Shown: in pieces, positions 1 to 64,000 of the stretch
Numbering within the stretch: position 1 is the stretch's first letter
Layout: each line of letters starts with the position of its first letter
Virus record (IMG/VR): IMGVR_UViG_2718218131_000011
Coordinates: 1-64,000 of that record
Length of the DNA: 64,000 bases
DNA from: a virus
Lineage: Duplodnaviria; Heunggongvirae; Uroviricota; Caudoviricetes
Direction: 5' to 3' (one strand)
Made by a program: the position numbers and the translations under genes
Notes under the pieces: model-generated
Databases searched by the model: none
The model's input: only the letters and a program-made list of their open reading frames with translations
Told to the model about the DNA's origin: nothing

Positions 1-1014
1 ATGAAAACCGCCACTGCGCCGTTACCACCGCTGCGTTCGGTCAAGGTTCTGGACCAGTTGCGTGAGCGCATACGCTACTTGCATTACAGCTTACCAACCG
101 AACAGGCTTATGTCCACTGGGTTCGTGCCTTCATCCGTTTCCACGGTGTGCGTCACCCGGCAACCTTGGGCAGCAGCGAAGTCGAGGCATTTCTGTCCTG
201 GCTGGCGAACGAGCGCAAGGTTTCGGTCTCCACGCATCGTCAGGCATTGGCGGCCTTGCTGTTCTTCTACGGCAAGGTGCTGTGCACGGATCTGCCCTGG
301 CTTCAGGAGATCGGAAGACCTCGGCCGTCGCGGCGCTTGCCGGTGGTGCTGACCCCGGATGAAGTGGTTCGCATCCTCGGTTTTCTGGAAGGCGAGCATC
401 GTTTGTTCGCCCAGCTTCTGTATGGAACGGGCATGCGGATCAGTGAGGGTTTGCAACTGCGGGTCAAGGATCTGGATTTCGATCACGGCACGATCATCGT
501 GCGGGAGGGCAAGGGCTCCAAGGATCGGGCCTTGATGTTACCCGAGAGCTTGGCACCCAGCCTGCGCGAGCAGCTGTCGCGTGCACGGGCATGGTGGCTG
601 AAGGACCAGGCCGAGGGCCGCAGCGGTGTTGCGCTTCCCGACGCCCTTGAGCGGAAGTATCCGCGCGCCGGGCATTCCTGGCCGTGGTTCTGGGTTTTTG
701 CGCAGCACACGCATTCGACCGATCCACGGAGCGGTGTCGTGCGTCGCCATCACATGTATGACCAGACCTTTCAGCGCGCCTTCAAACGTGCCGTAGAACA
801 AGCAGGCATCACGAAGCCCGCCACACCGCACACCCTCCGCCACTCGTTCGCGACGGCCTTGCTCCGCAGCGGTTACGACATTCGAACCGTGCAGGATCTG
901 CTCGGCCATTCCGACGTCTCTACGACGATGATTTACACGCATGTGCTGAAAGTTGGCGGTGCCGGAGTGCGCTCACCGCTTGATGCGCTGCCGCCCCTCA
1001 CTAGTGAGAGGTAG
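1..1014 (+). CDS. intI1: Class 1 integron integrase IntI1 (tyrosine recombinase), complete 337 aa
   Basis: Translation [29 protein letters not shown]... with C-terminal [16 protein letters not shown] recombinase motif matches IntI1 as I recall it; ORF starts at window position 1. Confidence 0.95.
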
Positions 1015-1191
1015 GGCAGCGCAAGTCAATCCTGGCGGATTCACTACCCCTGCGCGAAGGCCATCGGTGCCGCATCGAACGGCCGGTTGCGGAAAGTCCT
1101 CCCTGCGTCCGCTGATGGCCGGCAGCAGCCCGTCGTTGCCTGATGGATCCAACCCCTCCGCTGCTATAGTGCAGTCGGCTTCTGACGTTCA

Positions 1192-1216
1192 GTGCAGCCG
1201 TCTTCTGAAAACGACA
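1192..1216. repeat. 25-bp IRi terminal inverted repeat of class 1 integron
   Basis: GTGCAGCCGTCTTCTGAAAACGACA is the reverse complement of the IRi sequence TGTCGTTTTCAGAAGACGGCTGCAC. Confidence 0.8.
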
Positions 1217-1567
1217 ATGGAGGTGGTAGCCGAGGGTGTGGAAACACCCGACTGCCTTGCGTGGTTGCGGCAGGCGGGTTGCGACACGGTGCAGGGTTTC
1301 CTGTTCGCCAGGCCGATGCCGGCGGCGGCCTTCGTCGGCTTCGTCAACCAATGGAGGAACACCACCATGAACGCCAATGAACCGAGCACCAGTTGCTGCG
1401 TGTGCTGCAAGGAAATCCCGCTCGATGCCGCCTTCACGCCGGAAGGGGCCGAGTACGTGGAGCATTTCTGCGGGCTGGAGTGCTATCAGCGCTTCCAGGC
1501 GCGGGCCAGCACTGCGACCGAAACCAGCGTCAAACCGGACGCTTGTGATTCGCCGCCGCCAGGTTGA
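1217..1567 (+). CDS. tnpM: TnpM / urf2 C-terminal EAL-domain remnant
   Basis: 116-aa [31 protein letters not shown]... starting immediately after IRi, as in Tn21 where In2 interrupts urf2. Confidence 0.75.
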
Positions 1568-1692
1568 GGCATACCCTAACCTGATGTCAGATGCCATGTG
1601 TAAATTGCGTCAGGATAGGATTGAATTTTGAATTTATTGACATATCTCGTTGAAGGTCATAGAGTCTTCCCTGACATTTTGCAGGGAATTCC
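1568..1692 (+). promoter_or_regulatory. res resolution site region of Tn21 family
   Basis: Intergenic segment directly upstream of tnpR containing TGTCAGATGCCATGTGTAAATTGCGTCAGGATAGGA-type subsites; position as in Tn21/Tn501. Confidence 0.55.
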
Positions 1693-2253
1693 ATGACTGG
1701 ACAGCGCATTGGGTATATCAGGGTCAGCACCTTCGACCAGAACCCGGAACGGCAACTGGAAGGCGTCAAGGTTGATCGCGCTTTTAGCGACAAGGCATCC
1801 GGCAAGGATGTCAAGCGTCCGCAACTGGAAGCGCTGATAAGCTTCGCCCGCACCGGCGACACCGTGGTGGTGCATAGCATGGATCGCCTGGCGCGCAATC
1901 TCGATGATTTGCGCCGGATCGTGCAAACGCTGACACAACGCGGCGTGCATATCGAATTCGTCAAGGAACACCTCAGTTTTACTGGCGAAGACTCTCCGAT
2001 GGCGAACCTGATGCTCTCGGTGATGGGCGCGTTCGCCGAGTTCGAGCGCGCCCTGATCCGCGAGCGTCAGCGCGAGGGTATTGCGCTCGCCAAGCAACGC
2101 GGGGCTTACCGTGGCAGGAAGAAATCCCTGTCGTCTGAGCGTATTGCCGAACTGCGCCAACGTGTCGAGGCTGGCGAGCAAAAGACCAAGCTTGCTCGTG
2201 AATTCGGAATCAGTCGCGAAACCCTGTATCAATACTTGAGAACGGATCAGTAA
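1693..2253 (+). CDS. tnpR: Serine resolvase TnpR
   Basis: 186 aa, N-terminal [11 protein letters not shown] catalytic serine motif and C-terminal HTH; Tn21 TnpR-like. Confidence 0.95.
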
Positions 2254-2255
2254 AT

Positions 2256-5222
2256 ATGCCACGTCGTTCCATCCTGTCCGCCGCCGAGCGGGAAAGCCTG
2301 CTGGCGTTGCCGGACTCCAAGGACGACCTGATCCGACATTACACATTCAACGATACCGACCTCTCGATCATCCGACAGCGGCGCGGGCCAGCCAATCGGC
2401 TGGGCTTCGCGGTGCAGCTCTGTTACCTGCGCTTTCCCGGCGTCATCCTGGGCGTCGATGAACTACCGTTCCCGCCCTTGTTGAAGCTGGTCGCCGACCA
2501 GCTCAAGGTCGGCGTCGAAAGCTGGAACGAGTACGGCCAGCGGGAGCAGACCCGGCGCGAGCACCTGAGCGAGCTGCAAACCGTGTTCGGTTTCCGGCCC
2601 TTCACCATGAGCCATTACCGGCAGGCCGTCCAGATGCTGACCGAGCTGGCGATGCAAACCGACAAAGGCATCGTGCTGGCCAGCGCCTTGATCGGGCACC
2701 TGCGGCGGCAGTCGGTCATTCTGCCCGCCCTCAACGCCGTCGAGCGGGCGAGTGCCGAGGCGATCACCCGTGCTAACCGGCGCATCTACGACGCCTTGGC
2801 CGAACCACTGGCGGACGCGCATCGCCGCCGCCTCGACGATCTGCTCAAGCGCCGGGACAACGGCAAGACGACCTGGTTGGCTTGGTTGCGCCAGTCTCCG
2901 GCCAAGCCAAATTCGCGGCATATGCTGGAACACATCGAACGCCTCAAGGCATGGCAGGCACTCGATCTGCCTACCGGCATCGAGCGGCTGGTTCACCAGA
3001 ACCGCCTGCTCAAGATTGCCCGCGAGGGCGGCCAGATGACACCCGCCGACCTGGCCAAATTCGAGCCGCAACGGCGCTACGCCACTCTCGTGGCGCTGGC
3101 CACCGAGGGCATGGCCACCGTCACCGACGAAATCATCGACCTGCACGACCGCATCCTGGGTAAGCTGTTTAACGCTGCCAAGAATAAGCATCAGCAGCAG
3201 TTCCAGGCGTCAGGCAAGGCCATCAACGCCAAGGTACGTCTGTACGGGCGCATCGGTCAGGCGCTGATCGACGCCAAGCAATCAGGCCGCGATGCGTTTG
3301 CCGCCATCGAGGCCGTCATGTCCTGGGATTCCTTTGCCGAGAGCGTCACCGAGGCGCAGAAGCTCGCGCAACCCGATGACTTCGATTTCCTGCATCGCAT
3401 CGGCGAGAGCTACGCCACCCTGCGCCGCTATGCACCGGAATTCCTTGCCGTGCTCAAGCTGCGGGCCGCGCCCGCCGCCAAAAACGTGCTTGATGCCATT
3501 GAGGTGCTGCGCGGCATGAACACCGACAACGCCCGCAAGCTGCCAGCCGATGCACCGACCGGCTTCATCAAGCCGCGCTGGCAGAAACTGGTGATGACCG
3601 ACGCCGGCATCGACCGGCGCTACTACGAACTGTGCGCGCTGTCCGAGTTGAAGAACTCCCTGCGCTCGGGCGACATCTGGGTGCAGGGTTCACGCCAGTT
3701 CAAGGACTTCGAGGACTACCTGGTACCGCCCGAGAAGTTCACCAGCCTCAAGCAGTCCAGCGAATTGCCGCTGGCCGTGGCCACCGACTGCGAACAATAT
3801 CTGCATGAGCGGCTGACGCTGCTGGAAGCACAACTTGCCACCGTCAACCGCATGGCGGCAGCCAACGACCTGCCGGATGCCATCATCACCGAGTCGGGCT
3901 TGAAGATCACGCCGCTGGATGCGGCGGTGCCCGACACCGCGCAGGCGCTGATAGACCAGACAGCCATGGTCCTGCCGCACGTCAAGATCACCGAACTGCT
4001 GCTCGAAGTCGATGAGTGGACGGGCTTCACCCGGCACTTCACGCACTTGAAATCGGGCGATCTGGCCAAGGACAAGAACCTGTTGTTGACCACGATCCTG
4101 GCCGACGCGATCAACCTGGGCCTGACCAAGATGGCCGAGTCCTGCCCCGGCACGACCTACGCGAAGCTCGCTTGGCTGCAAGCCTGGCATACCCGCGACG
4201 AAACGTACTCGACAGCGTTGGCTGAACTGGTCAACGCTCAGTTTCGGCATCCCTTTGCCGGGCACTGGGGCGATGGCACCACATCATCATCGGACGGACA
4301 GAATTTCCGAACCGCTAGCAAGGCAAAGAGCACGGGGCACATCAACCCAAAATATGGCAGCAGCCCAGGACGGACTTTCTACACCCACATCTCCGACCAA
4401 TACGCGCCATTCCACACCAAGGTGGTCAATGTCGGCCTGCGCGACTCAACCTACGTGCTCGACGGCCTGCTGTACCACGAATCCGACCTGCGGATCGAGG
4501 AGCACTACACCGACACGGCGGGCTTCACCGATCACGTCTTCGCCCTGATGCACCTCTTGGGCTTCCGCTTCGCGCCGCGCATCCGCGACCTGGGCGACAC
4601 CAAGCTCTACATCCCGAAGGGCGATGCCGCCTATGACGCGCTCAAGCCGATGATCGGCGGCACGCTCAACATCAAGCACGTCCGCGCCCATTGGGACGAA
4701 ATCCTGCGGCTGGCCACCTCGATCAAGCAGGGCACGGTGACGGCCTCGCTGATGCTCAGGAAACTCGGCAGCTACCCGCGCCAGAACGGCTTGGCCGTCG
4801 CGCTGCGCGAGTTGGGCCGCATCGAGCGCACGCTGTTCATCCTCGACTGGCTGCAAAGCGTCGAGCTACGCCGCCGCGTGCATGCCGGGCTGAACAAGGG
4901 CGAGGCGCGCAATGCGCTGGCCCGTGCCGTGTTCTTCAACCGCCTTGGTGAAATCCGTGACCGCAGTTTCGAGCAGCAGCGCTACCGGGCCAGCGGCCTC
5001 AACCTGGTGACGGCGGCCATCGTGCTGTGGAACACGGTCTACCTGGAGCGTGCGGCGCATGCGTTGCGCGGCAATGGTCATGCCGTCGATGACTCGCTAT
5101 TGCAGTACCTGTCGCCACTCGGCTGGGAGCACATCAACCTGACCGGTGATTACCTATGGCGCAGCAGCGCCAAGATCGGCGCGGGGAAGTTCAGGCCGCT
5201 ACGGCCTCTGCAACCGGCTTAG
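2256..5222 (+). CDS. tnpA: Tn3/Tn21-family transposase TnpA
   Basis: 988-aa ORF directly downstream of tnpR in the same orientation, ending inside the terminal inverted repeat. Confidence 0.95.
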
Positions 5223-5255
5223 CGTGCTTTATTTTCCGTTTTCTGAGACGACCCC
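5218..5255. repeat. 38-bp terminal inverted repeat of Tn21-family transposon
   Basis: CTTAGCGTGCTTTATTTTCCGTTTTCTGAGACGACCCC is the reverse complement of the Tn21 IR GGGGTCGTCTCAGAAAACGGAAAATAAAGCACGCTAAG. Confidence 0.85.
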
Positions 5256-5511
5256 AAGAAGCACGGCGCGGTTTTGCTAAAGTGATGTCTGAGTTTGGCG
5301 AATTTTTGGGGCACGTTGACAAAGCCCTCTCAATCAGTTCAGCAAGGTCCAAAGCATTAACAGCTTCCATGATGAAATAAAAAAAGCCTGGCAAGGAGCC
5401 AGGCTGCACAAAAGAGCGGGTTTGTATTCCGCATCCAATCAATCAAGAAGGAGTATAGCACACAGGTACTGAAGTGAAAAAATGTGATTCGCGATAAACA
5501 AAATATCTACC

Positions 5512-5528
5512 ATTGCTCTAATTGATCG
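5512..5528 (+). promoter_or_regulatory. C1 repressor operator-like site upstream of ref
   Basis: ATTGCTCTAATTGATCG matches the P1 C1 operator consensus ATTGCTCTAATAAATTT at about 13 of 17 positions. Confidence 0.45.
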
Positions 5529-5595
5529 CTATAATTGAGCCGCAGTTTTTGTCAACTACGAAGACGTTGCCATTACTTAACTCCTTGACATCATT

Positions 5596-5621
5596 GGCGG
5601 CCATCAGGCCGCCTTTTTTTT
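5596..5621 (+). terminator. Terminator-like hairpin plus T-tract in the ref leader
   Basis: GGCGGCC-ATCA-GGCCGCC stem-loop followed by eight T residues, ending 6 bp before the ref ATG. Confidence 0.4.
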
Positions 5622-5626
5622 GCCAT

Positions 5627-6187
5627 ATGAAAACAATCGAACAAAAAATTGAACAGCACCGTAAGTGGCAGAAGGCAGCCAGAGAACGAGCGATCGCTCG
5701 GCAACGGGAGAAGTTGGCTGATCCGGCCTGGCGAGAATCTCAATATCAGAAAATGCGGAATACTATCGACCGCCGTATCGCTAAACAGAAAGAGCGCCCA
5801 CCAGCCAGCAAAACGTGGAAAAGCGCGGTAAAAATAAAATCTCGTGGCTTGAAGGGACGAACACCGACGGCGGAGGAGCGGCGCATAGCCAATGCTCTTG
5901 GCGCTCTCCCCTGCATTGCCTGCTATATGCATGGAGTAATATCTGAAGAGGTGTCTCTGCACCATATCTCCGGTCGTACCGCGCCTGGTTGTCACAAAAA
6001 GCAATTGCCACTTTGTAGATGGCACCACCAGCATGCAGCACCGGCTGAAGTAAGAGAAAAATACCCCTGGCTGGTCCCTGTTCATGCCGATGGTGTGGTT
6101 GGAGGCAAGAAAGAATTCACCTTGCTGAACAAGTCAGAGATGGAGTTGCTGGCTGACGCCTATGAGATGGCAAACATAATGCACTAA
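5627..6187 (+). CDS. ref: Recombination enhancement function Ref (HNH endonuclease family)
   Basis: 186 aa starting MKTIEQKIEQHRKWQKAARERA; Cys/His-rich HNH-like core CYMHGV...LHHISGR...CRWHH; recognised as P1 Ref. Confidence 0.85.
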   Translation: MKTIEQKIEQHRKWQKAARERAIARQREKLADPAWRESQYQKMRNTIDRRIAKQKERPPASKTWKSAVKIKSRGLKGRTPTAEERRIANALGALPCIACYMHGVISEEVSLHHISGRTAPGCHKKQLPLCRWHHQHAAPAEVREKYPWLVPVHADGVVGGKKEFTLLNKSEMELLADAYEMANIMH

Positions 6188-6376
6188 TAAATATATTATT
6201 TTTAATCTGAAATAATTGACAACTGACAAGTGACTTCAGTCAGAATCATCACATGCCCGGTACGGATGGATCCCTTTTCAAATATTCCATGGACGGCACA
6301 GTCTGAGTACCGGGCGCTACCTTCAGTTGTATTGCTAAGCCGCCGCTGGTGGCTTTTCTTTTTTATAAGGGGCGCT

Positions 6377-7018
6377 ATGGATAAGAAAATATGCGTTGTT
6401 TCGATGAGCGTCGGCAAACCGGCGTCAATGACTGCCGCATGGATCAACAATGAGCTGATAATGGCTGAGCGGACCAGCTACCCTGAACGCCGCCGCGATA
6501 TGGAACTCCAGCTGCTGCGCGAATTGCGAGAAAAAGAGGAAAAGGGTTTTATCGTGCTGGTGGAAGAGGAAAACAGCTTTATTACGGGTCGAGTTGGCCA
6601 GCGTGTAAGGTTGCGCGATCCCTTCATGAACGGCAGGCCGGTACTAATTGAAGCAATGCAGATTTACAAGGAGCTGGAACGCCAGAAAGCGATCAAGTTA
6701 CCGCGCAAAGAATCCGGCAAATACATCCTCCACCAAAGCATCTTCGATTCCGAACACGACAAAAAAGGCGATGAATTTTTCAACATCAACTGGAGCGAAA
6801 TAACGACAGAGCACGTTCTGTCGTTGTTATGCTGCTTCGCAACGGAATATAACAACGTTGCAAGCGCCGACTACATCAGGGCAATGGCTGGAGAAGTTGA
6901 GGCTCGCCAGGAACCATCGTTACTAAGCCCTCTGATTAACATAATTCGCGGAACCCAATGTCTAGCCGACAAGCGAGTTCCTCAAGGCTTACTTACCGGC
7001 AAAGAAAACTATTTATAA
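6377..7018 (+). CDS. Hypothetical protein at the position of P1 mat
   Basis: 213-aa ORF from MDKKICVV; backbone-like base composition; no recognisable motifs. Confidence 0.4.
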   Translation: MDKKICVVSMSVGKPASMTAAWINNELIMAERTSYPERRRDMELQLLRELREKEEKGFIVLVEEENSFITGRVGQRVRLRDPFMNGRPVLIEAMQIYKELERQKAIKLPRKESGKYILHQSIFDSEHDKKGDEFFNINWSEITTEHVLSLLCCFATEYNNVASADYIRAMAGEVEARQEPSLLSPLINIIRGTQCLADKRVPQGLLTGKENYL

Positions 7019-7047
7019 TTAATTACGTCAGTAGCCAATAGAGATTT

Positions 7048-7080
7048 TTGTTGTGGAACAAAAATATATATTTTACAATC
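7048..7080 (+). promoter_or_regulatory. Putative sigma70 promoter of the two-gene cassette
   Basis: TTGTGG (-35), 17-bp spacer, TACAAT (-10) about 30 bp upstream of the cassette start; GGGGGA ribosome-binding site before the ATG. Confidence 0.3.
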
Positions 7081-7108
7081 TAGTAACTTTGGGTGGGGGA
7101 TTATTACA

Positions 7109-8149
7109 ATGATGAATATTAAGCCGCTGAAAATTAGGAACAAGGTCATGAAGCCTCATAAAGCATTATTAAACCCTGACCTAACCGCAAGGAATGTACT
7201 TACATACAGTCATTGGGATTTTGTCGAACTCTGGTTAAAGCGAAACGAAAAAGATGAGGCTCTTTTTTATTGGGAGCAAGCAAAAGTATTTAATCAGGCG
7301 GCCAATGGTTTACCCAACCAATCAGCCCCACTTTTGCACTATTATTCATTCATGAATGCAGTAAAGGCGTTACTTTCATCTCGCAATATAAACTTCAAAC
7401 AGCATCATGGTGTTGCTAGGGGTGAAAATGCAGCCCAAATTGATAACTTATCTGATATAAAAGTAAAAATAAAAAATGAGGGTATACTTCCGTCTTTTTC
7501 AAAATATATTGACGGCACCTCTCATGAGGGGGTGTACAATATAAAAAACCTTTTTTCTGGATTGCCATATATTCATCGTACATATTGCCTTACTTATGAT
7601 GTAACTGATGATATATTTATTCCACTGATCGATGCTGAGTTCGTTTTGAATGAGTCAGACAATAGCCTGTTTTTCACTGCGATTTTATCCAAGGATTTTC
7701 GGTTCGACACAGTTTTCGACATTCTACCGCCAGCGTTCGAATTGTTTGAAAGAGAAAAGTACAAAATAAAATCAGTAGAATCATTACTTGATTATAATGA
7801 AAATCAATCGTCCAACATGCCGCAATTAACTGAATTTCATAAAAAAATAAGAAGAAATCTTTACTATATCAATGGCGCAGAGACTCTTTGGTATCTCAAA
7901 CGTAAAAACAATCAATCTGAGCATACTTCTGTTTCAATATCGCCATTGGTTATAACCCTAGCAGCTATGCATCGATTAAGTGAGCTATGTCGGTATGACC
8001 CACTTAAGCTAAGACAGTTACTAAATGAAAAAGAAAACTGGATTATTGCTGAATTTATTCAACAATCTCCGTCACAGTTTATAGATGCAATTTCATCTGA
8101 AATTACTGGACACCAATTTCTTATCCCAAACGTAAGGTCTGCTTCTTAA
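7109..8149 (+). CDS. Hypothetical 346-aa protein, cassette component A
   Basis: Long ORF in strongly AT-rich DNA with a good RBS; predicted largely helical, no TM segment; no family recognised by eye (a weak R-x6-H element near residue 250 is the only HEPN-like hint). Confidence 0.7.
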   Translation: MMNIKPLKIRNKVMKPHKALLNPDLTARNVLTYSHWDFVELWLKRNEKDEALFYWEQAKVFNQAANGLPNQSAPLLHYYSFMNAVKALLSSRNINFKQHHGVARGENAAQIDNLSDIKVKIKNEGILPSFSKYIDGTSHEGVYNIKNLFSGLPYIHRTYCLTYDVTDDIFIPLIDAEFVLNESDNSLFFTAILSKDFRFDTVFDILPPAFELFEREKYKIKSVESLLDYNENQSSNMPQLTEFHKKIRRNLYYINGAETLWYLKRKNNQSEHTSVSISPLVITLAAMHRLSELCRYDPLKLRQLLNEKENWIIAEFIQQSPSQFIDAISSEITGHQFLIPNVRSAS

Positions 8150-8658
8150 TGAATATATATATCGCATGCGCTTTAACTCATGTTCCAAGGGAAATTTTCC
8201 ATGAGTACAGTAATTGGATTCACAGCCTTGCAAAAGGTCTATCTCAAAATAACAACGTAAAATATGCTTTGATAAATAGTGACCCAGAATTATCAAAGCG
8301 CCCTGAAAGTAACAAATCTAGACTTTGTTACATTTGGGACAGAGATATGGTTGAGAAATCTGATGTAATAATTGCAGAATGTAGTTTTCCATCAACAGGG
8401 CTAGGAATAGAGTTGCAGATTGCTGAACAGAAGAACATTCCTGTAATCATCTGTTATAAAGATTATGGGATAAATAAAACTAAAACCATTGAATACGTGA
8501 ATCCAGATGAGACTACCCATAATCTACAAGTTGGCGAGGGTTTCATTTCTCATATGGTATTAGGACTACCAAACATCCTTGATGTCATATTATGTAAAGA
8601 TATTGATAACACATGCAGGAAGCTAAAAATACTGTTAGATATGATTAACCATAATTAA
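8149..8658 (+). CDS. Nucleoside 2-deoxyribosyltransferase / DNPH1-like fold protein, cassette component B
   Basis: 169 aa; N-terminal MNIYIACAL strand and PSTGLGIELQIAEQKNIPVI motif resemble the NDT/DNPH1 signature (GLGMELGYA in Lactobacillus NDT, recalled from memory); start codon overlaps the stop of component A (TAATG). Confidence 0.65.
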   Translation: MNIYIACALTHVPREIFHEYSNWIHSLAKGLSQNNNVKYALINSDPELSKRPESNKSRLCYIWDRDMVEKSDVIIAECSFPSTGLGIELQIAEQKNIPVIICYKDYGINKTKTIEYVNPDETTHNLQVGEGFISHMVLGLPNILDVILCKDIDNTCRKLKILLDMINHN

Positions 8659-8688
8659 AAATTAACACCCACTTAAGATGTCTAAACC

Positions 8689-8708
8689 AGCCCGGTATTA
8701 ACCGGGCT
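8689..8708. terminator. Stem-loop between the convergent cassette and lxc-like gene
   Basis: AGCCCGGT-ATTA-ACCGGGCT 8-bp perfect stem; no clear T-tract. Confidence 0.35.
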
Positions 8709-8716
8709 AGACAAAC

Positions 8717-8965
8717 TTAATCAGCATTCAGGAGCAATGCATTATCTATGATGATTTGCTCCCATTCTTCGAATGCCCGGTCGCGGACGCCCTGGGGAAC
8801 GCTGTTAGTTTTGAAATCGACGACCGTACGCCATTTCCCGTCCGGACGGTACATGCGCAGAGCTTTACTTCCCCCCTCCCTGCGCACCTCAACGTTATGC
8901 TTATCAGCAAACTCTTGTAATGCTCGTAGCGTCCCATGCTTTACTGTGTAGTATCGCTTTTTCAA
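8717..8965 (-). CDS. Small protein at the P1 Lxc position
   Basis: 82-aa ORF last in the darB-containing leftward operon; name by position and size only. Confidence 0.45.
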   Translation of the reverse strand: MKKRYYTVKHGTLRALQEFADKHNVEVRREGGSKALRMYRPDGKWRTVVDFKTNSVPQGVRDRAFEEWEQIIIDNALLLNAD

Positions 8966-9402
8966 GTTTTCTCTCCAGCCTGTGCTAAGGCTTCAACTTC
9001 CAAATCGTAAGACTCAAACTCATAGTCCTGGTCGTCAACCTCTTCAGGCACTGGCAGTAAATGCCAGGCTGAGTATATCTGACCATTATCAAAACGCTCC
9101 TGGCTGTAGAGCGTCGCGGCTATGAGCGTCAGCGCCGGGCGGTCATAACGGTAAATTTTGCGAACGTCACGGTCAACGAGACGACCGAAATTACCATAAC
9201 CGCGCTCCAGTAATAATTTTTTAATTTCCGGCCAGTATGGACCATAGCTGCGGTACAGACGGGGATTTTTCAGTAATCGCCCGCGTAGCCCTGACAGGAA
9301 GAAATCAACGTATTCGTCTTCTGTCTTTCCTAACAACGCTGTACGGAGCACCGCCTCAAGATATGTTTTATTCGGTTTTATTGTATCAGATAGTGTGGCC
9401 AT
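8962..9402 (-). CDS. P1 Ulx-like protein
   Basis: 146-aa ORF between darB and the lxc-like gene on the same strand; name by position and size only. Confidence 0.45.
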   Translation of the reverse strand: MATLSDTIKPNKTYLEAVLRTALLGKTEDEYVDFFLSGLRGRLLKNPRLYRSYGPYWPEIKKLLLERGYGNFGRLVDRDVRKIYRYDRPALTLIAATLYSQERFDNGQIYSAWHLLPVPEEVDDQDYEFESYDLEVEALAQAGEKT

Positions 9403-9435
9403 ATTATGCGACGCCCGGCGAACCGGGCGCTCCTG

Positions 9436-12400
9436 TTATGCGTATTGTTGGATGACGGCCAGAACGTCCGCCACGTTGTGTTTTGTCTCGATAATCCACC
9501 AGTTACCCGGGAAATCGCTGTTCTTCGCCTTCGCTGGCAGCCAGCGAGCGCCGAATTTCGCCTTGATTGCGTCTTTCGCACGGAAAAGAATGCCTTTCAT
9601 GCCGGAGGCTTCCTGAAGCCCAAATACCTCGCCAGCGGCGAATTTTGGTGCGTACATCATCTTCAGGTCGGCGGTGGATACGCGATAATTCAGACCAAGA
9701 GACTGAGCTATGCTGGTGGCATCACCCTGTATTGATGATAACTCTTCTTGTTTCTCGTTTCTGGCGGCAATTTCTTCCTCCGTGATGTTGCCAAGGGCCA
9801 GGTTTATCCGATCAGCGTCTGCCTGTTTCTCTTCATCGGTGCGACCGGCAAGTGCCGTGTTAATTCTCTGCAATATCTCCACATGATTCTTGCGCATGCT
9901 GAGCAATTCCGGCGTAACCTCGTTAAGGTCCACCAGCCCAAGAATGGCAAGGTCAGAAAACATTGATACCAGGTTGTAGGTCATGCGATAGCTGAGTTGA
10001 CCATAGGCTGATGGCAACTTCACCGCATCCATTTGATAGGCATCCATAAATTTAGAGCCGTCGTTTACGACATCCGCAATTGCAGGTGTGATTTTCCCTG
10101 TGGTGGCGGCCTCCCTGATTGCTGTTACCCACGATTGAGTCAGCGCGGCGACTGCATGATTCAGATTGGCTTCCCGTTCTGCTGCAATGCGCGCACTTGC
10201 TGCGTCCATTGCCTGCTTGATCTCGTCTTTATTGCTGTAAATGCCAATGGTGCCAAACTGTGCTGTGGTGATCTCATAATCTGACGCCCGGAACTCATTG
10301 GTACCGAAAATGGCATTGGTGACTTCAAGTTCAGAATCCCCGTTACGAGTAGCCCCCTGGCTTGTTTTTTCCGGCATTCTGGCGATCGCATCCGCTATTT
10401 TCTCCTGAATTGCTTCAGGGGATAGCGTATCTCCGTATGACGCGATTACATCGCCATAATTGGAGCCAAACAATTCAACCAGGAATGTTTCTGCCGAACG
10501 GATCTGGCGGTTATTCCCTTCCGACATCATACCAAGCACCCATTTTGCAATTGACGACTTCAGCGCGCCGTCACGGCGATCCGGGTAAATCGCATGCTTC
10601 AGTGGGTCCGTATAGGTACCAACAAAATCAATGCTATAGCCTGACTCTGTAGTCTGAACGCCGTATGAGTCAGTGATTTTGATCATGCCGCGCTGCTGGA
10701 AACGGTAGAAATCGTCACAGGAAATGATGTCGTTAATCCCGGCGATGGAGACGCCACCACTGATTTTCTGCATAACAGCATCTTCATCGGGAGTTACATC
10801 AACCTGTTTATCCAGCGTCTTCACATCCCAGTTACCCGATTTGGTGCCTTTGAAGGTAAAGATGATCTCCACGTCTGCGCGCTGGCTGTCGAAGTCCAGC
10901 GACTTAATGCGAAAGATATCACCGGCACAATCGTAGTATTGGCCTACACGCCATGAGCGATCGCCGATAACAAGGAACTCATTCGCATGGTTAACCAGAT
11001 CAGGATCAACATCCAGAATGCCTTTATTTATTGCATCCTCCACCAGCGGGCGCAGGCGTTTGATATCCGTCGCGGCCTTCTGAGTACGGTTCAATAATTT
11101 CTCATAGCGGGAGATGGCCTGAGAGATATTAGCCTTGCGCTGAATGGCGCTTTTCAACGACGCGCGATACTGTGCTAACAACATACGGTCTGTGTGATGG
11201 ACACTCCCCCAGCGGGCCTTCCAGTCTGCGTTATCCGCTGCCTTGGCCATTGCCGCCTGTTTGAATTTAGCTACCTCGGCGGTGGTCTTTTCAAGTTCCG
11301 CTTTGCTTCGCTCTAATTCAGCGGTAAGTACCTCCACATCCTCGCCAGCTGCGTGCTGCGCCTTGATGTAGTTCTGAAGGTCGATAGTAGCCTGTTCTTT
11401 CTGGCGAGCGCGTTTCGCAGCTTTCGCCTTATCCATTTGAACCTGCATCATTGCCAGACGTTCGCCGTCATCCTTCGCGGTATACATCTGCATTTCGATC
11501 ATGTCATTGGCGTCGGCGTTCTCCATTTCTGACTTATCTGAACGGAGGATATCGGAGATCCAGCCTGCTTTACGCTTCAGCGTCTTCAGTCGGTATTCAT
11601 CGAAAGACCCCTTGCCGCAGTAGTAGTGAACGCGAACGCTTGCACGGTTGGAACCAACTCGGGCACCGCGACCGTTACGCTGTGCGATACTGGCTGGTGT
11701 CCACGGCAACGTCAGGTGGTGGATATCCGTCGTTCCTCGATGCAGGTTGATACCCACCTCTGCCTTTTTGTTGCAGATGATGATCGGAGTCCGGCCCTCC
11801 TGGAAGTCGGCTGCAATCTTTTCCAGACCGCCCAACGACATTTCATTTTGCTGCGCGATATAGGCGTCATACAGAGCCATTTGCTCGTTGTATTTCGCTA
11901 TCTGTGCATCTGTTGGTTCATCCGGTAGCTCTTTCGGCGGTTTAACCGCTTTCAGTTTCTTACCGGTTTTACCTGCCTCGGCAACCGTCTGAGCATTCAG
12001 GATCCCCACCTTTGAAGGTTCAAGGTTTAGAGCATTGCAGATAATGCGCTTGAGCTTCTGGTGCTGCGTTTTTTCATCGGTGAAGATGATTTGCTTACCT
12101 TCCGGGAAAAACTCCTTCAGCGTGGCGATCAGCTTCGCGTATTTCGGCGTAACGGGGTGAGTTACGGTCTGTTCGTCAATGCCAAACCTGGCCAGGCGCT
12201 TATTCACTTCCTGCTCGAACGCTTCCGGAACCTGCAACTGAATAAACTCGCCCTTATCTATCAGGGAGTATTGCGATTGCTGCGTGATTGAATCATCACT
12301 GTCGTCGTCTTCGCTGGTGGCTTGTTTAGGCAAACTGTCCGCCAGCTGCTGCACCGCATCGGCGTACTCCGGCAGGAAACGATAGGTGATCCGGCGATAG

Positions 12401-15400
12401 TACAGGTCCATGTCAGTACATACGCGGTCCATATCCCTGATTATTGAGAAGATCGGACGGGCTTTCTCGTGCTCAATCACGCCGTCTTCATTGACCGAGG
12501 TCGTTACGCCATTGTTGGCTTTTGCCGCCGCTTCCGCCTGCTGACGCAATTCTTCATACGCCGCCAGTTGTTCTTCAGTAAGTGGTGCATCCTGCTGGTG
12601 TTCGTCCAGCTCCGGGATCTCCACGGTATCCTTAACGTCTTCCGCCGTTTTAAGCGTTACCCAGCGATGGAATATACCGCGCAGCGCATCAAGGTTTTCA
12701 AAGCCCACCAGCGCCATTTTTTCTTCAACTTCACCGCTGATTTTCTGTACCGTTTCCAGCCTGGTCTTGCCGAAGAATTTAACGAAGTCATCAGGACCGT
12801 AGATCCCCATGTTCTGCCAGTATTCCTTCGGCAGAACATGAGAAAGCATGTTGTATGCATCGATCGGGGTGTTAACGACTGGCGTTGCAGTCAGGAGAAC
12901 CGGCCCGCGCCCGCCATTCTTTTTCATCAGGTACGCGTTTTTAATTGCCATATCTCGCGCCGATTGCGCCACCGCGCTGGTGGGCAGATAGGCCAGTTGT
13001 GACGCTTCGCGACCATTTTTATAGCTATTGCGGTAGTTGTGACCTTCGTCAGCGATCACACTATCGAAGCCCATATCCTCAAAGTACGGATACTTCTCTG
13101 CTTTTTCGGTGCCGGTATCTGAATACTCCGACAATACCCGGCGACGCGCAGCCTCTTTGCGGTGGGAGTCGGAGTCCATTGCGCTGGCTACGCGCCCGGC
13201 GGCAACGAAGTCATAAAGCATATCCTGTGCATGCTCATCTACGGTGTCATCACGTAGCGGAATGCGGGCGTATTGTTCTTTGGTAAACACGACTGCACGG
13301 TAATTTGAGTGCGGGATCGCGTTCATCCGCGCCGTGATAGTGGCTTCATCTGCCAGCTTAAGAGCATCGCGCATAACTGGAGTGCCATCAGTACCAAGAA
13401 CAGGTTTACCGTTCTCATCGAGCACCGGCACCTGGCGAATCTGATCGCCATCCATCAGCACATCAAGACCGACGAACAGGTAGTTACTGAATGCCTCTTC
13501 ACTCAGGAACTCTTTTGCTTCGTAATACCAGTTTTCCAGCACTGCTTTAGGCACTACATAAGCAGTACGGGTGGAGCGACCGTTCTCATAGTTGAACGCC
13601 TCAAGCGCCAGCGCGGTCGTCGTTTTACCCAGCCCGGTGCCGAAGCCCAGGATGCCGCGCCCATCTTCGGACAGTCGGCGCACCTCGCTATTCTGGTAAT
13701 CAAATGGCTGGCGCTTACCGCTTAATCCCTTCAACCCAAGCGGATCGCCAGAGTGTTCATACGGGATATTGCTATTGAACACATCGTTGTATTTGGCAAC
13801 CAACTCATCGTAGCGATCGTGCGTCTTGATCCACTTATTGAACTGGTCCTCAAGCAGTGCCATCTGCTCGCGGTAGCCGTTCGCCGTCGCGCTATCTTTA
13901 CCACCGATACGCGCACCATTGAGATACTTTTCCAGCTGTGCCGGGAACCCGGTCGCGTTTTCACCTGATTTACGGTCCCACTCATAGCGGATCTCGCCTG
14001 TTTCTTTATCCTTGCGCTGGACGACACCGTATCGGTGCCCGACGAACAGACCATCACCACCGTGATAGGTGTCAGAAACCATTTCGTCGCCTTCCAGCTG
14101 CACTGACTGCACATAGCGCAGATCCGGATAGCCGTTTTCCTGCAAAAACTCCAGAATGACGGAGCGGTCGAACCAACGGCTATTGAGCTTAAAGCGGATA
14201 TTCTCTGCTGGCGTCTTGATGCGCTTCTCTTCGATCGCTGCCAGCTGATTAAGGACGTTGTTCTTTACTGGACCATCGGGGAGCGTGGCGAGAAATTCCT
14301 GTTTTGGAGCTACTATCTCGTTAATGTCGCCGCTGGTGGCGCGGGCGAACGGAACAATCCCGCCATACGGCGAAACCGCAATACCAGGGGTGCTGGCCAA
14401 TAAATTAAGCAACTCTTCATCACTGGCTGGCAGTTCGCCGGTAAACGCAAGGCGGAAATCATCGAGCTGGATTGGATCGCGGGTAAGATCGCTATAGAGA
14501 TAACGCAAGGTGTCCTGATAGCTGGTGGAGTCATAACTTGCGCTGGAATCATGCGTAACCAGATTTCCTGTCAGCTCGTCAGAAATAGTGCCATCCAGCT
14601 TAATTGCACCACGGAAAGCAAACCAAGCGCGCGCACCGCTTCCCGATAATTTAGCTATCGGACCGCGACCGGGGTTACCAAAACGGTCAATCTCTGCCTG
14701 CAAACGGGATACCAGAGAAAGGCGCTGCTGTTCGATTTGTTCAGCACTATGCCCGGCGGCCTTCATATCCTGATATTCAATTAACATCCGGCCAATCATC
14801 GCCCCGCGATACAAGCGTTCACGGTATTTTTCAGGCTGGCTGTTAATCCAGTCCACCAGTTGCACCATATCGTCGCTGATTGATGTGGTGTACTTATCGC
14901 GGACATTTGCCATCTGGGTAAATGTCATGCCGAGACGACCTTCTGTGGTAGTCAGGTTACGCTGAAGAGCCTCCCAGCTATCCGCGCCATAACTGGCAAC
15001 ATCAATCTTCAGCTCCTTCCCGGCATCAGCTTCAATCCAGCGACCACCAGCATATTTTTGCCATACGCCATTAATCAGGCGCATTTCCCCTTCATCAACA
15101 ACATCTGCGGTCGGTGACGGTTCAGCCATATCGAGCAAAGACCAGTCGATACGACTTTCGAAACGATGAATCAGCTTCGCTTTAAGAGCCTGGTTATCAA
15201 TCTGCCCGTCGGCACGAACCTCAATACGCCCCTGGAATCCCTTCTCCTGAGTGCCATGAACAAACCGGCGGCCGTCCTTTTCAAACCACTTGCCAGAAAT
15301 AAACGTTGGCCAAAGCACATTTGCCGATTCAAGAGTGCCTTCATCCACCAGGGGGATTTTCTCAGCCATCTCTGCCGGATGTTTACGCATCAGCACCACA

Positions 15401-16203
15401 TCAACGACCGTACTGGTCCCGTTTGCGTCAAAAGTACCGGTAGGCAAGCGGTGAGCGCCAAGAAATTCAGCTTTACGGGATAGGCGCAGGCGTAACCGCT
15501 TCATGTTTGAACCTGAAACAATGGACGGCGGCACAATCACGCACATGAATCCGCCAGGCTTTATCTTGTCCAACATGCGGAGCATGAAGTAAGACCCCAT
15601 GTCCGTTTCTTCTGCGTAAGGTTTATCGATGTTGCGTGTGTTATCACGACCACCGAACGGAACGTTACCCACCACATGGTCGAATGAATCGTTAGGCGTG
15701 CTTACAGCCAGTTGTTCGAACGGGGAAATCTGTACGCTGTCTTCCGGATGTAACAGCTGGTTTATACGACCGGAAACACTGCTGATCTCAGTCGCGGTCA
15801 TCACCGTGCCAACCGGTTTTGTCTCATTAAAAACGCCGGTGCCCGCCGATGGTTCCAGAGTGTTACCTACGTCCGCGCCGTAGAGCTTCATGATCTCCCA
15901 GACACCTTCAGCTATCGGCTTTGGTGTGTAATATTCGGAGACGGACCCGCCAATGCCGCCTTCACCGGTGTACCCAGCCAGGATCTGGCGCTGTTCATCT
16001 GTCAGTGTCGCGCCGTCCACCAGCGAATTAAGCAAATCTATCGCCTTCTGATTCGCCTCACGGCGCAGTCGGTCATAGCTTTTGCCTTCCACCTTTTCCA
16101 CGCCGTATTTAATCGGCGCTCGGTGAGATGTTATTGCCCTAATGTATTTCAATATTTCGCTGACACTTGAACAGCGAAACACCCCCATAGATAGCTTATT
16201 CAT
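9436..16203 (-). CDS. darB: DarB antirestriction protein (methyltransferase plus helicase domains)
   Basis: 2255-aa ORF, the size I recall for P1 DarB; NVPFGG methyltransferase-like motif and DEGH helicase motif (VIADEGHNYRNS) visible. Confidence 0.85.
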   Translation of the reverse strand: MNKLSMGVFRCSSVSEILKYIRAITSHRAPIKYGVEKVEGKSYDRLRREANQKAIDLLNSLVDGATLTDEQRQILAGYTGEGGIGGSVSEYYTPKPIAEGVWEIMKLYGADVGNTLEPSAGTGVFNETKPVGTVMTATEISSVSGRINQLLHPEDSVQISPFEQLAVSTPNDSFDHVVGNVPFGGRDNTRNIDKPYAEETDMGSYFMLRMLDKIKPGGFMCVIVPPSIVSGSNMKRLRLRLSRKAEFLGAHRLPTGTFDANGTSTVVDVVLMRKHPAEMAEKIPLVDEGTLESANVLWPTFISGKWFEKDGRRFVHGTQEKGFQGRIEVRADGQIDNQALKAKLIHRFESRIDWSLLDMAEPSPTADVVDEGEMRLINGVWQKYAGGRWIEADAGKELKIDVASYGADSWEALQRNLTTTEGRLGMTFTQMANVRDKYTTSISDDMVQLVDWINSQPEKYRERLYRGAMIGRMLIEYQDMKAAGHSAEQIEQQRLSLVSRLQAEIDRFGNPGRGPIAKLSGSGARAWFAFRGAIKLDGTISDELTGNLVTHDSSASYDSTSYQDTLRYLYSDLTRDPIQLDDFRLAFTGELPASDEELLNLLASTPGIAVSPYGGIVPFARATSGDINEIVAPKQEFLATLPDGPVKNNVLNQLAAIEEKRIKTPAENIRFKLNSRWFDRSVILEFLQENGYPDLRYVQSVQLEGDEMVSDTYHGGDGLFVGHRYGVVQRKDKETGEIRYEWDRKSGENATGFPAQLEKYLNGARIGGKDSATANGYREQMALLEDQFNKWIKTHDRYDELVAKYNDVFNSNIPYEHSGDPLGLKGLSGKRQPFDYQNSEVRRLSEDGRGILGFGTGLGKTTTALALEAFNYENGRSTRTAYVVPKAVLENWYYEAKEFLSEEAFSNYLFVGLDVLMDGDQIRQVPVLDENGKPVLGTDGTPVMRDALKLADEATITARMNAIPHSNYRAVVFTKEQYARIPLRDDTVDEHAQDMLYDFVAAGRVASAMDSDSHRKEAARRRVLSEYSDTGTEKAEKYPYFEDMGFDSVIADEGHNYRNSYKNGREASQLAYLPTSAVAQSARDMAIKNAYLMKKNGGRGPVLLTATPVVNTPIDAYNMLSHVLPKEYWQNMGIYGPDDFVKFFGKTRLETVQKISGEVEEKMALVGFENLDALRGIFHRWVTLKTAEDVKDTVEIPELDEHQQDAPLTEEQLAAYEELRQQAEAAAKANNGVTTSVNEDGVIEHEKARPIFSIIRDMDRVCTDMDLYYRRITYRFLPEYADAVQQLADSLPKQATSEDDDSDDSITQQSQYSLIDKGEFIQLQVPEAFEQEVNKRLARFGIDEQTVTHPVTPKYAKLIATLKEFFPEGKQIIFTDEKTQHQKLKRIICNALNLEPSKVGILNAQTVAEAGKTGKKLKAVKPPKELPDEPTDAQIAKYNEQMALYDAYIAQQNEMSLGGLEKIAADFQEGRTPIIICNKKAEVGINLHRGTTDIHHLTLPWTPASIAQRNGRGARVGSNRASVRVHYYCGKGSFDEYRLKTLKRKAGWISDILRSDKSEMENADANDMIEMQMYTAKDDGERLAMMQVQMDKAKAAKRARQKEQATIDLQNYIKAQHAAGEDVEVLTAELERSKAELEKTTAEVAKFKQAAMAKAADNADWKARWGSVHHTDRMLLAQYRASLKSAIQRKANISQAISRYEKLLNRTQKAATDIKRLRPLVEDAINKGILDVDPDLVNHANEFLVIGDRSWRVGQYYDCAGDIFRIKSLDFDSQRADVEIIFTFKGTKSGNWDVKTLDKQVDVTPDEDAVMQKISGGVSIAGINDIISCDDFYRFQQRGMIKITDSYGVQTTESGYSIDFVGTYTDPLKHAIYPDRRDGALKSSIAKWVLGMMSEGNNRQIRSAETFLVELFGSNYGDVIASYGDTLSPEAIQEKIADAIARMPEKTSQGATRNGDSELEVTNAIFGTNEFRASDYEITTAQFGTIGIYSNKDEIKQAMDAASARIAAEREANLNHAVAALTQSWVTAIREAATTGKITPAIADVVNDGSKFMDAYQMDAVKLPSAYGQLSYRMTYNLVSMFSDLAILGLVDLNEVTPELLSMRKNHVEILQRINTALAGRTDEEKQADADRINLALGNITEEEIAARNEKQEELSSIQGDATSIAQSLGLNYRVSTADLKMMYAPKFAAGEVFGLQEASGMKGILFRAKDAIKAKFGARWLPAKAKNSDFPGNWWIIETKHNVADVLAVIQQYA

Positions 16204-16270
16204 TGGTAATCCTTAACAAGTGACTAGTGTTAAATTTCCGTTCAAACACGATGCGAATTATTCTAATTAA

Positions 16271-19001
<2,731 letters not shown>

Positions 19002-19012
19002 CCACCAAAAAT

Positions 19013-19040
19013 AACCCCGGCGGCTGCCGGGGTTCTCGTT
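19013..19040 (+). terminator. Rho-independent terminator after the protease gene
   Basis: AACCCCGG-CGGCTG-CCGGGGTT hairpin followed by a T-rich tract. Confidence 0.5.
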
Positions 19041-19045
19041 AACTA

Positions 19046-19300
19046 TTATCGCCTTCGCCTGCGTGCCATATATTTGCGCACCGCGCGGCGTGGACAATCT
19101 GAAGCGGTTTCTTTCTGCTGCATCAATCTTGCAGCCATGCTCAAAAATGTCAGGCACAGCCGAAGCCCAGCATACAATAGCGGTTCCAGTGGCCACGTCT
19201 CATTGAGCACATATACCGCCATGAAAATCGAGTCGAAAACTATCGCCGCCAGCGATAACTTCATTGTCGAAAGTCGGCGGAGCTGCCGGAGTTTATTCAT
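19046..19300 (-). CDS. Small membrane protein downstream of lyz
   Basis: 84-aa ORF with two hydrophobic segments and a basic C-terminus, co-oriented with lyz. Confidence 0.35.
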   Translation of the reverse strand: MNKLRQLRRLSTMKLSLAAIVFDSIFMAVYVLNETWPLEPLLYAGLRLCLTFLSMAARLMQQKETASDCPRRAVRKYMARRRRR

Positions 19301-19850
19301 TGACCGGCCCCGTCAGGCAAAGCTGGCGTTCTTTTTCACGGCGAATCTTTAACCCGGGCAGGGGGACGCCGTTACTGTTCACAAAATCAGGGAGATGGTT
19401 ACACATATTCACCCATTCCCCTTTCTGCGCCCACTTGTGGATGGACGTTTCGACTCGCATGCCTCGCGCTTTGCTGTAGTAGGTCCGTAAACTATTGCAT
19501 CCCATATTGAATGCCGCGCTTGTCATTGCGCTGAAGGCATTATCGGGCATGTCTTTGCCCCGGAAGTGCTGATTAATGCAGCGTTCAGCGATCAGGATAT
19601 TCTTTTCCCAATCAGCGGCGATTTGCTGGTCGGTTTTTCGCACGCCTGGCGTTACCCCGTGTGTATTACCAATCCCGTCAGTCCATACACCCGCCGGGCA
19701 CATGTATGGGTCACGTCGGCAACCTTCAGCGTTTCCGATAAGCTCAAGCCCCGCCTGGTTGGTTCGCACATTGCCATTACCCATCACGATGGTAATCATC
19801 ACCGCGATAGCGCAAATTGCACCGCCTCCTGCGGCTGTTTTTCCCTTCAT
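19293..19850 (-). CDS. lyz: SAR endolysin Lyz
   Basis: 185 aa from MKGKTAAGGGAICAIAVMITIVMG (signal-anchor-release N-terminus) followed by a T4-lysozyme-like domain; size equals P1 Lyz. Confidence 0.85.
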   Translation of the reverse strand: MKGKTAAGGGAICAIAVMITIVMGNGNVRTNQAGLELIGNAEGCRRDPYMCPAGVWTDGIGNTHGVTPGVRKTDQQIAADWEKNILIAERCINQHFRGKDMPDNAFSAMTSAAFNMGCNSLRTYYSKARGMRVETSIHKWAQKGEWVNMCNHLPDFVNSNGVPLPGLKIRREKERQLCLTGPVNE

Positions 19851-20019
19851 AAAGACCTCATAAGCGAATTTTTTACGCTCCAGGACAAATACCCATTCAC
19901 AGTCAATACCGACTGACTCGATCCCTTTAGAAGGCACAGGATAATGCAAATCACTTGTTAGCTACGTTTCAAAGATATACATTATTGCTCTAATCATTTT
20001 ATTTTATTAGGTAAGATAA

Positions 20020-20508
20020 GTGGCACAACGCGGTGTAAACAAAGTCATCCTGATTGGTACCCTGGGGCAAGACCCGGAGATCAGGTATATACCAAATGGC
20101 GGCGCTGTCGGAAGACTCAGCATCGCAACGAATGAATCATGGCGCGACAAGCAAACGGGCCAACAGAAAGAGCAGACAGAATGGCATAAAGTCGTTTTGT
20201 TCGGAAAACTTGCTGAAATTGCGAGTGAGTATTTACGAAAAGGTTCTCAGGTCTACATCGAAGGGAAACTTAAAACCCGTAAGTGGACAGATGAGGCCGG
20301 TGTAGAACGCTACACGACGGAAATTATCGTCAGCCAGGGCGGCACCATGCAAATGATCGGCGCTCGCCGTGACGATTCACAGTCCTCAAATGGCTGGGGG
20401 CAATCAAACCAACCTCAAAACCACCAGCAATACAGTGGCGGCGGTAAACCTCAGAGCAACGCCAATAACGAACCTCCAATGGACTTTGAAGACGATATTC
20501 CATTTTGA
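20020..20508 (+). CDS. ssb: Single-stranded DNA-binding protein
   Basis: OB-fold N-terminus [20 protein letters not shown] and acidic C-terminal tail DFEDDIPF. Confidence 0.95.
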
Positions 20509-20741
20509 GAGGGCTGAAAGTTGCTCGATTACTTAAAAATAACTTTACCTAATTGGTGTAAAAAAATGGGCGCAACAAAGCGCCCCAACAATAGAGTTTC
20601 AAATTAATAAAAGGGTAATAAATAACATGAAGTTAAATTGAGAAGAGGCAATTTTATTGCCTCTTCAAAGGTGGCATGAGGGTGCCACCTATATGCGGGC
20701 AGTGACATCACTCCCTTCCCGCATATTCTTACCTACCAAAA

Positions 20742-21854
20742 TTAGAATTGGTAGGTCATACCAACAGCAACGATGTTGTCGGTTGCAACCTCAGATGCTT
20801 TGGTAAATTCACTTTCATCAATCAGGTTGATCTTGTAGTCAACGAAAGCGGACATATTTTTGTTGAAGTAATAAGTCGCGCCTACGTCGATGTATTCAAC
20901 TAGATCCTGGTTACCGAACGCACCAATATTTTCACCGCGAGAGTGCAGGTAAGCGATGGACGGACGCAGGCCGAAATCAAACTGGTATTGAGCAACAGCT
21001 TCAAAGTTTTTCGCTTTGTTTGCGATAAAGTCATCACCGAAGACTGTCATATTCTGAGTTTCAGAATAAGTTGCAGCCAGGTAAATGTTGTTTGCGTCAT
21101 ATTTCAGACCAGTAGCCCATACTTCAGCTGTTTTACCAGAAGCATTCAGAGAGCTTGCATTAGCATAGGATACCTGTCCATCAGTACGGTCAGATTTTGC
21201 ATAAGTTGCGCCAATGCCAAATCCTTCATAATCATAAGTAGCTGACAGACCGAAGCCATCACCATTAGATTCAACTACGTCGCGGCCTTTCCAGTTGTTC
21301 ACTTTTGCAGCACTATCATTTTTACCCTGATACTGCAAAGCAAAGTTCAGACCATCAACCAAGCCGAAGAAATCATTGTTACGATAGGTCGCGACGCCAG
21401 TAGCACGCTGGGTCATAAATACATCAGTCTGAGTCCAGGTATCTCCACCAAACTCCGGCAGCACGTCAGTCCAAGCGCCAACATCATACGCTACACCGTA
21501 GTTGCGACCATAGTCGAGCGAACCATAATCGCCAAAGCGAAGCCCTGCAAACGCAAGACGAGTTTTGTCTTTATCAGAACCTTCAGTTTCAGTACGGTTA
21601 CCTTTAAATTCGTACTCCCACTGACCAAAACCGGTTAACTGGTCATTAATCTGAGTTTCACCTTTGAAACCCATACGAGCATAAGTTTTATCCCCGTCAT
21701 CACTAGCTGAAGAAGAGAAGTAATGCTCTGCATTAACTTTGCCGTACAGATCCAGTTTGTTACCGTCTTTGTTATAGATTTCTGCCGCTTGTGCAGACAT
21801 TGCCATCAGGACTGATGCTGCAACCGCAGAAAGTGCCACTGTGATTTTTTTCAT
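20742..21854 (-). CDS. General bacterial porin, OmpC/NmpC/Lc type
   Basis: 370 aa with signal peptide [40 protein letters not shown] start of mature protein and C-terminal VAVGMTYQF. Confidence 0.9.
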
Positions 21855-22560
21855 TTTTTTGCCCTTTAGATTGAACTTTTCAGTAGAAAAGAGGTCACTG
21901 CGGACAAATGTTTATCTTTTTTGGATTCGTGTTTCAAGTTTTGCAAATAAAAATCAAGGTATTTTTGTGATCAAAATCACAAATAATAACCTTGAAAACC
22001 CAATGGACTATTAGAAAAATCTCAATTCACAGAATAAAAATTGACAAAATAGAACAAAACACAATCAACAATAAGCACAAAAGACAAACAATTAAATTAG
22101 CACAAAAATAATAACTGCAAAAATAGATAGCCTGTTAATTAATAGGGTTTTAATGGATGTGGATTTGAAATCTACTTAAAAAGTAGAGTCAAATTAATTA
22201 CTGTCGATTGGGTATTAAACTGAATCTATATTGTGAGAGTTAAAGACGATGTGTTTTAGTTATACATGTTATTCCCTAAAATGGAGTAGTCTCATCGAAT
22301 TCTGATTAATAACGAGCTAAGCCAATTCATTTTAGTATGTGTATATCTTTACCCTCTGAATATGCAATGACGAAGAGATATTAAACAATATGTAGCTTCA
22401 GGATTGACTCTGGAAGAATTAAAAGATCGGCTAAAGTGTTCAATATGTGGTGAGCGAAACGCAAAAATTAAAATTTTTTGATCTAACATATTAGGCAATA
22501 GCTTGCTTCCATAACCTAAAGCAAGCCACTACGCGTTTACTTTAAGTACACAATTAACAT
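21855..22560 (-). promoter_or_regulatory. AT-rich regulatory region upstream of the porin gene
   Basis: About 700 bp without ORFs, extremely AT-rich, with TTTGAAATCTAC-type elements resembling OmpR boxes of ompC. Confidence 0.35.
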
Positions 22561-22593
22561 ATCAGAACAGATTATTTGTGCACTATCAGGGAG

Positions 22594-22899
22594 TTAATAT
22601 ACGATCTGGTCTACATGATCCCCAAAATCATCGTCGTCCTCATCGCCACCCTCTACTGCTGGCCAATCGACAAACCAGCCAGCGTAAAGATGCAGCGTTC
22701 GGAGAACATCACTTGCGGGAGCATCAAGGGTGTTAACGAATCCCATATAGCTATTGGGATTTGCCCCAGCTATGGCTTCAGCGATCATGTCCTCGGTAAT
22801 GTCACCGGAGATAATGCTTAAACGCCCGGAAACTTCTTCATTATCATCAAATTCGATAATGGCATCTCCGCCTAATGGCGCTGCGATTTTAATCTGCAT
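22594..22899 (-). CDS. Acidic hypothetical protein at the distal end of the darA operon
   Basis: 101-aa ORF co-oriented with the ddrB-like gene; acidic C-terminus. Confidence 0.45.
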   Translation of the reverse strand: MQIKIAAPLGGDAIIEFDDNEEVSGRLSIISGDITEDMIAEAIAGANPNSYMGFVNTLDAPASDVLRTLHLYAGWFVDWPAVEGGDEDDDDFGDHVDQIVY

Positions 22900-25876
22900 T
22901 ATTTAGCTCCTTTGCCACACCTAATAACAGTTCCAGCAATCCGTCACCATTCATCAGTGATGCGGCAGCGGCCTCTTTGTCATGATACAACTGAAGAGCC
23001 ATAGAGAATACTTCCGTTGCTGATGTTTTTGAAATAGTCGGTGCTTTCTGCCGAATTTTCCCGGAGTTACTCACTGAGGCTGGCGGGTATACCTTCGCCA
23101 TATAAATATTACTCAATCGAGATCTGAAGCACCATTCAGGCTTGCCACGCCCACCGATATTAACGAAAGATGGCTTATCCCCTTCAACATTGGCCTTCAG
23201 GAATGACCGGGCTTTCTCTAACAAACCAGGGTTACTGTACTCAAGATGATGACCCAGCTCGTGCCACAGTGCACTTGCATTTTCATCGTTCAAATTGACA
23301 GCAACAACACCATTAAGATTTGCATATGCCCTTCCCTGGTGGTGAACCACCTTTGATAAGGTCGAAATTTTACCGCCGGTCAGGCGATAAATATCAGCAA
23401 GTTCCTTGCGCAGGTCTATCCCACCATTCTGTCCAGCGCGGGCTTCTTCCACTTCTTCCGTGATAAAAGAGTCGGCCCACTCAAGAGCTTTTTCTTCAGA
23501 TACGGATGAGTTTGCGATCGCACTGTTCATGGCAGATAACACTTTCTCGTGGACCGAACCCATACTTCGCTGATTCATTTGCCAGCGTGTCTGCGGGTTA
23601 TATGAGAATCGCTTAAGTAGTTGGTCAAGCTGCTCAAGTTCTTCTTCACTGACATACCTTTTAGCCTCACCAATAATGCCAGGGAGAATATTGCCGTTAG
23701 GATTAAACGCTCGCGAAAGGAAGAGTTTCAGCGCCCCCATGCCCTCCGATGCTTCAATATCACCAATAACCCGGTTAACAATGGCCGCACTCTTCGGATT
23801 AGCATCCGCCAACCCTCTGGCTACAATTTGCAGGGACGATACGACCTCACGCTGCATATCCGTCCTGATCTCATCAATAAACTCTGGCGTTATGCCGTGC
23901 TCTTTAAGGATATCCCTGCCTTCCGCCGTTACCCCATCGATATCACCGACATGTTTATTAACCCGACTTTGCAATGCCTTAAATGCCTTCAGAATTCCAC
24001 GGGCATCATCCGCTTTACTAACGGCCTTCCTGAATGCTGGCAAGAAGTCTGAGTTAACCTCATTTTGTTGATCGGCCCACTGAATGGAGGCTTCTTTCAT
24101 CTCGTCCAGAGTCAGATCACCCAACGCAGTATGGTCTGTGAATATGAGCGACAACCTCTGAACCATTTCTGCCAATGGTGATGCCGAATGCGCCGCGCTA
24201 AGGAATGCTTTCACCCTGGTTGGGCGAATGGAAAACCAGTCAATAGCTGGTGGCATATCTCCGTTTTTTATCGCCTGCGCTATCTCGTCAAAGCCATCGC
24301 GCCCAAGGGAGGATGCGTGATTTAACAAGCCGCGAAGTAACGAATTGCTGATACCGAATAATCGGCACCATTTTTTCACGTCGGCAACAGGCATTCGAAC
24401 AAAATGCGCAAGCACTTGTACAAGCTGTTCATCCTGGGGATCTGTACGGGAAAGCAGCCTGATCAGATGAATAATGTCTTTGATGCCGGATGCCCGATGT
24501 AATAGCAAACTGGTATATGGAGCAACACCGTTGTAACTACCGCCGGAAACGGACTCGAAAAGACCGCCGGATATCCCTTGCATGCCTTCGTTTTCCAGTT
24601 CCTGAGACACCTGGCGAAGGATATCCTGTAACGACACATCACCACCACCAAACATATCCCCCAGCGCCTGGCCCTGGTGCTGTAACTCATCATTGATACG
24701 TTGAGCCATCAATTTAAAAGCGGTGGCCATACGCTTCGCGCTACGGTTATTCGCGACGATGAACAACGCGAGAGCTTTCACTTCCGGGGCTGTTTCGCTG
24801 AACATATCCCCCTGAGCAATAACATCGGTAATATGTTGGCCTGACTCCTTCGATTGCCTTACCAGGTCTACCGCATCTTTCAATGCCGCCAGCGCCTTTT
24901 TATCGAGGCTATCCGCTGTCTCAATGCCATCAACAATAGTTGTCACAGCCTGCTTGTGCGCTTCTCCTGATAAAGCCTGCATCTGGACAAAATCATTGGC
25001 TGCCGCATTAAGCGCCGTCAGAACATTACGCATATCCGGATCAGCTTCTTCTGCAACCATCCTTACCAGGCGCGCATCCTTATATGCCTTGGCAAAGATC
25101 GCGTTTTGTATACGGTCTACAAGTTGCCGTGTTGGTCGCCCATCTTCCGTTACAAGGCCAGCAGCCTGTGTGGCACCAACTTGCGTCATGAATCCGCGAA
25201 TAAACGCGTCATTACTGCGGCTAAGCAGATCTCCGCTTTCTGATGGGTTAAACAGCGCCATCATCGCCGGAGTTATGCTGTCAGCATCAACAAAAGCCTT
25301 TTCACTGGCTGCCATTTCCTGAAGATCAGAAATATTTGAGTCCTTGGCAAACTGAACGCGGTCAACCTTAGTTAACCGGCGGCGCACCAGTACCGGAGCC
25401 GCCATTGATTCAACCTTTTCAGGTCGTATGCCGAATTCGGTCGCATGATCAATCAGGTACTCACGATACCGATCCGCATTGCCGTCCTGATAGGCTTTGA
25501 TGATCCCCATGGTCCGTCCATTACCTGACTCAACGGCATTGTCCTCACCAATTATCGGCGCGCCATGGCTGGATAAACCGGAATCGGTAAGCTGGGCAGG
25601 ACGCAAATCCTTGGATATCTGGTTGACCTGAAGAAGACTGGATGCGCGGGTCCGGTCGCGCGGCTGAAGTTCCTGGGGATAGTCAGGGTTAATTTTCCCG
25701 TCCAGAGTATTGGATACCAAAAGAGCTGAGGCATCGACGATATCAAACGCTGTTTTTACCTCGTCTCCCTTCGCTGTCACCACATACGAAACCCGCCCGT
25801 AATTGGGCAGGTTTTTTAGCAGCTCGATCAGCGTTTCTATGCTGGTGGCCATTACCACCTGATCGCTTAAGCTCAT
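22889..25876 (-). CDS. ddrB: DdrB-like antirestriction-associated protein
   Basis: 995-aa ORF in the darA operon; name by size and synteny. Confidence 0.6.
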   Translation of the reverse strand: MSLSDQVVMATSIETLIELLKNLPNYGRVSYVVTAKGDEVKTAFDIVDASALLVSNTLDGKINPDYPQELQPRDRTRASSLLQVNQISKDLRPAQLTDSGLSSHGAPIIGEDNAVESGNGRTMGIIKAYQDGNADRYREYLIDHATEFGIRPEKVESMAAPVLVRRRLTKVDRVQFAKDSNISDLQEMAASEKAFVDADSITPAMMALFNPSESGDLLSRSNDAFIRGFMTQVGATQAAGLVTEDGRPTRQLVDRIQNAIFAKAYKDARLVRMVAEEADPDMRNVLTALNAAANDFVQMQALSGEAHKQAVTTIVDGIETADSLDKKALAALKDAVDLVRQSKESGQHITDVIAQGDMFSETAPEVKALALFIVANNRSAKRMATAFKLMAQRINDELQHQGQALGDMFGGGDVSLQDILRQVSQELENEGMQGISGGLFESVSGGSYNGVAPYTSLLLHRASGIKDIIHLIRLLSRTDPQDEQLVQVLAHFVRMPVADVKKWCRLFGISNSLLRGLLNHASSLGRDGFDEIAQAIKNGDMPPAIDWFSIRPTRVKAFLSAAHSASPLAEMVQRLSLIFTDHTALGDLTLDEMKEASIQWADQQNEVNSDFLPAFRKAVSKADDARGILKAFKALQSRVNKHVGDIDGVTAEGRDILKEHGITPEFIDEIRTDMQREVVSSLQIVARGLADANPKSAAIVNRVIGDIEASEGMGALKLFLSRAFNPNGNILPGIIGEAKRYVSEEELEQLDQLLKRFSYNPQTRWQMNQRSMGSVHEKVLSAMNSAIANSSVSEEKALEWADSFITEEVEEARAGQNGGIDLRKELADIYRLTGGKISTLSKVVHHQGRAYANLNGVVAVNLNDENASALWHELGHHLEYSNPGLLEKARSFLKANVEGDKPSFVNIGGRGKPEWCFRSRLSNIYMAKVYPPASVSNSGKIRQKAPTISKTSATEVFSMALQLYHDKEAAAASLMNGDGLLELLLGVAKELNNAD

Positions 25877-25888
25877 CCCTGTTACGCC

Positions 25889-26254
25889 TTATTCTGCCTC
25901 TTTAATGTTGGCGGCTATCCATGCCGCCGTGTGCTGTTTAACCTGGTCCAGGTCGATGTATGTGCCAACATATTGACTCAAGTCCTGTAACGTACCGATA
26001 AATGCATCAGTGCTCTGATCGACGAATTTATCAGCCAGGAAATCAGCAACCAGTTTTGGCACACCATCATGTACCGAAGGTTGTTTTTCCTCGCCACTAC
26101 CGCTGCCGGACGCGCCGTACCCCATCTGTTGCATGATCTGGTCAATTTCATCGCTGATATCCAGCAACTCCATGCCACTCGCGGTCGCCGCTTTGGACAT
26201 TAGAGCATCCAACTTATCGCTGAGATCCATTAACTCAATAGCTGATAGTGTCAT
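25889..26254 (-). CDS. DdrA-like small acidic protein
   Basis: 121-aa ORF between the darA-like and ddrB-like genes. Confidence 0.5.
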   Translation of the reverse strand: MTLSAIELMDLSDKLDALMSKAATASGMELLDISDEIDQIMQQMGYGASGSGSGEEKQPSVHDGVPKLVADFLADKFVDQSTDAFIGTLQDLSQYVGTYIDLDQVKQHTAAWIAANIKEAE

Positions 26255-28170
26255 GCCGCTACCCCCGCTTTCTGGATTGCTACCAACAGATCAGCCAGGT
26301 GGCGAGCTGCGCCGTTAACCAGCTCTTCGTTTTCCTCAAAACGTTCGGCAGCCTGAAGGGATGCAATCGCTTCCCGGACATTGCCCCGGGCGTTACGGAT
26401 CTCCGCCATGTCAGTGCTTTGCATATCCATCACGTTATTGAGATATTCAATGGCTTTATTAGCCTCTGCATCTGCTTCGCTAACCGTTTCATCAGGCTGT
26501 GCCGGGGCCGGTTCTGGCTGAGTAATCTCACCGACTTCGGCCTGCAATGCATTGATCATGCTCTGCAACATTTTCTCGGTGCCAGCGCCACCCGGAAACG
26601 CAATATTGGGGAAAGTTTTTTGAAACTGAGTTTTCAGCATTACGCGGAACTCGTCTGGTGAGCTGGTGGCCAGCTCCAGAGCTTTTTGTGCATATTTGCC
26701 AAACGGACCATTAGTAAGTGTCTTCGCCAGGAAGTCGAAAGAATCCTCGCGAGGCAATAACTTCAGGTCGTACTCACTCATTTGCTGATCAGAAAGCGGG
26801 GTATCATAAGTAGCAATGCCGTAGCGTGCATATTCATAATACGGATCACCTTCATCAGGGCGCGGCAGAATTGCTTTGTTACCTTCAGGTATTGCGCCAG
26901 GGGCCGCCGGACGCATTTGCAGAGCATATCGATATGCACCTACAGAGACTTCTGGTTCAGGCGAAGAGCTACCGGTATCCTCCGCTGGTTCAGGTTCGAC
27001 GTTTTCCGGTTTATGTTCTTCTGGTTGGACCAGATATTCCGATACATTACCCGCTTTATAGGCTTTAAACAGCTTGCCGATTGCATCTGCCATGTCCACA
27101 CCCTGTATGGATTTAGCCTTGATCATATATACGCTGCCATCCGGATCGGTTAACTGGATATACCCTTCGCCATCCCCAATGAATTGCTTCATTGATGCAC
27201 CATTACTGAGCGTCGCTTCACCGTCCATATGCATGCGATTTTTGATACTGGCAAGGCGATCCGTCAACGCGCGTGAGTGCCCACCAGTTATTGTCACTGG
27301 AGCAATGGTATCGCGCCCACCTGTTCGATTGAGCTGATCAATCTCCGTCTGCAAACGCTCATTCTCTTCATAAAGAGAATCCGCTTCCGATGCAACAGCG
27401 TTAATTTTCTGCTCCAGATCTGCCTTCTGCCCTTCTACCGCTGCCACCTGATCCGCGAGGTCGCTCATGGCATCCTCTTTCTGGTCACTGTCAGCCTGTA
27501 GTTGGGTTATTTCATCAACAAGGGCTTTTTTCTTCTTCTGCGCACGCTGGAATTTTGCCGAGTTTTTCTCTGCAAGGTTGGCAAGTTTCATGGTGACCTG
27601 CGCCAGCGTCATATCACGTCCACTCATCGGAGCAACGGTGTGAGTAACGTCTTTTTTATTCAGTAAGAACTGGAAAGCAACCAGCGTATCGCTATTGGTG
27701 ATCCGGTTTTCCGCTGTCGGGCTATGAAACAGAATGCTGATAGTCTGACCATCACTGAGCGGAATAATGGCTGGCAGGACTGGCAGCCCGTTAACGTTAC
27801 GTGCCCGGCCAATTTCAGCGCCGCCGATCGCGCGCGCGCCGCTCTGGGCCACATCCCCCGTTTTATCACTCCCCGCAGAGATTCCAGTACCATTCAGCTT
27901 CTGGTTCAATGCCCGGACAAATGCCTGCATGGTCCGGTGTAACTGCAAACGAGTAGAACTAATCGCCTCCAGTAAATCCGTAGCACACCAGTGGATCGGC
28001 GTGTCATAGAAGAACGTAGCCTCGATTTCCTCCAGGGTGTTGGATTCCGTCATCAGATAGCGGTCCTCACCGGCCATTAATGCGCGATATTCATCATCAG
28101 TCACTGGCGGGGGAAGCACGTCAAGCCCAGGTTTGATCGTCACCCCTTTATTGATATTGAACTGTTCCAT
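26251..28170 (-). CDS. darA: DarA-like antirestriction protein
   Basis: 639-aa ORF in an operon headed by holin/antiholin-like genes, as in the P1 darA operon. Confidence 0.65.
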   Translation of the reverse strand: MEQFNINKGVTIKPGLDVLPPPVTDDEYRALMAGEDRYLMTESNTLEEIEATFFYDTPIHWCATDLLEAISSTRLQLHRTMQAFVRALNQKLNGTGISAGSDKTGDVAQSGARAIGGAEIGRARNVNGLPVLPAIIPLSDGQTISILFHSPTAENRITNSDTLVAFQFLLNKKDVTHTVAPMSGRDMTLAQVTMKLANLAEKNSAKFQRAQKKKKALVDEITQLQADSDQKEDAMSDLADQVAAVEGQKADLEQKINAVASEADSLYEENERLQTEIDQLNRTGGRDTIAPVTITGGHSRALTDRLASIKNRMHMDGEATLSNGASMKQFIGDGEGYIQLTDPDGSVYMIKAKSIQGVDMADAIGKLFKAYKAGNVSEYLVQPEEHKPENVEPEPAEDTGSSSPEPEVSVGAYRYALQMRPAAPGAIPEGNKAILPRPDEGDPYYEYARYGIATYDTPLSDQQMSEYDLKLLPREDSFDFLAKTLTNGPFGKYAQKALELATSSPDEFRVMLKTQFQKTFPNIAFPGGAGTEKMLQSMINALQAEVGEITQPEPAPAQPDETVSEADAEANKAIEYLNNVMDMQSTDMAEIRNARGNVREAIASLQAAERFEENEELVNGAARHLADLLVAIQKAGVAA

Positions 28171-28171
28171 G

Positions 28172-28783
28172 TTAATTTCCTGCTTTCAGTTGCTTAAGAC
28201 GGCGTTTGAGTTCGCCATTCCGTGCCTTTTCGTTATTGAGTCGGCCTGTCTCCTTATCCAGCTTCGCCCGCAAATCAGTGATCTGCTGTTGAGTGAAAGA
28301 CACCGAGTTCTGCGCTGATTTATAAGCGGCAACCACCTGAGCATTCCGCTGTTTTGCTTCTTGCAGGCGCTGAAAGTTGGATTTAACTGCCGGTTTCTTG
28401 TCTACCGGATTGGCAACACGCTTCGCTTTGGCGGTCAGTGATTTCTGGAATTTTGCGGAGTTTTTGCGGGCCGCCTGTCCCATGACGGTACCAAGCGTCT
28501 TGATATCCGGCGACTGAGCGTTAGGAATAGCTTTTCCATTCAGTTTCACAGACGATATATCGCCAGTATCGTTTACCTGTATGGCAAGAATTTGTCCGTC
28601 GTTAAGAACCAGCTTTGCGGTTTTAACTTTAACGCCATCTTTCGTTGTTGCGCGGTTGCTGGAGTCAACCTCAATTACCGTAACCCCGGTTTTATTGATC
28701 GCCGCGATAAGGGATTTCAGCCCCTTTTCATTAACCTGGTCAAAATCGACCGTTGCATACTTATTTTTCGTCATCTGACACAT
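28172..28783 (-). CDS. Hdf-like protein
   Basis: 203-aa ORF between the lydB-like and darA-like genes; name by synteny. Confidence 0.5.
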   Translation of the reverse strand: MCQMTKNKYATVDFDQVNEKGLKSLIAAINKTGVTVIEVDSSNRATTKDGVKVKTAKLVLNDGQILAIQVNDTGDISSVKLNGKAIPNAQSPDIKTLGTVMGQAARKNSAKFQKSLTAKAKRVANPVDKKPAVKSNFQRLQEAKQRNAQVVAAYKSAQNSVSFTQQQITDLRAKLDKETGRLNNEKARNGELKRRLKQLKAGN

Positions 28784-29204
28784 CCTGTGCGAGATTTATT
28801 ACGTAACTTCTGCGGATTTGCTGAGTAACAGGGAAAATCCGATACAACGGGTTAATGAACGAGTCACCATGCGTAACCATGACGTTGAAATGCCACAGCC
28901 GTTCTCCTTTACCCATATATTCAGTGGGTATGTACAACCATTCACTGTTTTCGCCCTGTTCAGCCGACGTCAGACAACGTTGTTCGCCTTCAATCACTGT
29001 CGTTGGCTTCTGAACATCGCGGATCCAATATCTGACCGTTGCGCCGCGCAAAAACGGGAATTTAGACCGGTATTTGAACGGCACCCGGATGAAGCCCTGT
29101 TTAATTTCCACATCACCAAGTTCTAAATGCGTGATGTCCTTGCGTTTTAGCAAATAGCGATCGGCTAAGGCTAACGCAAGAACGCATACACCCCAGCCAA
29201 TCAT
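28761..29204 (-). CDS. LydB-like antiholin
   Basis: 147-aa ORF directly downstream of the holin-like gene. Confidence 0.5.
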   Translation of the reverse strand: MIGWGVCVLALALADRYLLKRKDITHLELGDVEIKQGFIRVPFKYRSKFPFLRGATVRYWIRDVQKPTTVIEGEQRCLTSAEQGENSEWLYIPTEYMGKGERLWHFNVMVTHGDSFINPLYRIFPVTQQIRRSYVINLAQDVSDDEK

Positions 29205-29530
29205 TTCCCACCTCCCTTTTTCACCAAACTTGTAAGAACATTCAGAATGCTATCGATATTCACTCGTTTCATCCCTGAAATCACCTCATGACCGTTATTG
29301 CTGGCTATCGTTACCATTAAGTACGTAATTGATAACTCCCAGCCCTCGTGTTGCCCCAATAGGTACGCCACCGCGCCAGCTGTCACTGCAACAAAGATCT
29401 CCGTAACCAATCCCAACAAATTGCCAGACTGGCGACCATCTCGGACATCCATCAGGAACGTGCCTATCCCACCAATTACTGAAAGCAGGAGCGCAATAGC
29501 AACTGGAGCTAATTCCTGTGTGTCAAGCAC
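29201..29530 (-). CDS. LydA-like holin
   Basis: 109 aa with hydrophobic helices (APVAIALLLSVIGGIGTFL, IFVAVTAGAVAYLL) and a charged C-terminus. Confidence 0.6.
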   Translation of the reverse strand: MLDTQELAPVAIALLLSVIGGIGTFLMDVRDGRQSGNLLGLVTEIFVAVTAGAVAYLLGQHEGWELSITYLMVTIASNNGHEVISGMKRVNIDSILNVLTSLVKKGGGK

Positions 29531-29599
29531 AAGTTCCCTCCTACGTTGTCAGGAGGTAATGGTATGCAAAGTAACTTCTCAACCGGTCATGTTGCTTGA

Positions 29600-29631
29600 C
29601 ATCCTCCACGTCCTTTAGAGCGTGGAGGATG
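29600..29631. repeat. Perfect 11-bp inverted repeat hairpin immediately before the intron-like segment
   Basis: CATCCTCCACG-10 nt-CGTGGAGGATG seen directly in the sequence. Confidence 0.7.
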
Positions 29632-29632
29632 T

Positions 29633-30430
29633 GTGCGCCCAGCATGGGCGCGATCTTGGAGGTGAAAGCCCTCCCGCGAGCTGACCACAGCGAGCGAAAT
29701 GAAGTGCAACTGCGTGAGGGCGACCGGGCGTGGGGAGGAAGCACGGAATGAACCCGTGAGCCGATGAACGAGAATCGGATATGAGGCGCGATGGAGCAAG
29801 GCGAGCAGGCACATCACTGCGAAGCTTTCGTGGTCAAGTCGAAGTCGCGCAGATCCGACGGTTGTGCGGGGAAGGATCGCGTTCTTACCTGGGGAGTTCT
29901 CGCCTCATGCCTGAAAGGGCAACGTCGTAAGACGGAGCGAGAAGTCAGCAGAGGCCGTAGTAGTCAGGACTCCGACGAAGGGCCGAACGAGAAGGAAAGC
30001 CAGAAGATATGACTCTTGACAGGACATTGCGTCAGAAGCCGGGGAAGCCCGGTACGGACCCGCATGCCGGGTGGTGTGGCAGGGGCGCAGCCCTTGTGCT
30101 CCCCCCTATGCCGATCAAGCAGAACATTGTGCTGGGCCTCTGACGCAGCTCCTTGATGGTCTTGGCATCGTGCTTAAGTGGATTGGTGTCGTCCCTGATA
30201 GGATCATGGAGGCAGAATGAAACTCAAAAATCCGGGATAGCACGCAAAACAGGCTGCACAAAAAGCGCAGGTTGCGTAGGAGTGAAATCCCGCTCCCAAA
30301 AAATGGTGCAGAAGTTGCGGCAGTGGTCATCCGACGCACTGGAAAATAACAAACCCGCCGTGACCAGAATCGGAGGCCTGAGGGAGTGACCGAAAAACCG
30401 GACAACCCAGGCAGCAAATACCCGCTGGAT
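29633..30430 (+). mobile_element. 5' fragment of a group II intron, no intact reverse transcriptase
   Basis: Begins GTGCGCCCAG (GUGYG boundary); purine-rich, GC-rich, no long ORF; motifs AGCACGG, CGATGA, AATCGGATATGAGG and CGTAGTAGTC resemble domain I-III strings of bacterial introns such as Ll.LtrB (recalled); short ORF at 30153-30389 may be a degenerate maturase start. Confidence 0.5.
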
Positions 30431-30535
30431 GAGGCATGGTTCCGGCAGATAATACCGAAAACCGCCAGACACACTGGATAATCAGTAGAAATAATCCATT
30501 AAAGTTATTATAATAATTGGTCACATTATTATATT

Positions 30536-31099
30536 ATGCTGAACAATAGAAATATGACTATTAATGAACTTAAAGACTGTATTCACTATGAAGTAATTGG
30601 TAGCGAGCGTCCTTTCTCTTGGCGAAAAGCAATTGTTCGCGCAATAAAACATAGAAGAGTTCGTTATTTATTTTGGTGGCGCATATCAAAATATCTTTTT
30701 GATAAAGGCGGATACAGGCGAAAGGTTGCAGGGAAAATAGAACGCTTCATTCTTGACAAATACAATGTAACCGTTCCCTTAACGGTAAATATAGGGAAAG
30801 GGTTTGACATATCTTATCTCAATGGCGTTGTTATCGCTCACAAAGTCACAATCGGTGAAAATTGTTCAATTAAGCCCGGAGTAACTATTGGACTTCGCGG
30901 GGAATTTAATGACATGGATATTGTTATAGGAGATAATGTGACCATTGGTTGTAATGCCACCATTCTTGGTGGCAAAGTGCGTATAGGAAACAATGTCACA
31001 ATAGGTGCTCATGCATTGGTATTGCATGATATTCCTGATGATTCAACATTCATCACTAAATTTCAGTCTGAAGTTATCTGCTCGTCCTCCCGCACATAA
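30536..31099 (+). CDS. Hexapeptide-repeat (left-handed beta-helix) acetyltransferase, WcaB/CysE-like
   Basis: 187 aa with tandem hexapeptide repeats [19 protein letters not shown]...[34 protein letters not shown]; AT-rich; own AT-rich upstream region. Confidence 0.8.
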
Positions 31100-31680
31100 C
31101 CCTGATTCATCAGCTCTGGCCATACGATATCCGGAGCTGTACTGGTATCAATTCGACTCACTAATACTCTGTATTTTCTCCAGGAGTCCAGTTGTGAATT
31201 TTCCTCGTTTGTTGCTATTTCAAGATTAACTGCGTCCTGCAGAATTGCGATGTTATCTGTTGCCTCCTGGATCAACCTTGCCTTTTTCTCTTCCGCTTCC
31301 CGTATCCGAAACAGTTTTTCTGCTTCCTCATCCTTCACCCAGGATACGCCGTCCCACTTCTGATACTCCCCTGCTGGCGACAACCAGGTGACATTCTCTG
31401 GTAGCGGTCCGGGTTCAGAAATAAACAACGCGTCCCCCGATGCCACCTCATAGACCGTTTTACCACGATGGTCTTCAACAATATTCCACGATTCATTTTC
31501 ACTGTTGAAAACTGCCACAAAGCCAGTAGGAATTTCCGGTGGGGCGATATCTGTAGAATTAGCTGGCAGCCCTGTATGAGGTGGAATATATGCGTCATCT
31601 TCACCAATAAACTCATTAGTTCCGGCCAGCAGGTTATAAATTTTTACTGTACGTGATTGTTCACTCATTCTGAATGCCAT
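31063..31680 (-). CDS. Tail fibre assembly chaperone (U/Tfa family)
   Basis: 205-aa ORF immediately downstream of the tail fibre gene. Confidence 0.7.
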
Positions 31681-34600
31681 TATGCAAGCCTCACAATATA
31701 ATTAAATGCGATGTTTTTAACGGTGTTTTCCGCGTTACCAGCAGCATTAACGGTGATGGTATGTCCATGTGAACCAATCGCAACAGAGTGCGTATGAGCG
31801 CCAATACCAACTGTATGTGCATGCGCCCCTGCACTTGCAGCAGTGCCTGATACTGAGTGGGTGTGTGCACCAGAAGAAGGCACTGTTCCATTCCCCACGA
31901 CCGTGCCACTTGATGAACCATCAAGCCAGTCGAAATTCATACCTCCACTGTTTGGTCTCCTTAATGGAACGGTATGAGTATGTGCGCCAGCACTATTTGC
32001 AGTACCAGATACATTGTGGGTATGTGCACCTGTGTTATTCGTTGGTTTAGTACCGTAATCAAACGACGATGTGGTTTTCGTCCCCAAATCCGTACTGGAT
32101 GCGCTGGCGCTGTGGGTGTGCGATTTAATGCCGTCCTGTTCCTGAGACAATACGGCACGACCACTGGCAGGTTTGCCCTTAATCGTCCAGCCACGCATAT
32201 CAGGGATCACGCCTGACGGATAAGCGGCTGCAAGTTTCGGGTAAGCAGATTTGTCAAAAGTCTGCCCCTGCATTAGGGCATAACCAGACGGAACGGTATC
32301 TGATGGCCACGGGATTGGTGCGCCGACTGGGTAGCTTTCTGGTGGAAGATTTTTCGAGGTATAAACTTCTGCCCAGTCTTCTTCAAAACCATAACCGTCT
32401 CTTGAAGAACGGTAGAACAGACCACCATTTCTGTAATGCGCCTTCATCTGCAATGTCCGGCAACTTCCGACTCCGGTATAGAAGTTAACCAGAATATAGC
32501 TGTCGCCAGAGCGGGTGACATTGTAAGCGCCTGATTCGGCATTCCAGGGAACGCCACCATCCGCATCGGCATATGTATCCGTTGCCCTTCTGGCAAAAGC
32601 AGCCACATGCGCGGCGGTTAAAGTGATATCAGTAGAACCATCAAATGGAACACCGGATATTTTTCTTGCAGTCTGAAGTTTTGTAGCAGTTGCAGCATTA
32701 CCGTTCAAACTACCATTGATGCCGCCAGTAACATTGAGTCCATTACCGATCGTAACAGCACCATTGGCATTGTTAATGATAAGCGGCCTTAACCTATTAT
32801 AGGTTCCTAGGCTGTTACCCGAATCGGTCAACATGAAATATGTGTTTGAACCATCGTTTCGGATAAAGAATCCGTAGTTTCCGTAGGCAATGCGCAGACC
32901 ATTCGCCGATTTGGAAATAATCTCGCCAGCAGCAGTTAATCCGCCAGTTAACGCTCCTCCAGATAGTGGTAAAGCTCCGACATCAGCCGCAGTAGGCTTG
33001 TTTTTAGTGTTATACGCTCTGCGCCATCCTGGTGAATAGCTCGTCCCGTTAAACACATAGACAAACTCCGCATTAGTGAGTGCGCCAGAGACACCTGTCG
33101 TTGTTGCCGTTGTTATACGAATCGTATAATTGTTTGAGCTACTGCCGTTATTAAATACCTCAATAACTGCGCCAGCCAGTGGAATAATGCCGCATCCTGT
33201 TTCGCTGTCTGGTATGGATGCACTATTTGCATACGCCCAGGCACAACGCGCTATCCATGCCTTTGCATTAAAAGCACCATTATCTCGTAGCAGAGTCACT
33301 AATTGCTCTGTTGTTATTGAAGCTCCATTATCACCTGTTACAAGCCAACCAGTAGGAGATGCCGGGCAACCAATATTTGCTGGTGACAGTGAAATATTCG
33401 CAGAACCGTCAAATGAAACCCCATTAATGGTACGCGCTGTTAGCAATTTGGTAGCCGTAGCTGCATTACCGGTTGTGTTCTGGTTACCAGCAATGTTTAC
33501 ACCCGGCAGATTGATATTGGCGGAGCCATCGAATGATACGCCGCCTATTGTGCGTGCTGTTTGCAGTTTTGTTGCAGTTGCAGCATTGCCAGTAGTGCTC
33601 TGATTACCTGTTTTATTCACACCTGGCAGGTCGATGTTTGCGGTACCATTAAATGAAACGCCACCAATGGTTCTTGCCGTTTGTAATTTCGTGGCAGACG
33701 CCGCATTTCCTGTTGTGTTCTGGTTGCCCGTTGTATTTACGCCCGGTATGGAGTCTTTCGATGTATAGACCTGTGCCCACTCAGACCATGCCGCATCTGT
33801 GTTATCTCTTCGGGAGCGAATGAAAACTGGCGCATGTGCACCGCTCGTACCACTCCAGCCAATAAGCAACTCGCCCTCACCAGCAGCACTCGCACCTTTC
33901 ATGTGCAATACGTTGCCATACGTGGTCGGGTAGCTATTGTTGTACGCCTCGTACATTTGAATGCCAGCAGTGCCTTGAGTAGAGCCGCTTAACGCCGTAA
34001 CTCGGCCACGAGATACCAATGTATTAATGTTGATATCGCCTGAGCCATCAAACTTAACACCGTTGATGTTTCTTGCCGTCGCAAGTTTTGTCGCGGTAGC
34101 AGCATTCCCCGTGGTGTTCTGGTTACCTGTTGTATTTACACCTGGAAGATTGATATTGGCCGAGCCATCAAATGCCACACCGCCAATCGTGCGTGCTGTT
34201 TTCAATTTCGTCGCGGTGTCGGCGTTCCCTGTCAGCGCCCCGGTGATCCCGCCGTTGAAAGTCTGGCGCGCACTCCATGTGTTAGCCGTGCTCAACAGGG
34301 GGATCTTTTCACCGCTGGTACCGAGTTCTCTTAAACCAAGGTATTGGATAACGGCCAGTGTGCTTGTTTTAGCCAGAATATCGCGACCGACTGACGTTAA
34401 ATCAGTCTGCGCTACCGTATCCTTACCAGTGAAATAAGGCAGTTTGTTTGCACCAGTCGCAAGGGCAGCGAGCGCGGTTAAAGTTGCATCCAGAGGCTGT
34501 TTGCCTGCCAGCGCATTTGTCATTGTTGTCGCAAAGTTCGGGTCATTGCCCAGTGCTGCTGCAAGCTCATTCAGAGTATCAAGAGCTTCAGGTGATGAGC

Positions 34601-35699
34601 CGACCAATGCAGAGATAGCAGCTCTTACATAAGCGGTCGTAGCAATCTGCGTGTTATTCGTACCCTGTGCAGCGGTAGGCGCAGTAGGTATTCCCGTTAA
34701 TGCAGGACTTGCTAAAGGAGCTTTAAGAGCCAGAGCATTGTTGATAGTTGTGCTGAAATTCGGGTCGTTATTGATCGCAGCAGCTATTTCTTTAAGCGTA
34801 TCCAGTGTGCCAGGTGCACCGTTGATAAGTGCCGTTATAGCTGCCTTAACAAAGGCTGTATTTGCGATCTGCGTGCTGTTTGTACCTTGCGCTGCCGTCG
34901 GCGCGGTTGGCGTTCCTGTCAGACTCGGGCTTTCTATTGGCGCTTTGGTATCAGCCAGCTCTTTTACAGACTTAACGGCTTTAGGGGTAGCCGCCATTGT
35001 TTCGCTGTCGCTGTTAGTTGCGCTACTGAGCTGAACTAATCCCTTTTGTGTTGTGCTTGCATCCTGCGCCGTATACTTGCTTTTAGCCAGATCGTAGGCT
35101 TTTTTAACTGCCAGCGAACTCGCAGCAACATCACTTCTGGTACTGGTTACAGAGTCTGAAATATCAATGCCGATCGTGCGGTTGATACGCTTGGATGTAT
35201 CAATCATCTCCTGGGTAATGGCAGATACACCAGCAGGGATATTCACCGTACAAACAAGCAGCTCCCCATCTCCTAACTGATATGAATCGGTATAGGTTCT
35301 GGAAACAAATTCAGCCGCATGAATATGTGACGCGGTATTCACCTGATAGGTATCTTCTCCAAGGAGGTATCTTCCCTTCAGCACAATTGCATATTTCTTG
35401 CCTGCACTAAGTGCAAGAGAAATATCCTTACGTTGCTGAATAGTTACCTGGTAGAATTCACCAATATCCACCGACGCCGCGCCTGCGGTTTTATCACCAT
35501 CCACTGAGGTGATTAACAGGTTCATCCCACCGCCAGGCTTAGGTAAGAAACCGGCATAAAATCCCGGGTCAACAATCCCCCTGAATTTTCGGTTTAGCGC
35601 GGCTGACAGATATGGTTCGTGGTATTGCACATCAGCCACCAGAGCCAACGACTCGGGTGATGGGTAAGTAACCGATGTGACAACTGTAACGTCATTCAT
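31680..35699 (-). CDS. Tail fibre protein (S-like), non-invertible
   Basis: About 1340 aa from [10 protein letters not shown]; internal phage tail-fibre repeats ([26 protein letters not shown]) and C-terminal His-rich GAHTH repeats. Confidence 0.85.
33400..34270. repeat. Imperfect tandem repeats of about 120 bp inside the tail fibre gene
   Basis: Three units at about 33400-33759 and two at about 34039-34270, visible as repeated peptides in both the sense and antisense ORF tracks. Confidence 0.6.
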
Positions 35700-35710
35700 C
35701 AAGCATATCC

Positions 35711-36145
35711 TTATGCTGTAGTCGTGTTTATGGCCATAACTGCGGTATATGTTTTGCCCACATACAGCGAGTCTTCCTGGACACAAATAATGGCGATTGG
35801 CTTGTTCTCGTTATCCAGAACAACCAGAGTGTTGAATGGGTAGTTTTTCCCTTCCTGCAACTGGCTTTGATCAAGGTCCATTCGGACAGTTATTATCCCG
35901 CCTGAGTAGGTTGGGACGAGGTTGATGGTGCAAAATTGACTGGTCAGTTCTGCCAGATCGAAAGCCTTTGGCAGTTCTCCAATCTCATAAGTGCCATCTC
36001 CTTTCTTAGTAACCAGTGAACTGGTACCGAAAACGGCCTTGCTGATTAAAAATCGAGAGCCTTTGTTAATGGACGATTCAGCGCGCCGCTGATAGTAATA
36101 GTCCAACAACTGACTCTTATAGAGGTTTGTTGAGACGTCAGACAT
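35711..36145 (-). CDS. Tail fibre structural protein (P1 R-like)
   Basis: 144-aa ORF directly upstream of the tail fibre gene on the same strand. Confidence 0.5.
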
Positions 36146-36223
36146 GATTTTCCCTAATCAATGTTGTGAAGCCTCATTGTAAGAGAAGTAACTTGTCACC
36201 CCGCCCTGCGGACGGGGTGATTG

Positions 36224-37063
36224 TCAGGCGTCGCTATCCAGCAACAAATCATCTGCGCGTGTGCGATCAAACGTAGGTGTCGCTTTCACAATAGTGCCAC
36301 CAGGCGTTGCGGTGATCGGGGCGCTAATCGACGTAACTCCAGTAAGCGAAGTTGTATCCGAAGTTTCAAACCAGCAGAATGCTTTTTCGGTATCAGAAAT
36401 CTCGTTCAAAGTGATCATGTCGGCCTGTTCATTTACAACAACCGACAAATAGAGCGTAAGCCCATCAAACACTATATGCAGTGGCAGTAAAGGCTTTACG
36501 AACTGATTAAACTTTCTGAGAATTTCTTCTGTAATTGCGGACTGATCTATCGTGCCAGTAATCCCCATTGTCCGGGCCAGGTCGTTTATGGGAATACTGA
36601 TCATCCCTCTGGAAGTCAGAAACATCTCGCCGAATGTGCCGCCGGTTATCTCCAGTGTGCTTTCTGGTATTAGAACCGTGCCATAGGGATGACGCTCAAG
36701 GTCCACCGGTGCATATATCGGATCCCATAAAACAGAAATACCGTTAAATTCGCGGTAAATTGTCTGGTTTATAGGGCGTTCAGTCCCCTTAAAGTGAATC
36801 TCATCAAGACGCTGTTGTAACAACATCGGAACGGAAGATGAGTTCGACGTTCTGATAGTAAAGAACTGGCCAAGTTCATTTGTCCTGGTCTCCAGATCCT
36901 CCTTGCTCATGGAAAAAATAGACTTCCGGTTGGTAATTCGCTCCAACCATGGGTCAACAAAGGTATCCATCATTGACTGAACCAAATCAGCCAATGATTT
37001 ATAGAGCAATGCCTTTTGCTTAGCTGATGTAAGCCGGTTATTAAACCAGGAACGCTGCATCAC
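36224..37063 (-). CDS. Baseplate/tail structural protein (P1 gp16-like position)
   Basis: 279-aa ORF in the tail module. Confidence 0.45.
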   Translation of the reverse strand: MMQRSWFNNRLTSAKQKALLYKSLADLVQSMMDTFVDPWLERITNRKSIFSMSKEDLETRTNELGQFFTIRTSNSSSVPMLLQQRLDEIHFKGTERPINQTIYREFNGISVLWDPIYAPVDLERHPYGTVLIPESTLEITGGTFGEMFLTSRGMISIPINDLARTMGITGTIDQSAITEEILRKFNQFVKPLLPLHIVFDGLTLYLSVVVNEQADMITLNEISDTEKAFCWFETSDTTSLTGVTSISAPITATPGGTIVKATPTFDRTRADDLLLDSDA

Positions 37064-38493
37064 TCCTCCTCATACGAAATATTAAAGGTGGAGTTTTCTG
37101 TATCCAGATAAACGAAATCGTAAAAGCCGTTGGACTCATTCCACTCGACAAATTCCAGATAAAAGTCGCGGAAATAACCCAGCGTTTCGATAAATGCCCA
37201 AACGTCTTTTTTCTTGATTAGGATGTACTTGCCGACACGGTTCGGATCAAAGAAAGTTGAGTCACGCCCAAATTTTGTTTCCAGTGCCGACTTCAGCTCA
37301 TCAGTCACGTTCTCAATGGTCAGGCTTGCCGATATCCGCCCGGTGATGGTGATCTTAAAGGGTAGTTTTCTGACCTCTTTATACGAGAATTTCTTGTTCA
37401 ACTCATTCGGCACCTTCTTAAAGGCAGCCAGGATCATTTCTTCAAGCTCTGACTGGCTTTTGTTTGGATGCCATCCTGAAATAAATATCTTATTGATATT
37501 CCGGACATTATAAGCACCATCTAATTTCTCTTGCTGGCCTTCGCCCCATGCCTTTACCCAGGACAGTCCCGGGATGTTACGCACCAGAAAATACGTATAG
37601 TCCCCGCCCCATACGACCTGATCATCATAGGCAAGGTAATATTGTGCACGATTACGTGTGATCTCCGTTGTTTCGGCATCGGTACCTGCGGTTATGGGTG
37701 TCGTTGTCTTAACTGAAATCAAATTAGCTAAATTAGCCGCAGAATCGACAGGCGTCAGATTTTGGCCAGCAACCAAGGTTATATCTCCGTTGGTGCACCA
37801 TACCTTAAGTGTAATGGTCGAGCCTTCTGGCGGTATTTGCCCAATTAGCCCATCACCGAATCGAACCCCCAACTGCTCGGATGGTTTATAAAACTCAACG
37901 TAGACCTGGCTTTTACTACCGGCTAACCGGAACATAGTGCTGGAAGACCACTGCGTGGTCTTACCATCGGTCGTCACGAATACTTCCAGCTTATAGCAGA
38001 CAGCAGTGAGAGCCTTTGATAACACGACTTCCAGAAATTCTTTGGCTGCCGTAACGGTATATGTCACCTCCTGGATTTCCAACTGTGCCACTTCTACCGT
38101 ACCGGTGCCGTCAACCAACCTGCATACATCCATAGTCATGTAAGGGTACTGGTCGTCAGATATTAAAGGCATGTTTTTGGGGATTACCGCTGGGGCATCT
38201 TCACTTGTGGCGGTGATCTCAATCATCCCCGATGACGGTGTTGGCTTGGTACCAACGTAACTATTCGTTTCTGCCGCTGCCAAGATAGAGGAACGCCGCG
38301 TCGCGGTCGATATAAAGCCTTCAGCCAGCGCCGCATCGGCATACTGAAAGCACCTGTAGACAATCTGGGTAATAAACAATGTCAGCATCGAGACAAATTG
38401 AGAGCCGACAAACTTCGACCAGAATGAATCTTTCTCGACAAGCTCTTCAAACTCTGCACGAATACTGTCTTTAGTCGGTGTTGTTTTACTCAT
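37060..38493 (-). CDS. Baseplate protein (BplA-like position)
   Basis: 477-aa ORF overlapping its neighbours by 4 bp in an operon. Confidence 0.45.
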   Translation of the reverse strand: MSKTTPTKDSIRAEFEELVEKDSFWSKFVGSQFVSMLTLFITQIVYRCFQYADAALAEGFISTATRRSSILAAAETNSYVGTKPTPSSGMIEITATSEDAPAVIPKNMPLISDDQYPYMTMDVCRLVDGTGTVEVAQLEIQEVTYTVTAAKEFLEVVLSKALTAVCYKLEVFVTTDGKTTQWSSSTMFRLAGSKSQVYVEFYKPSEQLGVRFGDGLIGQIPPEGSTITLKVWCTNGDITLVAGQNLTPVDSAANLANLISVKTTTPITAGTDAETTEITRNRAQYYLAYDDQVVWGGDYTYFLVRNIPGLSWVKAWGEGQQEKLDGAYNVRNINKIFISGWHPNKSQSELEEMILAAFKKVPNELNKKFSYKEVRKLPFKITITGRISASLTIENVTDELKSALETKFGRDSTFFDPNRVGKYILIKKKDVWAFIETLGYFRDFYLEFVEWNESNGFYDFVYLDTENSTFNISYEEE

Positions 38494-38849
38494 AGCACCA
38501 CGTCCTGTGTGATAGTTATATCCCTGATACGAATGGATATTTTCAACTTATCAAAAGCATCTCCCTCGGCTACTGACAAGCCAGAAATCGGTATGTCAGA
38601 TAAATCTACCGTCAGTTTTTGCAACAGCATTGCCTCAACCGCAATTTGAACATGCGACAAGTTGGTCGGTTCGTGTTTAAACTGCGGTAAAACATTGCCC
38701 CATGACGGATCTCCGTATACCTCACCCTGATAAGTGTTTAGCCACTCATATAAACGAGCGCCCCAGGCCTCCTCCTGGGACTCATACGTTTTTACGCCGG
38801 ATAACTCCAGCGTCAGCAAAGGATCAATTTCGTTATTGTTGGCCATCAA
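38490..38849 (-). CDS. Small structural protein
   Basis: 119-aa ORF between sit and the baseplate gene. Confidence 0.4.
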   Translation of the reverse strand: MMANNNEIDPLLTLELSGVKTYESQEEAWGARLYEWLNTYQGEVYGDPSWGNVLPQFKHEPTNLSHVQIAVEAMLLQKLTVDLSDIPISGLSVAEGDAFDKLKISIRIRDITITQDVVL

Positions 38850-41800
38850 TCAACTCTCGCGTAGTCATTCATCAACGGATCATCAATTGACAGTGGTACC
38901 GTGCGCATAACGCCCGGCTGAGGCGTGCTGACCTTTACGACAGTTCCCTGGCCTTTCGCCGAGTCTTTGGTGTGCTCTTCAATCCTGGCAAGTAATGAGG
39001 TCATCTGCGCAAACAGCCGCTTCGTTTCACCATCAAGTGAAACGGTATTATCAGCCAACTGCATTGTCGGCTTGGCACCGGAACCACCAAGGTCACTAAT
39101 AACCTGTCCGTCTATCTGCATACGACCGGTTGGTTGCTGCAAATCGTTGGCGGCAGTCGTCACCTGGGACGTGGAGGCTGGTTCAGGCGCATTATTTTTC
39201 CGCATCCCCGGCGAGTTGCGGAGTTTATCGAATAGTCCATCAATCCCCATTTGTGCGCCGAGTTGGTCAAAGTAACTTGAGTTGCTGGTCACCGGACGCG
39301 CCTCTTCAACTGGCATCGGAGTATCAACATACACATTGCCAGCTGCTGTTGCGGTCCCCTTCCCTCGTGCACGTTCTTCGAGCGTTCCCTGAACGACTTC
39401 CCGACGCATACCCCGGCCATTCATGAATTTGTTGACCAGATCGTTAACGCCAACAGCATTGCCGATTTTGTCTACCAGACCGCCTTTCTCAAACGGGCTA
39501 TCACCAGGGGTAAACGCCAGGCCAGTAGACTGATCGATAACAGCGTTATCAGGCAGTGGTCCCCTCACTCCATATTGCGCCCCACCCTGTGCTCCTGCTC
39601 CAGGTGTATAGATTTCACCACCTAAATAGCGAGCACGATGAGTATTGACCTTGATCGCGTACTCACGGTTTTCTTTCGATAAGTCACCTGTGCCTTTTTT
39701 CCACTTATTGATAGTGCCAAACCCAGCGTTATATGCAGTGATGGCCTCGTTTAAGTCTCCATTGGCTTGCTTCAGATACTTGCTCATGAGAAGAGCCGCA
39801 GCTTCTGCCGATTTCACAGGATCAAACGATTCACCTTCAGCTAAGCCAGTCTCTTCACGAGCAATCCCCGTGAACTGAAACATTCCCAGAGCACCGGTTT
39901 GGGATTTTGCATACGGATTACCACCAGATTCAGTTGCAGCAATCGCGTAAAGAGTGCCTTCTGGAAGACCATATTTATTCTCTAGTTCAGCAAAATACGG
40001 AGCCAACTTATCGAGATTTGCCTTACCTTCAGATCCAAGACTTCCGACTTTTACATCCAAGCGGCCATTGTTGTAGGTATCCGCAGCTTTCTGAATGTCA
40101 TTCCTGGTGCCAGTGGTATTAAGCGACGATGATGACGAGCTATTTTGACCAATAGCTTTATCAATTTTCTGCAACGCGCTATTGCCCGTTTCTGCGGCAT
40201 TTGCATTGATAATCTGATTCGCAGTTTCTTTAACTGTTTTATTGCTATCTTTCGCCGTGTCCAGTGCCGCATTTATCACGCGGGTAACAATATTAGTCTG
40301 TTTGGCATCGGATTCAGTTTTAGAATCAGATGTCTCCTGGTGGCTATTAACCGGAGCTTTTAACTCTGGAGCGATTTCTTTCGCATTAGCCTCGCTATTA
40401 ACCGGAGCTTTTAACTCTGGAGCGATTTCTTTCGCATTAGCCTCGCCGATCGGATTGGGTATTTTTGATACAATCATTGCCGCAGGGGTATTTTTAACGG
40501 CATCAACCGCTGCATCTAATGCTTTACCAGGTAAATTTTTAACCCCATCCCAAATATTACCAGCCGCCTCTTTAATGTGTTTCCCTGGGTTCTTAATGAA
40601 ATCAATTGCACTATCAATTGCATCACTGAAAACCTGTTTCAGGTTATCAACAGTAAAGAAGTCTTTGATGGCATCCAGCTTTTCAAGCAGCTTATTAGAT
40701 GTATCGCTAAACCATGCTGAAACAGCATCACCAATCTTTGCTGTGTAATCTTCGAACTTGGTAGAAATGGTGTCGCCAAGGTTAGAAATATATGTTTCTA
40801 AGTTGGTAATCCCACTATCAATGGCCTGGGCAATACTTTCCGTCGAAAATGATTGCAACATATTGCCGATATCCTCAAATCCAAGTGATTTGAGAACCTC
40901 ACCAATGGCGCTGCTAATACCAGATACCAGTCCCCCCATATCAAGAACATTGGCTAACGTATAAGCGGCTTTTTGCTGGAATGATGGATCTTGTCCTGAT
41001 TTAAGCCCAAACGCTCGACGTTGCGCTTCTGTATCATTCCAACCGGTTACCGCATCATAAATACCTCCAGCCACTGTGCCGACTAAGGGAATTGCGCGTA
41101 ACGCCCCTTTACCAACTGCCTTTAATCCAAGTTTACCTGCTGCCCGGGCAGCCAAATCTCCACCTTCATGGGCGATAGTCTTCTTGCCACCACCGCGTAG
41201 CATTCCTACAAGTTTCTTTGCCCCCAGAGCGCCAAAAGCGAGTGCTCCAGCTTTTTTCAGCATGCCACGCCCCATTAACAACGACGCGACGCCACCGGCC
41301 CCCTTCCCTAACAGGCTAAATAGTTTGGACAGCAAGCCGCCCTTCTTTTTCCCGGTGTTTTTGGCTATCTGATCAAGGGCGCTGAGAATCTTGTCATTGC
41401 CCTCTTTAATTTCGCTGGTCTGCTCCTGAAGTTCCTGAACTGTCCGTTTTTGGGTGTTAACCTGAACGACATCGGCACTATTTTGCGATTTACGCCTAAA
41501 AAAACCTTTTCTACGGCTGTTATCGTCATTGCCACAAATCACATCGGCAATAGACTTTCTGGCACCATTAAGCGATCCACCAACTTCTTTTGATATCCCG
41601 CCAAGCTCCTTCCCTGCTGCCCACAATGGACCAGCAACGGCATAACCTAACGCATCAACGGCACGAGTCTCTGAAGGGTTACCTATGCCTTCAGCTACTT
41701 TTGACAGTTTTTTTAATAAACCTGATTCAGCATTTAGACGCTCATCATCCTCTTTGCGCCTGGCCTTTTCAGCACGTTCAGCACGGGCATCTTCCGCTGC

Positions 41801-42586
41801 GGCCTTACTCCCTGACTTTCCAATAAAACGACCACGCGCATCGCGTTGGTTTTGGCTTTTTTGCGCACCGCCTTTTTGATCGAACATTTCGCGAGCGTGT
41901 TCGGCTGCTTCGGTCCGTTGTGCCTTTATATCCTCTGGTATAGCCTTCCTGCGTCGTTTTTTACCCTTTGGTGTAGTTGATTTGGCCTGCTGTTCCTGTT
42001 GAGCAATGCCCTCCTGAACTACACGAGAAACGTCCCCTAAATTAAGCCGTTTCATTGCGTCAACAATAGGGTCTACTGATGGCGCATTGGCCACAAAGTC
42101 TGGCCGGGAATTTTCGATTGTTCGATTTAATGCCGACACACTGCGAGATACTGGGTCAACCGTTGCAACGCGTTCCCCTTTCAAATCACGAGCGAGTTTG
42201 ACCGTTTCTAACCGCTGTGCTTTAACATCCTCTGTTATTGCCTCTCTTCGTCTATTTGGGGGATTGTGCGCTGTTGGTGCAGCCTGCTGTGCACGGTTAG
42301 TGACTTTGTCCTCCCGTATACGAGAAACGTCCCCTAAATTAAGCCGTTTTATTGCGTCAACAATAGGGTCCACTGATGGCGCATTGGTCACAAAGTCAGG
42401 ACGTGAATTTTCGATTGTGCGATTTAATGCCGACACACTGCGAGAGACAGGATCAACAGTTGCAACTCGTTCCCCTTTCAAATCTTCAACAGCTTCCCGA
42501 ATACCTGCAAGCTCTTCCAGCTCTTTCGCGCTGGCGGTTTCAACTGTCCTTATAACATCGTCAATATTGGCGTTTTTTCTTTCCAT
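38846..42586 (-). CDS. sit: Sit-like structural injection transglycosylase / tape-measure-like protein
   Basis: 1246 aa with a lytic transglycosylase core (GALGMFQFTGIAREETG...AYNAGFGTINKW) and long Gly/Ala-rich and coiled-coil regions. Confidence 0.8.
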   Translation of the reverse strand: MERKNANIDDVIRTVETASAKELEELAGIREAVEDLKGERVATVDPVSRSVSALNRTIENSRPDFVTNAPSVDPIVDAIKRLNLGDVSRIREDKVTNRAQQAAPTAHNPPNRRREAITEDVKAQRLETVKLARDLKGERVATVDPVSRSVSALNRTIENSRPDFVANAPSVDPIVDAMKRLNLGDVSRVVQEGIAQQEQQAKSTTPKGKKRRRKAIPEDIKAQRTEAAEHAREMFDQKGGAQKSQNQRDARGRFIGKSGSKAAAEDARAERAEKARRKEDDERLNAESGLLKKLSKVAEGIGNPSETRAVDALGYAVAGPLWAAGKELGGISKEVGGSLNGARKSIADVICGNDDNSRRKGFFRRKSQNSADVVQVNTQKRTVQELQEQTSEIKEGNDKILSALDQIAKNTGKKKGGLLSKLFSLLGKGAGGVASLLMGRGMLKKAGALAFGALGAKKLVGMLRGGGKKTIAHEGGDLAARAAGKLGLKAVGKGALRAIPLVGTVAGGIYDAVTGWNDTEAQRRAFGLKSGQDPSFQQKAAYTLANVLDMGGLVSGISSAIGEVLKSLGFEDIGNMLQSFSTESIAQAIDSGITNLETYISNLGDTISTKFEDYTAKIGDAVSAWFSDTSNKLLEKLDAIKDFFTVDNLKQVFSDAIDSAIDFIKNPGKHIKEAAGNIWDGVKNLPGKALDAAVDAVKNTPAAMIVSKIPNPIGEANAKEIAPELKAPVNSEANAKEIAPELKAPVNSHQETSDSKTESDAKQTNIVTRVINAALDTAKDSNKTVKETANQIINANAAETGNSALQKIDKAIGQNSSSSSSLNTTGTRNDIQKAADTYNNGRLDVKVGSLGSEGKANLDKLAPYFAELENKYGLPEGTLYAIAATESGGNPYAKSQTGALGMFQFTGIAREETGLAEGESFDPVKSAEAAALLMSKYLKQANGDLNEAITAYNAGFGTINKWKKGTGDLSKENREYAIKVNTHRARYLGGEIYTPGAGAQGGAQYGVRGPLPDNAVIDQSTGLAFTPGDSPFEKGGLVDKIGNAVGVNDLVNKFMNGRGMRREVVQGTLEERARGKGTATAAGNVYVDTPMPVEEARPVTSNSSYFDQLGAQMGIDGLFDKLRNSPGMRKNNAPEPASTSQVTTAANDLQQPTGRMQIDGQVISDLGGSGAKPTMQLADNTVSLDGETKRLFAQMTSLLARIEEHTKDSAKGQGTVVKVSTPQPGVMRTVPLSIDDPLMNDYARVD
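40343..40444. repeat. Perfect 51-bp tandem direct repeat (two copies) inside sit
   Basis: GCTATTAACCGGAGCTTTTAACTCTGGAGCGATTTCTTTCGCATTAGCCTC repeated head to tail; in frame, encoding EANAKEIAPELKAPVNS twice. Confidence 0.8.
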
Positions 42587-42667
42587 GATCTTATCGCCTA
42601 CCGTTTCGGTTTAAGTTTTTCTTCCAGTTTCTCCAACAGGAAAAACGCATAGGATTCAGTAAGCCTT

Positions 42668-43549
42668 TCAGCGTCCTGAATCGGTATACCCCCATACAAA
42701 ACCAGGTTGGACACTAAGGTCTGATAGCTTTTCAATCCCCACCTGTGGAATGAAGTCGGTAGCCCGAAAGGGCACCCACAGACGGGTATATGCACCCTCT
42801 GTGGACTCCTTTTTATCCTGATTTGGGCATTTATGCGGCGGGAGACGAAGACGCATTTCACCTTTATCGATGTAGCACGGTAAACCATGTTCGAGCTTTT
42901 CATGAGCCAGTCGGATGTGTGCCGCCAGCTTCATAAATTCAGTATCAATGGCCATCCGTTTAATCGTTTCATAACGACGCTCAGCCTGATCTTCACGAGT
43001 ACCGCTAACATCGTTATAAAGCTCACACTGATAAGCGAATTCCCAAAAACGCAAATCAACGATCGCTTCTTTGAATTCCGCGTCGTCTTCAGGTGGCAAT
43101 GCTGCACGGCGCATCTCCAGCATTTCCATTGCCCAACCATTAAGCGGCACGATACGCCATTGATAAGGTACTCCCTCTACAGACACCTCAATATCGTCAA
43201 TGAAAGGTTCCACTTCCAGGACCTGGATATCTTCAGCCAGAGCATTCATATCGCAATCGTAATAATGCTCTTTACCGCAATGTTTACAGGTGTAGGTGAA
43301 TGTCTCAACCGGTGTTTCACGGGAGCCGGTAAATATCCACCATAACGCGGTAATCCGGTCCTGCGCCGTCCATGTCAGGGGATCATGTTTCGCGGGTTCA
43401 GCCAGCAAGGCTTTTAAATACGCCGTTGTCTGTTGTTCTTGTTCCTCCGGTGTTATCGAGTTGAAACGCATCGCATCAGCAATATTTGGCTGACGGAACT
43501 GGATCAATTCAGTTGGCCGCGATGGTAGCGGGAAAAGAGGTAAAAGCAT
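42668..43549 (-). CDS. Hypothetical protein (PmgB-like position)
   Basis: 293-aa ORF downstream of sit. Confidence 0.4.
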   Translation of the reverse strand: MLLPLFPLPSRPTELIQFRQPNIADAMRFNSITPEEQEQQTTAYLKALLAEPAKHDPLTWTAQDRITALWWIFTGSRETPVETFTYTCKHCGKEHYYDCDMNALAEDIQVLEVEPFIDDIEVSVEGVPYQWRIVPLNGWAMEMLEMRRAALPPEDDAEFKEAIVDLRFWEFAYQCELYNDVSGTREDQAERRYETIKRMAIDTEFMKLAAHIRLAHEKLEHGLPCYIDKGEMRLRLPPHKCPNQDKKESTEGAYTRLWVPFRATDFIPQVGIEKLSDLSVQPGFVWGYTDSGR

Positions 43550-43563
43550 CCTTGCTCCTTAAT

Positions 43564-44175
43564 TCAAAGAGAAAAGCTAAAGCCCAGAAGGGAAGCCAAA
43601 GAACTTGAGGATTGGTTAAACGTGCTGTGCAATGCGAAGGTCATTGGGAATGACTTAAATTCCGTAACCTGATCCCGCGCATAGGTGACATCGCCGGTAG
43701 TGACCGGAAATACAGTCATCTCATTTTCCAGTTTGGTTAAGCCGGAAGACAACAACCGATAAATACGCACATTGAGCAAATATTTAGACGGTATATTCCC
43801 GGTACCGTCTGGATTAATCACCCGACTTTTTGCCGTCTTAAACCAGTCCAAAACGAGGCCATCAACGGTATCCCTGACCATCATTGTTATCTGCCCAGGC
43901 GAACGCTCCGTTGGTTGAAGGATATTCCCTCCGCCGATTTTAATCGTTTCATATTCGATGCTGTAATCGTGGTAGGTAATATCTTTGGCAAAGAAGTCTG
44001 CCCCCTCCAGTCCATCAACTTCGACAGAGAACTGCCATCCTTGCGCGAACAGCATTTTGTTCATGATGATTGACGTCAGCTTACCAACTTCCCGCTCACC
44101 AACGCCGGAGCCAAATAATGTCGTCGTTAATGCCGAAGATACATAAGACTTTACTGAAGCAACATTAAGCCCCAT
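43564..44175 (-). CDS. Putative tail structural protein
   Basis: 203-aa ORF in the tail module. Confidence 0.4.
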   Translation of the reverse strand: MGLNVASVKSYVSSALTTTLFGSGVGEREVGKLTSIIMNKMLFAQGWQFSVEVDGLEGADFFAKDITYHDYSIEYETIKIGGGNILQPTERSPGQITMMVRDTVDGLVLDWFKTAKSRVINPDGTGNIPSKYLLNVRIYRLLSSGLTKLENEMTVFPVTTGDVTYARDQVTEFKSFPMTFALHSTFNQSSSSLASLLGFSFSL

Positions 44176-44185
44176 ATCAGCCCCC

Positions 44186-44776
<591 letters not shown>

Positions 44777-44832
44777 TTAACAGATTCTACGAGTTGTCAT
44801 TTGTGACAGTATGCTCGCAATCGTAGCGATTA

Positions 44833-45372
44833 CTACCACCAACTGCTAGCTTTCTTCTCTCTAGCTTTTCCTTCGCTTTGCAGTAAATCTTTACTTCCTG
44901 TAGAAATATTTCTATTTGCATCAGCCTCAGACTGAATTACATCTGTCTTAGCTGCTCTCTCCTTCAACTCCTGCTCTATAAAATCGTTTTCTCGCTGGAC
45001 ACGAGCCGCTTTTGCTTGCAGTTCGAGTTTCATGCTTTCGAGTTGCAGCTTGCGAAGCTCATCCTCATAAGCTTGATCTCGCTTCTTGTCATTTGCTAGC
45101 TCGGCTTCTCGTTTCGCTCTACGTTCATTTTCTGCAGCAACACGCTGTTTTTCGCGTGCAGCAGCGGCAGATGCTGCTTTTTCTCTTCTAATACGTTCAG
45201 CTTGTGCTTGTTGGCGAATAAGTTCTTTTCTGGCATCCTCAGCTTGCTGCTCTTTAGCTCGCCCTTCATTTTCCGCTTGAGCAATAGCAGCAATTTGACT
45301 TTGCAACGAGTTAGCCAAGGCAGTGCCTACACTAAACGTAGAAAAGATTAGAAATAAAATAATTTTATTCAT
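44833..45372 (-). CDS. Secreted coiled-coil protein
   Basis: 179 aa with signal peptide MNKIILFLIFSTFSVGTALA followed by an A/E/K/R/Q-rich coiled coil (TolA-like composition). Confidence 0.5.
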   Translation of the reverse strand: MNKIILFLIFSTFSVGTALANSLQSQIAAIAQAENEGRAKEQQAEDARKELIRQQAQAERIRREKAASAAAAREKQRVAAENERRAKREAELANDKKRDQAYEDELRKLQLESMKLELQAKAARVQRENDFIEQELKERAAKTDVIQSEADANRNISTGSKDLLQSEGKAREKKASSWW

Positions 45373-45375
45373 AAA

Positions 45376-45888
45376 TTATTTCTTTTCTGGACAAGTAGCA
45401 TTTGGCTGAATTCGAGTTTCATTATCTTTAGTTGAAATAAGCACAGCAAGCCCCGTTGTAAACTGGCATGCTTTACCAACTTGAGTTGAAGTGAACACCT
45501 TAGTTCCTTCTTTATAAGTCAGTGAAACACCTTCAACAATTGTTTTATCACTAACCAAAGAACCAGCCGCTGCACCAAGAGCCGCACCACCAGTACCGCC
45601 AGCTACAGCACCCAGTGTCGATGTGCCTTTAACATTATAACCGGCAACGCCCCCAGCAACAGCTCCCAGTACCGCACCAAATGTCTGTGCCGCTTCTTTA
45701 TTAGCTTTATTATCAACTTTCACTTTAGCTGGAAGCACAGAGATAATATTGACTGTCTTTGTTTCCTGCTTCGAATTCAATTGAGCGGTATCATAAACAT
45801 CGGCAGCATAATCAGCACCGCTAGATTGACACCCAGAAAGAAGAATTGCAGATACAACAAGAGCGCATAAAGTATACTTTTTAGACAT
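45376..45888 (-). CDS. Outer-membrane lipoprotein with glycine-zipper motif
   Basis: Lipobox LLSGC after a hydrophobic signal; Gly-zipper segment GAVLGAVAGGVAGY...GAVAGGTGGAALGAAAGS. Confidence 0.6.
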   Translation of the reverse strand: MSKKYTLCALVVSAILLSGCQSSGADYAADVYDTAQLNSKQETKTVNIISVLPAKVKVDNKANKEAAQTFGAVLGAVAGGVAGYNVKGTSTLGAVAGGTGGAALGAAAGSLVSDKTIVEGVSLTYKEGTKVFTSTQVGKACQFTTGLAVLISTKDNETRIQPNATCPEKK

Positions 45889-46178
45889 AAGAATCATCCC
45901 AGAAAAACAAAAACCGGCGAGAAGTTACCACGAGAACGGAAAGTAAACAAGAATACTCCCATTGACTTATATCAATTAATCAACTTTTTATAAGCTATCC
46001 CTAACTTATTGTGTATAGCTGAAAAGTCAGAGACAAGTTCACCATCTGCATTATTTCTTAAGGTAATAGTTTATTGCTAACTTAATTTATGTATCGACTA
46101 TTGATATCCATCTTAAAGTTACAATATCCCTCTGCATTATTTTTCATCACAAATAATATATCTATTGCACGACACTCA

Positions 46179-46195
46179 TCTGCTCTAATAAATTT
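46179..46195 (+). promoter_or_regulatory. C1 operator-like site upstream of the c4-icd-ant region
   Basis: TCTGCTCTAATAAATTT matches the consensus ATTGCTCTAATAAATTT at about 15 of 17 positions. Confidence 0.55.
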
Positions 46196-46379
46196 GTATT
46201 TTTAAGTCGCGAATGCTATCTTTTCGCATCATATTGACCTTTTAATCGTTCAGGCTTATAGTTCCGCCGTCGTAGCAAATTCTGCGACCGGGTTTAGCAG
46301 CCTGAATACTTACGCGGACAACCGCAGATTTCCGATATTGCGGTATTTTTGTGTCCGTAAACCACGTTACGCCCGAATT

Positions 46380-46460
46380 ATGGTGGGGCGTGATGGGGAG
46401 GCTTCGGCCTGCTGGTTTCGTAAGTGCCAGTCTGCTAACCCCGTCACGTCCTGCCACCTG
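46380..46460 (+). ncRNA. Putative c4-like antisense immunity RNA
   Basis: Structured GC-rich segment (GGTGG...CCACC) between the operator and icd at the position of P1 c4; boundaries approximate. Confidence 0.3.
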
Positions 46461-46507
46461 TTTAGCAGCGGGTCGCAGGTTGTTTATCAACTTACGAGGC
46501 CGTAACT

Positions 46508-46729
46508 ATGGTTAATGCCAATCCTTGCGCACGCCAAGAATTCATCTGGCGTTTCTATTCCTGTAAAAAACACCACTATCACTTCGTTATCGCAGCAACA
46601 GAAGACGAAGCACGCTCTCAATTGCCTGATGGCCCCTGCATTTTTACTGCCCGTTTTTCAACTAACTCGCGCAATTCACTTAGTTACTGGAACCTCCCCT
46701 TCTCTGCCGACGTTCAGGGGGATTTATGA
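46508..46729 (+). CDS. icd: Icd-like protein (interference with cell division)
   Basis: 73-aa ORF whose stop overlaps the ant start; size and position as P1 icd. Confidence 0.55.
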   Translation: MVNANPCARQEFIWRFYSCKKHHYHFVIAATEDEARSQLPDGPCIFTARFSTNSRNSLSYWNLPFSADVQGDL

Positions 46730-47760
46730 AAAAACCTCTCGTCACCCGTAATGAAATAGCCGAAGCGATCGCCCTGCATACAACCTGTATGCCGACACGG
46801 GAGATCCCCGGCGCAATTGCCAACTATTTCATCATAACCAGACGTTTTTATACCCGAACAGATAAGGCTGTGATCAACAAGCTACTGATAGCCGAGATCA
46901 GGGATTATTTGATTGAACAAGGACGTCTACGTTACGCAACAGTGGCAGCAGAAATGAGAAAGGAGGCACACAGAGTGACCGGTAAAAATTTGAATATTGA
47001 AAAACCAGCACCTGTTACGTCAGCTACGCCAACACCAGCCGTGAATGTCATCCCCAACATCGGAGACACAATCGACAGCCAAACATTGTTGAAGATGGTC
47101 AATGAGGCACGGAAATTATGTAGCGAAAAACCAGTTCGCAATAATGATTTCATTGCCAGAGTTAAGGATGAACTTGAAGGAGAAACCTACGAAATTTTCG
47201 TAGGTCAAAAAAACGGCGCAGAAATAGATATTATAACAATGACCTACAAACAAGCCCTGCGAGTTGCCGCGCGCGAATCAAAAGCTGTCCGCCGTTCGCT
47301 GATCGACAAACTGGAAGAATTACAGCAGGCAAACTCCCCTACCCCACCGATCCCCCAAACATTACCAGAAGCCCTACGCCTGGCTGCCGAGTTGGCAGAA
47401 CAGAAATTGCAGCTGGAACAACAGCTGGTGGCCGCAGCCCCTAAAGTCGATTTTGCCGACCGGGTATCAGTGGCTAATGGAATCCTGATCGGGAACTTTG
47501 CAAAGGTCGTTGGACTTAAGCAAAACGCCCTTTTCTCATGGTTGCGCCAGAACGGCATTCTCATGGCTTTTGGTGCGCGCAAAAACGTACCGCACCAACA
47601 GTACATCAACGCCGGGTATTTCACGGTGAAAGAAGTGGTGTTGGATGATGAAAATGGCTACCAGATACGGCTGACGCCCCAATTAACGGGTAAAGGCCAG
47701 CAGTGGTTAACTCGCAAGCTACTTGATGCTGGTTTGTTAAAACCAGTAGCAATAGGTTAA
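46726..47760 (+). CDS. ant: Antirepressor Ant
   Basis: 344 aa; C-terminal antirepressor domain shared with the downstream paralogue; position after icd. Confidence 0.8.
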   Translation: MKKPLVTRNEIAEAIALHTTCMPTREIPGAIANYFIITRRFYTRTDKAVINKLLIAEIRDYLIEQGRLRYATVAAEMRKEAHRVTGKNLNIEKPAPVTSATPTPAVNVIPNIGDTIDSQTLLKMVNEARKLCSEKPVRNNDFIARVKDELEGETYEIFVGQKNGAEIDIITMTYKQALRVAARESKAVRRSLIDKLEELQQANSPTPPIPQTLPEALRLAAELAEQKLQLEQQLVAAAPKVDFADRVSVANGILIGNFAKVVGLKQNALFSWLRQNGILMAFGARKNVPHQQYINAGYFTVKEVVLDDENGYQIRLTPQLTGKGQQWLTRKLLDAGLLKPVAIG

Positions 47761-47837
47761 CAAAAGAAAAAACCTGCCAGCAAACTGGCAGGTTTCTGAG
47801 CAGATCGACCAACCCGATCTGGATCGAGTTAGAAAAA

Positions 47838-47854
47838 TTTGCTCTAATAAATTT
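47838..47854 (+). promoter_or_regulatory. C1 operator-like site upstream of kilA
   Basis: TTTGCTCTAATAAATTT matches the consensus at 16 of 17 positions. Confidence 0.55.
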
Positions 47855-47923
47855 CGTTTTCTAAGTGCAAAGAATCACCATTTCGAGCTGGTGATTGAAG
47901 GTTGATGCAAATTTGGAGAAAAA

Positions 47924-48724
47924 ATGCAACAAACATTCAATGCGGATATGAATATATCAAACCTTCATCAAAATGTCGATCCTTCAACCACCCTGCCTGT
48001 TATTTGTGGTGTTGAAATTACGACCGACCGCGCTGGCCGTTACAACCTTAATGCTCTACACAGAGCGAGCGGACTCGGTGCCCATAAAGCGCCAGCTCAA
48101 TGGCTAAGAACGCTGTCAGCCAAACAGCTCATCGAAGAGCTTGAAAAAGAAACTATGCAGAATTGCATAGTTTCGTTCGAAGGCCGTGGCGGCGGCACTT
48201 TTGCCCATGAATTGCTCGCAGTGGAGTACGCTGGTTGGATTTCTCCCGCGTTTCGGCTGAAGGTAAACCAGACATTTATCGACTATCGAGCTGGAAGATT
48301 ACAACCTGCTATTCCGAAGAGCCTCCCAGAAGCTCTCCGTTTGGCTGCTGACCTGGCAGAGCAAAAGCAACGGCTGGAGCAAAAAATGCTGATGGATGCA
48401 CCTAAAGTCGAATTCGCCGAACGCGTTGCTACCGCCAGCGGGGTTCTAATCGGCAACTATGCCAAAGTGCTCGGCCTGGGCCAAAACTATCTCTTCACCT
48501 GGTTGCGTGATAACGGAATTCTGATCGCAACCGGTGAACGCAGAAACGTCCCCAAACAAGAATACATATCCCGTGGGTATTTCACCCTTAAAGAAACCGT
48601 GATCGATACAAGCAATGGAAGCAGGATTTCTTTCACGACTCGTATAACCGGCAAAGGTCAGCAGTGGCTGATGAAGCGATTGCTTGATGCTGGTGTGCTG
48701 GTACCTGTCGCGGCAACGCGCTAA
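47924..48724 (+). CDS. kilA: KilA-like protein
   Basis: 266 aa, the size I recall for P1 KilA; directly upstream of repL; C-terminal half similar to the Ant C-terminus. Confidence 0.7.
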   Translation: MQQTFNADMNISNLHQNVDPSTTLPVICGVEITTDRAGRYNLNALHRASGLGAHKAPAQWLRTLSAKQLIEELEKETMQNCIVSFEGRGGGTFAHELLAVEYAGWISPAFRLKVNQTFIDYRAGRLQPAIPKSLPEALRLAADLAEQKQRLEQKMLMDAPKVEFAERVATASGVLIGNYAKVLGLGQNYLFTWLRDNGILIATGERRNVPKQEYISRGYFTLKETVIDTSNGSRISFTTRITGKGQQWLMKRLLDAGVLVPVAATR

Positions 48725-48753
48725 CAGACGTAGTAAGAACCACCAGTATTGTA

Positions 48754-49599
48754 ATGCTGGCTAAAGTCACTTTCCTGAGCTGTATAACGATGAGCGATTT
48801 TACTTTTTCCGGCTATGAATTGGCCTGCTTTGTAACACACTCCGGTCTATCCCGTAGCGCCGGGCATATCCTGTCGCAATGTGCAAATCTCGCGGCAACA
48901 ACCAGTGAATACTTCATTCACAAGCCTCACCGCCTGATCGCGGCAGAAACTGGTTATAGCCAATCAACCGTCGTTCGTGCATTCCGTGAAGCTGTAAACA
49001 AAGGAATTCTGTCTGTAGAGATTGTTATCGGCGATCACCGTGAACGTCGCGCTAACCTGTACCGGTTTACGCCATCCTTTTTGGCCTTCGCACAACAAGC
49101 CAAAAATGCGCTGATTGAAAGCAAATTAAAGATCTCTTCAGCGGCAACCAAGGTTAAAGCTGTTCTCGCTAAGACATTGGCTTTATTTAATTTTTTATCC
49201 ACACCCCCATGTCAAAATGATACCCCCTCCCCCTGTCAGGATGACGTGGCAATAAAGAATAAGAAGTCACAAGTTAAAAAAACAAAAAGATCAGTTTCCG
49301 GCGGTGCCGGAACGACCAGACTCAAAAAATTGACTTCATGGATCGCTGAGGCAAAAGCAAAGGCTGACAATCTGCGGTTATCCAAAAAACGCGCTCAAAA
49401 ACATGAGTTCAAGCAGAAAGTAGAGGCGGCAGCGCGGAAATATGCTTACCTGAAGAACAAGCGTTCTCCTGATATTGGCGGGGTATCAAACTTCGATAAT
49501 CTGCCGCATTGCATGACGGTAAACGAAGCTCTTAATGCGGTTTTAGCCAAAAATAAAGATAACGAACAATGGGGTATACCGGCAGGATTCAGAGGGTGA
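48754..49599 (+). CDS. repL: Lytic replication protein RepL (contains oriL)
   Basis: 281 aa, the size I recall for P1 RepL; downstream of kilA under the same operator. Confidence 0.8.
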   Translation: MLAKVTFLSCITMSDFTFSGYELACFVTHSGLSRSAGHILSQCANLAATTSEYFIHKPHRLIAAETGYSQSTVVRAFREAVNKGILSVEIVIGDHRERRANLYRFTPSFLAFAQQAKNALIESKLKISSAATKVKAVLAKTLALFNFLSTPPCQNDTPSPCQDDVAIKNKKSQVKKTKRSVSGGAGTTRLKKLTSWIAEAKAKADNLRLSKKRAQKHEFKQKVEAAARKYAYLKNKRSPDIGGVSNFDNLPHCMTVNEALNAVLAKNKDNEQWGIPAGFRG

Positions 49600-49649
49600 T
49601 AGATTGCTCTAATCTGGAGTCACCTGGCGTTTTCAGTTTGAGGTCGGAG

Positions 49650-49895
49650 ATGCAATCTGATTTTTTACAGTTAGCGATCGCTTTTGCAGGATATGTTTGT
49701 ATTGGCTTCTGTGTATACATGATCAGCCGAAAAATGCTTGTCGATATCGACCGCAAAGAACAAGCAGAGGAGATCTTAGTATGGATTTTCTTTGGCGTGG
49801 TCTGGCCATTAGGGATCATGTTTGCTGCAACATTTCTTCTGATGTGGATATTCACCCTTCCAGGTGATTTCTATAGAAAAAAAGCCAGACATTGA
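49650..49895 (+). CDS. Small membrane protein (rlfA position)
   Basis: ORF with two hydrophobic helices (LAIAFAGYVCIGFCVYMI, VWPLGIMFAATFLLMWIF); start uncertain. Confidence 0.35.
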   Translation: MQSDFLQLAIAFAGYVCIGFCVYMISRKMLVDIDRKEQAEEILVWIFFGVVWPLGIMFAATFLLMWIFTLPGDFYRKKARH

Positions 49896-50018
49896 TACAA
49901 TCGTTGCGGGTGCTTGAGGCTATCTGCTTCAGGCATTACCCGAAAAGCAGATAGAAGAAAGCCCCAGATAACATTACGCGTCCTGCAAGACGCTTAACAT
50001 TAATCTGAGGCCATATCT

Positions 50019-50225
50019 ATGCTTAGCATACGTAGATTAGCCTCTTACCGACCAAAAGGTCAAGGAGAAGCAGGCTATGAAGCAGCAAAAAGCGATGTTA
50101 ATCGCTCTGATCGTCATCTGTTTAACCGTCATTGTGACGGCACTGGTAACGAGGAAAGACCTCTGCGAGGTACGAATCCGAACCAGCCAGACGGAGGTCA
50201 CTGTCTTCACAGCCTACGAATCTGA
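50019..50225 (+). CDS. mok-like reading frame overlapping hok
   Basis: 68-aa ORF overlapping the hok CDS in a different frame, as in hok/mok/sok loci. Confidence 0.35.
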   Translation: MLSIRRLASYRPKGQGEAGYEAAKSDVNRSDRHLFNRHCDGTGNEERPLRGTNPNQPDGGHCLHSLRI

Positions 50226-50232
50226 AAGGTAA
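50077..50232 (+). CDS. hok: Hok/Gef-family type I toxin
   Basis: 51-aa translation MKQQKAMLIALIVICLTVIVTALVTRKDLCEVRIRTSQTEVTVFTAYESER closely parallels Hok ([40 protein letters not shown], recalled); below the ORF-track size cutoff. Confidence 0.8.
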   Translation: MKQQKAMLIALIVICLTVIVTALVTRKDLCEVRIRTSQTEVTVFTAYESER

Positions 50233-50304
50233 GAGACCTGGCGGGGAGAGATCCCCGTCACTCTTCGTGTGTCAGGTATCCTCAATGCACCCTTTCCTCT
50301 CCAA

Positions 50305-50330
50305 ATAAAAAAGCTCCCGAAGGAGCTTTA
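50305..50330. terminator. Bidirectional rho-independent terminator
   Basis: AAAAAA-AGCTCC-CGAA-GGAGCT-TT between the convergent hok and tail tube-like genes. Confidence 0.6.
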
Positions 50331-50348
50331 AAATACAAGGGATGACTC

Positions 50349-50858
50349 TTAATCCCACTCAATCCAGTTGTAGACGATACGAAGTGACGGGCGCACAGCG
50401 GCAGTCACATCTTCGGTACTAAAGTCGATTGCATCACTGTAGATTTTGCAGTCCAACATTTCAATTGTTGTAGCAGCTTTTGTCACAGCGTTAACCCCGG
50501 AAGATTTGGATTCAGGGGTCGCAGCCATCGTGATATCAACATAGTCCTTCGCCGCAATGCGATCTTTAATGAACTGAAGAATATCGCCTTCGATAGTCTC
50601 CACGCACTGGACCTGGATTTCCCCAGAGTTTCGAATTGGACCGTGCTGGTTGAACTTCACACCATTCGGACCATAGTCCTCCACATCCTCGCGGGTCATT
50701 TCAGGAATTTGCGACGTGCGAACCAGTACGCTGATATCTTCATGGCCTGCAAAAGTGAGCTGGAATTCAGAAGATACCAGTCGTTCGCCTTTGGCCGCGT
50801 TGGCAGTATAGCGGCCCTTAATAAATTTACGGTTTCCCTTAGTGTTATTGTGCCCCAT
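50349..50858 (-). CDS. Tail tube-like protein
   Basis: 169-aa ORF with a C-terminal LRIVYNWIEWD resembling the T4 gp19 tube C-terminus (recalled); in the tail/head cluster. Confidence 0.45.
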   Translation of the reverse strand: MGHNNTKGNRKFIKGRYTANAAKGERLVSSEFQLTFAGHEDISVLVRTSQIPEMTREDVEDYGPNGVKFNQHGPIRNSGEIQVQCVETIEGDILQFIKDRIAAKDYVDITMAATPESKSSGVNAVTKAATTIEMLDCKIYSDAIDFSTEDVTAAVRPSLRIVYNWIEWD

Positions 50859-50869
50859 ATAAAATCCTT

Positions 50870-51451
50870 TTACTGGAACGCCCGAACAATATCGGAGCTG
50901 TTATATATCGAAGAACCGGTCAACTGGAGGTTGACGGTGTTTTTCAGGAAATGCCCATTGCTGTCCCTGGGCGCATCGAGATCGAAACTTATGTCCTGGA
51001 TAGCGACATCAATGATGTTGATCCGGCGACCAATGTTTAGCGTCACACGCTCCGGGATTCGACCACCAATGCTGGCATCTTTAAGTTCCGGGCTAATCAT
51101 CGCTGACAATGCGGCGATAGCTCCTGAAACCTCCGTGAATGGGTCAAACAAAGCGATGAAAGTTACAGGCAGCGTGAAAGTCGGCGGTGTTCCCCCCTCC
51201 CAAACCATTAAGCTGTTCCAACGGGCCACCGACGTTGTTTCAGTACCAACCTGCGCAAAACCACTGAAAGCACCAGCAACAGACCCCATGGACATACCGG
51301 TAAACGGCGCTTCCCAATTCTGGGCCATGTTCATTGCTGCCCCCTGGCTGATATATCCGGTAACCTGGTACTGAGAGTTCGTTAAAGTAACTTTCAGAAA
51401 TGGCGATACACCGTCAGCCTGGCTGTAAACCCCATAAGGAATAGGTGCCAT
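50870..51451 (-). CDS. Virion structural protein
   Basis: 193-aa ORF in the structural operon. Confidence 0.4.
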   Translation of the reverse strand: MAPIPYGVYSQADGVSPFLKVTLTNSQYQVTGYISQGAAMNMAQNWEAPFTGMSMGSVAGAFSGFAQVGTETTSVARWNSLMVWEGGTPPTFTLPVTFIALFDPFTEVSGAIAALSAMISPELKDASIGGRIPERVTLNIGRRINIIDVAIQDISFDLDAPRDSNGHFLKNTVNLQLTGSSIYNSSDIVRAFQ

Positions 51452-51486
51452 TCAAGTTAAAGGCCGGAGTTCTCCGGCCTCCTCCT

Positions 51487-52302
51487 TTAGCCAAGGCGCT
51501 TACGGCGCAGTTTCATTGACTTTTTGCGGGCAAGTTTTGCCGCGCCGGTCTGGGCTTTTCGACGCGCTTTTTTCAGCGCCGATTTTTGAGCCGCAGTCAG
51601 ACGTTTTTTACGCAGGCGTTTACGGATGAGTTTGATCTCACCGTTACGAACAACCTTCTTAAATGCTTCAGTCAGCATTTCATCAGAAGTGCCAGCAACA
51701 ACAAACGCCGCTTCCAGTTCGTCGCGGTCGTCGCTATCTAAACCAGCGATAGAGGCACCAACATCAGCAGCTGCGTCGTCGTCTTCATCGTCAGCCAGTG
51801 CTTCGATCAGGTCATCATCTACACCGCATGCTGCGAGGAAGTCAGCAACATTTGCCCATGCTTCGTTATAGGCATCGTCCTGTTCTTCTGTAACTTCGGA
51901 GTCGTCGTCATCAGAGATACCAGCGATAGCCTGAACGAAACCATCAAGGGAGTCGAAAGTCAGATCACCGCTATCAGCCCAGGCGAAAACGGCGTCGGCC
52001 GCATCACTCAACGCATTCTGCATAGCACTTCGATTTGCGGCTTCCAGAATCATCTGGTGCGCCTGTTCGACGGTCCATTCTTTACCGTCTTTCCCTTCCA
52101 GGATTTGCTCAGGAGCCGGGGCAGATGGAACGTTATCGTAAGTCTGTGCCGCCGGTTCCTGATTATTATTAATAACCGGATCTGTTGGCGGTTCGGCGCT
52201 TGCTCGGGCAGACTCCATCAGCTGCACAGGATCAGAGTTCAAAGCGAAACGAGACAGTCCATTCCCCAAAAATGCCCCGGATTGAAAAAAGTTTTTGCTC
52301 AT
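51487..52302 (-). CDS. Acidic structural or scaffold-like protein with basic C-terminus
   Basis: 271 aa with an Asp/Glu-rich centre and Lys/Arg-rich tail. Confidence 0.4.
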   Translation of the reverse strand: MSKNFFQSGAFLGNGLSRFALNSDPVQLMESARASAEPPTDPVINNNQEPAAQTYDNVPSAPAPEQILEGKDGKEWTVEQAHQMILEAANRSAMQNALSDAADAVFAWADSGDLTFDSLDGFVQAIAGISDDDDSEVTEEQDDAYNEAWANVADFLAACGVDDDLIEALADDEDDDAAADVGASIAGLDSDDRDELEAAFVVAGTSDEMLTEAFKKVVRNGEIKLIRKRLRKKRLTAAQKSALKKARRKAQTGAAKLARKKSMKLRRKRLG

Positions 52303-52311
52303 TGTATTCCC

Positions 52312-53901
52312 TTACTTAATAAGCAGCGGTACGCCCTGGATACGACGGGCTACGCCAGTCGGGCAGCAGGCCCAGACTACTTCCCATTTATCGAATTCCG
52401 CCTGCGTAACTTTCAGCACATACGGTTCTGTACCGTCAGCATCAGGATCACGAGGAGCCACCAGAGCGCCGGAGGCGACAAAGCGATCTAAAAGTTTGGT
52501 CATCCCTTTAGTCAGGCCAGCCGCAGTAATACCGTCCGGGCTATGCTTCATCTGTCGGGCTAACTGGACAAAGAAACGGCTGATTGCATTCATCAGGGAT
52601 GGGACGTGCTGGAAGTGCAGATAGTTATCCTGCGTGCAGCAAGTTAAAGCATCGTCGATGATCATCTGGCCAGAAGTACCTACAGATACTTTATTGAGTC
52701 GGCCCTTGACCATAGCTTCTTCGTCCGGGGTGTCTTCCGGATACAGCGGTTGAAGTGATGCACGAGCAATGACGGCACGTTCTTCACCAGCCGGTGAGTA
52801 ATGCCAACCGCCGACATCGGAGTTTTTCTTGACGCCACGAGCTTTCGCTGCATACGCCGCGCCAGACAGACCGAAGACCACGCGGGATTGGGTCCATTTG
52901 TCTTTGCAGGAGAACGGGAAATGATAGACAGCACAGCTTACATAATCGGTACCAAGTAAACCGGTATCTTCAACAGCAGAGATCGCTTCCGTGTACGTCA
53001 ATGTCGGTTTGACATCAAAGAAGCCATCAATCAAGCGATCAGAACAGATATTACCTAACGCAGTGATCGCCGCATTGTCATAGCAACCCAGGCCGAGAAC
53101 AGCGGTGTACATGTACGGCGCATTGTTCAGCACTTTCACCGCACGCAGGTAAGCAGCAGTGGAAATGTTCGACTGATCGCCGTTGGTACCGCCAGTGAAC
53201 GCCAGCGATTTTTTATTTGTTACTTTCGCCGTCGAAATCAGCTCTTCATTAACAACCGCGCGCAGATATTTAGAACGGGCTTCCAGAGCCGTAGGCAGAT
53301 AACACAAGCGGCCCATGTCATCTTTCGCTTCTTCCGCCAAAGACACAGTGTGTGTCTCCAGGGTCGTTACCACGCCGAGCGAAGTCGTCTGGGTCAGTTT
53401 CAGGAGGAAGCGTTCATTACCTGCGCTGTCCGCTGTTGCCGTTTCGATGGTTAACTCACGGGTAGGTGAAATACACGGATCACCATCATCAACGTAGATA
53501 GCAAAGGCTTCGCCGCTATCAAGTTCAATTTCAGAACCGTATGGCAACGCACTGTAAGCCGGTTCGCCTGATTCATCGAACATAATAATCGGGAACTTCG
53601 CATCATCCGGAACAGCACGAACAATATAACCTGACGTTTGCTGAATAGCTTCGTATACATGGCGAATTGGTTCGAACTGTGAGCCGGAAGACGGCTTCAG
53701 CGGTTCGCCGAGAACATCTTCGTAATTGGACTCAGTAACCGCAAGAACAGTAAACGGCTTGCCACGCGCAAATACGCCAATACCAGCCCACAAGCTGCTA
53801 TTTAATGCAACACCGGTAGATAACGTCGCATCGGCATTGATCGGGCTAACCGCAACGCCGGATGCATTACCTAATGACTGTTGAATTGAATATTGAGACA
53901 T
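52312..53901 (-). CDS. Contractile tail sheath protein (P1 gp22-like)
   Basis: 529-aa ORF adjacent to the capsid gene; size and position consistent with the P1 sheath gene. Confidence 0.55.
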   Translation of the reverse strand: MSQYSIQQSLGNASGVAVSPINADATLSTGVALNSSLWAGIGVFARGKPFTVLAVTESNYEDVLGEPLKPSSGSQFEPIRHVYEAIQQTSGYIVRAVPDDAKFPIIMFDESGEPAYSALPYGSEIELDSGEAFAIYVDDGDPCISPTRELTIETATADSAGNERFLLKLTQTTSLGVVTTLETHTVSLAEEAKDDMGRLCYLPTALEARSKYLRAVVNEELISTAKVTNKKSLAFTGGTNGDQSNISTAAYLRAVKVLNNAPYMYTAVLGLGCYDNAAITALGNICSDRLIDGFFDVKPTLTYTEAISAVEDTGLLGTDYVSCAVYHFPFSCKDKWTQSRVVFGLSGAAYAAKARGVKKNSDVGGWHYSPAGEERAVIARASLQPLYPEDTPDEEAMVKGRLNKVSVGTSGQMIIDDALTCCTQDNYLHFQHVPSLMNAISRFFVQLARQMKHSPDGITAAGLTKGMTKLLDRFVASGALVAPRDPDADGTEPYVLKVTQAEFDKWEVVWACCPTGVARRIQGVPLLIK

Positions 53902-53961
53902 AACTTTCCCTGTTATGCGCCCCGCACGGGGGCGCTATGTTAAACGGAGAACTTCCCCTGA

Positions 53962-55689
53962 TTACTCAGAGTCACCGGCATCAATCGTGTCGCCGCTTAT
54001 GAAGTTAAGCCCGCCTTTTTTGGCCATTGTCAGCGTTACACGAGTGAAGTAATCAGCGCCGTTGCGTGGGTGCATATCGTTGATAGCCGAACCCCACAGC
54101 GTGGTACGGTTGACCAGCGCCGGAGTGGTCGGATGCTGGAACGGGATGGCCGGGACAGCATCACCAGTCACGAAGCCTGCTTTACCCGGATTTTCATCAC
54201 GGACGTAGCACAGCACATCCATCGAGCTGAACTGAATGTTCTCTGTCGTTAAGTTCTTACAAATACCAGCAGGTACTTCGTACACTTTCACGTTACCGAA
54301 CAGGGTACCGATGTAGTGAACATACGGAGTCTGGATATAGTCTTCGGCTGGCTGGAAGAAATCCTTCGGCAACTGTTTGAAGAAAGATGCTGCATCAGCA
54401 CCAGCAAACATCCCCATCGCACCAGAAGATTTAACGCGCTCAATAATGTCGCGATATACAGTCTGGAATTTGCCACGAATGATGGTTGCCCATACATCAA
54501 AGGACTGGTTAACCGGCAGAGCGATGTCAAAGGAGTCGGTCGCAAGAGTACGCCAGATCATAATGCGAAGACGCAGCATATCCTGTTCATGAGACAGGTA
54601 TTCCTTCAGGGTGCGGAACTGTAGGGAACCCAGGTCCAGACCAAACTCACGCTGTGCTTCATACGCCGCCTGTACAGTGTGCTCAGCCGCGATAACGAAC
54701 TGACTTGGGAACAGGGTGTATTTCTTCATTTCGTGGTTGATCAGCGGGATCAGCTCAGGAGCGGCTTCAATATTGATTTCCGTCTCAATTGCGATCTCAG
54801 TGCCTTTATCCGGCGCTTTGGAGAACGACAGGGCAATCTGACCAATGTTGTAGTTCAGAGAGCAGGTAACAGTGATTTGCTCACCAGCAGCATTAGTAAA
54901 CGAGTGAAGTAGGCTGCCGGAACCGTTATCAACAACAGACTTAATACGGTTAACGTAGATGTTAGTGCGACCTTTTCGGATTGGTACATTCTGGCCTTCG
55001 AAGTCTTCCATCTTGAAGGTTGCGGTTTTGCTAGTGCCATCGGAGCTTGCCACCAGCACATAGCGGCGACGTAACTGGCTGTACACACCGACGGATTGCA
55101 TGTCCAGAACATCACCAGCAGCATAAGAACCAAAAGAGGAACCTGCCACGTTAAAGACTTCATAGATGTCGGACTGGTCACGCGTAACCGGAATGAAGGT
55201 ACACGCATCAGCGGTAGCTGCCCCCAACTGAACAGGCAGGATCATCGCGAGGAATAAAGGCAGACGCATAACACCGTCAGAAACGCTCATCATCTCTGCT
55301 GCGACGGATTCCAGCATCGCTTTATTAGTGGCATCCATGCTATTGCGGGTGGACTCTATCAGGCAGTTTTCCAGCGTCTGGTGGCAGGAGGCCAGAATTT
55401 CCGGACGCGGCATAGATTTATGTGCTGCGGCGTAGTCAGCCAGTGCACTTGCCCACGCTGTAGCGATTTGAGCGGTGGCATTATCAGAGATACCCGCAAA
55501 AACCGGGTCTTTACGTGCAGCTTCAAGGATAGATGCGGCACGCGCGGCATCATCTTTAATGAATTGGTTATCAGTACCGAACTGCGCAGTGCTTGCCCAG
55601 CCAAGCACAGCTTTAGAGCGTTTTGCGATATCTGCAATACGATTCTGGTATTCGCGTAAGTTACTCAATTTACTCTTCCTTAAACACAA
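53962..55689 (-). CDS. Major capsid protein (P1 gp23-like)
   Basis: 575-aa ORF adjacent to parS, as gene 23 is in P1. Confidence 0.55.
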   Translation of the reverse strand: MCLRKSKLSNLREYQNRIADIAKRSKAVLGWASTAQFGTDNQFIKDDAARAASILEAARKDPVFAGISDNATAQIATAWASALADYAAAHKSMPRPEILASCHQTLENCLIESTRNSMDATNKAMLESVAAEMMSVSDGVMRLPLFLAMILPVQLGAATADACTFIPVTRDQSDIYEVFNVAGSSFGSYAAGDVLDMQSVGVYSQLRRRYVLVASSDGTSKTATFKMEDFEGQNVPIRKGRTNIYVNRIKSVVDNGSGSLLHSFTNAAGEQITVTCSLNYNIGQIALSFSKAPDKGTEIAIETEINIEAAPELIPLINHEMKKYTLFPSQFVIAAEHTVQAAYEAQREFGLDLGSLQFRTLKEYLSHEQDMLRLRIMIWRTLATDSFDIALPVNQSFDVWATIIRGKFQTVYRDIIERVKSSGAMGMFAGADAASFFKQLPKDFFQPAEDYIQTPYVHYIGTLFGNVKVYEVPAGICKNLTTENIQFSSMDVLCYVRDENPGKAGFVTGDAVPAIPFQHPTTPALVNRTTLWGSAINDMHPRNGADYFTRVTLTMAKKGGLNFISGDTIDAGDSE

Positions 55690-55805
55690 GGCACTTGTGT
55701 GAATCCCTTTTCGGAAGAGATTTTATTGAAAGTCACTTGTTGACTTTCTCGTGACAAGCAATTTTTTTATTTTTTTCGGGAGGAGGGGAGGAAGGTAAAA
55801 TCCAA

Positions 55806-55888
55806 GGTGAAATCGTGGCGATTTCACCTTGAAATTTTAGAGTAATTTACTTTAAAAACAGTCAGTTAATAGTGAAATTTGAATGGCG
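55806..55888. other. parS partition site
   Basis: GTGAAATCGTGGCGATTTCACC...TAATAGTGAAATTTGAATGGCGA with ATTTCAC heptamers flanking an AT-rich central segment; matches P1 parS as recalled; directly downstream of parB. Confidence 0.85.
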
Positions 55889-55893
55889 AAAGT

Positions 55894-56895
55894 TTAAGGC
55901 TTCGGCTTTTTATCGAGGCTCTTTCTAAGGATATGCCCAATCATCCTGTCGAGTTCTTCCTGTAACTCTTTTGAGAGTCGATTAAACTCATAAGAAAATG
56001 CACGGCCTTTCACGCGCTTCCTTGCAAAGCGATCCTTGTCCTCAAATTTCCATAATTCAGTAACTACGGACTTATCTTTAGAACCTTTATCCGTGAGTAG
56101 TGAGGCTTCCTTTGTTATCAAGCGCAGGATTTTATTTTTAACTTCATCTTCGGCCATTTCTTCAATGGATAAGATGTCGTTTATTTCCGGGGATATGTTT
56201 TGAATAAGCTGATCAAACTCTAAATTCTTGTTCCCCATTTCGTCGCCAACAGCACAAAGCGTTTTGTAGTCCGAAAAGGTTAATTCCGACTGCACAGGGA
56301 AAAGGGCGACTAATTCTTCCGGAGCACTCGCTGCCTGGAGAGCACGCGTGACCTTCGCCTGAGACAGCCCTTCTTTGGCTGCAATATCCTTCTGACTCAT
56401 CCCATCATTTTTCATTCGCATCAAACGCAGACCTATTTCTCGAATGCTGTGCTGCAATGCTGTCTGAACGTCTTTCGCTAAATTTTGCGCTTCCTGAACG
56501 CTGATCTCCTGGTCCGTGACTAAAACCCGCAACCCTACGTTCTCTAAGATGGCAGAAGCTCGACGCCGGGAACCATCCAAAATTTCAATTTTCCCTGTAG
56601 CCCGTCTAACACCTATTGCAGGGTAAAATTGCTGATGCTTAATAGTGCTTCGGATACTTTTTAATGATTTTGGCGTAAGAGATGCCTGGTCACGCCCGTT
56701 GTTATGCTGATCAACAAAGGTATCGCTTTCTACCTGGTTCGGAGGTATTACCTCTTCAATAAATGTGGCCTGGCGACCAGTTGATAACTTGAATACCTGC
56801 TCGACTCGATCGCCAGAGGCTGAAGAACTATCAAATCCGCTTAATATTGAAGGATTAAGGGTTCGCCCAATTGTTGGTCTGTTTTTCTTTGACAT
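55894..56895 (-). CDS. parB: Partition protein ParB
   Basis: 333 aa, the size I recall for P1 ParB; ParB-type HTH region. Confidence 0.9.
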   Translation of the reverse strand: MSKKNRPTIGRTLNPSILSGFDSSSASGDRVEQVFKLSTGRQATFIEEVIPPNQVESDTFVDQHNNGRDQASLTPKSLKSIRSTIKHQQFYPAIGVRRATGKIEILDGSRRRASAILENVGLRVLVTDQEISVQEAQNLAKDVQTALQHSIREIGLRLMRMKNDGMSQKDIAAKEGLSQAKVTRALQAASAPEELVALFPVQSELTFSDYKTLCAVGDEMGNKNLEFDQLIQNISPEINDILSIEEMAEDEVKNKILRLITKEASLLTDKGSKDKSVVTELWKFEDKDRFARKRVKGRAFSYEFNRLSKELQEELDRMIGHILRKSLDKKPKP

Positions 56896-56911
56896 GGGGG
56901 TTTCTTACTCC

Positions 56912-58108
56912 TCAGTTAGATCTGATAAATTCAATACGGTCAAAAACTGCTTTAGCAAAATCTTCCGCGGCAATTCGCGCGTTCTTCAATGCATCAGCAC
57001 TACCAACATACGTTGCCGGGTTAGCTGAAATAACAGTGTCAAAAGACTCGCCGCAACGTTCAAAACCGTCAAGGCGAGGGAGGACGACATCGAGCATATC
57101 CCCACCGAACACTTCTTTAGCCAGGCTATGGCAATACTTATGATCTGCCTTGTTACTCAACTTGGACATAAAACCAATGTTAGTCGCAAGCTGGCACTCG
57201 CAGCCTTCATCCGAAATGAGTTTCACCAACTCAGGAAGGCGGGCAACGTATTTAAGCGATGAGTGGAAATCGACAGTTGCTGGCGGCAGAGGTGTAAACA
57301 GTATATTGGCCGAGGCCAAAGCATTTTTCAGGAAGGCGTCAAGGTGAGGACCACTATCAACGAGGATAAAATCATAATCGCTCTTCAGCTTATCAATCAC
57401 ATTTTCTTTCAGGACAGCATGGATGTTCTGACCCGGTAGATGCTCATTGCACAGCTCTCTCCAATCGGATGCAATAAAGGCATCGTCAATCGACGCAGGC
57501 ATAACGTCAACCCCAGGTACAACAGAAGGAACAATAAACTCCTCTAACAGCTCTTCACGGCTTACATTCTGCAACATAGCCTGTGCAGATGTTGCGTTTA
57601 CGATACCAATAGAGTGTTTATGGCTTAAAAACATCGTTGCTGAAGATTGCGGATCAAGGTCAATAACCAGAATCCTTAAATCTTCCATCAGAAGATGAGG
57701 GTGGGCACGCATTGCATGCGCCAGAGAAACCGTCGATACAGTTTTTGACACACCGCCTTTAAGATTGGAGATGAAAATCACATACGCTTCGCTGTAGCGA
57801 TCCCGGTATTTTGGCACTCCGCGATGTTCATATATGTCAATGATGTTCTGAATTGACATCGCATATTTCATTGAAGAGCCAGCAGGACGTTTATCGAAAA
57901 CATAACCCTTTTCTTCCATTTCACTTACGGCATAGTCAACGTTCGCTCGAGTCAGTAGAGGCAATTTTGCCAGTGCCGCTTTCGCATAGACCTGGTAAAA
58001 CTCGTTCGCGTGTAGCTCATCCTTTTGCAACTGTACTTGTTCAGTCAGAACATTGAGCATTCTGTTTGCTCTTTGAGCAACCTTGTGAAGCTGGCTGGAA
58101 TCACTCAT
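56912..58108 (-). CDS. parA: Partition ATPase ParA
   Basis: 398 aa with deviant Walker A KGGVSKTVST and an N-terminal extension typical of type Ia ParA. Confidence 0.9.
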   Translation of the reverse strand: MSDSSQLHKVAQRANRMLNVLTEQVQLQKDELHANEFYQVYAKAALAKLPLLTRANVDYAVSEMEEKGYVFDKRPAGSSMKYAMSIQNIIDIYEHRGVPKYRDRYSEAYVIFISNLKGGVSKTVSTVSLAHAMRAHPHLLMEDLRILVIDLDPQSSATMFLSHKHSIGIVNATSAQAMLQNVSREELLEEFIVPSVVPGVDVMPASIDDAFIASDWRELCNEHLPGQNIHAVLKENVIDKLKSDYDFILVDSGPHLDAFLKNALASANILFTPLPPATVDFHSSLKYVARLPELVKLISDEGCECQLATNIGFMSKLSNKADHKYCHSLAKEVFGGDMLDVVLPRLDGFERCGESFDTVISANPATYVGSADALKNARIAAEDFAKAVFDRIEFIRSN

Positions 58109-58381
58109 CGAAAGTCATCCTTTATGCTGTATTTTTGAATTTAATTAAAAATGCTGCATAAAATAATAATGTATGCGTAGATGCTTGTACATAGCATTCT
58201 CTGCATGTTTACTCCTTTGCCAAGTGTGTCACAACATGCTTTGGCATCCTCCTCGTATAAAGGACGCGGATTTCTTCTATGTTCAGGTTGTAGCCTAAAT
58301 CATTTTGGTGATTTCCTGCTTCAACGGGCTGCCAGGCTTCACTCTCTATCAACTGGTGTGAACGGCTTGCCCGGCAGCTTC

Positions 58382-58667
58382 GATGTGTGCTGGAGGGAGA
58401 ATAAAAGTCTAAGATGTGCGATAGAGGGAAGTCGCATTGAATTATGTGCTGTGGAGGGATCGCTGGTATCAAATATGTGTACTGGAGGGAAAGACAGAGA
58501 ATTACATGTGCACTGGAGGGAAAAACGGATGGACAGATGTGTGCTGGAGGGAAAGTCTGGGCAAACTGCGGGGCGTCCCCCTCCAGCGCACATCAAAAAC
58601 AGGAAATTGGACAAGCCTTCCCGTCAGCACACATTTTTTTAATGCAGCTTCCCTCCAGCACACACTT
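58382..58667. repeat. incA copy-control iterons (nine 19-bp repeats, six in one orientation and three in the other)
   Basis: Repeated GATGTGTGCTGGAGGGA and its reverse complement between repA and parA. Confidence 0.8.
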
Positions 58668-59526
58668 ATTCGGGAAGTTTCAGCTTTGGATTGCGAGAAT
58701 GGACGATTACAAAACTTTCCCGGCCTTTCTTCTCAATTGAACAGTCGAGATAACCGATTGTTTTAAGCTGTTCTATCGCTTTCTTAATGATACGGTTTTG
58801 CTCGCCAACAGCTGACTGCAAAGCCAGGCGCTCACGGATTCGCGCGAACGATAGCGGCAACGGGTTCTGCGGAAGGCTTTCGATGAAAGTGTAAATGGCT
58901 TGTGCAGCTTCTTTCTTCGGAAGGGCACGCAAGGCGTGGTGTTGCAACAGAACGCGATAATCAAGCTGGAACAGCTCCCACAGCTTCGAATCAGCCTCCA
59001 GCTCTATCAGATCAAGGTCAGCATCAAAACGCCCGACCTTAAGCAGACCAGTCTGATAGCCGCCTTTAGCATCTTTTCCGCGCTTAAAAGCGATACCCTT
59101 GTTACGCAAGCGTCCAAGTGATTCATGAATGGTTAAACGCAGTTTCGCATCCAGACGTTTTGAGGGGAAACCACAGGCTTTAGCGAATTCCTGAAACGAT
59201 AACTGGATGGTGTTTGAGGACAAGCCGTATTTGCTGAACGCGTAGATGACACCGATCCACGTTTTGAAATCAGTATCCATATCGAGTCGAGGACCGGTGA
59301 TTTTAATATCATCGTAACCCTCGGCTTTAGCTATCTCCAGCTGGGAAAACGCTTTGGTGGCATCAATCTCTTTACCTTCTCCTTTGCTCTTTGATGGCTT
59401 CGGCACGAATACCCCCAAGCGCATCAACGCTACAGGCTGCACAGTGTTGTTTGAATTAACTGTTAGTTCTTTTGCCTTACTTTCAATGTCTGCGTAAAGA
59501 ATATCGGAGATAAATGATTGATTCAT
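58666..59526 (-). CDS. repA: Plasmid replication initiator RepA
   Basis: 286 aa, the size I recall for P1 RepA; flanked by iteron arrays. Confidence 0.9.
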   Translation of the reverse strand: MNQSFISDILYADIESKAKELTVNSNNTVQPVALMRLGVFVPKPSKSKGEGKEIDATKAFSQLEIAKAEGYDDIKITGPRLDMDTDFKTWIGVIYAFSKYGLSSNTIQLSFQEFAKACGFPSKRLDAKLRLTIHESLGRLRNKGIAFKRGKDAKGGYQTGLLKVGRFDADLDLIELEADSKLWELFQLDYRVLLQHHALRALPKKEAAQAIYTFIESLPQNPLPLSFARIRERLALQSAVGEQNRIIKKAIEQLKTIGYLDCSIEKKGRESFVIVHSRNPKLKLPE

Positions 59527-59584
59527 ATTACTTTTTCCGAATTATGTGGATAGTTTTTATAAGCGGTGATAACTACCCAGGCTT

Positions 59585-59687
59585 TCCCGTCAGCACACAT
59601 CCTATATCCCGCCAGCACACATTAGCAACCCGTCAGCACACATTTTTTTCCCTCCAGCGCACATCATTTTCCCTCCAGCACACATCG
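59585..59687. repeat. incC origin iterons (five 19-bp repeats)
   Basis: Five copies of TCCC(T/G)(C/T)CAGCACACAT upstream of repA. Confidence 0.8.
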
Positions 59688-59725
59688 CGAAAGGCTTCTA
59701 AGCCAGACGGGGCGCGGCCTACGAC

Positions 59726-59806
59726 GATCAGGGATCTATATGGATCTAATTGGGATCTGTATGGACCTGATTATTGGATCTATCCAGTGGATAATGTGGA
59801 TAAGTG
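59726..59806. other. oriR core: five GATC sites and tandem DnaA boxes
   Basis: GATCAGGGATCTATATGGATCTAATTGGGATCTG...GGATC followed by TGGATAATGTGGATAAGTG (two TTATCCACA-like boxes). Confidence 0.6.
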
Positions 59807-59844
59807 AAAAACCGGCCAACAAAGCCGGTTGGAAGGAAACCGTA

Positions 59845-60237
59845 TTATTCTACGCTTTCGATAAGAAGACCATGTTCATAACATTTAAGCTCATCGCCTT
59901 CATACAGGAATTGGTATCCAACACCACCACCTTCCGGAACATTAGGGAATAAATCATCACTTACCGAAGAACAAATCACACCAATGCAGCGATCAACGCC
60001 TTCTCGTTCTTCAGTGCTGAAAAAATCCTCTTCAATAAGCACTTGATTACATTGCTCATCAGCATAAGTTGGAAATACATGCTCGATACAATCTGGATGT
60101 TTTAAACCAAGCTGATCGGCAAGTTCGAAAGCATGACGGTATTGTTCAGATCCTGGCTTGCCAACAGTGATTTGCTCAATTTTATAGATTGAAGTCGCTT
60201 TGTTGATAGTTTGCTTAACTGTTACTTTATCAGACAT
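59845..60237 (-). CDS. Hypothetical protein (UpfA-like position)
   Basis: 130-aa acidic ORF next to oriR. Confidence 0.4.
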   Translation of the reverse strand: MSDKVTVKQTINKATSIYKIEQITVGKPGSEQYRHAFELADQLGLKHPDCIEHVFPTYADEQCNQVLIEEDFFSTEEREGVDRCIGVICSSVSDDLFPNVPEGGGVGYQFLYEGDELKCYEHGLLIESVE

Positions 60238-60248
60238 AAAAATCCCTT

Positions 60249-60581
60249 TTAGTTACCGCTGATAGCGCGGTTGTAATCATTAACGTTGCGATTCTTCCTG
60301 TTAATCCCCATCAGCATCGTTTCTGTATCGAGGATATACGCTGGCAGATCATCAAAATATTCACTGCTAAACTCCGGCATCCTGCACATAAATGCACTTT
60401 TGGGGGCAGGGTGGTTAACCTTTGTCGGCGTCGGCGTTAAATTCGCTGATCGACTCCCGGAGCAACCGCTGAGTGTCAGCAGGAATGCGCTGGCGAACAT
60501 TACCCGCCGCAACCAGTTGTTTCTGAACTTCTGCTTTTCGTTCCATTTGCCTGTCAGCATACTTGGCTTGCTCTGATTCAT
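60249..60581 (-). CDS. Lipoprotein (P1 Mlp-like), candidate o-spanin
   Basis: Lipobox LLTLSGC; overlaps the next gene in another frame. Confidence 0.5.
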   Translation of the reverse strand: MNQSKPSMLTGKWNEKQKFRNNWLRRVMFASAFLLTLSGCSGSRSANLTPTPTKVNHPAPKSAFMCRMPEFSSEYFDDLPAYILDTETMLMGINRKNRNVNDYNRAISGN

Positions 60582-60864
60582 TTTTCACTTCCTGGCTGTG
60601 AAAATGTTGATCTGCTTTGTTCATCGTCTCAATGGTCTGGTTAAGATCCATTATTGACTTATCACGTTCCTTAACAGCCTGATCAAGACTGCCAATTTTC
60701 TCGATGGCTTGCTTTAGCTGATGACGTTCCCATGCAAACCCAGCACCAACAAGTGCGCAAATCAGAACAAGAACACCAGTAGCAGCAAGTTTCTCCTTCA
60801 AAGACAAAGCTGCTTTTAACGTAGAAAAGAATGACATGTCTTCCTCCTGAAGAAAAATTATCAA
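60415..60864 (-). CDS. Membrane-anchored coiled-coil protein (P1 PpfA-like), candidate i-spanin
   Basis: N-terminal TM segment GVLVLICALVGAGFAW then coiled coil; 3' end overlaps the lipoprotein gene. Confidence 0.45.
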   Translation of the reverse strand: MIIFLQEEDMSFFSTLKAALSLKEKLAATGVLVLICALVGAGFAWERHQLKQAIEKIGSLDQAVKERDKSIMDLNQTIETMNKADQHFHSQEVKNESEQAKYADRQMERKAEVQKQLVAAGNVRQRIPADTQRLLRESISEFNADADKG

Positions 60865-60876
60865 TGAAGTCCTTTG

Positions 60877-61722
60877 TTACTGTGCCGCTTTGTTTAATTC
60901 ATCAAGAACAGAATCAGGAACCAAAGCAGCAACTGCGCTGGCTGTGCTGGCCTTATTTGCTGATGCTTCCGCAAGCGCAGTACCGATAGCATGGTTATAA
61001 GCAGTTATGGCTACATTGGCGCTTTCATTCGCTCGTTCATACTGCTGTTGTAACGCAGTTGTGGGCGCTGTTGTCTGGTTGAAAACAACCCCAAACTGTT
61101 CAGTTGCTACTTTCAGAGATTCAATTTGCTCTTCTGTTAGTGCTGGTGGGGGAGTGGCAGTGCCGCCGCCTGAACCAGAGCCTGACGAGCTTCCTAAGCC
61201 AGTGTTAAGGGTCTGGTTAATCTCCCCCATAGCAGCGATTAAACTTGATGTATTAAGCGCGTTTACAGCGTCCTCAAGCGATTTAGTAATAGTCACATCA
61301 CCAATGGCAATAGAGATCGGCAGTTCTGATACTTCTCGCTCATTAGCACGGCAGTAAACATCCCAACCAATATCGAGTTGAAGCAGCATTGACAGATCTG
61401 CATAACCAGCCAACAGGTCCGCGTGCTTAGTTGCCAGTTCTCCAATGTTCGTTAAGCCGGTTGTGGTTGTTCTGATCGTTGAAACATAGCTGGTAATAGT
61501 GTCGGGATAGACAATTGTATCCAGAATTAATCCGGTCAATTCTTCTGCAAGCAGTTTTGCTGTGTTAGCACTGTTTCGTGCCGATGTTATGGCACCAGGT
61601 GTTTTCATCCCACCGGCGGCGGCCAATTTTTTATATGCGGATAACTGGTAGTCTTTTTCCAGCATGATATCTCCTAACTTACCTGAACCAGGCCGTCTCC
61701 GGACGCTACGGTAGATCCGCAT
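60877..61722 (-). CDS. Hypothetical protein
   Basis: 281-aa ORF with a Ser/Gly-rich linker. Confidence 0.4.
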   Translation of the reverse strand: MRIYRSVRRRPGSGKLGDIMLEKDYQLSAYKKLAAAGGMKTPGAITSARNSANTAKLLAEELTGLILDTIVYPDTITSYVSTIRTTTTGLTNIGELATKHADLLAGYADLSMLLQLDIGWDVYCRANEREVSELPISIAIGDVTITKSLEDAVNALNTSSLIAAMGEINQTLNTGLGSSSGSGSGGGTATPPPALTEEQIESLKVATEQFGVVFNQTTAPTTALQQQYERANESANVAITAYNHAIGTALAEASANKASTASAVAALVPDSVLDELNKAAQ

Positions 61723-61958
61723 GAAACAGGGTCACCAACGCATACGATCCCTTTACCATTGACGGTAAACCATGCCCTGGTTGATATAGCTTGCCCACCG
61801 TGCGTACTGTTTCCATCGGTATGCTGTGCATATTGCTTACCATCAACTAATACTTCGACTCCGTTGACTTTAAGTAGTGGTTCACTCTCTACAGGAGGCC
61901 TGGATGGGAATCCTCCGTGCCCCGAACAAATGCTGTCTTTTGTTGCAATACTTGCCAC
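61674..61958 (-). CDS. PAAR-like repeat protein
   Basis: 94 aa with CSGHGG, VNGVEVLVDG and GDPVSCGSTVASG elements resembling PAAR motifs. Confidence 0.45.
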   Translation of the reverse strand: MASIATKDSICSGHGGFPSRPPVESEPLLKVNGVEVLVDGKQYAQHTDGNSTHGGQAISTRAWFTVNGKGIVCVGDPVSCGSTVASGDGLVQVS

Positions 61959-62039
61959 GTCATCACCAATTATTTGCTCTGATTTTCGTTATTTTAACTC
62001 AGGTTATTTGTGGTCTACATGGAGTTCAACTATTGCAAA

Positions 62040-62056
62040 ATTGCTCTAATAAATAT
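62040..62056 (+). promoter_or_regulatory. C1 operator-like site upstream of uhr-rdgC
   Basis: ATTGCTCTAATAAATAT matches the consensus at 16 of 17 positions; coordinates within 1 bp. Confidence 0.5.
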
Positions 62057-62128
62057 TGTTTTTTTATGTCGTATTTTCGGTACCATTCAGCCATCGCCCT
62101 TCAATGGGCATTTGTTTGGAGTCGTCAG

Positions 62129-62413
62129 ATGCAGATGGAGCTAATAAGCCGCAAAGAGTTCGATAGCCGTGTAACCAGCGGTGAACTCGACAACTTGCAG
62201 GCTATCAAGGTGAAAGAAGGCTTTTGCCTCATTGGGAATCAGAGCGGAACAAATCGCGTTTTTATGCTTCGCCGTACGGATTTGAAGCCATTTGTCTGGA
62301 AGAACGAAATTGGTCCCAGCTCATACGCTCAAACGAGGGGGTGCCACAACCTGGCCTTTTTCTACAAAGACGAGCTTTCTGTGGTTGATATTCAAGGGTT
62401 ACAACATGTTTAA
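62129..62413 (+). CDS. Small protein upstream of rdgC (P1 Uhr-like)
   Basis: About 94-aa ORF from [11 protein letters not shown] between the operator and rdgC. Confidence 0.45.
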
Positions 62414-63311
62414 GCACTGGAAAAACATTACTATTTATAAACTTTCTCGTGAGGCGGATCTGACCGACTTAGAAGATAAAAAGAAAATGATCCTTTTCAC
62501 GCCATGCGGTAGTCAGGATATGGCCAAGTTCGGTTTTGTATCTCCATTTGGTGATAATTCCGAAGTTATCGCTATGCATGGAAATGGTTTTATCCTTGTT
62601 GAAGCAAAGCGCGAAACAAAAATTCTTCCCCCGCCGGTTATCCAGCGAGCTATTCAAGAAAAAATTGAAAAACTTGAGCAAGAACAAGCGCGTAAACTGA
62701 AGAAAACAGAGAAGGACTCCCTGAAAGACGAAGTTCTGCATTCTCTTCTGCCACGGGCTTTTTCAAAGTTTTCTGTTATCCAGGCGATCTACGACGGTTC
62801 AACTAAACGTATCTATATCAATGCCAGCGCGCGGCAGGCAGAGGATATGCTCGCGCTTATGCGTAAGTCTCTGGGTTCTCTTCCTGTTGTTCCCCTGAGT
62901 GTTGAAAATCCCATTGAATTAACGCTGACCGACTGGGTACGTGATGGTAGTGCTCCACAGGGATTTCAAATGGGGGATGCGGCAGAACTTAAGGCAGTGC
63001 TTGAGGATGGCGGTATTGCCCGAGTGAAAAAGCAGGATTTGGGAAGCGATGAAATTTCCACACACCTGGAAGCTGGCAAGCTCGTCACTAAGTTGGCACT
63101 CGACTGGCAGAACCGCATTAAATTTACACTGGACCATAACTTCAGCCTTACCAGCGTCAAATTTGCGGATGAATTGCTTGAGCAGAACTCTGATATTGAT
63201 AGTGAAGATGTTGCGCAGCGACTGGACGCAGATTTCTTCCTGTTGACCAGTGAAATTTCGTGCCTGGTTGATGCTCTGGTAAATGCCCTTGGTGGAGAGG
63301 CTAAGCAGTGA
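62406..63311 (+). CDS. rdgC: Recombination-associated protein RdgC homologue (P1 hrdC)
   Basis: 301 aa from [16 protein letters not shown]; [13 protein letters not shown] and [21 protein letters not shown] segments match RdgC as recalled. Confidence 0.85.
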
Positions 63312-64000
63312 AAGAGCTGTGCTATGGATCTGTTTGCAGTGGAATTGAAGCCGCGAGTATTGCCTGGGAACCGTTGGGTATGCGTCCGGCGTGGTTTGCT
63401 GAAATCGAGCCTTTTCCATCTGCCGTTCTTGCGCACCGCTGGCCCCATGTCGCCAACCTTGGCGACATGACAAAACTTGCCAAAAAAGTCCTGGCTGGGG
63501 AAATCGAATCCCCTGATGTGCTCGTCGGGGGTACGCCTTGTCAGGCATTCAGTATCGCGGGCTTACGTGGTGGGCTTGATGATGAACGCGGCGCGCTAAC
63601 TTTGAAGTATGTGGAGCTTGCAAATGCAATTGACGACAAACGGTCTGAGTCCTTCCTCAAACCGACAGTTATCGTCTGGGAAAATGTCCCAGGAGTCCTG
63701 TCATCGGCAGATAACGCCTTCGGATGTTTCCTTGCCGGATTGGCTGGAGAAGATGCGCCATTTGAACCAGGTGATCGACCTGAATCAGGAAAAAGTAACG
63801 CGTTCTGGCGGTGGGATGGCAAAACCGGTTGCCATGCTCCAAAGTGGCCGCAGTGTGGTTGTATTTATGGACCGCAGCGAAAGGTGGCCTGGAGAATCCT
63901 TGATGCCCAATACTTCGGAGTGGCACAACGACGCCGACGCGTGTTTGTTGTCGCAAGTGCTCGAACAGACCTCGATCCCGCAACGGTACTTTTTGAGTTC
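63308..64000 (+). CDS. DNA cytosine-5 methyltransferase, 3' end beyond the window
   Basis: [12 protein letters not shown] (PCQ motif IV) and VIVWENVPG (ENV motif VI); probable GTG start overlapping the rdgC stop. Confidence 0.8.

Follow-up and report, generated by a model that had tools for sequence, protein, structure and literature searches.

Good descriptions exist of class C (IIC) group II introns, of the group II intron fragments that enterobacterial mobile elements carry, and of introns without an ORF (PMC1702495, PMC3522654, PMC2882425). The group II introns of phages were surveyed in 2025, and the survey included ORF-less introns as well as a IIC intron that follows a terminator (PMC12350094). 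In literature searches of incomplete coverage, we found nothing on the intron reported here in P1-like elements, or on the homing of IIC introns to the ends of IS609. With this intron, the P1 family joins the phages for which group II introns have recently begun to be listed.

The window, by which we mean the whole 64-kb stretch of viral DNA that was analysed, is a P1-like (IncY-type) phage-plasmid. We propose that positions 29633-30115 (plus strand) are a fossil: very probably a IIC intron that has lost its ORF and its function, with a history that we reconstruct below. No record annotates an intron here; most are blank at this place, and one has hypothetical proteins. A preliminary description, made from the sequence alone, recognized a group II intron but took it to be 3'-truncated and to extend to 30430. 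Our analysis corrects the anatomy of this 483-nt feature, which is shared by about 34 P1-like phage-plasmids that have been sequenced and is also seen in several viral contigs.

The insert and its class

Upstream of the insert, the minus strand carries darA, hdf, lydB, and lydA as far as 29530. Homology to P1 ends at 29597, just beyond the late promoter LPdar, and a hairpin starts within 2 nt of that point (Table 1). At this place P1 has LPdar, lydC, cin, cixL, and the invertible C segment, while the window has the hairpin and the intron, a 420-nt spacer, an acetyltransferase gene, a tail-fibre assembly gene, and a 1368-aa S gene. The preliminary description was thus right to put the element at the position of cin and the C segment, with neither present (lydC is missing as well). 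We also considered a hidden cin or invertible segment nearby. However, there are no large inverted repeats within 29-40 kb, the only cix-like site is inside S (34329-34348), and the sole homologue of Cin in the window is a 36%-identical resolvase (1708-2232) that is 28 kb away.

Table 1. Features of the intron and its surroundings, with positions in the window.
Feature	Position	Strand	Remarks
Perfect 12-bp hairpin (5' exon and homing-site stem-loop)	29599..29632	+	ACATCCTCCACG / CGTGGAGGATGT, 10-nt loop; abuts the intron
IBS1 GAUGU, last 5 nt of the 5' exon	29628..29632	+	Complementary to EBS1 loop ACAUC, 29811-29815
ORF-less, internally deleted group II intron, assigned to class C (IIC)	29633..30115	+	483 nt
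Domain I core (group-II-D1D4-3)	29714..29884	+	Holds AGGAA (29736-29740) and the EBS1 loop
Group-II-D1D4-1 match	29902..29983	+	46.8 bits
RT/maturase ORF remnant, first 15 codons (MTLDRTLRQKPGKPG)	30009..30053	+	tblastn, 14/15 residues identical to the parent maturase
Damaged domain V	30044..30075	+	Alignment, folding
Deletion junction GCCCGG (microhomology)	30047..30052	+	Same junction in both ORF-less lineages
Domain VI and 3' terminal GAU	30077..30115	+	Domain VI spans 30077-30113; bulged UAU, candidate branch A 30108
3' exon and backbone spacer (non-intron)	30116..30535	+	Contiguous with the hairpin in L006/L007; present in 36 plasmids
Sigma-70-like promoter	30486-30514		Ahead of the acetyltransferase gene; promoter scan
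Hexapeptide acetyltransferase gene	30536-31099		

The boundaries of the insert come from two empty-site plasmids (L006 and L007), whose lydA, acetyltransferase, and tail-fibre genes are those of the window. They read ...CATCCTCCACGTCCTTTAGGGCGTGGAGGATGT|CAAGCAGAACATTGTGCTGGG... without interruption, and the junction at the intron site is ...GGAGGATGT|CAAGCAG..., so the insert is exactly 29633-30115. Relative to this intron-less allele, the insertion is precise, with no target-site duplication. The insert begins with GTGCG, directly after a perfect inverted repeat that the preliminary description had also seen (it gave 11 bp plus 1 nt, which is equivalent to the 12 bp abutting the intron), and it ends with ...GCCGAU. 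The same description had called the segment GC-rich and purine-rich, without a long ORF, and this holds for the insert: G+C is 61.3% vs. 49.0% for the window, purine content is 59.8% vs. 48.4%, and the ORF list has no long ORF within it.

Covariance models agree with the domain I-III strings that had been noticed by eye. The Rfam model group-II-D1D4-3 (RF02001) matches the domain I core with 96.9 bits (gathering score 32), and group-II-D1D4-1 (RF01998) matches 29902-29983 above its gathering score of 35, with an equal score in the intact parent (L005, see below). Since the second match follows the domain I core, we interpret it as the probable domain II/III region. An Rfam search had been proposed as a check, with the lack of a significant hit as the result that would speak against an intron; that result was not seen. 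The D1-D4 scores of the window copy equal those of full-length copies, and its 5' GUGCG (of the GUGYG type) together with the matches to the D1-D4 models places it among the group II introns.

Since 30116-30430 is continuous from the hairpin in the empty-site plasmids, it is backbone and not intron, and the extent that was first given overshot by 315 nt. The ORFs of the 30116-30535 spacer have no Pfam match.

A full-length relative of the intron, 1832 nt long, is present in three E. coli chromosomes and on one plasmid. In the copy that we use as the parent (L005, from E. coli, 1832 nt), an ltrA gene encodes a 456-aa protein with RVT_1 and GIIM domains and without an HNH endonuclease domain, so that the absence of an endonuclease domain from the IEP, a class C trait, is judged on the parent. 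The best solved homologue of this IEP is the GsI-IIC RT (6AR1, 433 bits), as against 149 bits for a IIB RT and 134 bits for a IIA RT. The next three matches from the PDB are 7UIM, 5HHJ, and 5HHL (266-313 bits), which we take to be IIC RTs too. Subtracting the 1371-nt ORF from the parent's 1832 nt leaves a ribozyme of 461 nt, within the size range of class C (about 400-480 nt). The AGGAA motif (in the epsilon-prime bulge) of IIC introns (PMC1702495) is present in the window copy and in all of the relatives.

Furthermore, the last five nucleotides of the 5' exon are complementary to the EBS1 loop, and the homologous loop and exon also pair in four other relatives (CCAAG/UUUGG, AUAAA/UUUAU, CAUGA/UCAUG, and AACG/CGUU). 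Five different pairs at the homologous loop amount to covariation of a short EBS1/IBS1 pairing, and this behaviour is of the class C type (PMC1702495, PMC3522654). Where an IBS2 would be expected, the 5' exon has a stem-loop: a 12-bp hairpin abuts the window intron, and the relatives are found directly after textbook terminators, such as GACGTCCCtcgGGGACGTCTTTTTTAT|GTGCG in Leclercia and CGGGCCGCTCgaaaGAGCGGCCCGTTGTCGTT|GTGCG in Burkholderia. By the parent IEP, the size of the ribozyme, AGGAA, the target, and EBS1/IBS1, we assign the element to class C.

Because of the many matches in Sinorhizobium, we also considered kinship with RmInt1 (class D), but these matches are to the conserved D5-D6 of S. 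meliloti relatives from the IIC lineage. A survey paper with named E.c.I introns lists no class C intron of E. coli that targets IS609, and we leave the element unnamed.

Internal deletion and domain V

Nucleotides 1-420 of the window intron are 98.3% identical to nt 1-420 of the parent, and nt 415-483 (the 3' 69 nt) are 94.2% identical to nt 1765-1832 of the parent. The two matching blocks overlap by six nucleotides, GCCCGG, which the parent has at both nt 415 and nt 1765. Therefore, the window copy lost the 1350 nt between the two GCCCGG repeats by a microhomology deletion. The deletion took away the maturase from codon 16 on, the 3' portion of domain IV, and three nucleotides at the start of domain V. 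The short maturase remnant that was first suspected is real and comprises 15 codons; its frame continues through D5/D6 into the 3' exon, with a stop at 30143. By tblastn, there is no other similarity to an RT anywhere in the 64-kb window, and the window copy lacks the domain IV RT/maturase ORF of an autonomous mobile intron.

If the intron were truncated at its 3' end, as first described, then only domains I-III and the maturase stub would remain, and domains V and VI would be missing or would lie within 30100-30530. Indeed, the Rfam model for D5/D6 (RF00029) gives just 17.4 bits on the window, below its gathering score of 40, and no ORF follows the maturase stub. But RF00029 does not even match the intact parent; it is thus uninformative for this lineage, and we rejected it as a test for domain V. 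Furthermore, the last 69 nt match the 3' end of the parent and the 3' ends of seven relatives, and 30047-30125 matches the final 70-80 nt of full-length introns from Ralstonia, Leclercia, S. meliloti, Burkholderia, and Cupriavidus. We built a lineage-specific covariance model of D5-D6 from eight intact relatives, and its single match in the whole window is at 30044-30115 (63 bits, E ~4e-11). It finds no domain V-like element or other intron part in 30116-30535. (The damaged domain V lies at 30044-30075 instead of in the 30100-30530 interval where the preliminary description would have sought it.) Finally, the empty-site junction sets the 3' boundary at the same place. By these alignments, the intron was deleted internally rather than truncated at its 3' end: it kept domain VI and that end, along with a remnant of domain V. 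We regard 3' truncation as refuted and give it almost no credence. More generally, because the Rfam model misses this IIC lineage, truncation should not be concluded from the lack of a domain V hit.

The intact copies score 90-103 bits with the lineage-specific model, although six of them are training sequences whose scores are somewhat inflated; the window copy is 27-40 bits lower. Domain VI retains the bulged A (30108) that group II introns have 7-8 nt from a 3' AY end, and the alignment and consensus fold show four compensatory pairs in its distal stem among the relatives.

At 30044-30075 there is a homologous remnant of domain V rather than an intact hairpin with the catalytic triad and the 2-nt bulge. 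Across 7-8 relatives from the alpha-, beta-, and gammaproteobacteria, D5 folds into a 10-bp stem, a 2-nt bulge, a 3-bp stem, and a tetraloop, and it is invariant except for two single substitutions, one in R. rhizogenes (L012) and one in S. meliloti (L011), where a C-to-U change keeps the pair as a wobble. In the window, the first three stem nucleotides are GAA instead of ACC, and a G in the upper stem that is invariant in every relative has become A (30054). Also, the junction creates a hairpin (GCCGGG-gaag-CCCGGU, 30038-30053) that ties up the 5' strand of D5. The canonical D5 structure has an energy of -22.1 kcal/mol in the parent vs. -9.9 in the window. In context, the mean probability of its pairs is 0.96 in the parent vs. 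0.00 in the window, and the deletion alone reduces it to 0.05. So D5 is predicted to be unformed in the window copy, in both the MFE structure and the ensemble. From the thermodynamic predictions and the conservation of D5, we infer that splicing and reverse splicing were lost, though protein binding or tertiary contacts could stabilise the weakened D5. We also noticed that the junction fortuitously leaves AGC at the catalytic-triad position of D5.

The homing site

The window has six distinct perfect hairpins of at least 11 bp, vs. about 0.25 per composition-matched shuffle. The hairpin before the intron is also present in the empty-site plasmids, without the intron, so it belongs to the backbone, although it is no feature of P1. 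Its 29606-29632 portion matches the right end of an insQ/tnpB element beside ydcO, and 4381 of the 5426 complete genomes of E. coli contain the match; the 31 nt TCCACGTCCTT.AG.GCGTGGAGGATGTCAA match DNA 13 nt past the stop codon of insQ (TnpB). The record annotates this element only with an IS200/IS605 family transposase and an InsQ/TnpB family protein, and we take it to be IS609. The first three nucleotides of the 3' exon (CAA) complete an IS609-type end, ...GATGTCAA. As in the right ends of IS609 and the IS200/IS605 family, 29606-29632 plus CAA comprises a hairpin, a 10-nt tail, and a terminal TCAA (presumably the cleavage site of the IS609-type terminus, by analogy with IS608), with two differences in the loop. 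Unlike those elements, the window has no tnpA, tnpB, or left end; the stem is longer, with 12 perfect base pairs; and only about 31-34 nt are shared. Given a similarity of about 31 nt with no IS body nearby, the hairpin appears to be a solo copy of an IS609-type right end.

Full-length copies of the intron point to the same target. At all of their independent occupied sites, the hairpin is followed by GGATGT|intron|CAA and then by unrelated DNA. The intron follows an intact tnpB in L005 and a tnpB pseudogene with a variant hairpin in L015 and L016. At three independent loci, the IS609-type right-end hairpin is the site that this intron occupies. From the flanks that L005, L015, and L016 share, we place the homing site at the right end of the IS, 3 nt inside its terminus.

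In TnpB systems, the position of the intron insertion is where the scaffold of the omega-RNA would end and the guide would start. We speculate that the E. coli lineage of this IIC intron specialises on IS609-type right ends, that the intron and the IS interact functionally, and that the solo hairpin of the P1-like elements serves as a decoy homing site; taken jointly, these ideas are doubtful, and we would not expect all of them to hold. If they did, then the insertion would fall between the hairpin recognised by TnpA and the cleavage site, and both elements would exploit hairpins of single-stranded DNA. The intron might then hitch-hike on the IS, or it might disable the guide RNA of the IS unless it is spliced. 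And the solo hairpin would be a transposon footprint that marks the recombination joint at which lydC, cin, and the C segment were replaced. The IS609 right-end hairpin as a homing site for IIC introns may also matter for research on TnpB and omega-RNA. The relationship between the intron and IS609 concerns the parent copies more than the relic in the window.

Decay, history, and comparison with known introns

An arrangement identical to the window's is found in 34 plasmids in PLSDB. The segment downstream of 30115 is found in 36, the two extras being the empty-site plasmids. The ORF-less copies fall into two sub-lineages, that of the window and one that is 97% identical to it (L008). They have in common the deletion junction, the G-to-A change in D5, and a G-to-C change in D6, and these changes are seen in none of the three full-length copies. 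Further lesions set some copies apart: the 97% lineage has an additional 6-nt deletion in domain I, and the IMG/VR contig L019 has another substitution in D5. Between the sub-lineages, the intron is 96.7-97.3% identical, vs. 97.2-97.4% for the adjacent non-coding spacer. The spacer of the empty-site plasmids is more divergent (92-93%). No ORF-less copy turned up at any other site. H93 seemed to be a chromosomal ORF-less copy, but despite its chromosomal annotation it has the same P1-like context. Because later copies carry further lesions, and because the divergence of the intron is about that of the flanking spacer, the sequences point to a dead relic that is vertically inherited and is decaying neutrally.

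Trans-mobilised ORF-less introns are known (PMC2882425; PMC12350094), with descriptions from Thermosynechococcus and proposals for some phages, so we also considered that the window copy might be an active, non-autonomous intron that splices or moves with RT/maturase provided by a full-length copy of its host. In favour of this, the splice sites at both ends, EBS1, domains I-III, and D6 remain intact, and activity would fit with the D1-D4 scores and with the AGC at the triad position. Full-length copies do occur in E. coli, including in the strain series Z1323CEC, which also yields plasmids with the ORF-less copy. However, potential helpers are very rare, with full-length copies in 3 of 5426 complete E. 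coli genomes. Also, D5 is predicted to be unformed and is altered at an otherwise invariant position, all of the ORF-less copies are at one site, and lesions in D1 and D5 are accumulating among them. Furthermore, the intron is intergenic and, as far as the promoter scan goes, untranscribed. We consider activity in trans to be improbable.

Another explanation is that the insert is a regulatory or exapted element of the P1 family, which might serve the dar operon or the acetyltransferase gene as, for instance, a leader, an insulator, or a promoter-proximal structure. This would account for its being kept in 34 of the 36 plasmids with the acetyltransferase module, and for its location between LPdar and the acetyltransferase promoter. 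But it is missing from P1, and from L006 and L007 with the same flanking genes. It diverges as much as the non-coding DNA beside it, and its structured regions have suffered indels. Also, LPdar points away from the intron, and the acetyltransferase gene has its own promoter-like site downstream of it. A regulatory role seems very unlikely, even less likely than activity in trans.

Returning to our proposal of a non-functional fossil, we suggest the following history. A P1-like lineage in which the acetyltransferase module had replaced lydC, cin, and the C segment would have carried a solo 34-nt hairpin of the IS609 type beyond LPdar. An endonuclease-less IIC intron of about 1.83 kb would then have retrohomed into this hairpin, by reverse splicing and cDNA synthesis, using as its homing site the stem-loop, the pairing of IBS1 (GAUGU) with EBS1 (ACAUC), and then CAA in the 3' exon. 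The 1350-nt deletion between the GCCCGG repeats would have come next, taking with it the RT/maturase from codon 16 on, the 3' portion of domain IV, and the three nucleotides at the start of domain V. Together with the G-to-A change in the upper stem of D5, it would abolish the predicted catalytic hairpin, so that the RNA probably neither splices nor reverse-splices. At least two sub-lineages would then have inherited the relic vertically, while it gathered lesions. The most parsimonious order is the solo hairpin, then the insertion of the intron, then the deletion of the ORF, and then the split into two lineages. The solo hairpin is placed first because the empty-site plasmids, with their more divergent spacer, already have it. 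That the insertion preceded the deletion is reconstructed rather than read from an intermediate, because we found no P1-like plasmid with a full-length intron among PLSDB, the complete E. coli genomes, and five IMG/VR contigs. The empty site, the full-length parent, the microhomology deletion, and the further decay form a clean, datable series for the extinction of bacterial introns on mobile elements.

Like the class C introns B.h.I1 from Bacillus halodurans, GsI-IIC from Geobacillus stearothermophilus, and the intron of O. iheyensis, the element has a small ribozyme with 5' GUGCG, 3' AU, and AGGAA in domain I, and the endonuclease-less RT of its parent is most similar to the GsI-IIC RT. Like them, it has a short IBS1-EBS1 pairing and a candidate single-nucleotide IBS3. 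Class C introns insert a few nucleotides after a DNA stem-loop, which directly abuts the intron in the window, and the relatives follow Rho-independent terminators. In contrast, the E. coli lineage uses neither a terminator nor attC as its stem-loop but the hairpin at the right end of an IS200/IS605-family element. Also unlike those introns, the window copy lacks an RT gene, its domain V is broken, and its IBS1 pairing of 5 bp compares with the 3-4 bp quoted for B.h.I1.

As in the ORF-less introns from the Thermosynechococcus elongatus family (PMC2882425) and from phages (PMC12350094), both ends are kept, the ORF in domain IV is missing, and the replicon is of a phage type. But in those introns the catalytic core is intact and mobilisation probably occurs in trans, whereas the deletion in the window enters domain V and the ORF-less copies occupy one site. 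The Enterobacteriales fragments E.c.I3, E.c.I4, and E.c.I9 (PMC3522654) resemble the window intron in being inactivated copies on large mobile elements, with homing sites inside an IS, and in their extinction-type dynamics, with full-length copies being rare. The window intron differs from them in that it is assigned to class C and left without an E.c.I name, and in that its target is the right end of an IS609-type element rather than IS3, IS679, or an Rhs-associated IS.

A possible remnant of the invertible C segment and other features of the window

The only cix-like site in the window lies within S, the tail-fibre gene, and we found no partner for it, no large inverted repeats between 29 and 40 kb of the window, and no cin adjoining it. 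So the site, at the joint between the constant and variable parts of S, appears to be left over from the invertible C segment in a "frozen" state. A gene for a serine recombinase lies about 28 kb away from the place that cin has in P1. The matches to C4 antisense RNA, its a1/b1 target, and sok are expected features of the P1 family and of plasmid maintenance. An inverted repeat that flanks the start of an acetyltransferase gene is probably due to chance.

Features in the window and in loci with related introns
Feature	Location	Strand	Remarks
Serine recombinase	window 1708-2232	+	Resolvase and HTH_7 domains; 36% identity to P1 Cin
23-nt inverted repeat	window 30507-30529 / 30933-30955		83% complementary
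S tail-fibre gene	window 31680-35786		encloses cix-like site
cix-like site TCCAATACCTTGGTTTAAGA	window 34329-34348	-	2 mismatches to P1 cixL
C4 antisense RNA and a1/b1 target (P1 immunity region), sok antitoxin RNA	window 46256-46308, 46376-46461, 49908-50082		Rfam gathering-level matches
Full-length IIC intron at IS609-type right end	L005 2142-3001		E. coli chromosome NZ_CP169399.1
D5-D6 end, window intron's lineage	L012 2301-2369		R. rhizogenes pRi1724
D5-D6 end, window intron's lineage	L014 2301-2371		Cupriavidus
~155-nt RT-gene 3' fragment (example)	NZ_CP026085.1 724793-724947		E. coli DH5alpha

We also noticed that GACATCC, at window 29598-29604, is similar to a heptamer of the IS609 right end, GACAGCC, whose position there is 15 nt farther upstream. 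This match is too short to reach significance. If it is real, then IS-derived DNA would begin exactly where the homology to P1 stops (29597), and a 15-nt deletion would have created the perfect 12-bp stem.

Relatives and relics of the intron

The Leclercia plasmid pIMP-Z96-1 carries a tandem pair of group II introns (L003, 3501-7260). The second intron (GTGCGCCAGGCATGG...) begins 2 nt past the end of the first (...GCCGAT|GC|GTGCG), and it is the only one of the two that Rfam RF00029 recognises. Two other loci have D5-D6 ends without any match to Rfam's D1-D4 models upstream, and these introns (L012 and L014) are probably further copies that are 5'-truncated or decayed. D5 of the R. rhizogenes copy has one mismatch, and its bulged A is missing, with TTT in place of TAT.

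Of 5426 complete E. coli genomes, about 1358 carry a chromosomal fragment of about 155 nt that shares 94.8% identity with the 3' end of the reverse transcriptase (RT) gene in the window intron's family. This fragment is an older and widespread relic of the same family. Further 5' fragments of related introns are found in many F-type and ETEC plasmids of E. coli (such as our matches H53-H63 and H97-H119). These cover nt 1-178 (~92.7% identity) or nt 38-258 (~90.5%, annotated as "hypothetical protein").

A full-length intron within an IS609-type end

In the E. coli chromosomal locus L005, the full-length intron lies 40 nt past the stop codon of tnpB/insQ, at a point 3 nt inside the terminus of the IS609-type right end. 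This site falls between the points where a TnpB omega-RNA scaffold would end and its guide would begin, and it separates the TnpA hairpin from the putative TCAA cleavage site. The IIC intron may interact with the guide RNA or the transposase, in the manner of the group I IStrons (PMC10690162).

What the first reader, a model, noticed from the sequence alone, without database searches (positions are those of the whole stretch)
30536..31099. Hexapeptide-repeat acetyltransferase gene convergent with the tail fibre operon
A WcaB/CysE-like left-handed beta-helix acetyltransferase in AT-rich DNA sits where P1 encodes Cin and the alternative tail fibre segments. One possibility is lysogenic conversion by acetylation of a surface polysaccharide that this phage's own fibre uses as receptor, a form of superinfection exclusion.
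Basis: partly seen in the sequence, partly recalled or inferred. Interest (0 to 1): 0.5.

Follow-up and report, generated by a model that had tools for sequence, protein, structure and literature searches.

The report
Tail-fibre-linked acetyltransferase-like prophage cargo gene
A real, well-conserved cargo gene of unknown function sits back-to-back with the tail-fibre genes of this P1-like phage-plasmid; it looks like a sugar-modifying acetyltransferase, is not a cysteine-pathway enzyme, and has swapped the usual catalytic histidine for a tyrosine.

Summary
ORF 30536-31099 (+), probably starting at 30554 (181 aa), is a hexapeptide-repeat protein in 38% GC DNA. It lies where P1 has lydC, cin and the invertible fibre segment, and is convergent with the fibre assembly gene, overlapping it by 37 bp.

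It belongs to phage family phrog_2154 (function unknown). Databases call it "serine acetyltransferase", but it fails every equivalog cut-off (CysE, WcaB, EpsC, Vat). All six serine acetyltransferase (SAT) catalytic or serine-binding residues differ.

- **Active site:** the catalytic His, present in 238 of 261 homologues, is an invariant Tyr in this clade. The clade is still under strong purifying selection (dN/dS 0.05-0.12).
- **Linkage:** promoter, gene, assembly gene and fibre tip move as one block between P1-like, P2-like and lambdoid prophages. Relatives down to 34% identity hold the same convergent position.
- **Origin:** a tape-measure pseudogene and an ORF-less group II intron upstream suggest import from a P2-like prophage.

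Best reading: a lysogen-expressed acyltransferase that modifies a conserved envelope glycan, possibly LPS core, for receptor masking or lysogenic conversion. This is inferred, not shown. The remodelled active site leaves open a changed chemistry or a non-catalytic role. Two papers mention the gene family; neither characterises it. Interest is moderate.

The parts
30486..30514 (+). Predicted sigma-70 promoter of the cargo gene (TAGAAA, 17 nt, TATAAT)
   Evidence: It matches 10 of 12 consensus positions. Both hexamers are conserved in the P2-like and lambdoid copies, whose homology to the window begins at 30466 and 30479. This is a prediction only.
30536..31099 (+). SAT-like hexapeptide-repeat (left-handed beta-helix) protein gene, phrog_2154. 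The likely true start is 30554 (181 aa). Tyr94 replaces the family's catalytic His, and Asp128 aligns with CysE His193 (numbering of the 187-aa ORF).
31063..31680 (-). Tail fibre assembly gene (tfa, U-like), convergent with the cargo gene and overlapping its 3' end by 37 bp
   Evidence: Pfam Caudo_TAP E 2.8e-39; phrog_105 E 1e-92. It is co-inherited with the cargo gene.
31680..35699 (-). Chimeric tail fibre gene S. The N-terminal part is P1 Sc (34195 onward, 96%). The C-terminal tip (31680-32315) is shared at 93.6% with a P2-like prophage and at 86% with a lambdoid prophage.
   Evidence: The ATG at 35699 is inferred from the 'MNDVTVV' start inside the longer TTG-initiated ORF.
30176..30478 (+). 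Pseudogene remnant of a P2-type tail tape-measure gene, a relic of the donor prophage. DNA homology spans 30120-30468.
   Evidence: 75% DNA identity to the tape-measure gene of a P2-like prophage. tblastn E 4e-9, with in-frame stops.
29600..30118 (+). An 11-bp hairpin (29600-29631) followed by an ORF-less group II intron (GTGCG at 29633, running to about 30118). This is part of the DNA that replaced lydC-cin; no role in the cargo gene's function is shown.
   Evidence: Rfam group-II-D1D4-3 at 96.9 bits and D1D4-1 at 46.8 bits. A weak RF00029 hit covers 30043-30115. The 5' and 3' parts are 96% and 94% identical to the two ends of an intron that carries ltrA.
29201..29530 (-). lydA holin gene, the last P1-backbone gene before the replaced segment (P1 homology ends at 29597)

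Best explanation
This is a self-contained prophage cargo unit: its own promoter plus one gene. It encodes a cytoplasmic, probably trimeric, left-handed beta-helix acyltransferase of the short SAT/WcaB-like type.

It is probably transcribed in the lysogen against the direction of the late tail-fibre operon. It probably transfers an acetyl or other short acyl group from acyl-CoA to a conserved envelope glycan precursor at the inner face of the membrane. LPS core is the favoured candidate; ECA or colanic acid units are alternatives.

The altered surface would then mask the receptor used by fibres of the linked type, giving exclusion or reduced re-adsorption, or would otherwise convert the surface. 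Because the gene is welded to tfa and the fibre tip, fibre specificity and modifier are exchanged together between P1-like, P2-like and lambdoid phages.

**Shown:** gene reality, fold, subfamily, non-SAT status, linkage and synteny, purifying selection, and the His-to-Tyr change.

**Inferred:** expression in the lysogen, the acyl donor, the acceptor, and the phenotype. In this clade the chemistry would have to run on a remodelled active site. One inferred possibility is Tyr94 acting with Asp128 of the neighbouring subunit in place of the His/Asp pair.
For: **Fold and subfamily**
- Hexapep E 5e-14.
- AlphaFold2 pLDDT 92, with four N-terminal helices followed by a beta-helix.
- The best Foldseek hits are all serine acetyltransferases, TM about 0.7.
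- The family profile hits SATs at E 2e-35 and LacA at 5e-19.

**Not a metabolic SAT**
- It falls below every equivalog cut-off.
- The SAT substrate and catalytic residues are all replaced.

**Functional protein**
- dN/dS is 0.05-0.12 within the Tyr clade.
- Tyr is invariant across 17 sequences of 52-100% identity.
- The other clade-specific conserved residues include D128, which aligns with the second active-site His of SAT.

**Autonomous unit**
- The conserved promoter lies inside the shared block, which starts at 30466 or 30479.
- Low GC fits imported cargo DNA.

**Linkage to the receptor-binding apparatus**
- The block 30466-32315 is 93.6% identical to a P2-like prophage. The block 30479-32711 is 86% identical to the lambdoid prophage of ETEC H10407.
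- Among IMG/VR phage contigs, 39 of the 40 Tyr-type loci or near-identical fragments have tfa directly convergent.
- Of the 40 His-type loci (34-53% identity), 17 have a tfa-like ORF detected downstream, 15 of them directly adjacent. Five more have a divergent tfa or a fibre gene next door on inspection.
- The same slot is used in P2-like prophages, Hafnia phage yong2, Citrobacter phiNP, an Enterobacter prophage and a second P1-like lineage that carries a 37% identical allele.

**Precedents and hints**
- An unrelated membrane acyltransferase, NeaT, occupies the same P2 cargo slot between G and FI, in the opposite orientation and in low-GC DNA (PMC3573123).
- Prophage acetyltransferases that modify capsule are documented.
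- A 34% identical homologue lies inside a Pseudomonas luteola cluster of glycosyltransferase, capsule-synthesis and O-antigen-ligase-family (Wzy_C) genes next to an msbA-like ABC transporter, which I read as an LPS core cluster.
Against: - The catalytic His is invariant in 238 of 261 homologues and is the general base in SAT (PMC8786284). Here it is Tyr. Its Asp/Glu partner is Thr, Lys or Val in this clade. O-acetyl transfer by the standard mechanism is therefore not expected.
- No acceptor, donor or phenotype has been measured for any member. The papers I found list the family only as cargo of unknown or 'fitness' function.
- The position downstream of tfa is also a general permissive insertion site at the end of a late operon, so synteny may reflect insertion tolerance and hitch-hiking rather than function.
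- Roughly half of the more distant phage homologues, and several chromosomal ones, are not next to fibre genes.
- E. coli LPS core is not known to be acetylated (my own knowledge).
- No terminator or ribosome-binding site was recognised.
Confidence: 0.45

Rival explanations
1. It is a non-catalytic beta-helix protein (pseudoenzyme). Having lost the His/Asp dyad, it would act by binding. It could sequester an acyl-CoA or a sugar precursor, or form a complex with, or poison, a host trimeric beta-helix enzyme or another partner. The outcome could still be surface conversion or exclusion.
For: - Both catalytic-dyad positions are lost together in this clade only.
- Strong purifying selection and a confident fold show that the protein is used.
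Against: - Tyr94 is strictly invariant and D128 nearly so. This suggests a remodelled active site rather than a decayed one.
- The C-terminal coils keep the family's nearly invariant motifs. That these are the CoA-binding coils is my own knowledge.
- His-type and Tyr-type alleles occupy the same genomic slot, which suggests the same job.
Confidence: 0.17
2. It is a passenger in a permissive site whose role is unrelated to phage receptors. Examples would be host fitness or immune evasion through cell-wall or metabolite acylation (NeaT-like), or acylation of a small molecule. On this view the linkage to fibre genes is only physical.
For: - An unrelated acyltransferase, NeaT, in the same P2 slot affects bacteraemia fitness, with no phage phenotype reported in the passages I read.
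- Many homologues lie in non-fibre islands.
- The papers I found class it as 'fitness' cargo.
Against: - The same convergent pairing recurs across very different phage types and down to 34% identity.
- It is co-inherited with the fibre tip.
Confidence: 0.2
3. It is a serine O-acetyltransferase, an auxiliary metabolic gene that boosts cysteine synthesis, as the database name says.
For: - RefSeq and GenBank name it so.
- The closest solved structures are SATs.
- Truncated four-helix CysE isoforms exist (PMC13040420).
Against: - TIGR01172 scores 72 bits against 210.65, and PRK11132 46 against 397.
- D92, D143, D157, H158, R192 and H193 are replaced by P, T, S, Y, M and D.
- There is no C-terminal CysK-binding Ile (sequence; the CysK-binding role of that tail is my own knowledge).
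Confidence: 0.03
4. It is a xenobiotic or antibiotic acetyltransferase (Vat or CatB type), or an anti-phage defence or anti-defence protein.
For: - P1-like plasmids often carry resistance genes.
- Weak Vat hits at E about 1e-5.
Against: - Vat models score 22-25 bits against cut-offs of 300-475.
- No PADLOC family matches.
- The SAT-type N-terminal helices are unlike those of the XAT class.
Confidence: 0.05

Closest known systems
WcaB / EpsC-type short SAT-like polysaccharide O-acetyltransferases
   Same: - The architecture is the same: a few N-terminal helices homologous to the end of the SAT helical domain, followed by the beta-helix.
- These are the best family hits.
- They are cytoplasmic enzymes that act on lipid-linked sugar units (my own knowledge).
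   Different: - Scores are far below the equivalog cut-offs: 62 bits against 195 for WcaB, and 81 against 150 for EpsC.
- The gene is not in a polysaccharide gene cluster.
- The catalytic His is Tyr, and the acidic partner is lost.
Serine O-acetyltransferase CysE
   Same: It is the closest solved fold and sequence relative. The aligned core runs from about CysE residue 100 to 270.
   Different: - All catalytic and serine-binding residues are replaced.
- There is no CysK-binding tail.
- The gene is phage-borne, and it scores below the family cut-off.
NeaT of the CFT073 P2-like prophage (PMC3573123)
   Same: It has the same genomic slot (between fibre assembly gene G and sheath gene FI), the opposite orientation to the tail genes, low GC, and scattered distribution among unrelated phages.
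   Different: NeaT is an integral-membrane Acyl_transf_3 (PF01757) protein with an unrelated fold.
NeuO, the K1 capsule O-acetyltransferase of prophage CUS-3 (from my own knowledge)
   Same: It is a prophage-encoded cytoplasmic hexapeptide-repeat acetyltransferase, placed beside the receptor-binding protein gene, that modifies the polysaccharide the phage recognises.
   Different: - NeuO belongs to the Maa/LacA/NodL branch. Its structure does not appear among the E<=0.001 PDB sequence matches.
- NeuO is phase-variable through 5' heptanucleotide repeats; none is present here.
Receptor-blocking genes placed next to receptor-binding genes (T5 llp beside pb5; cor in phi80/N15; gtrABC or oac beside tailspikes) (from my own knowledge)
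   Same: The genomic logic is the same: a lysogen-expressed or early-expressed gene beside the receptor-binding module that makes the cell refractory to phages using that receptor.
   Different: The proteins and mechanisms are different. For the gene here, the exclusion phenotype is only hypothesised.

Membership tests
Hexapeptide-repeat (left-handed beta-helix) acyltransferase superfamily | Hexapeptide repeats that score above the Pfam threshold | tested here: met
   PF00132 at 51.7 bits against a cut-off of 27, E 5e-14.
Hexapeptide-repeat (left-handed beta-helix) acyltransferase superfamily | Left-handed beta-helix fold | tested here: met
   The AlphaFold2 model has pLDDT 92, with short strands from residue 77 to about 170. 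Foldseek probability is 1.00 to many SAT structures.
Hexapeptide-repeat (left-handed beta-helix) acyltransferase superfamily | Conserved active-site histidine acting as general base (PMC8786284) | tested here: not met
   Tyr94 occupies the position that holds His in 238 of 261 homologues, in CysE (H158) and in WcaB.
Serine O-acetyltransferase (CysE, TIGR01172) | Score above the equivalog cut-off | tested here: not met
   72.1 bits against 210.65; PRK11132 46.1 against 397.
Serine O-acetyltransferase (CysE, TIGR01172) | Catalytic His158 and Asp143, plus serine-binding Asp92, Asp157, Arg192 and His193 | tested here: not met
   The aligned residues are Y94, T79, P26, S93, M127 and D128.
Serine O-acetyltransferase (CysE, TIGR01172) | C-terminal tail ending in Ile that binds CysK | tested here: not met
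   The protein ends ...ICSSSRT. C-termini are not conserved among homologues.
Colanic acid acetyltransferase WcaB (TIGR04016) | Equivalog score, and location in the wca cluster | tested here: not met
   62.4 bits against 194.65. The neighbours are phage lysis and tail-fibre genes.
Xenobiotic acetyltransferases (Vat / CatB) | Score above the family cut-off | tested here: not met
   22-25 bits against cut-offs of 300-475.
phrog_2154 (phage protein family, unknown function) | Full-length profile match | tested here: met
   E 7.5e-78, residues 5-186 aligned to profile positions 2-184 of 185.
Receptor-modifying lysogenic-conversion / superinfection-exclusion genes | Located beside the receptor-binding module and inherited with it | tested here: met
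Receptor-modifying lysogenic-conversion / superinfection-exclusion genes | Expressed in the lysogen from its own promoter | tested here: inconclusive
   A conserved promoter-like site lies at 30486-30514. No expression data are available.
Receptor-modifying lysogenic-conversion / superinfection-exclusion genes | Chemically alters the receptor and lowers adsorption | not testable with these tools
   This needs LPS or glycan analysis and adsorption assays.
NeuO-type phase-variable capsule O-acetyltransferase | 5' short tandem repeats that give phase variation | tested here: not met
   The only repeat in 29500-31700 is a 2-copy 10-mer inside the gene.
Known anti-phage defence systems (PADLOC) | Match to any defence protein model | tested here: not met
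   0 families at E<=0.01.

The most novel reading that the evidence does not exclude
The gene, tfa and the fibre tip form a portable 'host-range plus exclusion' cassette. A receptor-binding specificity and its matched receptor-masking enzyme are exchanged as one block among P1-, P2- and lambda-type phages. Within that cassette, this clade has evolved a hexapeptide acyltransferase that runs on a Tyr (plus Asp128) active site instead of the near-universal His. That would imply a new acceptor chemistry or a new catalytic solution for the fold.
Probability: 0.2. Interest if true: 0.65.

Novelty: new variant of a known kind. Interest (0 to 1): 0.4.

Why it matters
- **Phage biology.** If the protein masks the receptor of its linked fibre, fibre swapping between unrelated temperate phages would carry its own exclusion function. 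That bears on host-range prediction, on how P1-like resistance plasmids spread, and on the choice of phages for therapy.
- **Annotation.** The misleading name "serine acetyltransferase" is propagated across hundreds of genomes and has already prompted metabolic interpretations in print (PMC9603915). This analysis shows the name is wrong for this clade.
- **Enzymology.** The His-to-Tyr active site is a small but concrete question for the beta-helix acyltransferase fold.

Tried and rejected
- **Housekeeping or auxiliary SAT:** rejected on scores and on six substituted functional residues. I do not use the missing long N-terminal domain as an argument, because truncated CysE isoforms exist.
- **Antibiotic acetyltransferase:** rejected on scores.
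- **Defence system:** no PADLOC match.
- **NeuO-like phase variation:** no repeats.
- **Gene housed inside a group II intron (domain IV cargo):** rejected. The intron's own 3' end lies at about 30118, upstream of a tape-measure pseudogene and of the gene.
- **Rfam IS009 hit at 31139-31337:** it scores below the gathering threshold and lies inside tfa. I take it, without a test, to be coding-sequence homology.
- **Literature:** seven searches found no functional study. The gene family is mentioned only as unexplained cargo.
- **Not possible here:** the afdb50 fold library was unavailable.
- **My crude tfa profile missed divergent assembly genes.** Inspecting the misses by eye recovered some, so the His-type synteny count is a lower bound.

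Full report
**1. What is at the coordinates**

ORF 30536-31099 (+) encodes 187 aa. It matches Pfam Hexapep at E 5e-14, above the threshold. Its best NCBIfam matches are EpsC, CysE and WcaB.

GC is 0.37-0.41 across the gene, against 0.49 for the window; GC3 is 0.31.

The real start is probably the ATG at 30554 (181 aa), for two reasons:
- Homologues and RefSeq annotations begin there.
- The upstream ATG is TTA in the lambdoid copy.

A promoter-like site, TAGAAA-17-TATAAT, lies at 30486-30514. It is conserved in two other phage contexts.

**2. Surroundings**

The window is a P1-like phage-plasmid. On the minus strand, upstream of the gene, lie a DarA_N-domain gene (hdf in P1), lydB and lydA. Downstream and convergent are tfa/U (31063-31680, Caudo_TAP E 3e-39), the fibre gene S and R. 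The cargo gene and tfa overlap by 37 bp at their 3' ends.

Against P1, homology stops at 29597 and resumes at 34195. lydC, cin, the cix sites and Sv'/U' are missing.

The replacement DNA is a mosaic:
- a hairpin (29600-31);
- a group II intron that has lost its reverse-transcriptase region (29633 to about 30118);
- a pseudogene fragment of a P2-type tape-measure gene (30176-30478);
- the cargo gene, tfa and the fibre tip.

From 30466 to 32315 the window is 93.6% identical to a P2-like E. coli prophage. In that prophage, tape measure and gpU precede the same gene. From 30479 to 32711 it is 86% identical to the end of a lambdoid prophage of ETEC H10407.

The simplest history is that a P1-like plasmid swapped its invertible fibre segment for a fixed fibre tip + tfa + cargo block taken from a P2-like prophage. 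Thirty-four plasmids hold the stretch 29400-31300 over at least 80% of its length, and the 25 listed hold all of it at 99.8-100% identity. The gene is in 244 of 5426 complete E. coli genomes, mostly in chromosomal prophages.

**3. What the protein is**

The AlphaFold2 model, built on 106 homologues, is confident (pLDDT 92). It shows four N-terminal helices and a beta-helix.

Foldseek's best hits are all serine acetyltransferases, with TM about 0.7. The family profile hits SATs at E 2e-35, ahead of LacA at 5e-19 and Maa at about 1e-17. Vat is only a weak hit for the single sequence. The protein therefore belongs to the SAT/WcaB branch, not to the xenobiotic or NeuO/Maa branches.

It is a full-length member of phrog_2154, which has no known function. 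It has no PADLOC match.

It is not a serine acetyltransferase:
- Every equivalog score is far below its cut-off.
- The residues aligned with CysE D92, D143, D157, H158, R192 and H193 are P, T, S, Y, M and D.
- There is no CysK-binding tail.

**4. The unexpected feature**

The catalytic histidine is the general base of SAT and a hallmark of the fold (PMC8786284). It is His in 238 of 261 aligned homologues. It is Tyr in all 17 members of the query's clade, which spans 52-100% identity.

The acidic partner is Glu or Asp in 157 of the 238 His-type relatives, and in nearly all of those closest to this clade. It is Thr, Lys or Val in this clade.

The clade is nevertheless under strong purifying selection, with dN/dS 0.05-0.12. 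It also has its own conserved residues. One of them, D128, aligns with the second active-site His of SAT.

I read this as a remodelled active site rather than a decayed one, but that is inference. A non-catalytic role is a live rival.

**5. Conserved genomic logic**

| Group | Loci (IMG/VR phage contigs) | tfa or fibre gene convergent downstream |
|---|---|---|
| Tyr-type, including two near-identical fragments where the residue is not covered | 40 | 39 directly adjacent |
| His-type (34-53% identity) | 40 | 17 with a tfa-like ORF downstream, 15 of them directly adjacent, plus 5 more found by inspection |

The same pairing is seen in:
- P2-like prophages;
- Hafnia phage yong2 and Citrobacter phiNP;
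- an Enterobacter prophage at 34% identity;
- a second P1-like lineage (JL22, Ro157c2YLVW) that carries a 37% identical His-type allele in the same slot.

Other homologues sit at prophage ends or in small islands. One sits in a Pseudomonas luteola cluster of glycosyltransferase, capsule-synthesis and O-antigen-ligase-family genes next to an msbA-like transporter, which I read as an LPS core cluster.

In P2-like phages this is the known 'moron position 2'. In CFT073 that position holds NeaT, an unrelated membrane acyltransferase (PMC3573123).

**6. Mechanism**

The best-supported reading (confidence about 0.45) has four parts:
- It is a lysogen-expressed cytoplasmic acyltransferase.
- It modifies a conserved envelope glycan precursor.
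- That masks the receptor of the linked fibre type, or otherwise converts the surface.
- It is silenced by convergent late transcription during lytic growth.

The gene occurs in strains of different serotypes (O80:H26, O121:H19). A conserved target such as LPS core is therefore more likely than a particular O-antigen or capsule.

None of the functional steps has been observed. The rivals are a pseudoenzyme, a fitness factor unrelated to phage receptors, a true SAT, and a resistance or defence gene. They are weighed in the structured fields.

**7. Novelty**

The gene family is annotated in many genomes. P1-like JL22 is described as carrying a serine acetyltransferase gene 'for reasons unknown' (PMC9603915), and phiNP lists one as 'fitness' cargo (PMC6456863). 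I found no functional study.

To my knowledge, three points are new here:
- the demonstration that the database name is wrong;
- the breadth of the tfa-linked synteny and the cassette-like co-transfer;
- the clade-specific His-to-Tyr active site.

This is a new variant of a known kind (prophage surface-modifying cargo beside receptor-binding genes). Interest is moderate, at 0.4.

Noticed in passing
window 29600-30118 (+): An ORF-less group II intron. GTGCG at 29633 is preceded directly by an 11-bp hairpin (29600-29631). Positions 29605-30052 are 96% identical to the 5' end of an E. coli intron that carries ltrA (L020 3001-3448). Positions 30047-30118 are 94% identical to its 3' end (L020 4792-4862). 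About 1.34 kb, including the reverse-transcriptase gene, has therefore been deleted. The hairpin is shared with other copies on F-type plasmids, which recalls introns that insert after terminator hairpins. Whether it can still splice was not tested.
   Followed up: partly
window 30176-30478 (+): A pseudogene fragment of a P2-type tail tape-measure protein inside a P1-like genome (tblastn E 4e-9, with in-frame stops). It is a relic pointing to a P2-like prophage as donor of the fibre-tip/tfa/cargo block.
   Followed up: yes
window 31680-35786 (-): The fibre gene S is a chimera of about 1340 aa. The P1 Sc part (34195 onward) is 96% identical to P1. The middle has partial matches to P1 repeated elements. 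The tip is shared with P2-like and lambdoid prophages. With cin and the cix sites gone, host range is fixed rather than switchable.
   Followed up: partly
window 31139-31337 (-): An Rfam IS009 match (75.9 bits, below the gathering score of 117) lies wholly inside the tfa coding sequence. It is probably coding-sequence homology rather than an sRNA; this was not checked.
   Followed up: no
window 1708-2232: A serine recombinase only 36% identical to P1 Cin. It is the only Cin-like sequence in the window and is far from the fibre genes. Its role was not examined.
   Followed up: no
L021 (phage vB_EcoM-Ro157c2YLVW) 3701-4998; also phage JL22: Another P1-like lineage carries a different, His-type allele (37% identical, 'sacF') in the same slot, next to a truncated U' remnant. 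The slot has therefore been filled at least twice independently in P1-like phages.
   Followed up: partly
L023 643-1835 (Citrobacter phiNP); L108/L109 3308-4564 (Enterobacter prophage): A hicA-hicB toxin-antitoxin pair lies immediately upstream of, and co-oriented with, the His-type allele in two different prophages.
   Followed up: no
L017 5001-5588 (Pseudomonas luteola): A 34% identical homologue overlaps the 3' end of an O-antigen-ligase-family (Wzy_C) gene. It sits among glycosyltransferase, carbamoyltransferase and capsule-synthesis genes and an msbA-like ABC transporter, which I read as the LPS core cluster. It is a candidate core O-acetyltransferase.
   Followed up: no

Follow-up and report, generated by a model that had tools for sequence, protein, structure and literature searches.

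The 64-kb window (the whole 64,000-nucleotide stretch of DNA analysed here) is, judged by its sequence, an E. coli phage-plasmid of the P1-like (Punavirus) group and of the pHYEC7-mcr1 type, and its S locus is an ordinary, already catalogued tail-fibre gene of such an element. The account that we consider very probable as a whole is that of a P1-like phage-plasmid whose S protein is a fibre with a tip of the gp37/Stf type, and which has lost the inversion switch. Similar P1-like elements that lack cin or carry a Stf/Tfa substitution have already been published.

Gene S in a P1-type setting

More than 20 complete IncY phage-plasmids match the window locus 100% over 7.2 kb. The P1 gene order is kept, with darA-hdf-lydB-lydA on one side of the fibre locus and R-16-bplA-sit on the other, and nucleotide identity to P1 is 96% across 34195-36298 (blastn). 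The element has genes for baseplate, tube and sheath, and S has the position of P1 gpS, downstream of R, under the late promoter LPs and beside baseplate genes. LPs (36176-36194, minus strand; -22 box AAGTTACTT, -10 box TACAAT), which drives R-S-tfa, is identical to P1 at 75 of 76 positions in its region, and both boxes are those annotated in NC_005856. Gene R (35711-36145, minus strand) encodes a tail-fibre attachment/assembly protein of 144 aa (phrog_2032, E 7e-85) and aligns with P1 R inside the 96%-identical backbone block. The locus thus agrees with those of P1 and P7 (NC_005856, AF503408) in where it lies in the genome, in its late promoter and in its R gene, and S would be expressed late from LPs as part of the operon R-S-tfa.

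Gene S itself encodes a mosaic tail-fibre protein of 1339 aa and occupies 31680-35699 on the minus strand, stop codon included (ORF call, Pfam, PDB and P1 homology). The first-pass annotation had called a single fibre gene of about 1340 aa here; both the extent and the singleness of the gene are upheld, the window of this P1-like element containing no second fibre C-terminus. The longest minus-strand ORF begins at a TTG and runs from 35786 to 31680, but this 1368-aa version was rejected as the gene, since it runs into R and P1 gpS begins at the ATG. The start of S is placed at the ATG at 35699 because the N-terminus that follows (MNDVTVV) is that of P1 gpS and because R stops at 35711. Its product and WP_167824463.1 of pHYEC7-mcr1 are 100% identical. 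Exactly the same 1339 aa recur on 284 contigs, more than 20 complete plasmids carry them too, and there are dozens of variants with no more than a few residues changed.

Tip, chaperone and acetyltransferase

The last 219 aa of S (aa 1121-1339; 31683-32339, minus strand) are homologous to the D10 (collar) and D11 (needle) domains of the T4 gp37 tip (PDB 2XGF, E 1e-85), with 67% identity to T4 gp37 and 61% to lambda Stf (tblastn). Structure 2XGF aligns with this tip from end to end, with identity of 83% in the collar and, over the final 18 residues, 94%, and Pfam recognizes both Collar (PF07484, E 1e-12) and, in six stretches, PF03335. The collar with an inserted needle and the conserved C-terminal strand of gp37/Stf tips are therefore all represented. 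The tip has seven HxH motifs (at aa 1194, 1226, 1240, 1279, 1293, 1302 and 1311), four of which read GAHTH, and all 14 of the histidines align with those of gp37 (883/885, 915/917, 929/931, 966/968, 980/982, 989/991 and 998/1000). The first-pass annotation had found the GAHTH/HxH cluster reminiscent of T-even tips, and the relationship has turned out to be stronger than that, namely whole-length homology to the gp37 tip with every iron-ligand histidine kept. Seven iron sites are known in the T4 gp37 tip (PMC6957217); by analogy, seven HxH layers contributed by three chains may hold seven metal ions on the trimer axis (Fe2+ in T4). The remainder of the S fibre is unrelated to gp37, Tfa is found instead of gp38/gp57A, and the carrier is a temperate P1-type myovirus.

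Between the third and fourth HxH motifs, alignment to T4 reveals a hypervariable distal loop (aa 1244-1278; 31866-31970, minus strand) that is only 11% identical to T4 gp37 and of different length, whereas its flanks are 70-94% identical. Two natural alleles that are otherwise identical (P0087 and P0089) differ in their distal loops. Residues 933-949 of T4 gp37, which are needed for LPS/OmpC binding (PMC6957217), map onto this loop, and by analogy the short loop at the far end of S is presumed to be the region that contacts the receptor.

The tfa gene lies directly downstream of S, where a gp37/Stf chaperone is expected (31063-31680, minus strand), and its ATG overlaps the TAA stop codon of S by 1 nt. 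It encodes a tail-fibre assembly chaperone of 205 aa (PF02413 Caudo_TAP, E 3e-39; phrog_105, E 1e-92) that belongs with lambda Tfa and not with T4 gp38. The C-terminal part of the protein matches Mu U (5YVQ_B), and the match to P1 U is confined to the C-terminal 60 aa (46% identity). T4 gp37 requires gp38 and gp57A, and the older literature holds that lambda Tfa is able to replace gp38. Tfa, translationally coupled to S, would assist the folding and trimerization of the tip.

The 3' end of tfa shares 37 nt with a convergent gene for a hexapeptide-repeat acetyltransferase (30536-31099, plus strand; RefSeq start 30554; PF00132), whose NCBIfam matches (EpsC, CysE and WcaB) all fall under the cut-off. 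The gene goes along with the tip-tfa module, and the three-gene block is 93.8% identical in the myovirus 613R2. Tip, Tfa and acetyltransferase could conceivably be a co-adapted cassette in which the acetyltransferase modifies the surface target of the tip, with in-register recombination, at the 40-aa units and the histidine boxes, replacing the Cin switch at the population level; if so, the acetyltransferase might bring about receptor masking or superinfection exclusion in lysogens. We consider this extended proposal unlikely.

Shaft modules, repeat units and natural alleles

According to the blastn map, S is a mosaic of P1 Sc, then a P1-family shaft, and then a Stf/gp37-type tip accompanied by tfa and the acetyltransferase. 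The baseplate-proximal constant part, Sc, is arranged as in P1 and P7 (34349-35699, minus strand), is 96-97% identical at the nucleotide level to P1, P7, RCS47 and JL22, and holds a pair of 74-aa repeats annotated in P1 (b1 and b2, aa 253-326 and 327-400, 69% identical). Its role may be deduced from the homologues: these roughly 450 aa would, like those of P1, attach the fibre trimer to the baseplate. Residues 1-724 of S are 84.7% identical to P1 S, unit insertion included (blastp). Beyond Sc, P1/P7 and the window have in common knob domain 1, the gp34-type trimerization domain and the opening 134 nt of Sv. Knob domain 1 (aa 559-651; 33747-34025, minus strand), which is shared with P1 Sv (blastp against P1 S), matches no Pfam family. 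Further out, a Mu S'-like domain is followed by the trimerization domain of the T4 gp34 type (together 32775-33386, minus strand; PDB 8JU3, 5YVQ and 4UXE, and Pfam), the former at aa 772-908 (aa 759-908 in the comparison with Mu; 8JU3, E 7e-26 for that stretch) and the latter at aa 876-975 (PF21446, E 1e-31). Knob domain 2 (aa 1034-1126; 32322-32600, minus strand) is again Mu S'-like (8JU3, stretch 3, E 2e-20). Mu S/S' and U (5YVQ, 8JU3) are thus matched in two S'-like domains, the trimerization domain and the C-terminal part of Tfa; in contrast to Mu, the window lacks a G segment inverted by Gin, and its tip belongs to the gp37 type.

Together with these domains, six 40-aa units would make the shaft a string of modules. 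Units 1 and 2 are in tandem (aa 479-518 and 519-558; 34265-34146 and 34145-34026), as are the three 120-nt units 3-5 (aa 652-691, 692-731 and 732-771; 33746-33627, 33626-33507 and 33506-33387), and unit 6 (aa 988-1027; 32738-32619) lies by itself at the junction of shaft and distal module; all are on the minus strand, in an arrangement denoted 2-3-1. A DNA repeat search finds six in-register copies, 66-76% identical over 79 nt, with start-to-start spacings of 768, 120, 120, 399 and 120 nt. Pairwise identity among the units is 52-85% at the amino acid level and 53-72% at the nucleotide level. The imperfect 120-bp fibre repeats described at first pass are accordingly confirmed, and the term tandem applies to the head-to-tail blocks of two and three units but not to the solitary sixth. 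Taken singly, the units have no Pfam match with E of 1 or below; PF03406 (Phage_fiber_2), considered as their identity, matches aa 215-254 in Sc instead.

Three mosaic boundaries fall inside repeat units, namely units 1, 4 and 6 (blastn map). Homology to P1 and P7 stops at 34195, within unit 1, while at unit 6 homology to the P1-like phage MH422554 stops at 32740 and homology to the lambdoid phage Turner begins at 32705. From unit 6 through the tip and into tfa, lambdoid phages (Turner, mEp332 and ev099) are 85-91% identical to the window at the DNA level. Set against lambda Stf-Tfa and the lambdoid and P2/Mu-like fibres (including vB_EcoM-613R2), the N-terminal two-thirds of the window fibre and its baseplate context are instead P1-type. 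Compared with P1, window S has three additional 40-aa units (one before knob 1 and two after), and compared with both P1 and P7 its distal 350 aa are replaced by the gp37/Stf-type end, with a lambda-type Tfa as chaperone.

The suggestion that the repeats might allow variation in fibre length is supported by copy numbers in relatives. Natural S alleles that share this genomic setting vary in steps of entire units (2-1-1, 2-2-1, 3-3-1, 4-3-1, 2-3-4 and others), and the block of units 3-5 contains one, two or three units in near-identical alleles. A 213-aa deletion arose at least twice, the junction units being different in alleles P0101 and P0107, and the unit deletions are always in frame. The junctions of the P0101 and P0091 deletions are approximate at the level of single bases, the alignments running through similar units. 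Some variant alleles come from draft assemblies, where errors in repeat assembly are possible; for the window allele, repeat collapse is unlikely because its units are only 53-72% identical in nucleotide sequence. Both tip and shaft are evidently exchanged by homologous recombination at the population level. In-register unequal recombination between units would alter shaft length across genomes, and swapping of the loop between conserved histidine boxes would produce different tips.

These alleles also bear on whether the fibre operon is still in use. P1-like plasmids in which the tail-fibre and cin regions are damaged, and presumed to have lost function, have been described (PMC6906374), and the window carries a Tn3-family transposon and, adjoining the fibre operon, a dead group II intron. 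The element might then be plasmid-only and the operon a disused, decaying remnant; the missing cin, the relic of the intron and the transposon/IS insertions would be marks of domestication. This reading is quite improbable, as R, S and tfa are full-length and coupled by their start and stop codons, the late promoter is intact, and the baseplate, tube and sheath genes are in place. The in-frame unit deletions, the 14 conserved metal-ligand histidines and the recurrence of one protein, with its close variants, on hundreds of contigs likewise count against decay. The operon is likely functional, because its ORFs are intact and the exact S protein is found on 284 contigs. The nearby group II intron signal also raised the question of a diversity-generating retroelement, which was rejected: tblastn with LtrA finds no reverse transcriptase anywhere in the window, and there is no template/variable repeat pair.

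Another conception of the 120-nt repeats is that they form a programmed contingency locus, with frequent slippage within a lineage tuning fibre length, as opposed to old modules that occasionally recombine. The near-identical alleles that differ by whole units, and the repeated origin of the 213-aa deletion, are what one would expect of such a locus. Yet the units are less alike in DNA (53-72%) than in amino acid sequence, and Tandem Repeats Finder, at a minimum score of 30, calls no 120-nt array because they are too diverged at the DNA level; slippage should therefore be rare. Moreover, 80 of the 120 relatives listed keep the 2-3-1 arrangement, and P1 S, like many other fibres, has units equivalent to these. 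A contingency locus is very improbable, and the units are better regarded as old modules.

Absence of the inversion switch

In P1, the variable C-terminal end of gpS belongs to an invertible C segment bounded by cixL and cixR; in the window, cixR alone is present. The absence of cin and of an inverted alternative fibre segment, both claimed in the first-pass annotation, is borne out. With P1 Cin as the tblastn query, no Cin homologue is found near S in the 64-kb window, nor does pHYEC7-mcr1, a complete plasmid with the same locus, contain one anywhere. No recombinase of the cin kind borders the fibre region: the only Cin-like match in the window is a 36% identical serine recombinase at 1693-2253 (match at 1708-2232), roughly 30 kb from S. 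It was rejected as a displaced cin: it directly precedes a Tn3-family transposase (1329 bits) and is evidently the TnpR partner of that enzyme. No second fibre C-terminus, U/U' or tfa is detected in the window by tblastn with P1 Sv', U and U' or with the S C-terminus and tfa of the window itself; pHYEC7-mcr1 likewise has no alternative arm, and the interval 29000-36500 contains no long inverted repeat. The elements of a Din-family switch, that is, an adjacent serine invertase, paired inverted sites and an arm in opposite orientation, are all missing.

The accompanying claim that there are no cix sites was wrong. The P1 Cin crossover site cixR is found inside S as an exact copy, 20/20 (34329-34348, plus strand), within the codons for QYLGLRE; it has 0 mismatches, and none of 100 shuffles gave a match. 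Even with as many as 3 mismatches allowed, the 64 kb yield no partner cix site. That the distal module was captured through cix was considered and rejected, there being no breakpoint at the crossover site; the nearest is 134 nt away, inside unit 1.

Din-family invertases cross-complement, and they normally need two sites in cis plus an enhancer. That an invertase acting in trans (such as e14 Pin, or one from another prophage or plasmid) still swaps the distal fibre between the unmutated cixR and a cix elsewhere is barely credible, given the single cix in the window, the lack of an alternative arm in window or pHYEC7-mcr1, the lack of a mosaic boundary at the crossover, and the location of cixR in coding DNA conserved at 96-97% identity among P1-like phages, so that protein constraint explains its conservation. 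A single genome of the window type would thus be unable to switch host range by inversion, and for one genome the fixed host range put forward at first pass is a reasonable supposition.

The route to this state may be read from related elements. [quoted passage not shown] Compared with P1 and P7, from which its cixR does not differ, the window is without cin, lydC, cixL, Sv', U' and U. Phages JL22 (ON018986) and vB_EcoM-Ro157c2YLVW (NC_050153) resemble the window in combining a P1 backbone with a Stf-type S end, tfa and a convergent serine-acetyltransferase-like gene, and the Stf/Tfa substitution in JL22-type phage-plasmids has been described (PMC9603915). Unlike the window, JL22 keeps lydC, cin, Sv', U' and an inverted copy of the cix region, and Ro157c2YLVW keeps a U' remnant; their S proteins are shorter (1006 and 949 aa, respectively), and their tip-tfa alleles are about 78% identical to that of the window. 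JL22 is reported to be still capable of lysogeny (PMC9603915, PMC6906374).

Based on the mosaic map, the distal module of tip, tfa and acetyltransferase would have been gained by homologous recombination within a repeat unit and would have displaced the Sv-U arm from the invertible C segment. JL22 would represent the state after this substitution, with cin, Sv' and U' still there; lydC, cin, Sv' and U' would then have been deleted, leaving one fibre type, an orphan cixR in coding sequence, and a scar with a group II intron relic. We infer the order of substitution and deletion from the three extant forms (JL22, Ro157c2YLVW and the window), which may have arisen independently, because the tip-tfa alleles of JL22 and the window differ (78% nucleotide identity) and JL22 has no match to the window acetyltransferase (blastn map).

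The locus adds little new knowledge; what it shows is a P1-family element without the textbook switch, with one fibre made of parts from P1, Mu, T4 gp34 and T4 gp37/lambda Stf. Its module boundaries and conserved histidine boxes are naturally tolerated splice points for engineering. P1-like phage-plasmids of this type disseminate mcr-1, blaCTX-M and other resistance genes, and the fibre type sets which bacteria can be reached; cataloguing the tip alleles and the lengths of the shaft would therefore be useful both in epidemiology and in the engineering of P1-based delivery particles.

The S locus and its neighbours

The tail fibre gene S (35699-31680, minus strand) is embedded in P1 gene order, with darA (26251-28170), hdf, lydB and lydA (29201-29530) on one flank and R (35711-36145), gene 16, bplA and sit on the other, all on the minus strand. 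Ahead of R, the late promoter LPs has the same two boxes as in P1. A 7.2-kb query (29000-36200) is matched full-length at 99.9-100% identity by more than 20 complete E. coli plasmids, including the IncY phage-plasmid pHYEC7-mcr1 (NZ_KX518745), in which the ORF is annotated 'phage tail protein' (WP_167824463.1). Records of the phage collection cover at most 48% of that query, and the exact S protein occurs in 284 contigs of the protein collection. The locus is ordinary and already catalogued, and the first-pass annotation describes it correctly except for one factual error, on cix sites (see below).

Directly downstream of S is a Caudo_TAP/Tfa chaperone gene whose ATG shares one base with the S stop codon, and the S fibre presumably assembles with Tfa. 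A hexapeptide-repeat acetyltransferase gene (30536-31099, plus strand) converges on tfa with a 37-nt overlap. Its product is a member of PHROG 2154 and falls below the cut-off for every NCBIfam equivalog (EpsC, CysE, WcaB). The gene is co-inherited with the tip and tfa in the myovirus 613R2, and the P1-like phages JL22 (ON018986) and Ro157c2YLVW have a similar gene at the same place. One might speculate that the enzyme modifies surface polysaccharide, as a lysogenic conversion function.

Repeat units and natural length variants

S encodes 1339 aa from the ATG at 35699, the P1 gpS start, in agreement with the predicted length; a TTG start at 35786 was rejected because it overlaps R. The predicted 120-bp repeats are also real. 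A repeat search found six copies in register (start-to-start distances of 768, 120, 120, 399 and 120 nt), and protein-level comparison places the 40-aa units at aa 479-518, 519-558, 652-691, 692-731, 732-771 and 988-1027, a 2-3-1 arrangement. Pairwise identity among them is 52-85% (aa) and 53-72% (nt), and Tandem Repeats Finder called none. The b1/b2 elements of the constant part (Sc) of P1 S, an older 74-aa pair, are also present at aa 253-400. Pfam recognizes Phage_fiber_2 in Sc, Gp34_trimer at aa 876-975 and Collar, and has no family for the 40-aa units or for either knob domain (aa 559-651 and 1034-1126). Among solved structures, the Mu S/S' fibre 8JU3 is matched by aa 759-908 and 1034-1126, and Mu S 5YVQ and T4 gp34 by aa 898-1000.

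The suggestion that the repeats allow length variation is borne out, since natural S alleles vary by whole units. The 2-3-1 arrangement is found in 80 of the 120 best relatives; others in this set are 2-2-1 (1300 aa), 2-1-1 (1259 aa), 2-1 (1126 aa, with two different junctions), 3-3-1 (1509 aa), 4-3-1 (1549 aa), 2-3-2, 2-3-3 and 2-3-4. The alleles of 1126 and 1259 aa share the R-S-tfa-acetyltransferase context, and apart from deletions of 213 and 80 codons, respectively, their identity to the window exceeds 98.6%.

A gp37-type receptor-binding tip

The C-terminus is His-rich as first described, with seven HxH motifs within aa 1194-1313. Residues 1121-1339 align with the receptor-binding tip of T4 gp37 (2XGF; E 1e-85), and the isolated tip gives six matches to the 14-aa repeat PF03335. 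Identity to gp37 is 67% overall, 83% in the collar and 94% in the last 18 residues; the corresponding values for the tip are 61% against lambda Stf and 94% against the 613R2 fibre. All 14 tip histidines align with gp37 H883/885, 915/917, 929/931, 966/968, 980/982, 989/991 and 998/1000, and the T4 needle contains seven coordinated iron atoms (PMC6957217). By analogy, the S tip probably binds metal.

In contrast, the loop that separates His boxes three and four (aa 1244-1278) is only 11% identical to T4. T4 is therefore a guide to the fold and the metal sites of the tip, but not to its receptor. T4 residues 933-949, needed for LPS/OmpC binding, fall in this same loop (PMC6957217). Two variant alleles, P0087 and P0089, differ from the window protein solely there, a pattern reported for T-even fibres by Tetart et al. 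1998 (cited in PMC10879196). The variable loop is the likely receptor contact. A 370-aa ORF at 20742-21854 (minus strand) corresponds to a pHYEC7-mcr1 gene that carries the annotation 'porin OmpC'; because the contact loop is unlike that of T4, no link can be claimed between this porin and a tip of the OmpC-binding gp37 family.

Absence of the Cin switch and mosaic structure of the fibre gene

In P1, lydC, cin, cixL, Sv', U' and U sit between lydA and S. The window lacks cin, as the first-pass annotation stated: the sole tblastn match to Cin is a 36%-identical protein at 1708-2232. A Tn3-family transposase comes next to it downstream, which identifies the protein as a transposon resolvase. This module (1693-5222, plus strand) encodes a 186-aa resolvase-like serine recombinase and then the 988-aa transposase (NF033527, 1329 bits). 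The corresponding part of pHYEC7-mcr1 lacks the module, and that complete plasmid contains no Cin homologue at all. Neither a second fibre end nor a second chaperone was found in the window, nor were long inverted repeats in 29000-36500. The claim that cix sites are also missing was mistaken, because the 20-nt P1 cixR is present with zero mismatches at 34329-34348, within the QYLGLRE codons. This orphan site is most simply explained by coding-sequence constraint. Loss of or damage to cin and the C segment has been reported in P1-like plasmids (PMC6906374).

At the position of P1 lydC-cin lies an ORF-less group II intron relic (29599-30115, plus strand). At 29599-29632 the sequence forms a perfect hairpin of 13 bp (fold z-score -4.8), with GUGCG immediately 3' at 29634, and Rfam matches domains D1-D4 at 29714-29983. 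Compared with an ltrA-bearing intron from a Leclercia plasmid, positions 29632-30000 are 81% identical to the 369 nt 5' of ltrA and 30047-30115 are 84.5% identical to the 71 nt directly past the ltrA stop, so the entire RT ORF of about 1.3 kb has been deleted. No RT was found in the window, and the 3' piece gives no score for D5-D6 (RF00029), compared with 34 bits for the Leclercia copy. The roughly 350 nt between relic and acetyltransferase gene (30116-30465) match none of the compared phages and plasmids except plasmids sharing the whole locus. Two Rfam hits elsewhere on the plus strand reach the gathering score: the C4 antisense RNA of P1 immunity together with its a1/b1 target (46256-46461), and a sok antitoxin RNA belonging to a hok/sok module (49908-50082).

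The locus is a mosaic. The lydA side (29000-29597) is about 99% identical to P1, and 34195-36300 is P1/P7/JL22 backbone (96-97%). The P1-like phage MH422554, which retains cin and the full C segment, matches 32740-36300 at 88-92%, the window having one extra 120-nt unit. The lambdoid phage Turner matches 31116-32705 (85%), and the tip, tfa and acetyltransferase region of 613R2 matches 30466-32312 (93.8%). Boundaries sit within repeat units 1, 4 and 6, and none is at cix.

JL22 and Ro157c2YLVW look like intermediate forms. Ro157c2YLVW has a U' remnant only, whereas in JL22 lydC, cin, Sv' and U' are all still present alongside an acetyltransferase-tfa-stf arm, a substitution reported by its authors (PMC9603915). 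The distal module would have been substituted first and cin deleted later. In JL22 (330-8143 of its locus sequence) the 155 nt next to cix also recur in inverted orientation, along with cin, Sv' and U'. With these switch components and the acetyltransferase-tfa-stf arm together, the JL22 switch may alternate between a Mu-type and a gp37/Stf-type tip.

Follow-up and report, generated by a model that had tools for sequence, protein, structure and literature searches.

In the window (the whole stretch of 64,000 nucleotides that was analyzed), a P7-type P1-like phage-plasmid carries, in place of the P1 sim genes, two genes that by sequence similarity are a diverged phage-plasmid copy of the enterobacterial envelope operon yfgH–yfgI. 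We favor, with a probability only a little above one half (roughly 55%), the explanation that this is a lysogenic-conversion envelope module whose products would reinforce or remodel the outer membrane of the host. As a sequence feature the pair is ordinary and has been known for years, as the already annotated P7 genes upf50.5 and upf50.0; the analysis puts a YfgH/YfgI and SlyB-type envelope module behind records labeled “unknown,” “DNA methyltransferase,” or “tail protein.” In E. coli and Salmonella, P1-like phage-plasmids are widespread and bring resistance genes with them; a conserved cargo operon that modifies the envelope could bear on the fitness of the host, on its tolerance to bile, detergent, or serum, and on its susceptibility to phages.

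The gene pair and its place in the sim locus

The pair consists of two minus-strand open reading frames whose coordinates are exactly those given in the earlier note (Table 1). The lipoprotein gene and the DUF5384 gene lie 3 nt apart and therefore form one operon. An alternative upstream ATG of the lipoprotein gene, at 45897, is the start used in the P7 record. Both genes are real and not chance open reading frames, because the E-values of homologues reach down to 1e-98 and dN/dS between alleles is 0.04–0.12.

When the window is compared with P1 by BLASTN, positions 43500–44804 align at 97.5% identity and positions 46181–47500 at 91%, with no alignment between them. This gap in P1 homology, 44805–46180, corresponds to P1 simC–simB–simA, and P7 is colinear with the window across the whole module. 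The earlier note had placed the pair between the tail genes and the c4 region, where P1 has simABC, and BLASTN bears this out: the module sits in the exact simABC slot. Its left border is the late promoter LPsit and its right border the C1 operator of c4 (BLASTN against P1; P1 and P7 annotation). LPsit adjoins the module from outside the cassette and drives pmgC/tubA–tub–sit; Op(c4) adjoins it on the other side.

The module is 99.5% identical in nucleotides to P7 upf50.5/upf50.0 and 99.5–100% identical across P7 and other P1-like phages. The P7 genes (GenBank AF503408; also in RCS47, SJ46, JL22, and phi456) are the same module: they too lie between LPsit and Op(c4), carry the same signal-peptide annotation, and show no material difference. 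The P7-type records list the function as unknown, and their RefSeq versions mislabel the lipoprotein as a “DNA methyltransferase.” At an identity of at least 99%, the module is found in 167 of the approximately 508 P1-like plasmids in PLSDB, about one third, and the reading frames of both genes are intact in every one of these 167 copies.

Published work describes the sim region as a hot spot of variation, low in GC, in P1-like elements (PMC9603915, PMC6906374). Other P1-like contigs carry alleles of the pair at the same locus with 88% and 83% identity, and a third allele at the locus encodes two Ro157c2YLVW proteins, which are also secreted. All alleles examined at this locus thus encode signal-peptide proteins: SimA, SimB, and SimC, the P7 pair, and the two Ro157c2YLVW proteins. 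The slot looks like a hot spot at which cassettes for different secreted proteins alternate, and this makes it a compact, testable site in which to seek new exclusion or envelope functions.

Table 1. Features of the module and its borders (positions in the window).
Feature	Position	Strand	Basis or remark
LPsit late promoter, -10 TAGAAT and -22 box	44784..44803	-	P7/P1 annotation via colinear alignment
Exchangeable module, 1376 bp	44805..46180	-	substitutes the P1 simC–simB–simA block
yfgI-like DUF5384 gene (P7 upf50.0), 179 aa	44833..45372	-	ORF; Pfam PF17358
Sec signal peptide of the DUF5384 protein, residues 1–20, cleavage ALA/N	45313..45372	-	translation; P7 sig_peptide
yfgH-like outer-membrane lipoprotein gene (P7 upf50.5), 170 aa from MSKKY	45376..45888	-	ORF
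Predicted glycine-zipper helical hairpin, residues 71–109	45562..45678	-	motif count; aligns to SlyB transmembrane hairpin
Lipoprotein signal peptide, lipobox L-S-G-C (Cys20), Gln at +2	45829..45888	-	translation; P7 sig_peptide
AT-rich upstream region, 31–38% GC	45898..46178	-	composition; part of the module
Palindrome TTGAT-N4-GTCAA, FNR/CRP-family-like	45962..45975	.	approximately 80 nt upstream of the lipoprotein ATG
C1 operator Op(c4), TCTGCTCTAATAAATTT	46179..46195	+	consensus scan, 2 mismatches; P7/P1 annotation

The lipoprotein

Lipoproteins with a residue other than Asp at position +2 are sorted to the outer membrane in a Lol-dependent manner. The lipobox of the phage protein reads LLSG followed by C20, a cysteine that is invariant among 31 homologues, and the residue at +2 is Gln; Lol-dependent outer-membrane sorting is therefore predicted. 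GxxxG motifs start at residues 71, 75, and 79 and again at residues 93, 97, 101, and 105, which gives two glycine-zipper helices, and with the lipobox and the Gln at +2 these two series uphold the earlier description of the product as an outer-membrane lipoprotein with a glycine zipper. The Pfam glycine-zipper matches (PF05433 and PF13488) are sub-threshold for the lipoprotein and reach E = 4.8e-8 at best within the family; the sub-threshold matches to the glycine-zipper 2TM and TraT models fall on the hairpin of residues 71–109. An NCBIfam scan of both proteins returned only noise. The “DNA methyltransferase” label (attached to phrog_1277 and used in RefSeq names) is a mislabel of this 170-aa lipoprotein, which is homologous to YfgH and SlyB.

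The lipoprotein is 69% identical in amino acids to K-12 YfgH (E = 5e-73). More distantly, the profile of the YfgH family aligns with SlyB (7OJF) over its full length (positions 9–162, E = 3.5e-9), and a Foldseek search with the monomer model, which is poor (pLDDT 55), returned SlyB 7ojf_A as the top and only significant match (E = 5.5e-6). SlyB (PDB 7OJF/7OJG) is a PhoPQ-regulated glycine-zipper lipoprotein that stabilizes the outer membrane and forms rings in it around lipid and protein patches. It shares with the phage lipoprotein the architecture of a lipid anchor, a small beta domain, and a glycine-zipper hairpin, but it is only approximately 26% identical and has no DUF5384 partner gene. 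SlyB builds rings that enclose nanodomains of lipid and outer-membrane proteins, whereas a ring of chromosomal YfgH has only been predicted (bioRxiv 10.64898/2025.12.22.696046). The genetics of the two proteins are also distinct, as mutations in clsA suppress the phenotype of a yfgH deletion and mutations in the Mla pathway suppress that of slyB (bioRxiv 10.64898/2025.12.22.696046).

A second comparison is with TraT, the IncF surface-exclusion and serum-resistance lipoprotein (PDB 9E2V). TraT is likewise an outer-membrane lipoprotein and forms rings, with a helical membrane barrel, and its chromosomal gene has repeatedly been co-opted by mobile elements (PMC11733297). Weak matches to the Pfam TraT model occur in 29 of 31 YfgH-family members, the best with E = 2.5e-7, and lie in the glycine-zipper region. 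Membership in the TraT family (PF05818) was rejected at 23.1 bits against a cut-off of 31, with a match covering profile positions 74–160 of 214, and so was a TraT fold, since the Foldseek comparison with 9e2v_A was not significant (E = 0.16, TM 0.25). TraT also differs in length, with a chain of 226 residues in 9E2V against approximately 170 aa, and its extracellular ring domain (PMC11733297) has no counterpart in the lipoprotein. The lipoprotein is thus not a member of the TraT family, and TraT is kept as an analogy only.

The DUF5384 protein

The second protein matches PF17358 (DUF5384) with E = 3e-43 (147.8 bits against a cut-off of 25; profile positions 4–145 of 145) and is 47% identical in amino acids to K-12 YfgI (E = 9e-46). 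Its C-terminal half is conserved and contains the motif DKKRDQxYEDELR...TDVIQSEADANRN; in alignments of 28 and of 32 homologues, the conserved positions are R98, D104, TDVIQSEADANRN, and G168. AlphaFold2 models the protein as a single continuous helix from residue 3 to residue 178 with a mean pLDDT of 87.

The earlier note had described a TolA-like coiled-coil protein with a signal peptide. The Sec signal and the long helix stand, and the likeness to TolA comes down to composition and shape. Both the DUF5384 protein and domain II of TolA are long helices of the periplasm with a high content of Ala, Glu, Lys, and Arg. However, the DUF5384 protein has a cleavable signal peptide where TolA has an N-terminal membrane anchor, it lacks the C-terminal globular domain (TolA domain III), and there is no detectable homology: a Pfam scan returned no TolA family, and no PDB sequence matched at E up to 1. 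A canonical coiled coil was rejected for the N-terminal half. Because charged residues make up 41% of the mature protein and no heptad a/d hydrophobic pattern is seen in its N-terminal half, “long charged helix” is a safer description than “coiled-coil.” Nothing on upf50.0, upf50.5, or DUF5384 turned up in searches of the literature.

Upstream region and expression

The leader of the module is 283 bp long and presumably carries its own promoter. A sigma-70 search found in it one weak match (minus strand 46164..46136, 9 of 12), no better than in shuffled sequences, and a scan with the C1-operator consensus found none inside the module. Expression in the lysogen is plausible because the module lies outside LPsit, has its own AT-rich leader, and contains no internal C1 operator.

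A palindrome upstream of the lipoprotein gene is a candidate regulator site, for which a role as a -35 element is an alternative. Three P1-like alleles with a coding dS above 1 retain it at the same place in their alignment, and it is perfect in one of the other loci (L014, 4912–4925). Taken alone, the palindrome does not rise above chance in the window (8 matches, with 3.6 expected), and in a reading of the allele alignment the distance between it and candidate -10 elements is not consistent.

The same surroundings bear on the proposal that the genes act in the lytic cycle or in the virion, as a tail component or as a factor that holds the outer membrane until spanin-mediated lysis, which we consider very improbable. 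The pair does have the orientation of the adjacent tail and injection operon, with no intrinsic terminator between, and the phi456 record labels the products “minor tail protein” and “tail tip protein.” Nevertheless, the module is upstream of LPsit and so outside it, P1 makes normal virions without the genes, and only about one third of P1-like plasmids carry them. The lipobox and the Sec signal direct both products to the envelope, whereas virions assemble in the cytoplasm. Homology to structural virion proteins, which the earlier note had named as evidence that would count against its proposal of a block to superinfection, was not found: neither protein has a structural PHROG or Pfam match, and a weak one to phrog_1047 (E = 0.005) is a Gly/Ala-rich stretch. 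The two tail labels were rejected, as they have no support from homology and the paper on phi456 makes no mention of the proteins (PMC10967188).

Relation to chromosomal yfgH–yfgI and selection

The chromosomal operon yfgH–yfgI of E. coli (srgI–srgL in S. Typhi) has the same two families in the same order and with the same tight linkage. Both it and the phage pair keep the lipobox, the glycine zipper, Cys141 and Cys166, and the C-terminal motif of DUF5384. They differ in the upstream region, as nucleotide similarity begins only within the coding sequence, and synonymous change between the phage and host copies has reached saturation. The lipoprotein is 73–76% identical to some Enterobacter and Xenorhabdus proteins and 68% identical to E. 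coli YfgH; being about as close or closer to the former, it is no recent capture from E. coli.

A DUF5384 gene directly downstream of a yfgH-type gene was found in the window and in loci L003, L004, L005, L006, L010–L014, and L032. One related pair adjoins the replication gene of a Salmonella phage-plasmid of approximately 102 kb, and related pairs in integrated prophages lie between the antirepressor gene and the tail-fiber genes. Phage TL-2011b and approximately 60 IMG/VR contigs were rejected as carriers: what they contain is a chromosomal yfgG–yfgH–yfgI block, 100% identical in amino acids to K-12, and as this block stands at the very end of the contig it is host flank.

The pair is under strong purifying selection. 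This bears on a further alternative, namely that the module is a passenger, a piece of an enterobacterial chromosome that came in through a recombination hot spot, became linked to the immunity region, and is without function for the phage. The low-GC, variable character of the sim region (PMC9603915, PMC6906374) and the AT-rich edge of the module would suit such an origin. Against it, both frames are intact in all of the near-identical plasmid copies, dN/dS is low despite dS above 1 in three alleles, and at least two further temperate-phage backbones have acquired the pair in independent captures. The natural copies did not show frequent frameshifts or nonsense mutations, nor was dN/dS near 1 in the phage-borne clade. 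We regard a mere passenger as highly unlikely.

Proposed function in the lysogen

What is documented for YfgH is a role in stabilizing the outer membrane under stress (bioRxiv 10.64898/2025.12.22.696046). Deletion of yfgH leads to sensitivity to SDS/EDTA, outer-membrane permeability, and loss of outer-membrane proteins, and its overexpression rescues knock-downs of genes for outer-membrane biogenesis (bioRxiv 10.64898/2025.12.22.696046). The mechanism that we propose for the phage pair follows these lines. A self-contained module with its own upstream region would have been inserted at the variable sim locus of P1-like elements, and in the lysogen a promoter belonging to the operon itself, and not the late promoter, would drive its transcription, which a regulator of the CRP/FNR family might control. 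The lipoprotein would be sorted to the outer membrane, insert its glycine-zipper hairpin, and oligomerize into SlyB-like rings around patches of lipid or outer-membrane protein. The DUF5384 protein would be exported to the periplasm as a helix of approximately 24 nm, and its conserved C-terminal half may work with the lipoprotein. The reinforced or remodeled outer membrane would make the carrier cell, and with it the plasmid prophage, fitter under envelope stress. If incoming phage or DNA were excluded at all, this would follow from the remodeling as a secondary or additional effect. Against this explanation, chromosomal yfgHI is present in 5419 of 5426 E. coli genomes, so that nearly every E. 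coli already has it and an extra dose brings no obvious benefit. The strong divergence, especially that of YfgI at 47%, suggests an altered specificity, and the sim slot and the third secreted-protein allele fit a role in exclusion at least as well.

In such a role, a YfgH-like ring and its YfgI-like partner would alter the outer membrane or the periplasm so that adsorption or DNA entry is stopped, for P1-like or other phages or for conjugative DNA, in which case the pair would be analogous in function to P1 Sim and would have a parallel in TraT. Like the envelope module, such a system would have to be expressed in lysogens. The blocking of DNA entry, as suggested in the earlier note, is possible as an analogy drawn from the position of the locus and from the signal peptides in every allele examined there. 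The module replaces simCBA exactly, it shares with SimA, SimB, and SimC the slot, the strand, and signal peptides on all products, and a new specificity could lie behind the distance that separates it from the host copy. The weak TraT matches of nearly the whole YfgH family, together with the co-option of TraT from chromosomes (PMC11733297), point the same way, as does the position of the prophage-borne pairs between antirepressor and tail-fiber genes, which is typical of accessory (“moron”) genes. However, the number and size of the proteins differ from those of the Sim proteins, and there is no sequence similarity: the BLASTP comparison with SimA, SimB, and SimC, which the earlier note had proposed, gave nothing significant, with a best E of 0.07 over 30 residues. 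The PADLOC defense models returned 0 families for both proteins, a match to the Cor PHROG (E = 0.021) is confined to residues 7–51 in the region of the signal peptide, and the TraT match falls below the Pfam cut-off with no significant match in fold. Membrane stabilization is the only function in the family that has been tested. P1 and P7 are described as heteroimmune, each plating on lysogens of the other, and P1 sim is described as excluding only when it is on a multicopy plasmid. Exclusion of P1 by a single-copy cassette is therefore probably weak, and we consider exclusion as the primary role doubtful, if well worth keeping in view.

A broader version of this idea, which strikes us as rather unlikely, is that temperate phages have repeatedly co-opted YfgH–YfgI and that the pair has diverged into a dedicated device for exclusion or outer-membrane remodeling, a second and unrelated “Sim.” The carriers would be the P1-like phage-plasmids, a second type of phage-plasmid in Salmonella, and integrated prophages, and phage or DNA would be kept from entering by a ring like that of SlyB together with a periplasmic helix of 24 nm. 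Plasmids have co-opted chromosomal TraT in a comparable way, and the idea, if true, would provide a first function for DUF5384. A search of the literature on SlyB or glycine-zipper proteins in connection with prophages or superinfection exclusion found no relevant work.

As to the favored envelope module, one observation on a natural carrier is circumstantial, being an effect of the whole prophage that is not mapped to the pair: curing of phi456, a P1-like phage with the module, lowered acid and oxidative survival, survival in macrophages, and colonization (PMC10967188).

Genomic setting and limits of the module

The window is a P1-like phage-plasmid of the P7 type, and its stretch 44700–46100 is 99.5–99.9% identical to P7, RCS47, SJ46, JL22, phi456 and others. 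The pair is not new: P7 has it as upf50.5 (labelled ‘outer membrane lipoprotein of unknown function’) and upf50.0 (‘membrane protein of unknown function’), and by family it belongs to the YfgH/YfgI (SlyB-type) envelope system, here carried by a phage. In P7 the late promoter LPsit lies on one side of the two genes and the C1 operator, Op(c4), on the other; in P1 this interval is filled by simC-simB-simA. The earlier note had placed a pair at the sim position; the ORF limits coincide with its coordinates, and the locus is as it described. Homology to P1 stops at 44804 and resumes at 46181 (BLASTN), and the exchanged module is therefore 44805–46180, 1376 bp in the window versus 1513 bp in P1. 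The module carries its own leader of 283 bp (31–38% GC), in which a single, weak sigma-70-like match was found. A C1-operator consensus match lies at 46179–46195, and the consensus scan found no such operator inside the module. Directly to its right, Rfam matches to the C4 antisense RNA (46256–46308) and the a1b1 target element (46376–46461), of 70.8 and 56.2 bits, confirm that the immI region is intact.

Identity of the two proteins

Features of the module in the window
Feature	Position	Strand	Basis
Helix-protein gene (upf50.0, DUF5384, YfgI-like)	44833–45372	minus	ORF, 179 aa
Lipoprotein gene (upf50.5, YfgH-like)	45376–45888	minus	ORF, 170 aa
Palindrome TTGAT-ATAA-GTCAA	45962–45975		leader alignment

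The two ORFs are separated by 3 nt and have the gene order of K-12 yfgH-yfgI. An in-frame ATG at 45897, the start chosen in the P7 record, gives a lipoprotein of 173 aa. Its signal peptide ends in LLSG-C20, followed by Gln. The residue after the lipobox Cys sets Lol-dependent sorting (the +2 rule), which predicts delivery of this lipoprotein to the outer membrane. Within residues 71–109, seven GxxxG repeats fall into two helices, in keeping with the description of an outer-membrane lipoprotein with a glycine zipper. The protein is 69% identical to K-12 YfgH (E = 5e-73), and a family profile built from 31 YfgH-type proteins gave a full-length match to the solved SlyB structure (7OJF/7OJG; E = 3.5e-9). 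The monomer model is poor (pLDDT 55), as expected for a membrane-embedded oligomer; its sole significant Foldseek match was SlyB (E = 5.5e-6), with TraT (9E2V) second and non-significant (E = 0.16). A recent capture from the host was rejected, because identity to Enterobacter or Xenorhabdus proteins (73–76%) is at least as high as that to E. coli YfgH (68%).

For the second protein, the Pfam DUF5384 model scored 147.8 bits (cut-off 25), and identity to K-12 YfgI is 47% (E = 9e-46). The families of both proteins and their envelope-targeting signals are established. The second protein, to which the earlier note had also given a signal peptide, has one of the Sec type that ends in ALA, followed by N. 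Residues 3–178 are predicted by AlphaFold2 to form a single continuous helix (mean pLDDT 87); the mature chain of 159 residues would span ~24 nm if helical and is 41% charged, with abundant Ala, Glu, Arg, Gln and Lys. The N-terminal half lacks a hydrophobic heptad periodicity, and ‘long charged helix’ is therefore a safer name than the ‘coiled coil’ first suggested. The label ‘TolA-like’ does not stand for homology, as no TolA family or structure was matched in Pfam or the PDB. In the DUF5384 family, the N-terminal helix is variable and the C-terminal half is conserved (DKKRDQxYEDELR...TDVIQSEADANRN...G); a PDB sequence search found no related solved structures.

With these assignments, phage genes that carry wrong labels receive a correct identity. 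The name ‘DNA methyltransferase’, given to the lipoprotein family (PHROG 1277) and inherited as a product name by the RefSeq phage records NC_050152, NC_031129, NC_042128 and NC_019445, is contradicted by the YfgH/SlyB homology. Homology likewise contradicts the ‘minor tail protein’ and ‘tail tip protein’ of the phi456 record, for which the phi456 paper offers no basis.

Distribution, alleles and selection

The sim slot has already been recognised as a low-GC variable region (PMC9603915, PMC6906374). Among 508 PLSDB plasmids with adjacent tub-pmgC genes, the module is present in 167, every copy at 99% identity or more, and full simCBA in 137. A third allele is found in phage vB_EcoM-Ro157c2YLVW (L008; 3612–4088 and 4140–4787), encoding two other signal-peptide proteins (phrog_3429 and phrog_3933, function unannotated), the second of which opens with the SimA N-terminus. 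About 128 further plasmids of the 508 match the simA 5′ end alone, which suggests that this allele is common. Exported proteins are encoded by every slot allele examined.

The pair recurs on temperate phages in diverged forms. Other P1-like contigs (L010/L011 and L014) have alleles of yfgHI type in the sim slot, with lipoproteins that are 88% and 83% identical in amino acids. An 86% allele is located in an IS-flanked island, a 62% pair adjoins the replication gene of a ~102-kb Salmonella phage-plasmid with tail-fibre and exonuclease genes, and in integrated prophages a 74% pair lies between an antirepressor gene and tail-fibre genes. Comparison of these alleles gives dS values from 0.5 to more than 1.5, or saturated, with dN/dS of 0.04–0.12 in both genes, indicating that purifying selection has long acted on the pair in mobile elements. 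Beside the 88% and 83% alleles, extra genes stand between the DUF5384 gene and pmgC (L010/L011 6175–8298; L014 6380–7623), including YfjT-like, SH3_3 and DUF559/MTES_1575 proteins, so that further cargo builds up in the slot.

Two sets of apparent carriers were rejected. Phage TL-2011b (L007 1850–3425) and about 60 IMG/VR contigs (loci L037–L094) have the chromosomal yfgG-yfgH-yfgI block at the extreme end of the contig, with 100% protein identity to K-12. It is host DNA flanking prophages that are integrated near guaA rather than cargo of the phages, and it makes the phage distribution of both families look wider than it is.

Proposed envelope function and possible superinfection exclusion

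The chromosomal yfgH-yfgI genes are present at ~69% nucleotide identity in 5,419 of 5,426 complete E. coli genomes (distant BLASTN), and the phage-type copy (99% or more) was found by BLASTN of these genomes in 164 records. Deletion of yfgH in E. coli causes SDS/EDTA sensitivity, a more permeable outer membrane and a loss of outer-membrane proteins, whereas its overexpression rescues knock-downs of outer-membrane biogenesis genes, and a SlyB-like ring has been predicted for YfgH (bioRxiv 10.64898/2025.12.22.696046). Mutation of yfgI confers sensitivity to nalidixic acid (PMC3536626). In S. Typhi, SdiA and acyl-homoserine lactone induce the orthologues srgI-srgL, and S. Typhimurium is reported to have no orthologues of them (PMC11619404).

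The phage lipoprotein may likewise form SlyB-like rings in the outer membrane, with the DUF5384 helix working together with it in the periplasm. If the operon is transcribed in the lysogen, the pair would remodel or reinforce the envelope as a lysogenic-conversion function. Curing of phi456, a P1-like phage with the module, reduces acid, oxidative and macrophage survival as well as colonisation (PMC10967188), which is circumstantial support, the effect being that of the whole prophage.

The main rival, that the pair may exclude incoming phage or DNA, draws on the module's position and on TraT as a parallel case, an outer-membrane lipoprotein that forms rings and was taken over from chromosomes by plasmids (PMC11733297). 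Similarity to the Pfam TraT model in 29 of the 31 YfgH-family members is consistent yet sub-threshold. Conversely, BLASTP against SimA, SimB and SimC found no similarity, PADLOC returned zero matches for the pair, and a weak PHROG ‘Cor’ match (E = 0.021) was limited to the signal-peptide region. With TolA also unmatched, homology lends exclusion no support and points instead to an outer-membrane-integrity system; the anatomy and locus of the earlier note stand, and its TolA-like and Sim-like comparisons do not stand as homologies. P1 and P7 are described as able to plate on lysogens of one another; if so, a single copy of the cassette would hardly exclude P1 strongly. The envelope and exclusion readings are compatible, as TraT provides serum resistance as well as exclusion.

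Leader palindrome and the neighbouring sit gene

Leaders were aligned for three P1-like alleles that show synonymous saturation across their coding regions, and a single conserved block was left ~80 nt upstream of the lipoprotein start codon. The palindrome there resembles the FNR/CRP-family consensus; its counterpart in L010 reads TTGAC-ATTT-GTCAA, and L014 (4912–4925) has a perfect TTGAT-N4-ATCAA. The motif occurs 8 times in the window versus 3.6 expected, which alone is not significant, and its spacing to candidate -10 elements differs between alleles in the alignment read by eye. As a lead only, the candidate palindrome hints at regulated, perhaps anaerobic, expression. A perfect TTGAT-N4-ATCAA is also found in K-12 (L003 2194–2207), just upstream of pdeF and ~700 bp upstream of yfgH; this box most likely belongs to pdeF rather than yfgH.

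Elsewhere in the window, the ORF for Sit, the injection transglycosylase and putative tail ruler, spans 38846–42586 and encodes 1246 aa (P7 gene, 3393 bp, ~1130 aa; P1 gene, 3423 bp, ~1140 aa). The longer Sit coincides with an exact 51-bp tandem duplication (40343–40444) and a 212-nt direct repeat of 84% identity and 297 nt spacing (41976–42187 and 42273–42484). If Sit is a tail ruler, these repeats could alter tail length.

Follow-up and report, generated by a model that had tools for sequence, protein, structure and literature searches.

What is encoded in the short interval between repL and bplB of a P1-like phage-plasmid, and what would it do for its carrier? The window, i.e., the whole stretch of 64,000 nucleotides that was analyzed, had been predicted to contain there, at 49900-50340, a type I toxin-antitoxin locus of the hok/mok/sok type. 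These limits describe the locus well, and the full unit including its promoter extends from ca. 49874 to 50335. Judging from the sequence, we hold, with a probability of about 0.85, that 49874-50335 is an intact hok/mok/sok locus of the HokD/HokW subtype that is carried as cargo by a P1-like (IncY) phage-plasmid and would act by post-segregational killing, as the R1 system does. The predicted type is borne out by the Pfam HOK_GEF match of the toxin, the Rfam sok match, homology to hokW/mokW/sokW of phage 933W and the tac/fbi fold of the mRNA.

A P1-like phage-plasmid (Punavirus, IncY-type) is the source of the window, which covers only a portion of that element. The standard ImmI region of P1 is found at 46256-46461 on the plus strand, where Rfam models detect the C4 antisense RNA (RF01695, 70.8 bits) and the a1/b1 target sites (RF03163, 56.2 bits), which confirms the P1-like identity. 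The genes kilA (47924-48724, with KilA-N and ANT domains) and repL (48754-49599) are followed by an 81-aa hydrophobic ORF (49650-49895) and the hok locus, and then, on the minus strand, by bplB (50349-50858), pmgG (50870-51451), gene 21 (51487-52302) and the sheath gene (52312-53901), each with 95-99% DNA identity to annotated P1 or P1-like records. Plasmid pET6.1-IncY (NZ_CP043218.1) is 100% identical to the window over 49560-50360 and largely collinear with it. Since positions 1-5256 and 32609-44059 differ from this otherwise near-identical plasmid, the window comes from a P1-like element other than pET6.1-IncY. At 1-5256, identity to the Tn3-family element of pET6.1-IncY is only 77-79%. At 32609-44059, large intact ORFs (1368, 1246 and 477 aa) occupy the minus strand of the window; the corresponding place in pET6.1-IncY shows an IS100 insertion or deletion. 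Elsewhere in the window, group II intron domains are detected at 29714-29983 on the plus strand (Rfam RF02001, D1-D4-3, 96.9 bits; RF01998, D1-D4-1, 46.8 bits), and this DNA is also found in pET6.1-IncY. No ORF of reverse-transcriptase size occurs near the match among the ORFs of the window. The feature resembles a group II intron that is partial or lacks an ORF, with lysis genes on one side and a serine-acetyltransferase-like ORF (30536-31099) on the other.

The toxin gene hok occupies 50077-50232 on the plus strand, with the Shine-Dalgarno sequence AAGGAG at 50062-50067. Hok/Gef toxins are recognized as proteins of ca. 50 aa with an N-terminal transmembrane helix and a conserved cysteine, and the 51-aa product carries a Hok/Gef domain that spans the entire Pfam profile (PF01848 HOK_GEF, positions 1-42 of 42; E = 1.3e-20, 73 bits, cutoff 22). 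A further match is to PHROG 251, "MokW-like host killing" (4e-31). Of the 51 residues, 47 agree with the majority HokD of the homologues; identity to Hok of plasmid R1 is ca. 40%. The NCBIfam Hok models stayed under their cutoffs (46.5 bits for the Hok subfamily against a cutoff of 73 bits); despite this score, PGAP names the identical protein HokD. As had been predicted, a second frame in another register overlaps hok, and both are present in the list of ORFs. This frame, mok (modulation of killing), comprises 68 codons at 50019-50225 on the plus strand, has a Shine-Dalgarno sequence, GAGG, at 50007-50010 and matches PHROG 37205, which was built from Mok-like ORFs, at 5e-21; in phage 933W, mokW is annotated at the equivalent position. 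Pfam and NCBIfam gave no match for the Mok frame, and PADLOC gave none for Hok, Mok or the 81-aa ORF. A 57-aa minus-strand ORF antisense to hok (50037-50210) was judged spurious.

An Rfam search for the Sok antisense RNA on the minus strand upstream of hok had been suggested as a check. The sok family (RF01794) is indeed matched over the full model (1-157) at 114.9 bits, the gathering score being 59 (E = 2e-25), but the match lies on the plus strand, at 49908-50082, whereas on the minus strand sok reaches only 21 bits. The plus-strand match is the hok leader complementary to Sok, which by itself does not demonstrate an antisense transcript. Rfam candidates in the hok region that were far under threshold (CRISPR-DR46, ceN48, sbrA and the 21-bit minus-strand sok) were dismissed as chance matches. 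When the coordinates of the annotated sokW of 933W are carried over by alignment, they define a predicted Sok of ca. 71 nt on the minus strand, from 50027 to 49957. Its predicted fold (-29.1 kcal/mol, z -4.8) starts with a 5′ tail of 15 unpaired nucleotides, continues with a long terminator hairpin (50012 to 49960) and closes with the U-rich tail GGGGCUUUCUUCU, and the RNA is complementary to both the Shine-Dalgarno sequence and the start codon of mok. A putative sok promoter can be placed at 50034-50063 on the minus strand, with a -35 element TTGACC (50063 to 50058), an 18-nt spacer and a -10 element TAATCT (50039 to 50034). The consensus promoter scan of the locus did not call it because TAATCT matches at only three of six positions. 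This candidate promoter thus appears weak by consensus and owes its placement to homology, its position being conserved relative to sokW and other hokD-type modules; we infer that Sok is transcribed.

The promoter scan did call a promoter for the hok/mok mRNA, at 49874-49901 on the plus strand, with a -35 element TAGAAA (49874-49879), a 16-nt spacer and a TG-extended -10 element TACAAT (49896-49901). The predicted +1, at ca. 49908, is the first position of the Rfam match, and conservation of the module across 63 homologues begins at the -10 box, which in most of them reads TAGAAT. In the MFE fold of the full-length mRNA (49908-50335; z -10.2), the 5′-terminal tac element GGGUGCUUGAGG (49908-49919, plus strand), which is invariant in the 63 homologues, pairs with the fbi (fold-back inhibition) box CCUCAAUGCACCC at 50280-50292, which is complementary to the mRNA 5′ end and forms the last conserved segment of the module. 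In the fold of the 3′-trimmed mRNA (49908-50268), the tac end pairs locally with 49926-49941. Only in this fold does a predicted Sok target hairpin appear at 50015-50037, with a 7-bp stem and a 9-nt loop CUUAGCAUA (50022-50030) that is complementary to the 5′ tail of Sok. The MFE fold also contains a conserved 3′-UTR hairpin directly after the hok stop codon (50239-50260). In the switch of R1 hok/sok, the mRNA is inert until it is trimmed at the 3′ end, after which it is either bound by Sok or translated. The modeled fold-back between tac and fbi, together with the refolding of the trimmed RNA, would be a switch of the type defined for hok mRNAs.

The pairing was compared across 63 distinct hokD-type modules from viral contigs and 933W. 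The hok gene is intact in all 63 homologues and the mok frame, with 68-70 codons, in 57. In the tac/fbi helix, twelve pairs persist in 99.9% of cells, with GC to GU as the sole kind of change. For the alternative fold, the figures are 97-100% of cells in the 5′ hairpin and 89.6% in the stem of the target hairpin. Projected as a whole, the structure retains pairing in 93.8% of cells compared to 36-44% with slid partners, and slid controls across both conformations are paired in 27-47%. True compensatory changes were seen in few helices, namely the 5′ hairpin, the 3′-UTR hairpin (50239-50260) and one that lies in the coding part of hok; they are few in the key helices because those are nearly invariant. 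In the 3′-UTR hairpin (helix 17), compensatory changes are joined by one-sided ones that preserve pairing, with GC replaced by AU in 11 sequences and alternation of GU, GC and AU. The fold put to the test came from the window, which biases the comparison towards it. Support from covariation is modest, and the data speak for conserved pairing potential rather than strong covariation.

The 3′ end of the locus does not follow this conserved plan. A strong terminator had been predicted for hok, and a hairpin, AAGCUCCC-GAAG-GGAGCUUU, is present at 50310-50329; it is, however, not hok's own but the bplB operon terminator of the P1 backbone, which the terminator scan called on the minus strand only. 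Its T-run is on the minus strand, while the plus strand continues with UUUAAAAU, and the hairpin lies inside the P1-homologous block that resumes at 50307. Homology to all lambdoid hok copies ends at 50292 and is followed by a 14-nt linker and then the P1 backbone. The lambdoid copies have an intrinsic terminator of their own, CCCGCTTCGGCGGGTTTTT, right after fbi, which is absent from the window module. Because the module's own terminator is missing, we propose that the hairpin at 50310-50329 probably doubles as a 3′ stem-loop or terminator for the hok mRNA. On the plus strand this substitute offers only UUU followed by AAAA, which makes the formation of the hok mRNA 3′ end, a step critical for the mechanism, uncertain. 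In the region 50293-50329, hok and the late tail operon (bplB) converge on one hairpin.

How did the locus come to lie where it does? It had been described as inserted after repL. The position is correct, but a simple insertion is not what the flanks indicate: homology to P1 extends over 47900-49613 (98.1%) and 50307-51500 (95.1%) and is interrupted only between these blocks, where the reference P1 carries rlfA-rlfB-pmgF (ca. 1.8 kb). The hok locus and the 81-aa ORF together therefore form a cassette that has replaced rlfA-rlfB-pmgF in a published hypervariable region between repL and bplB-pmgG-21-22. The replaced genes constitute one of eight highly variable regions (region 5) of P1-like phage-plasmids (PMC9603915), and Venturini et al. 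(2019) described their substitution by ORFs "including antibacterial toxin" (PMC6906374). Other cargo in the same slot includes rapA and further genes in P7, ISEc46 with an unknown gene in RCS47, and yet other genes in SJ46. The 81-aa ORF, on the plus strand, matches PHROG 3772 (5.6e-54, function unknown) and is called by PGAP; neither Pfam nor NCBIfam gave a match. It completes the replacement cassette without belonging to the toxin-antitoxin mechanism, and in P1-like plasmids it accompanies the hok module. Its 3′ end contains a terminator-like hairpin (49852-49867) that immediately precedes the promoter of hok. The left junction (49603-49619) cuts the operator Orlf (Op55) of the P1 C1 repressor, of which the first 11 bases, ATTGCTCTAAT, are kept before the sequences diverge; the left junction of RCS47 in Orlf is the same.

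Remnants of the cassette are found at 3568-3834 of RCS47 and 3008-3267 of SJ46. They match window positions 49780-50045 and comprise the 3′ end of the 81-aa ORF, the hok leader and the Sok body with the -10 element, without the sok -35 element and the mok/hok coding part. Thus, the hok cassette was once present in those lineages and was partly lost or overwritten. What is left could be an orphan antitoxin fragment.

The cassette is widespread. At least 80% of the 801-bp sequence (49560-50360) is held by 261 plasmids in PLSDB, where 507 plasmids have repL, so that about half of the sequenced P1-like plasmids (261/507) carry it. The top-listed cassette plasmids are all 88-126 kb in size, and the type non-mobilizable is assigned to 575 of 706 matching records. 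Identity is at least 99% across many P1-like plasmids from different hosts and countries, and the whole cassette is present in 234 of 5426 complete E. coli genomes. In pET6.1-IncY, phi456, vB_EcoM-Ro157c2YLVW, MH422554 and pSvP1/pTZ20_1P (MH445380/1), the region 49560-50360 is 99-100% identical and has the same repL and bplB flanks; the window shows no substantive difference from this group and is another member of it. The hok cassette thereby marks one of two or three common alleles of the repL-bplB slot. The locus is already known and routinely annotated: its gene is called hokD ("type I toxin-antitoxin system toxin", PGAP), Hok/Gef or, in MH422554, MokW. A full-text literature search for hok in P1-like elements returned no dedicated study; only Venturini et al. 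mention an "antibacterial toxin" (PMC6906374).

Modules of the hokD type in general are far more common in the host than this cassette, being present in 4746 of the 5426 complete E. coli genomes (87%) with a median of two copies, mostly on the chromosome (10159 chromosomal vs. 1014 plasmid places). Sok RNAs of these chromosomal loci might cross-neutralize the window copy. The segment that would govern this, 50022-50033, which comprises the Sok 5′ tail and target loop and lies after the mok start codon, is the most variable of the module, with about ten variants in the 63 modules; outside it, the module is 94% conserved. The window's segment differs from every variant of the chromosomal, lambdoid-prophage kind, and its 42-nt recognition variant is found in the complete E. 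coli genomes at 474 places on plasmids and at just 4 on chromosomes. Tentatively, and at somewhat less than even odds, these figures may be read as a sign that the P1-like copy is an orthogonal specificity variant, whose private Sok code would keep chromosomal Sok RNAs from neutralizing the plasmid hok; the hypervariability of the loop would then reflect diversifying selection for Sok/hok pairs that do not cross-react. If so, the private code would let the module still act as an addiction system in hosts full of near-identical toxins, and the variant would offer a simple case of near-identical type I loci that coexist without cross-talk.

The locus had also been proposed as an additional or alternative module to phd/doc, the classical addiction system of P1. 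Neither tblastn nor blastn found phd/doc in the 64-kb window, which is part of the element only. Plasmid pET6.1-IncY carries phd/doc elsewhere alongside the hok cassette, and phd and doc are among the most conserved (core) genes of P1-like phage-plasmids (PMC9603915). These data favor "additional", while "alternative" finds no support.

We propose the following course of events for the post-segregational killing that we consider the main function. Transcription would yield a stable hok mRNA starting at ca. 49908, which, as long as it is full-length, would be translationally silent through pairing of the 5′ tac with fbi. Slow trimming from the 3′ end would remove fbi, so that the 5′ end could refold locally and the target hairpin could form around the mok start. 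As long as the plasmid is present, the unstable Sok would bind the target hairpin and the mok ribosome-binding site and block mok translation; the coupled translation of hok would be shut off as well, and the duplex would be marked for cleavage. Upon plasmid loss, Sok would decay first, the membrane toxin Hok would be made and the cell would be killed. The locus would in this way constitute a second post-segregational killing module beside phd/doc. Both the toxicity of Hok and its stabilizing effect in this replicon are expected from this analysis.

The strongest competing account, which we nevertheless consider unlikely to describe the main role, is that the locus is chiefly an abortive-infection or phage-exclusion device, with stabilization secondary: a superinfecting phage would stop transcription, Sok would be depleted and Hok would be released. 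The hok/sok system of R1 reduces the propagation of T4. In addition, the closest relatives of the locus sit in lambdoid prophages rather than plasmids, as the prevalence of chromosomal places given above illustrates, and for an integrated prophage plasmid loss is not an issue. The variable regions of P1-like elements, moreover, often hold defence cargo (PMC6906374, PMC9603915). Set against this are the lack of any PADLOC match noted above and the fact that P1-like elements already have dedicated defence and restriction systems. The mechanism would be the same as that of post-segregational killing, so the two accounts are compatible and sequence cannot separate the two roles.

That the cassette is a selfish or decaying passenger without effect on its carrier seems improbable. 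Such a fate has been reported for a number of chromosomal hok loci in E. coli K-12, which have been disrupted by IS elements or truncated, and genomes of the K-12 type have kept no more of the module than its 3′ part (query positions 504-733). The remnants without hok in RCS47 and SJ46 show that the cassette is dispensable and gets lost, and the window copy lacks the native terminator. Its promoters, tac, mok, hok, fbi and Sok hairpin are nevertheless all intact, and conservation of at least 99% extends over hundreds of plasmids from different hosts and countries. A cell with an intact hok but no functional sok would not survive; that hok has been retained therefore implies a working Sok, which makes a dead relic unlikely. 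Finally, a chance ORF beside a backbone terminator, with no toxin-antitoxin system at all, has only the small size of the ORF in its favor and is refuted by the Pfam (E = 1.3e-20) and Rfam (E = 2e-25) matches and by 87-91% DNA identity to annotated hok/mok/sok loci.

Taken as a module for post-segregational killing, the hok/sok locus would be one of two unrelated systems for addiction in the element, the second being phd/doc, to judge from the closest relative; this pairing would help explain why such elements are stably maintained. P1-like phage-plasmids often carry resistance genes; the main practical value of the present analysis lies in correct annotation.

Among known systems, hokW/mokW/sokW of phage 933W and the hokD (relF)-type loci of E. 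coli lambdoid, Qin and Rac prophages are closest. They share with the window a 397-bp module from the -10 box to fbi (49896-50292) with 86-91% DNA identity (87% for 933W), as well as the mok frame, the predicted position of Sok, the tac/fbi elements and the 3′-UTR hairpin. The differences concern the carrier, a P1-like plasmid prophage here and an integrated lambdoid prophage there; the sequence upstream of the -10 box, which in the window diverges from the lambdoid copies and yields the TG-extended element; the length of Mok, 68 codons in the window and 70 in the 933W/lambdoid type; and the 12-nt Sok recognition segment, whose window variant is almost confined to plasmids. With phd/doc of P1, the classical type II module, the locus has in common the proposed role, stabilization of the plasmid prophage by post-segregational killing, but the mechanism of phd/doc, with a protein antitoxin and a Fic-type kinase toxin, is unrelated, and its location also differs. 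The experimentally defined paradigm, hok/sok (parB) of plasmid R1, differs from the window copy in nucleotide sequence, yet the Rfam family of the R1 group matches the window at the 114.9 bits reported above. The two are built alike: each has a toxin of the Hok/Gef family, a mok frame that overlaps its gene and a Sok, predicted in the window copy, that runs antisense in cis across the start of mok translation, and the predicted fold-back of tac on fbi with refolding after 3′ trimming is the same.
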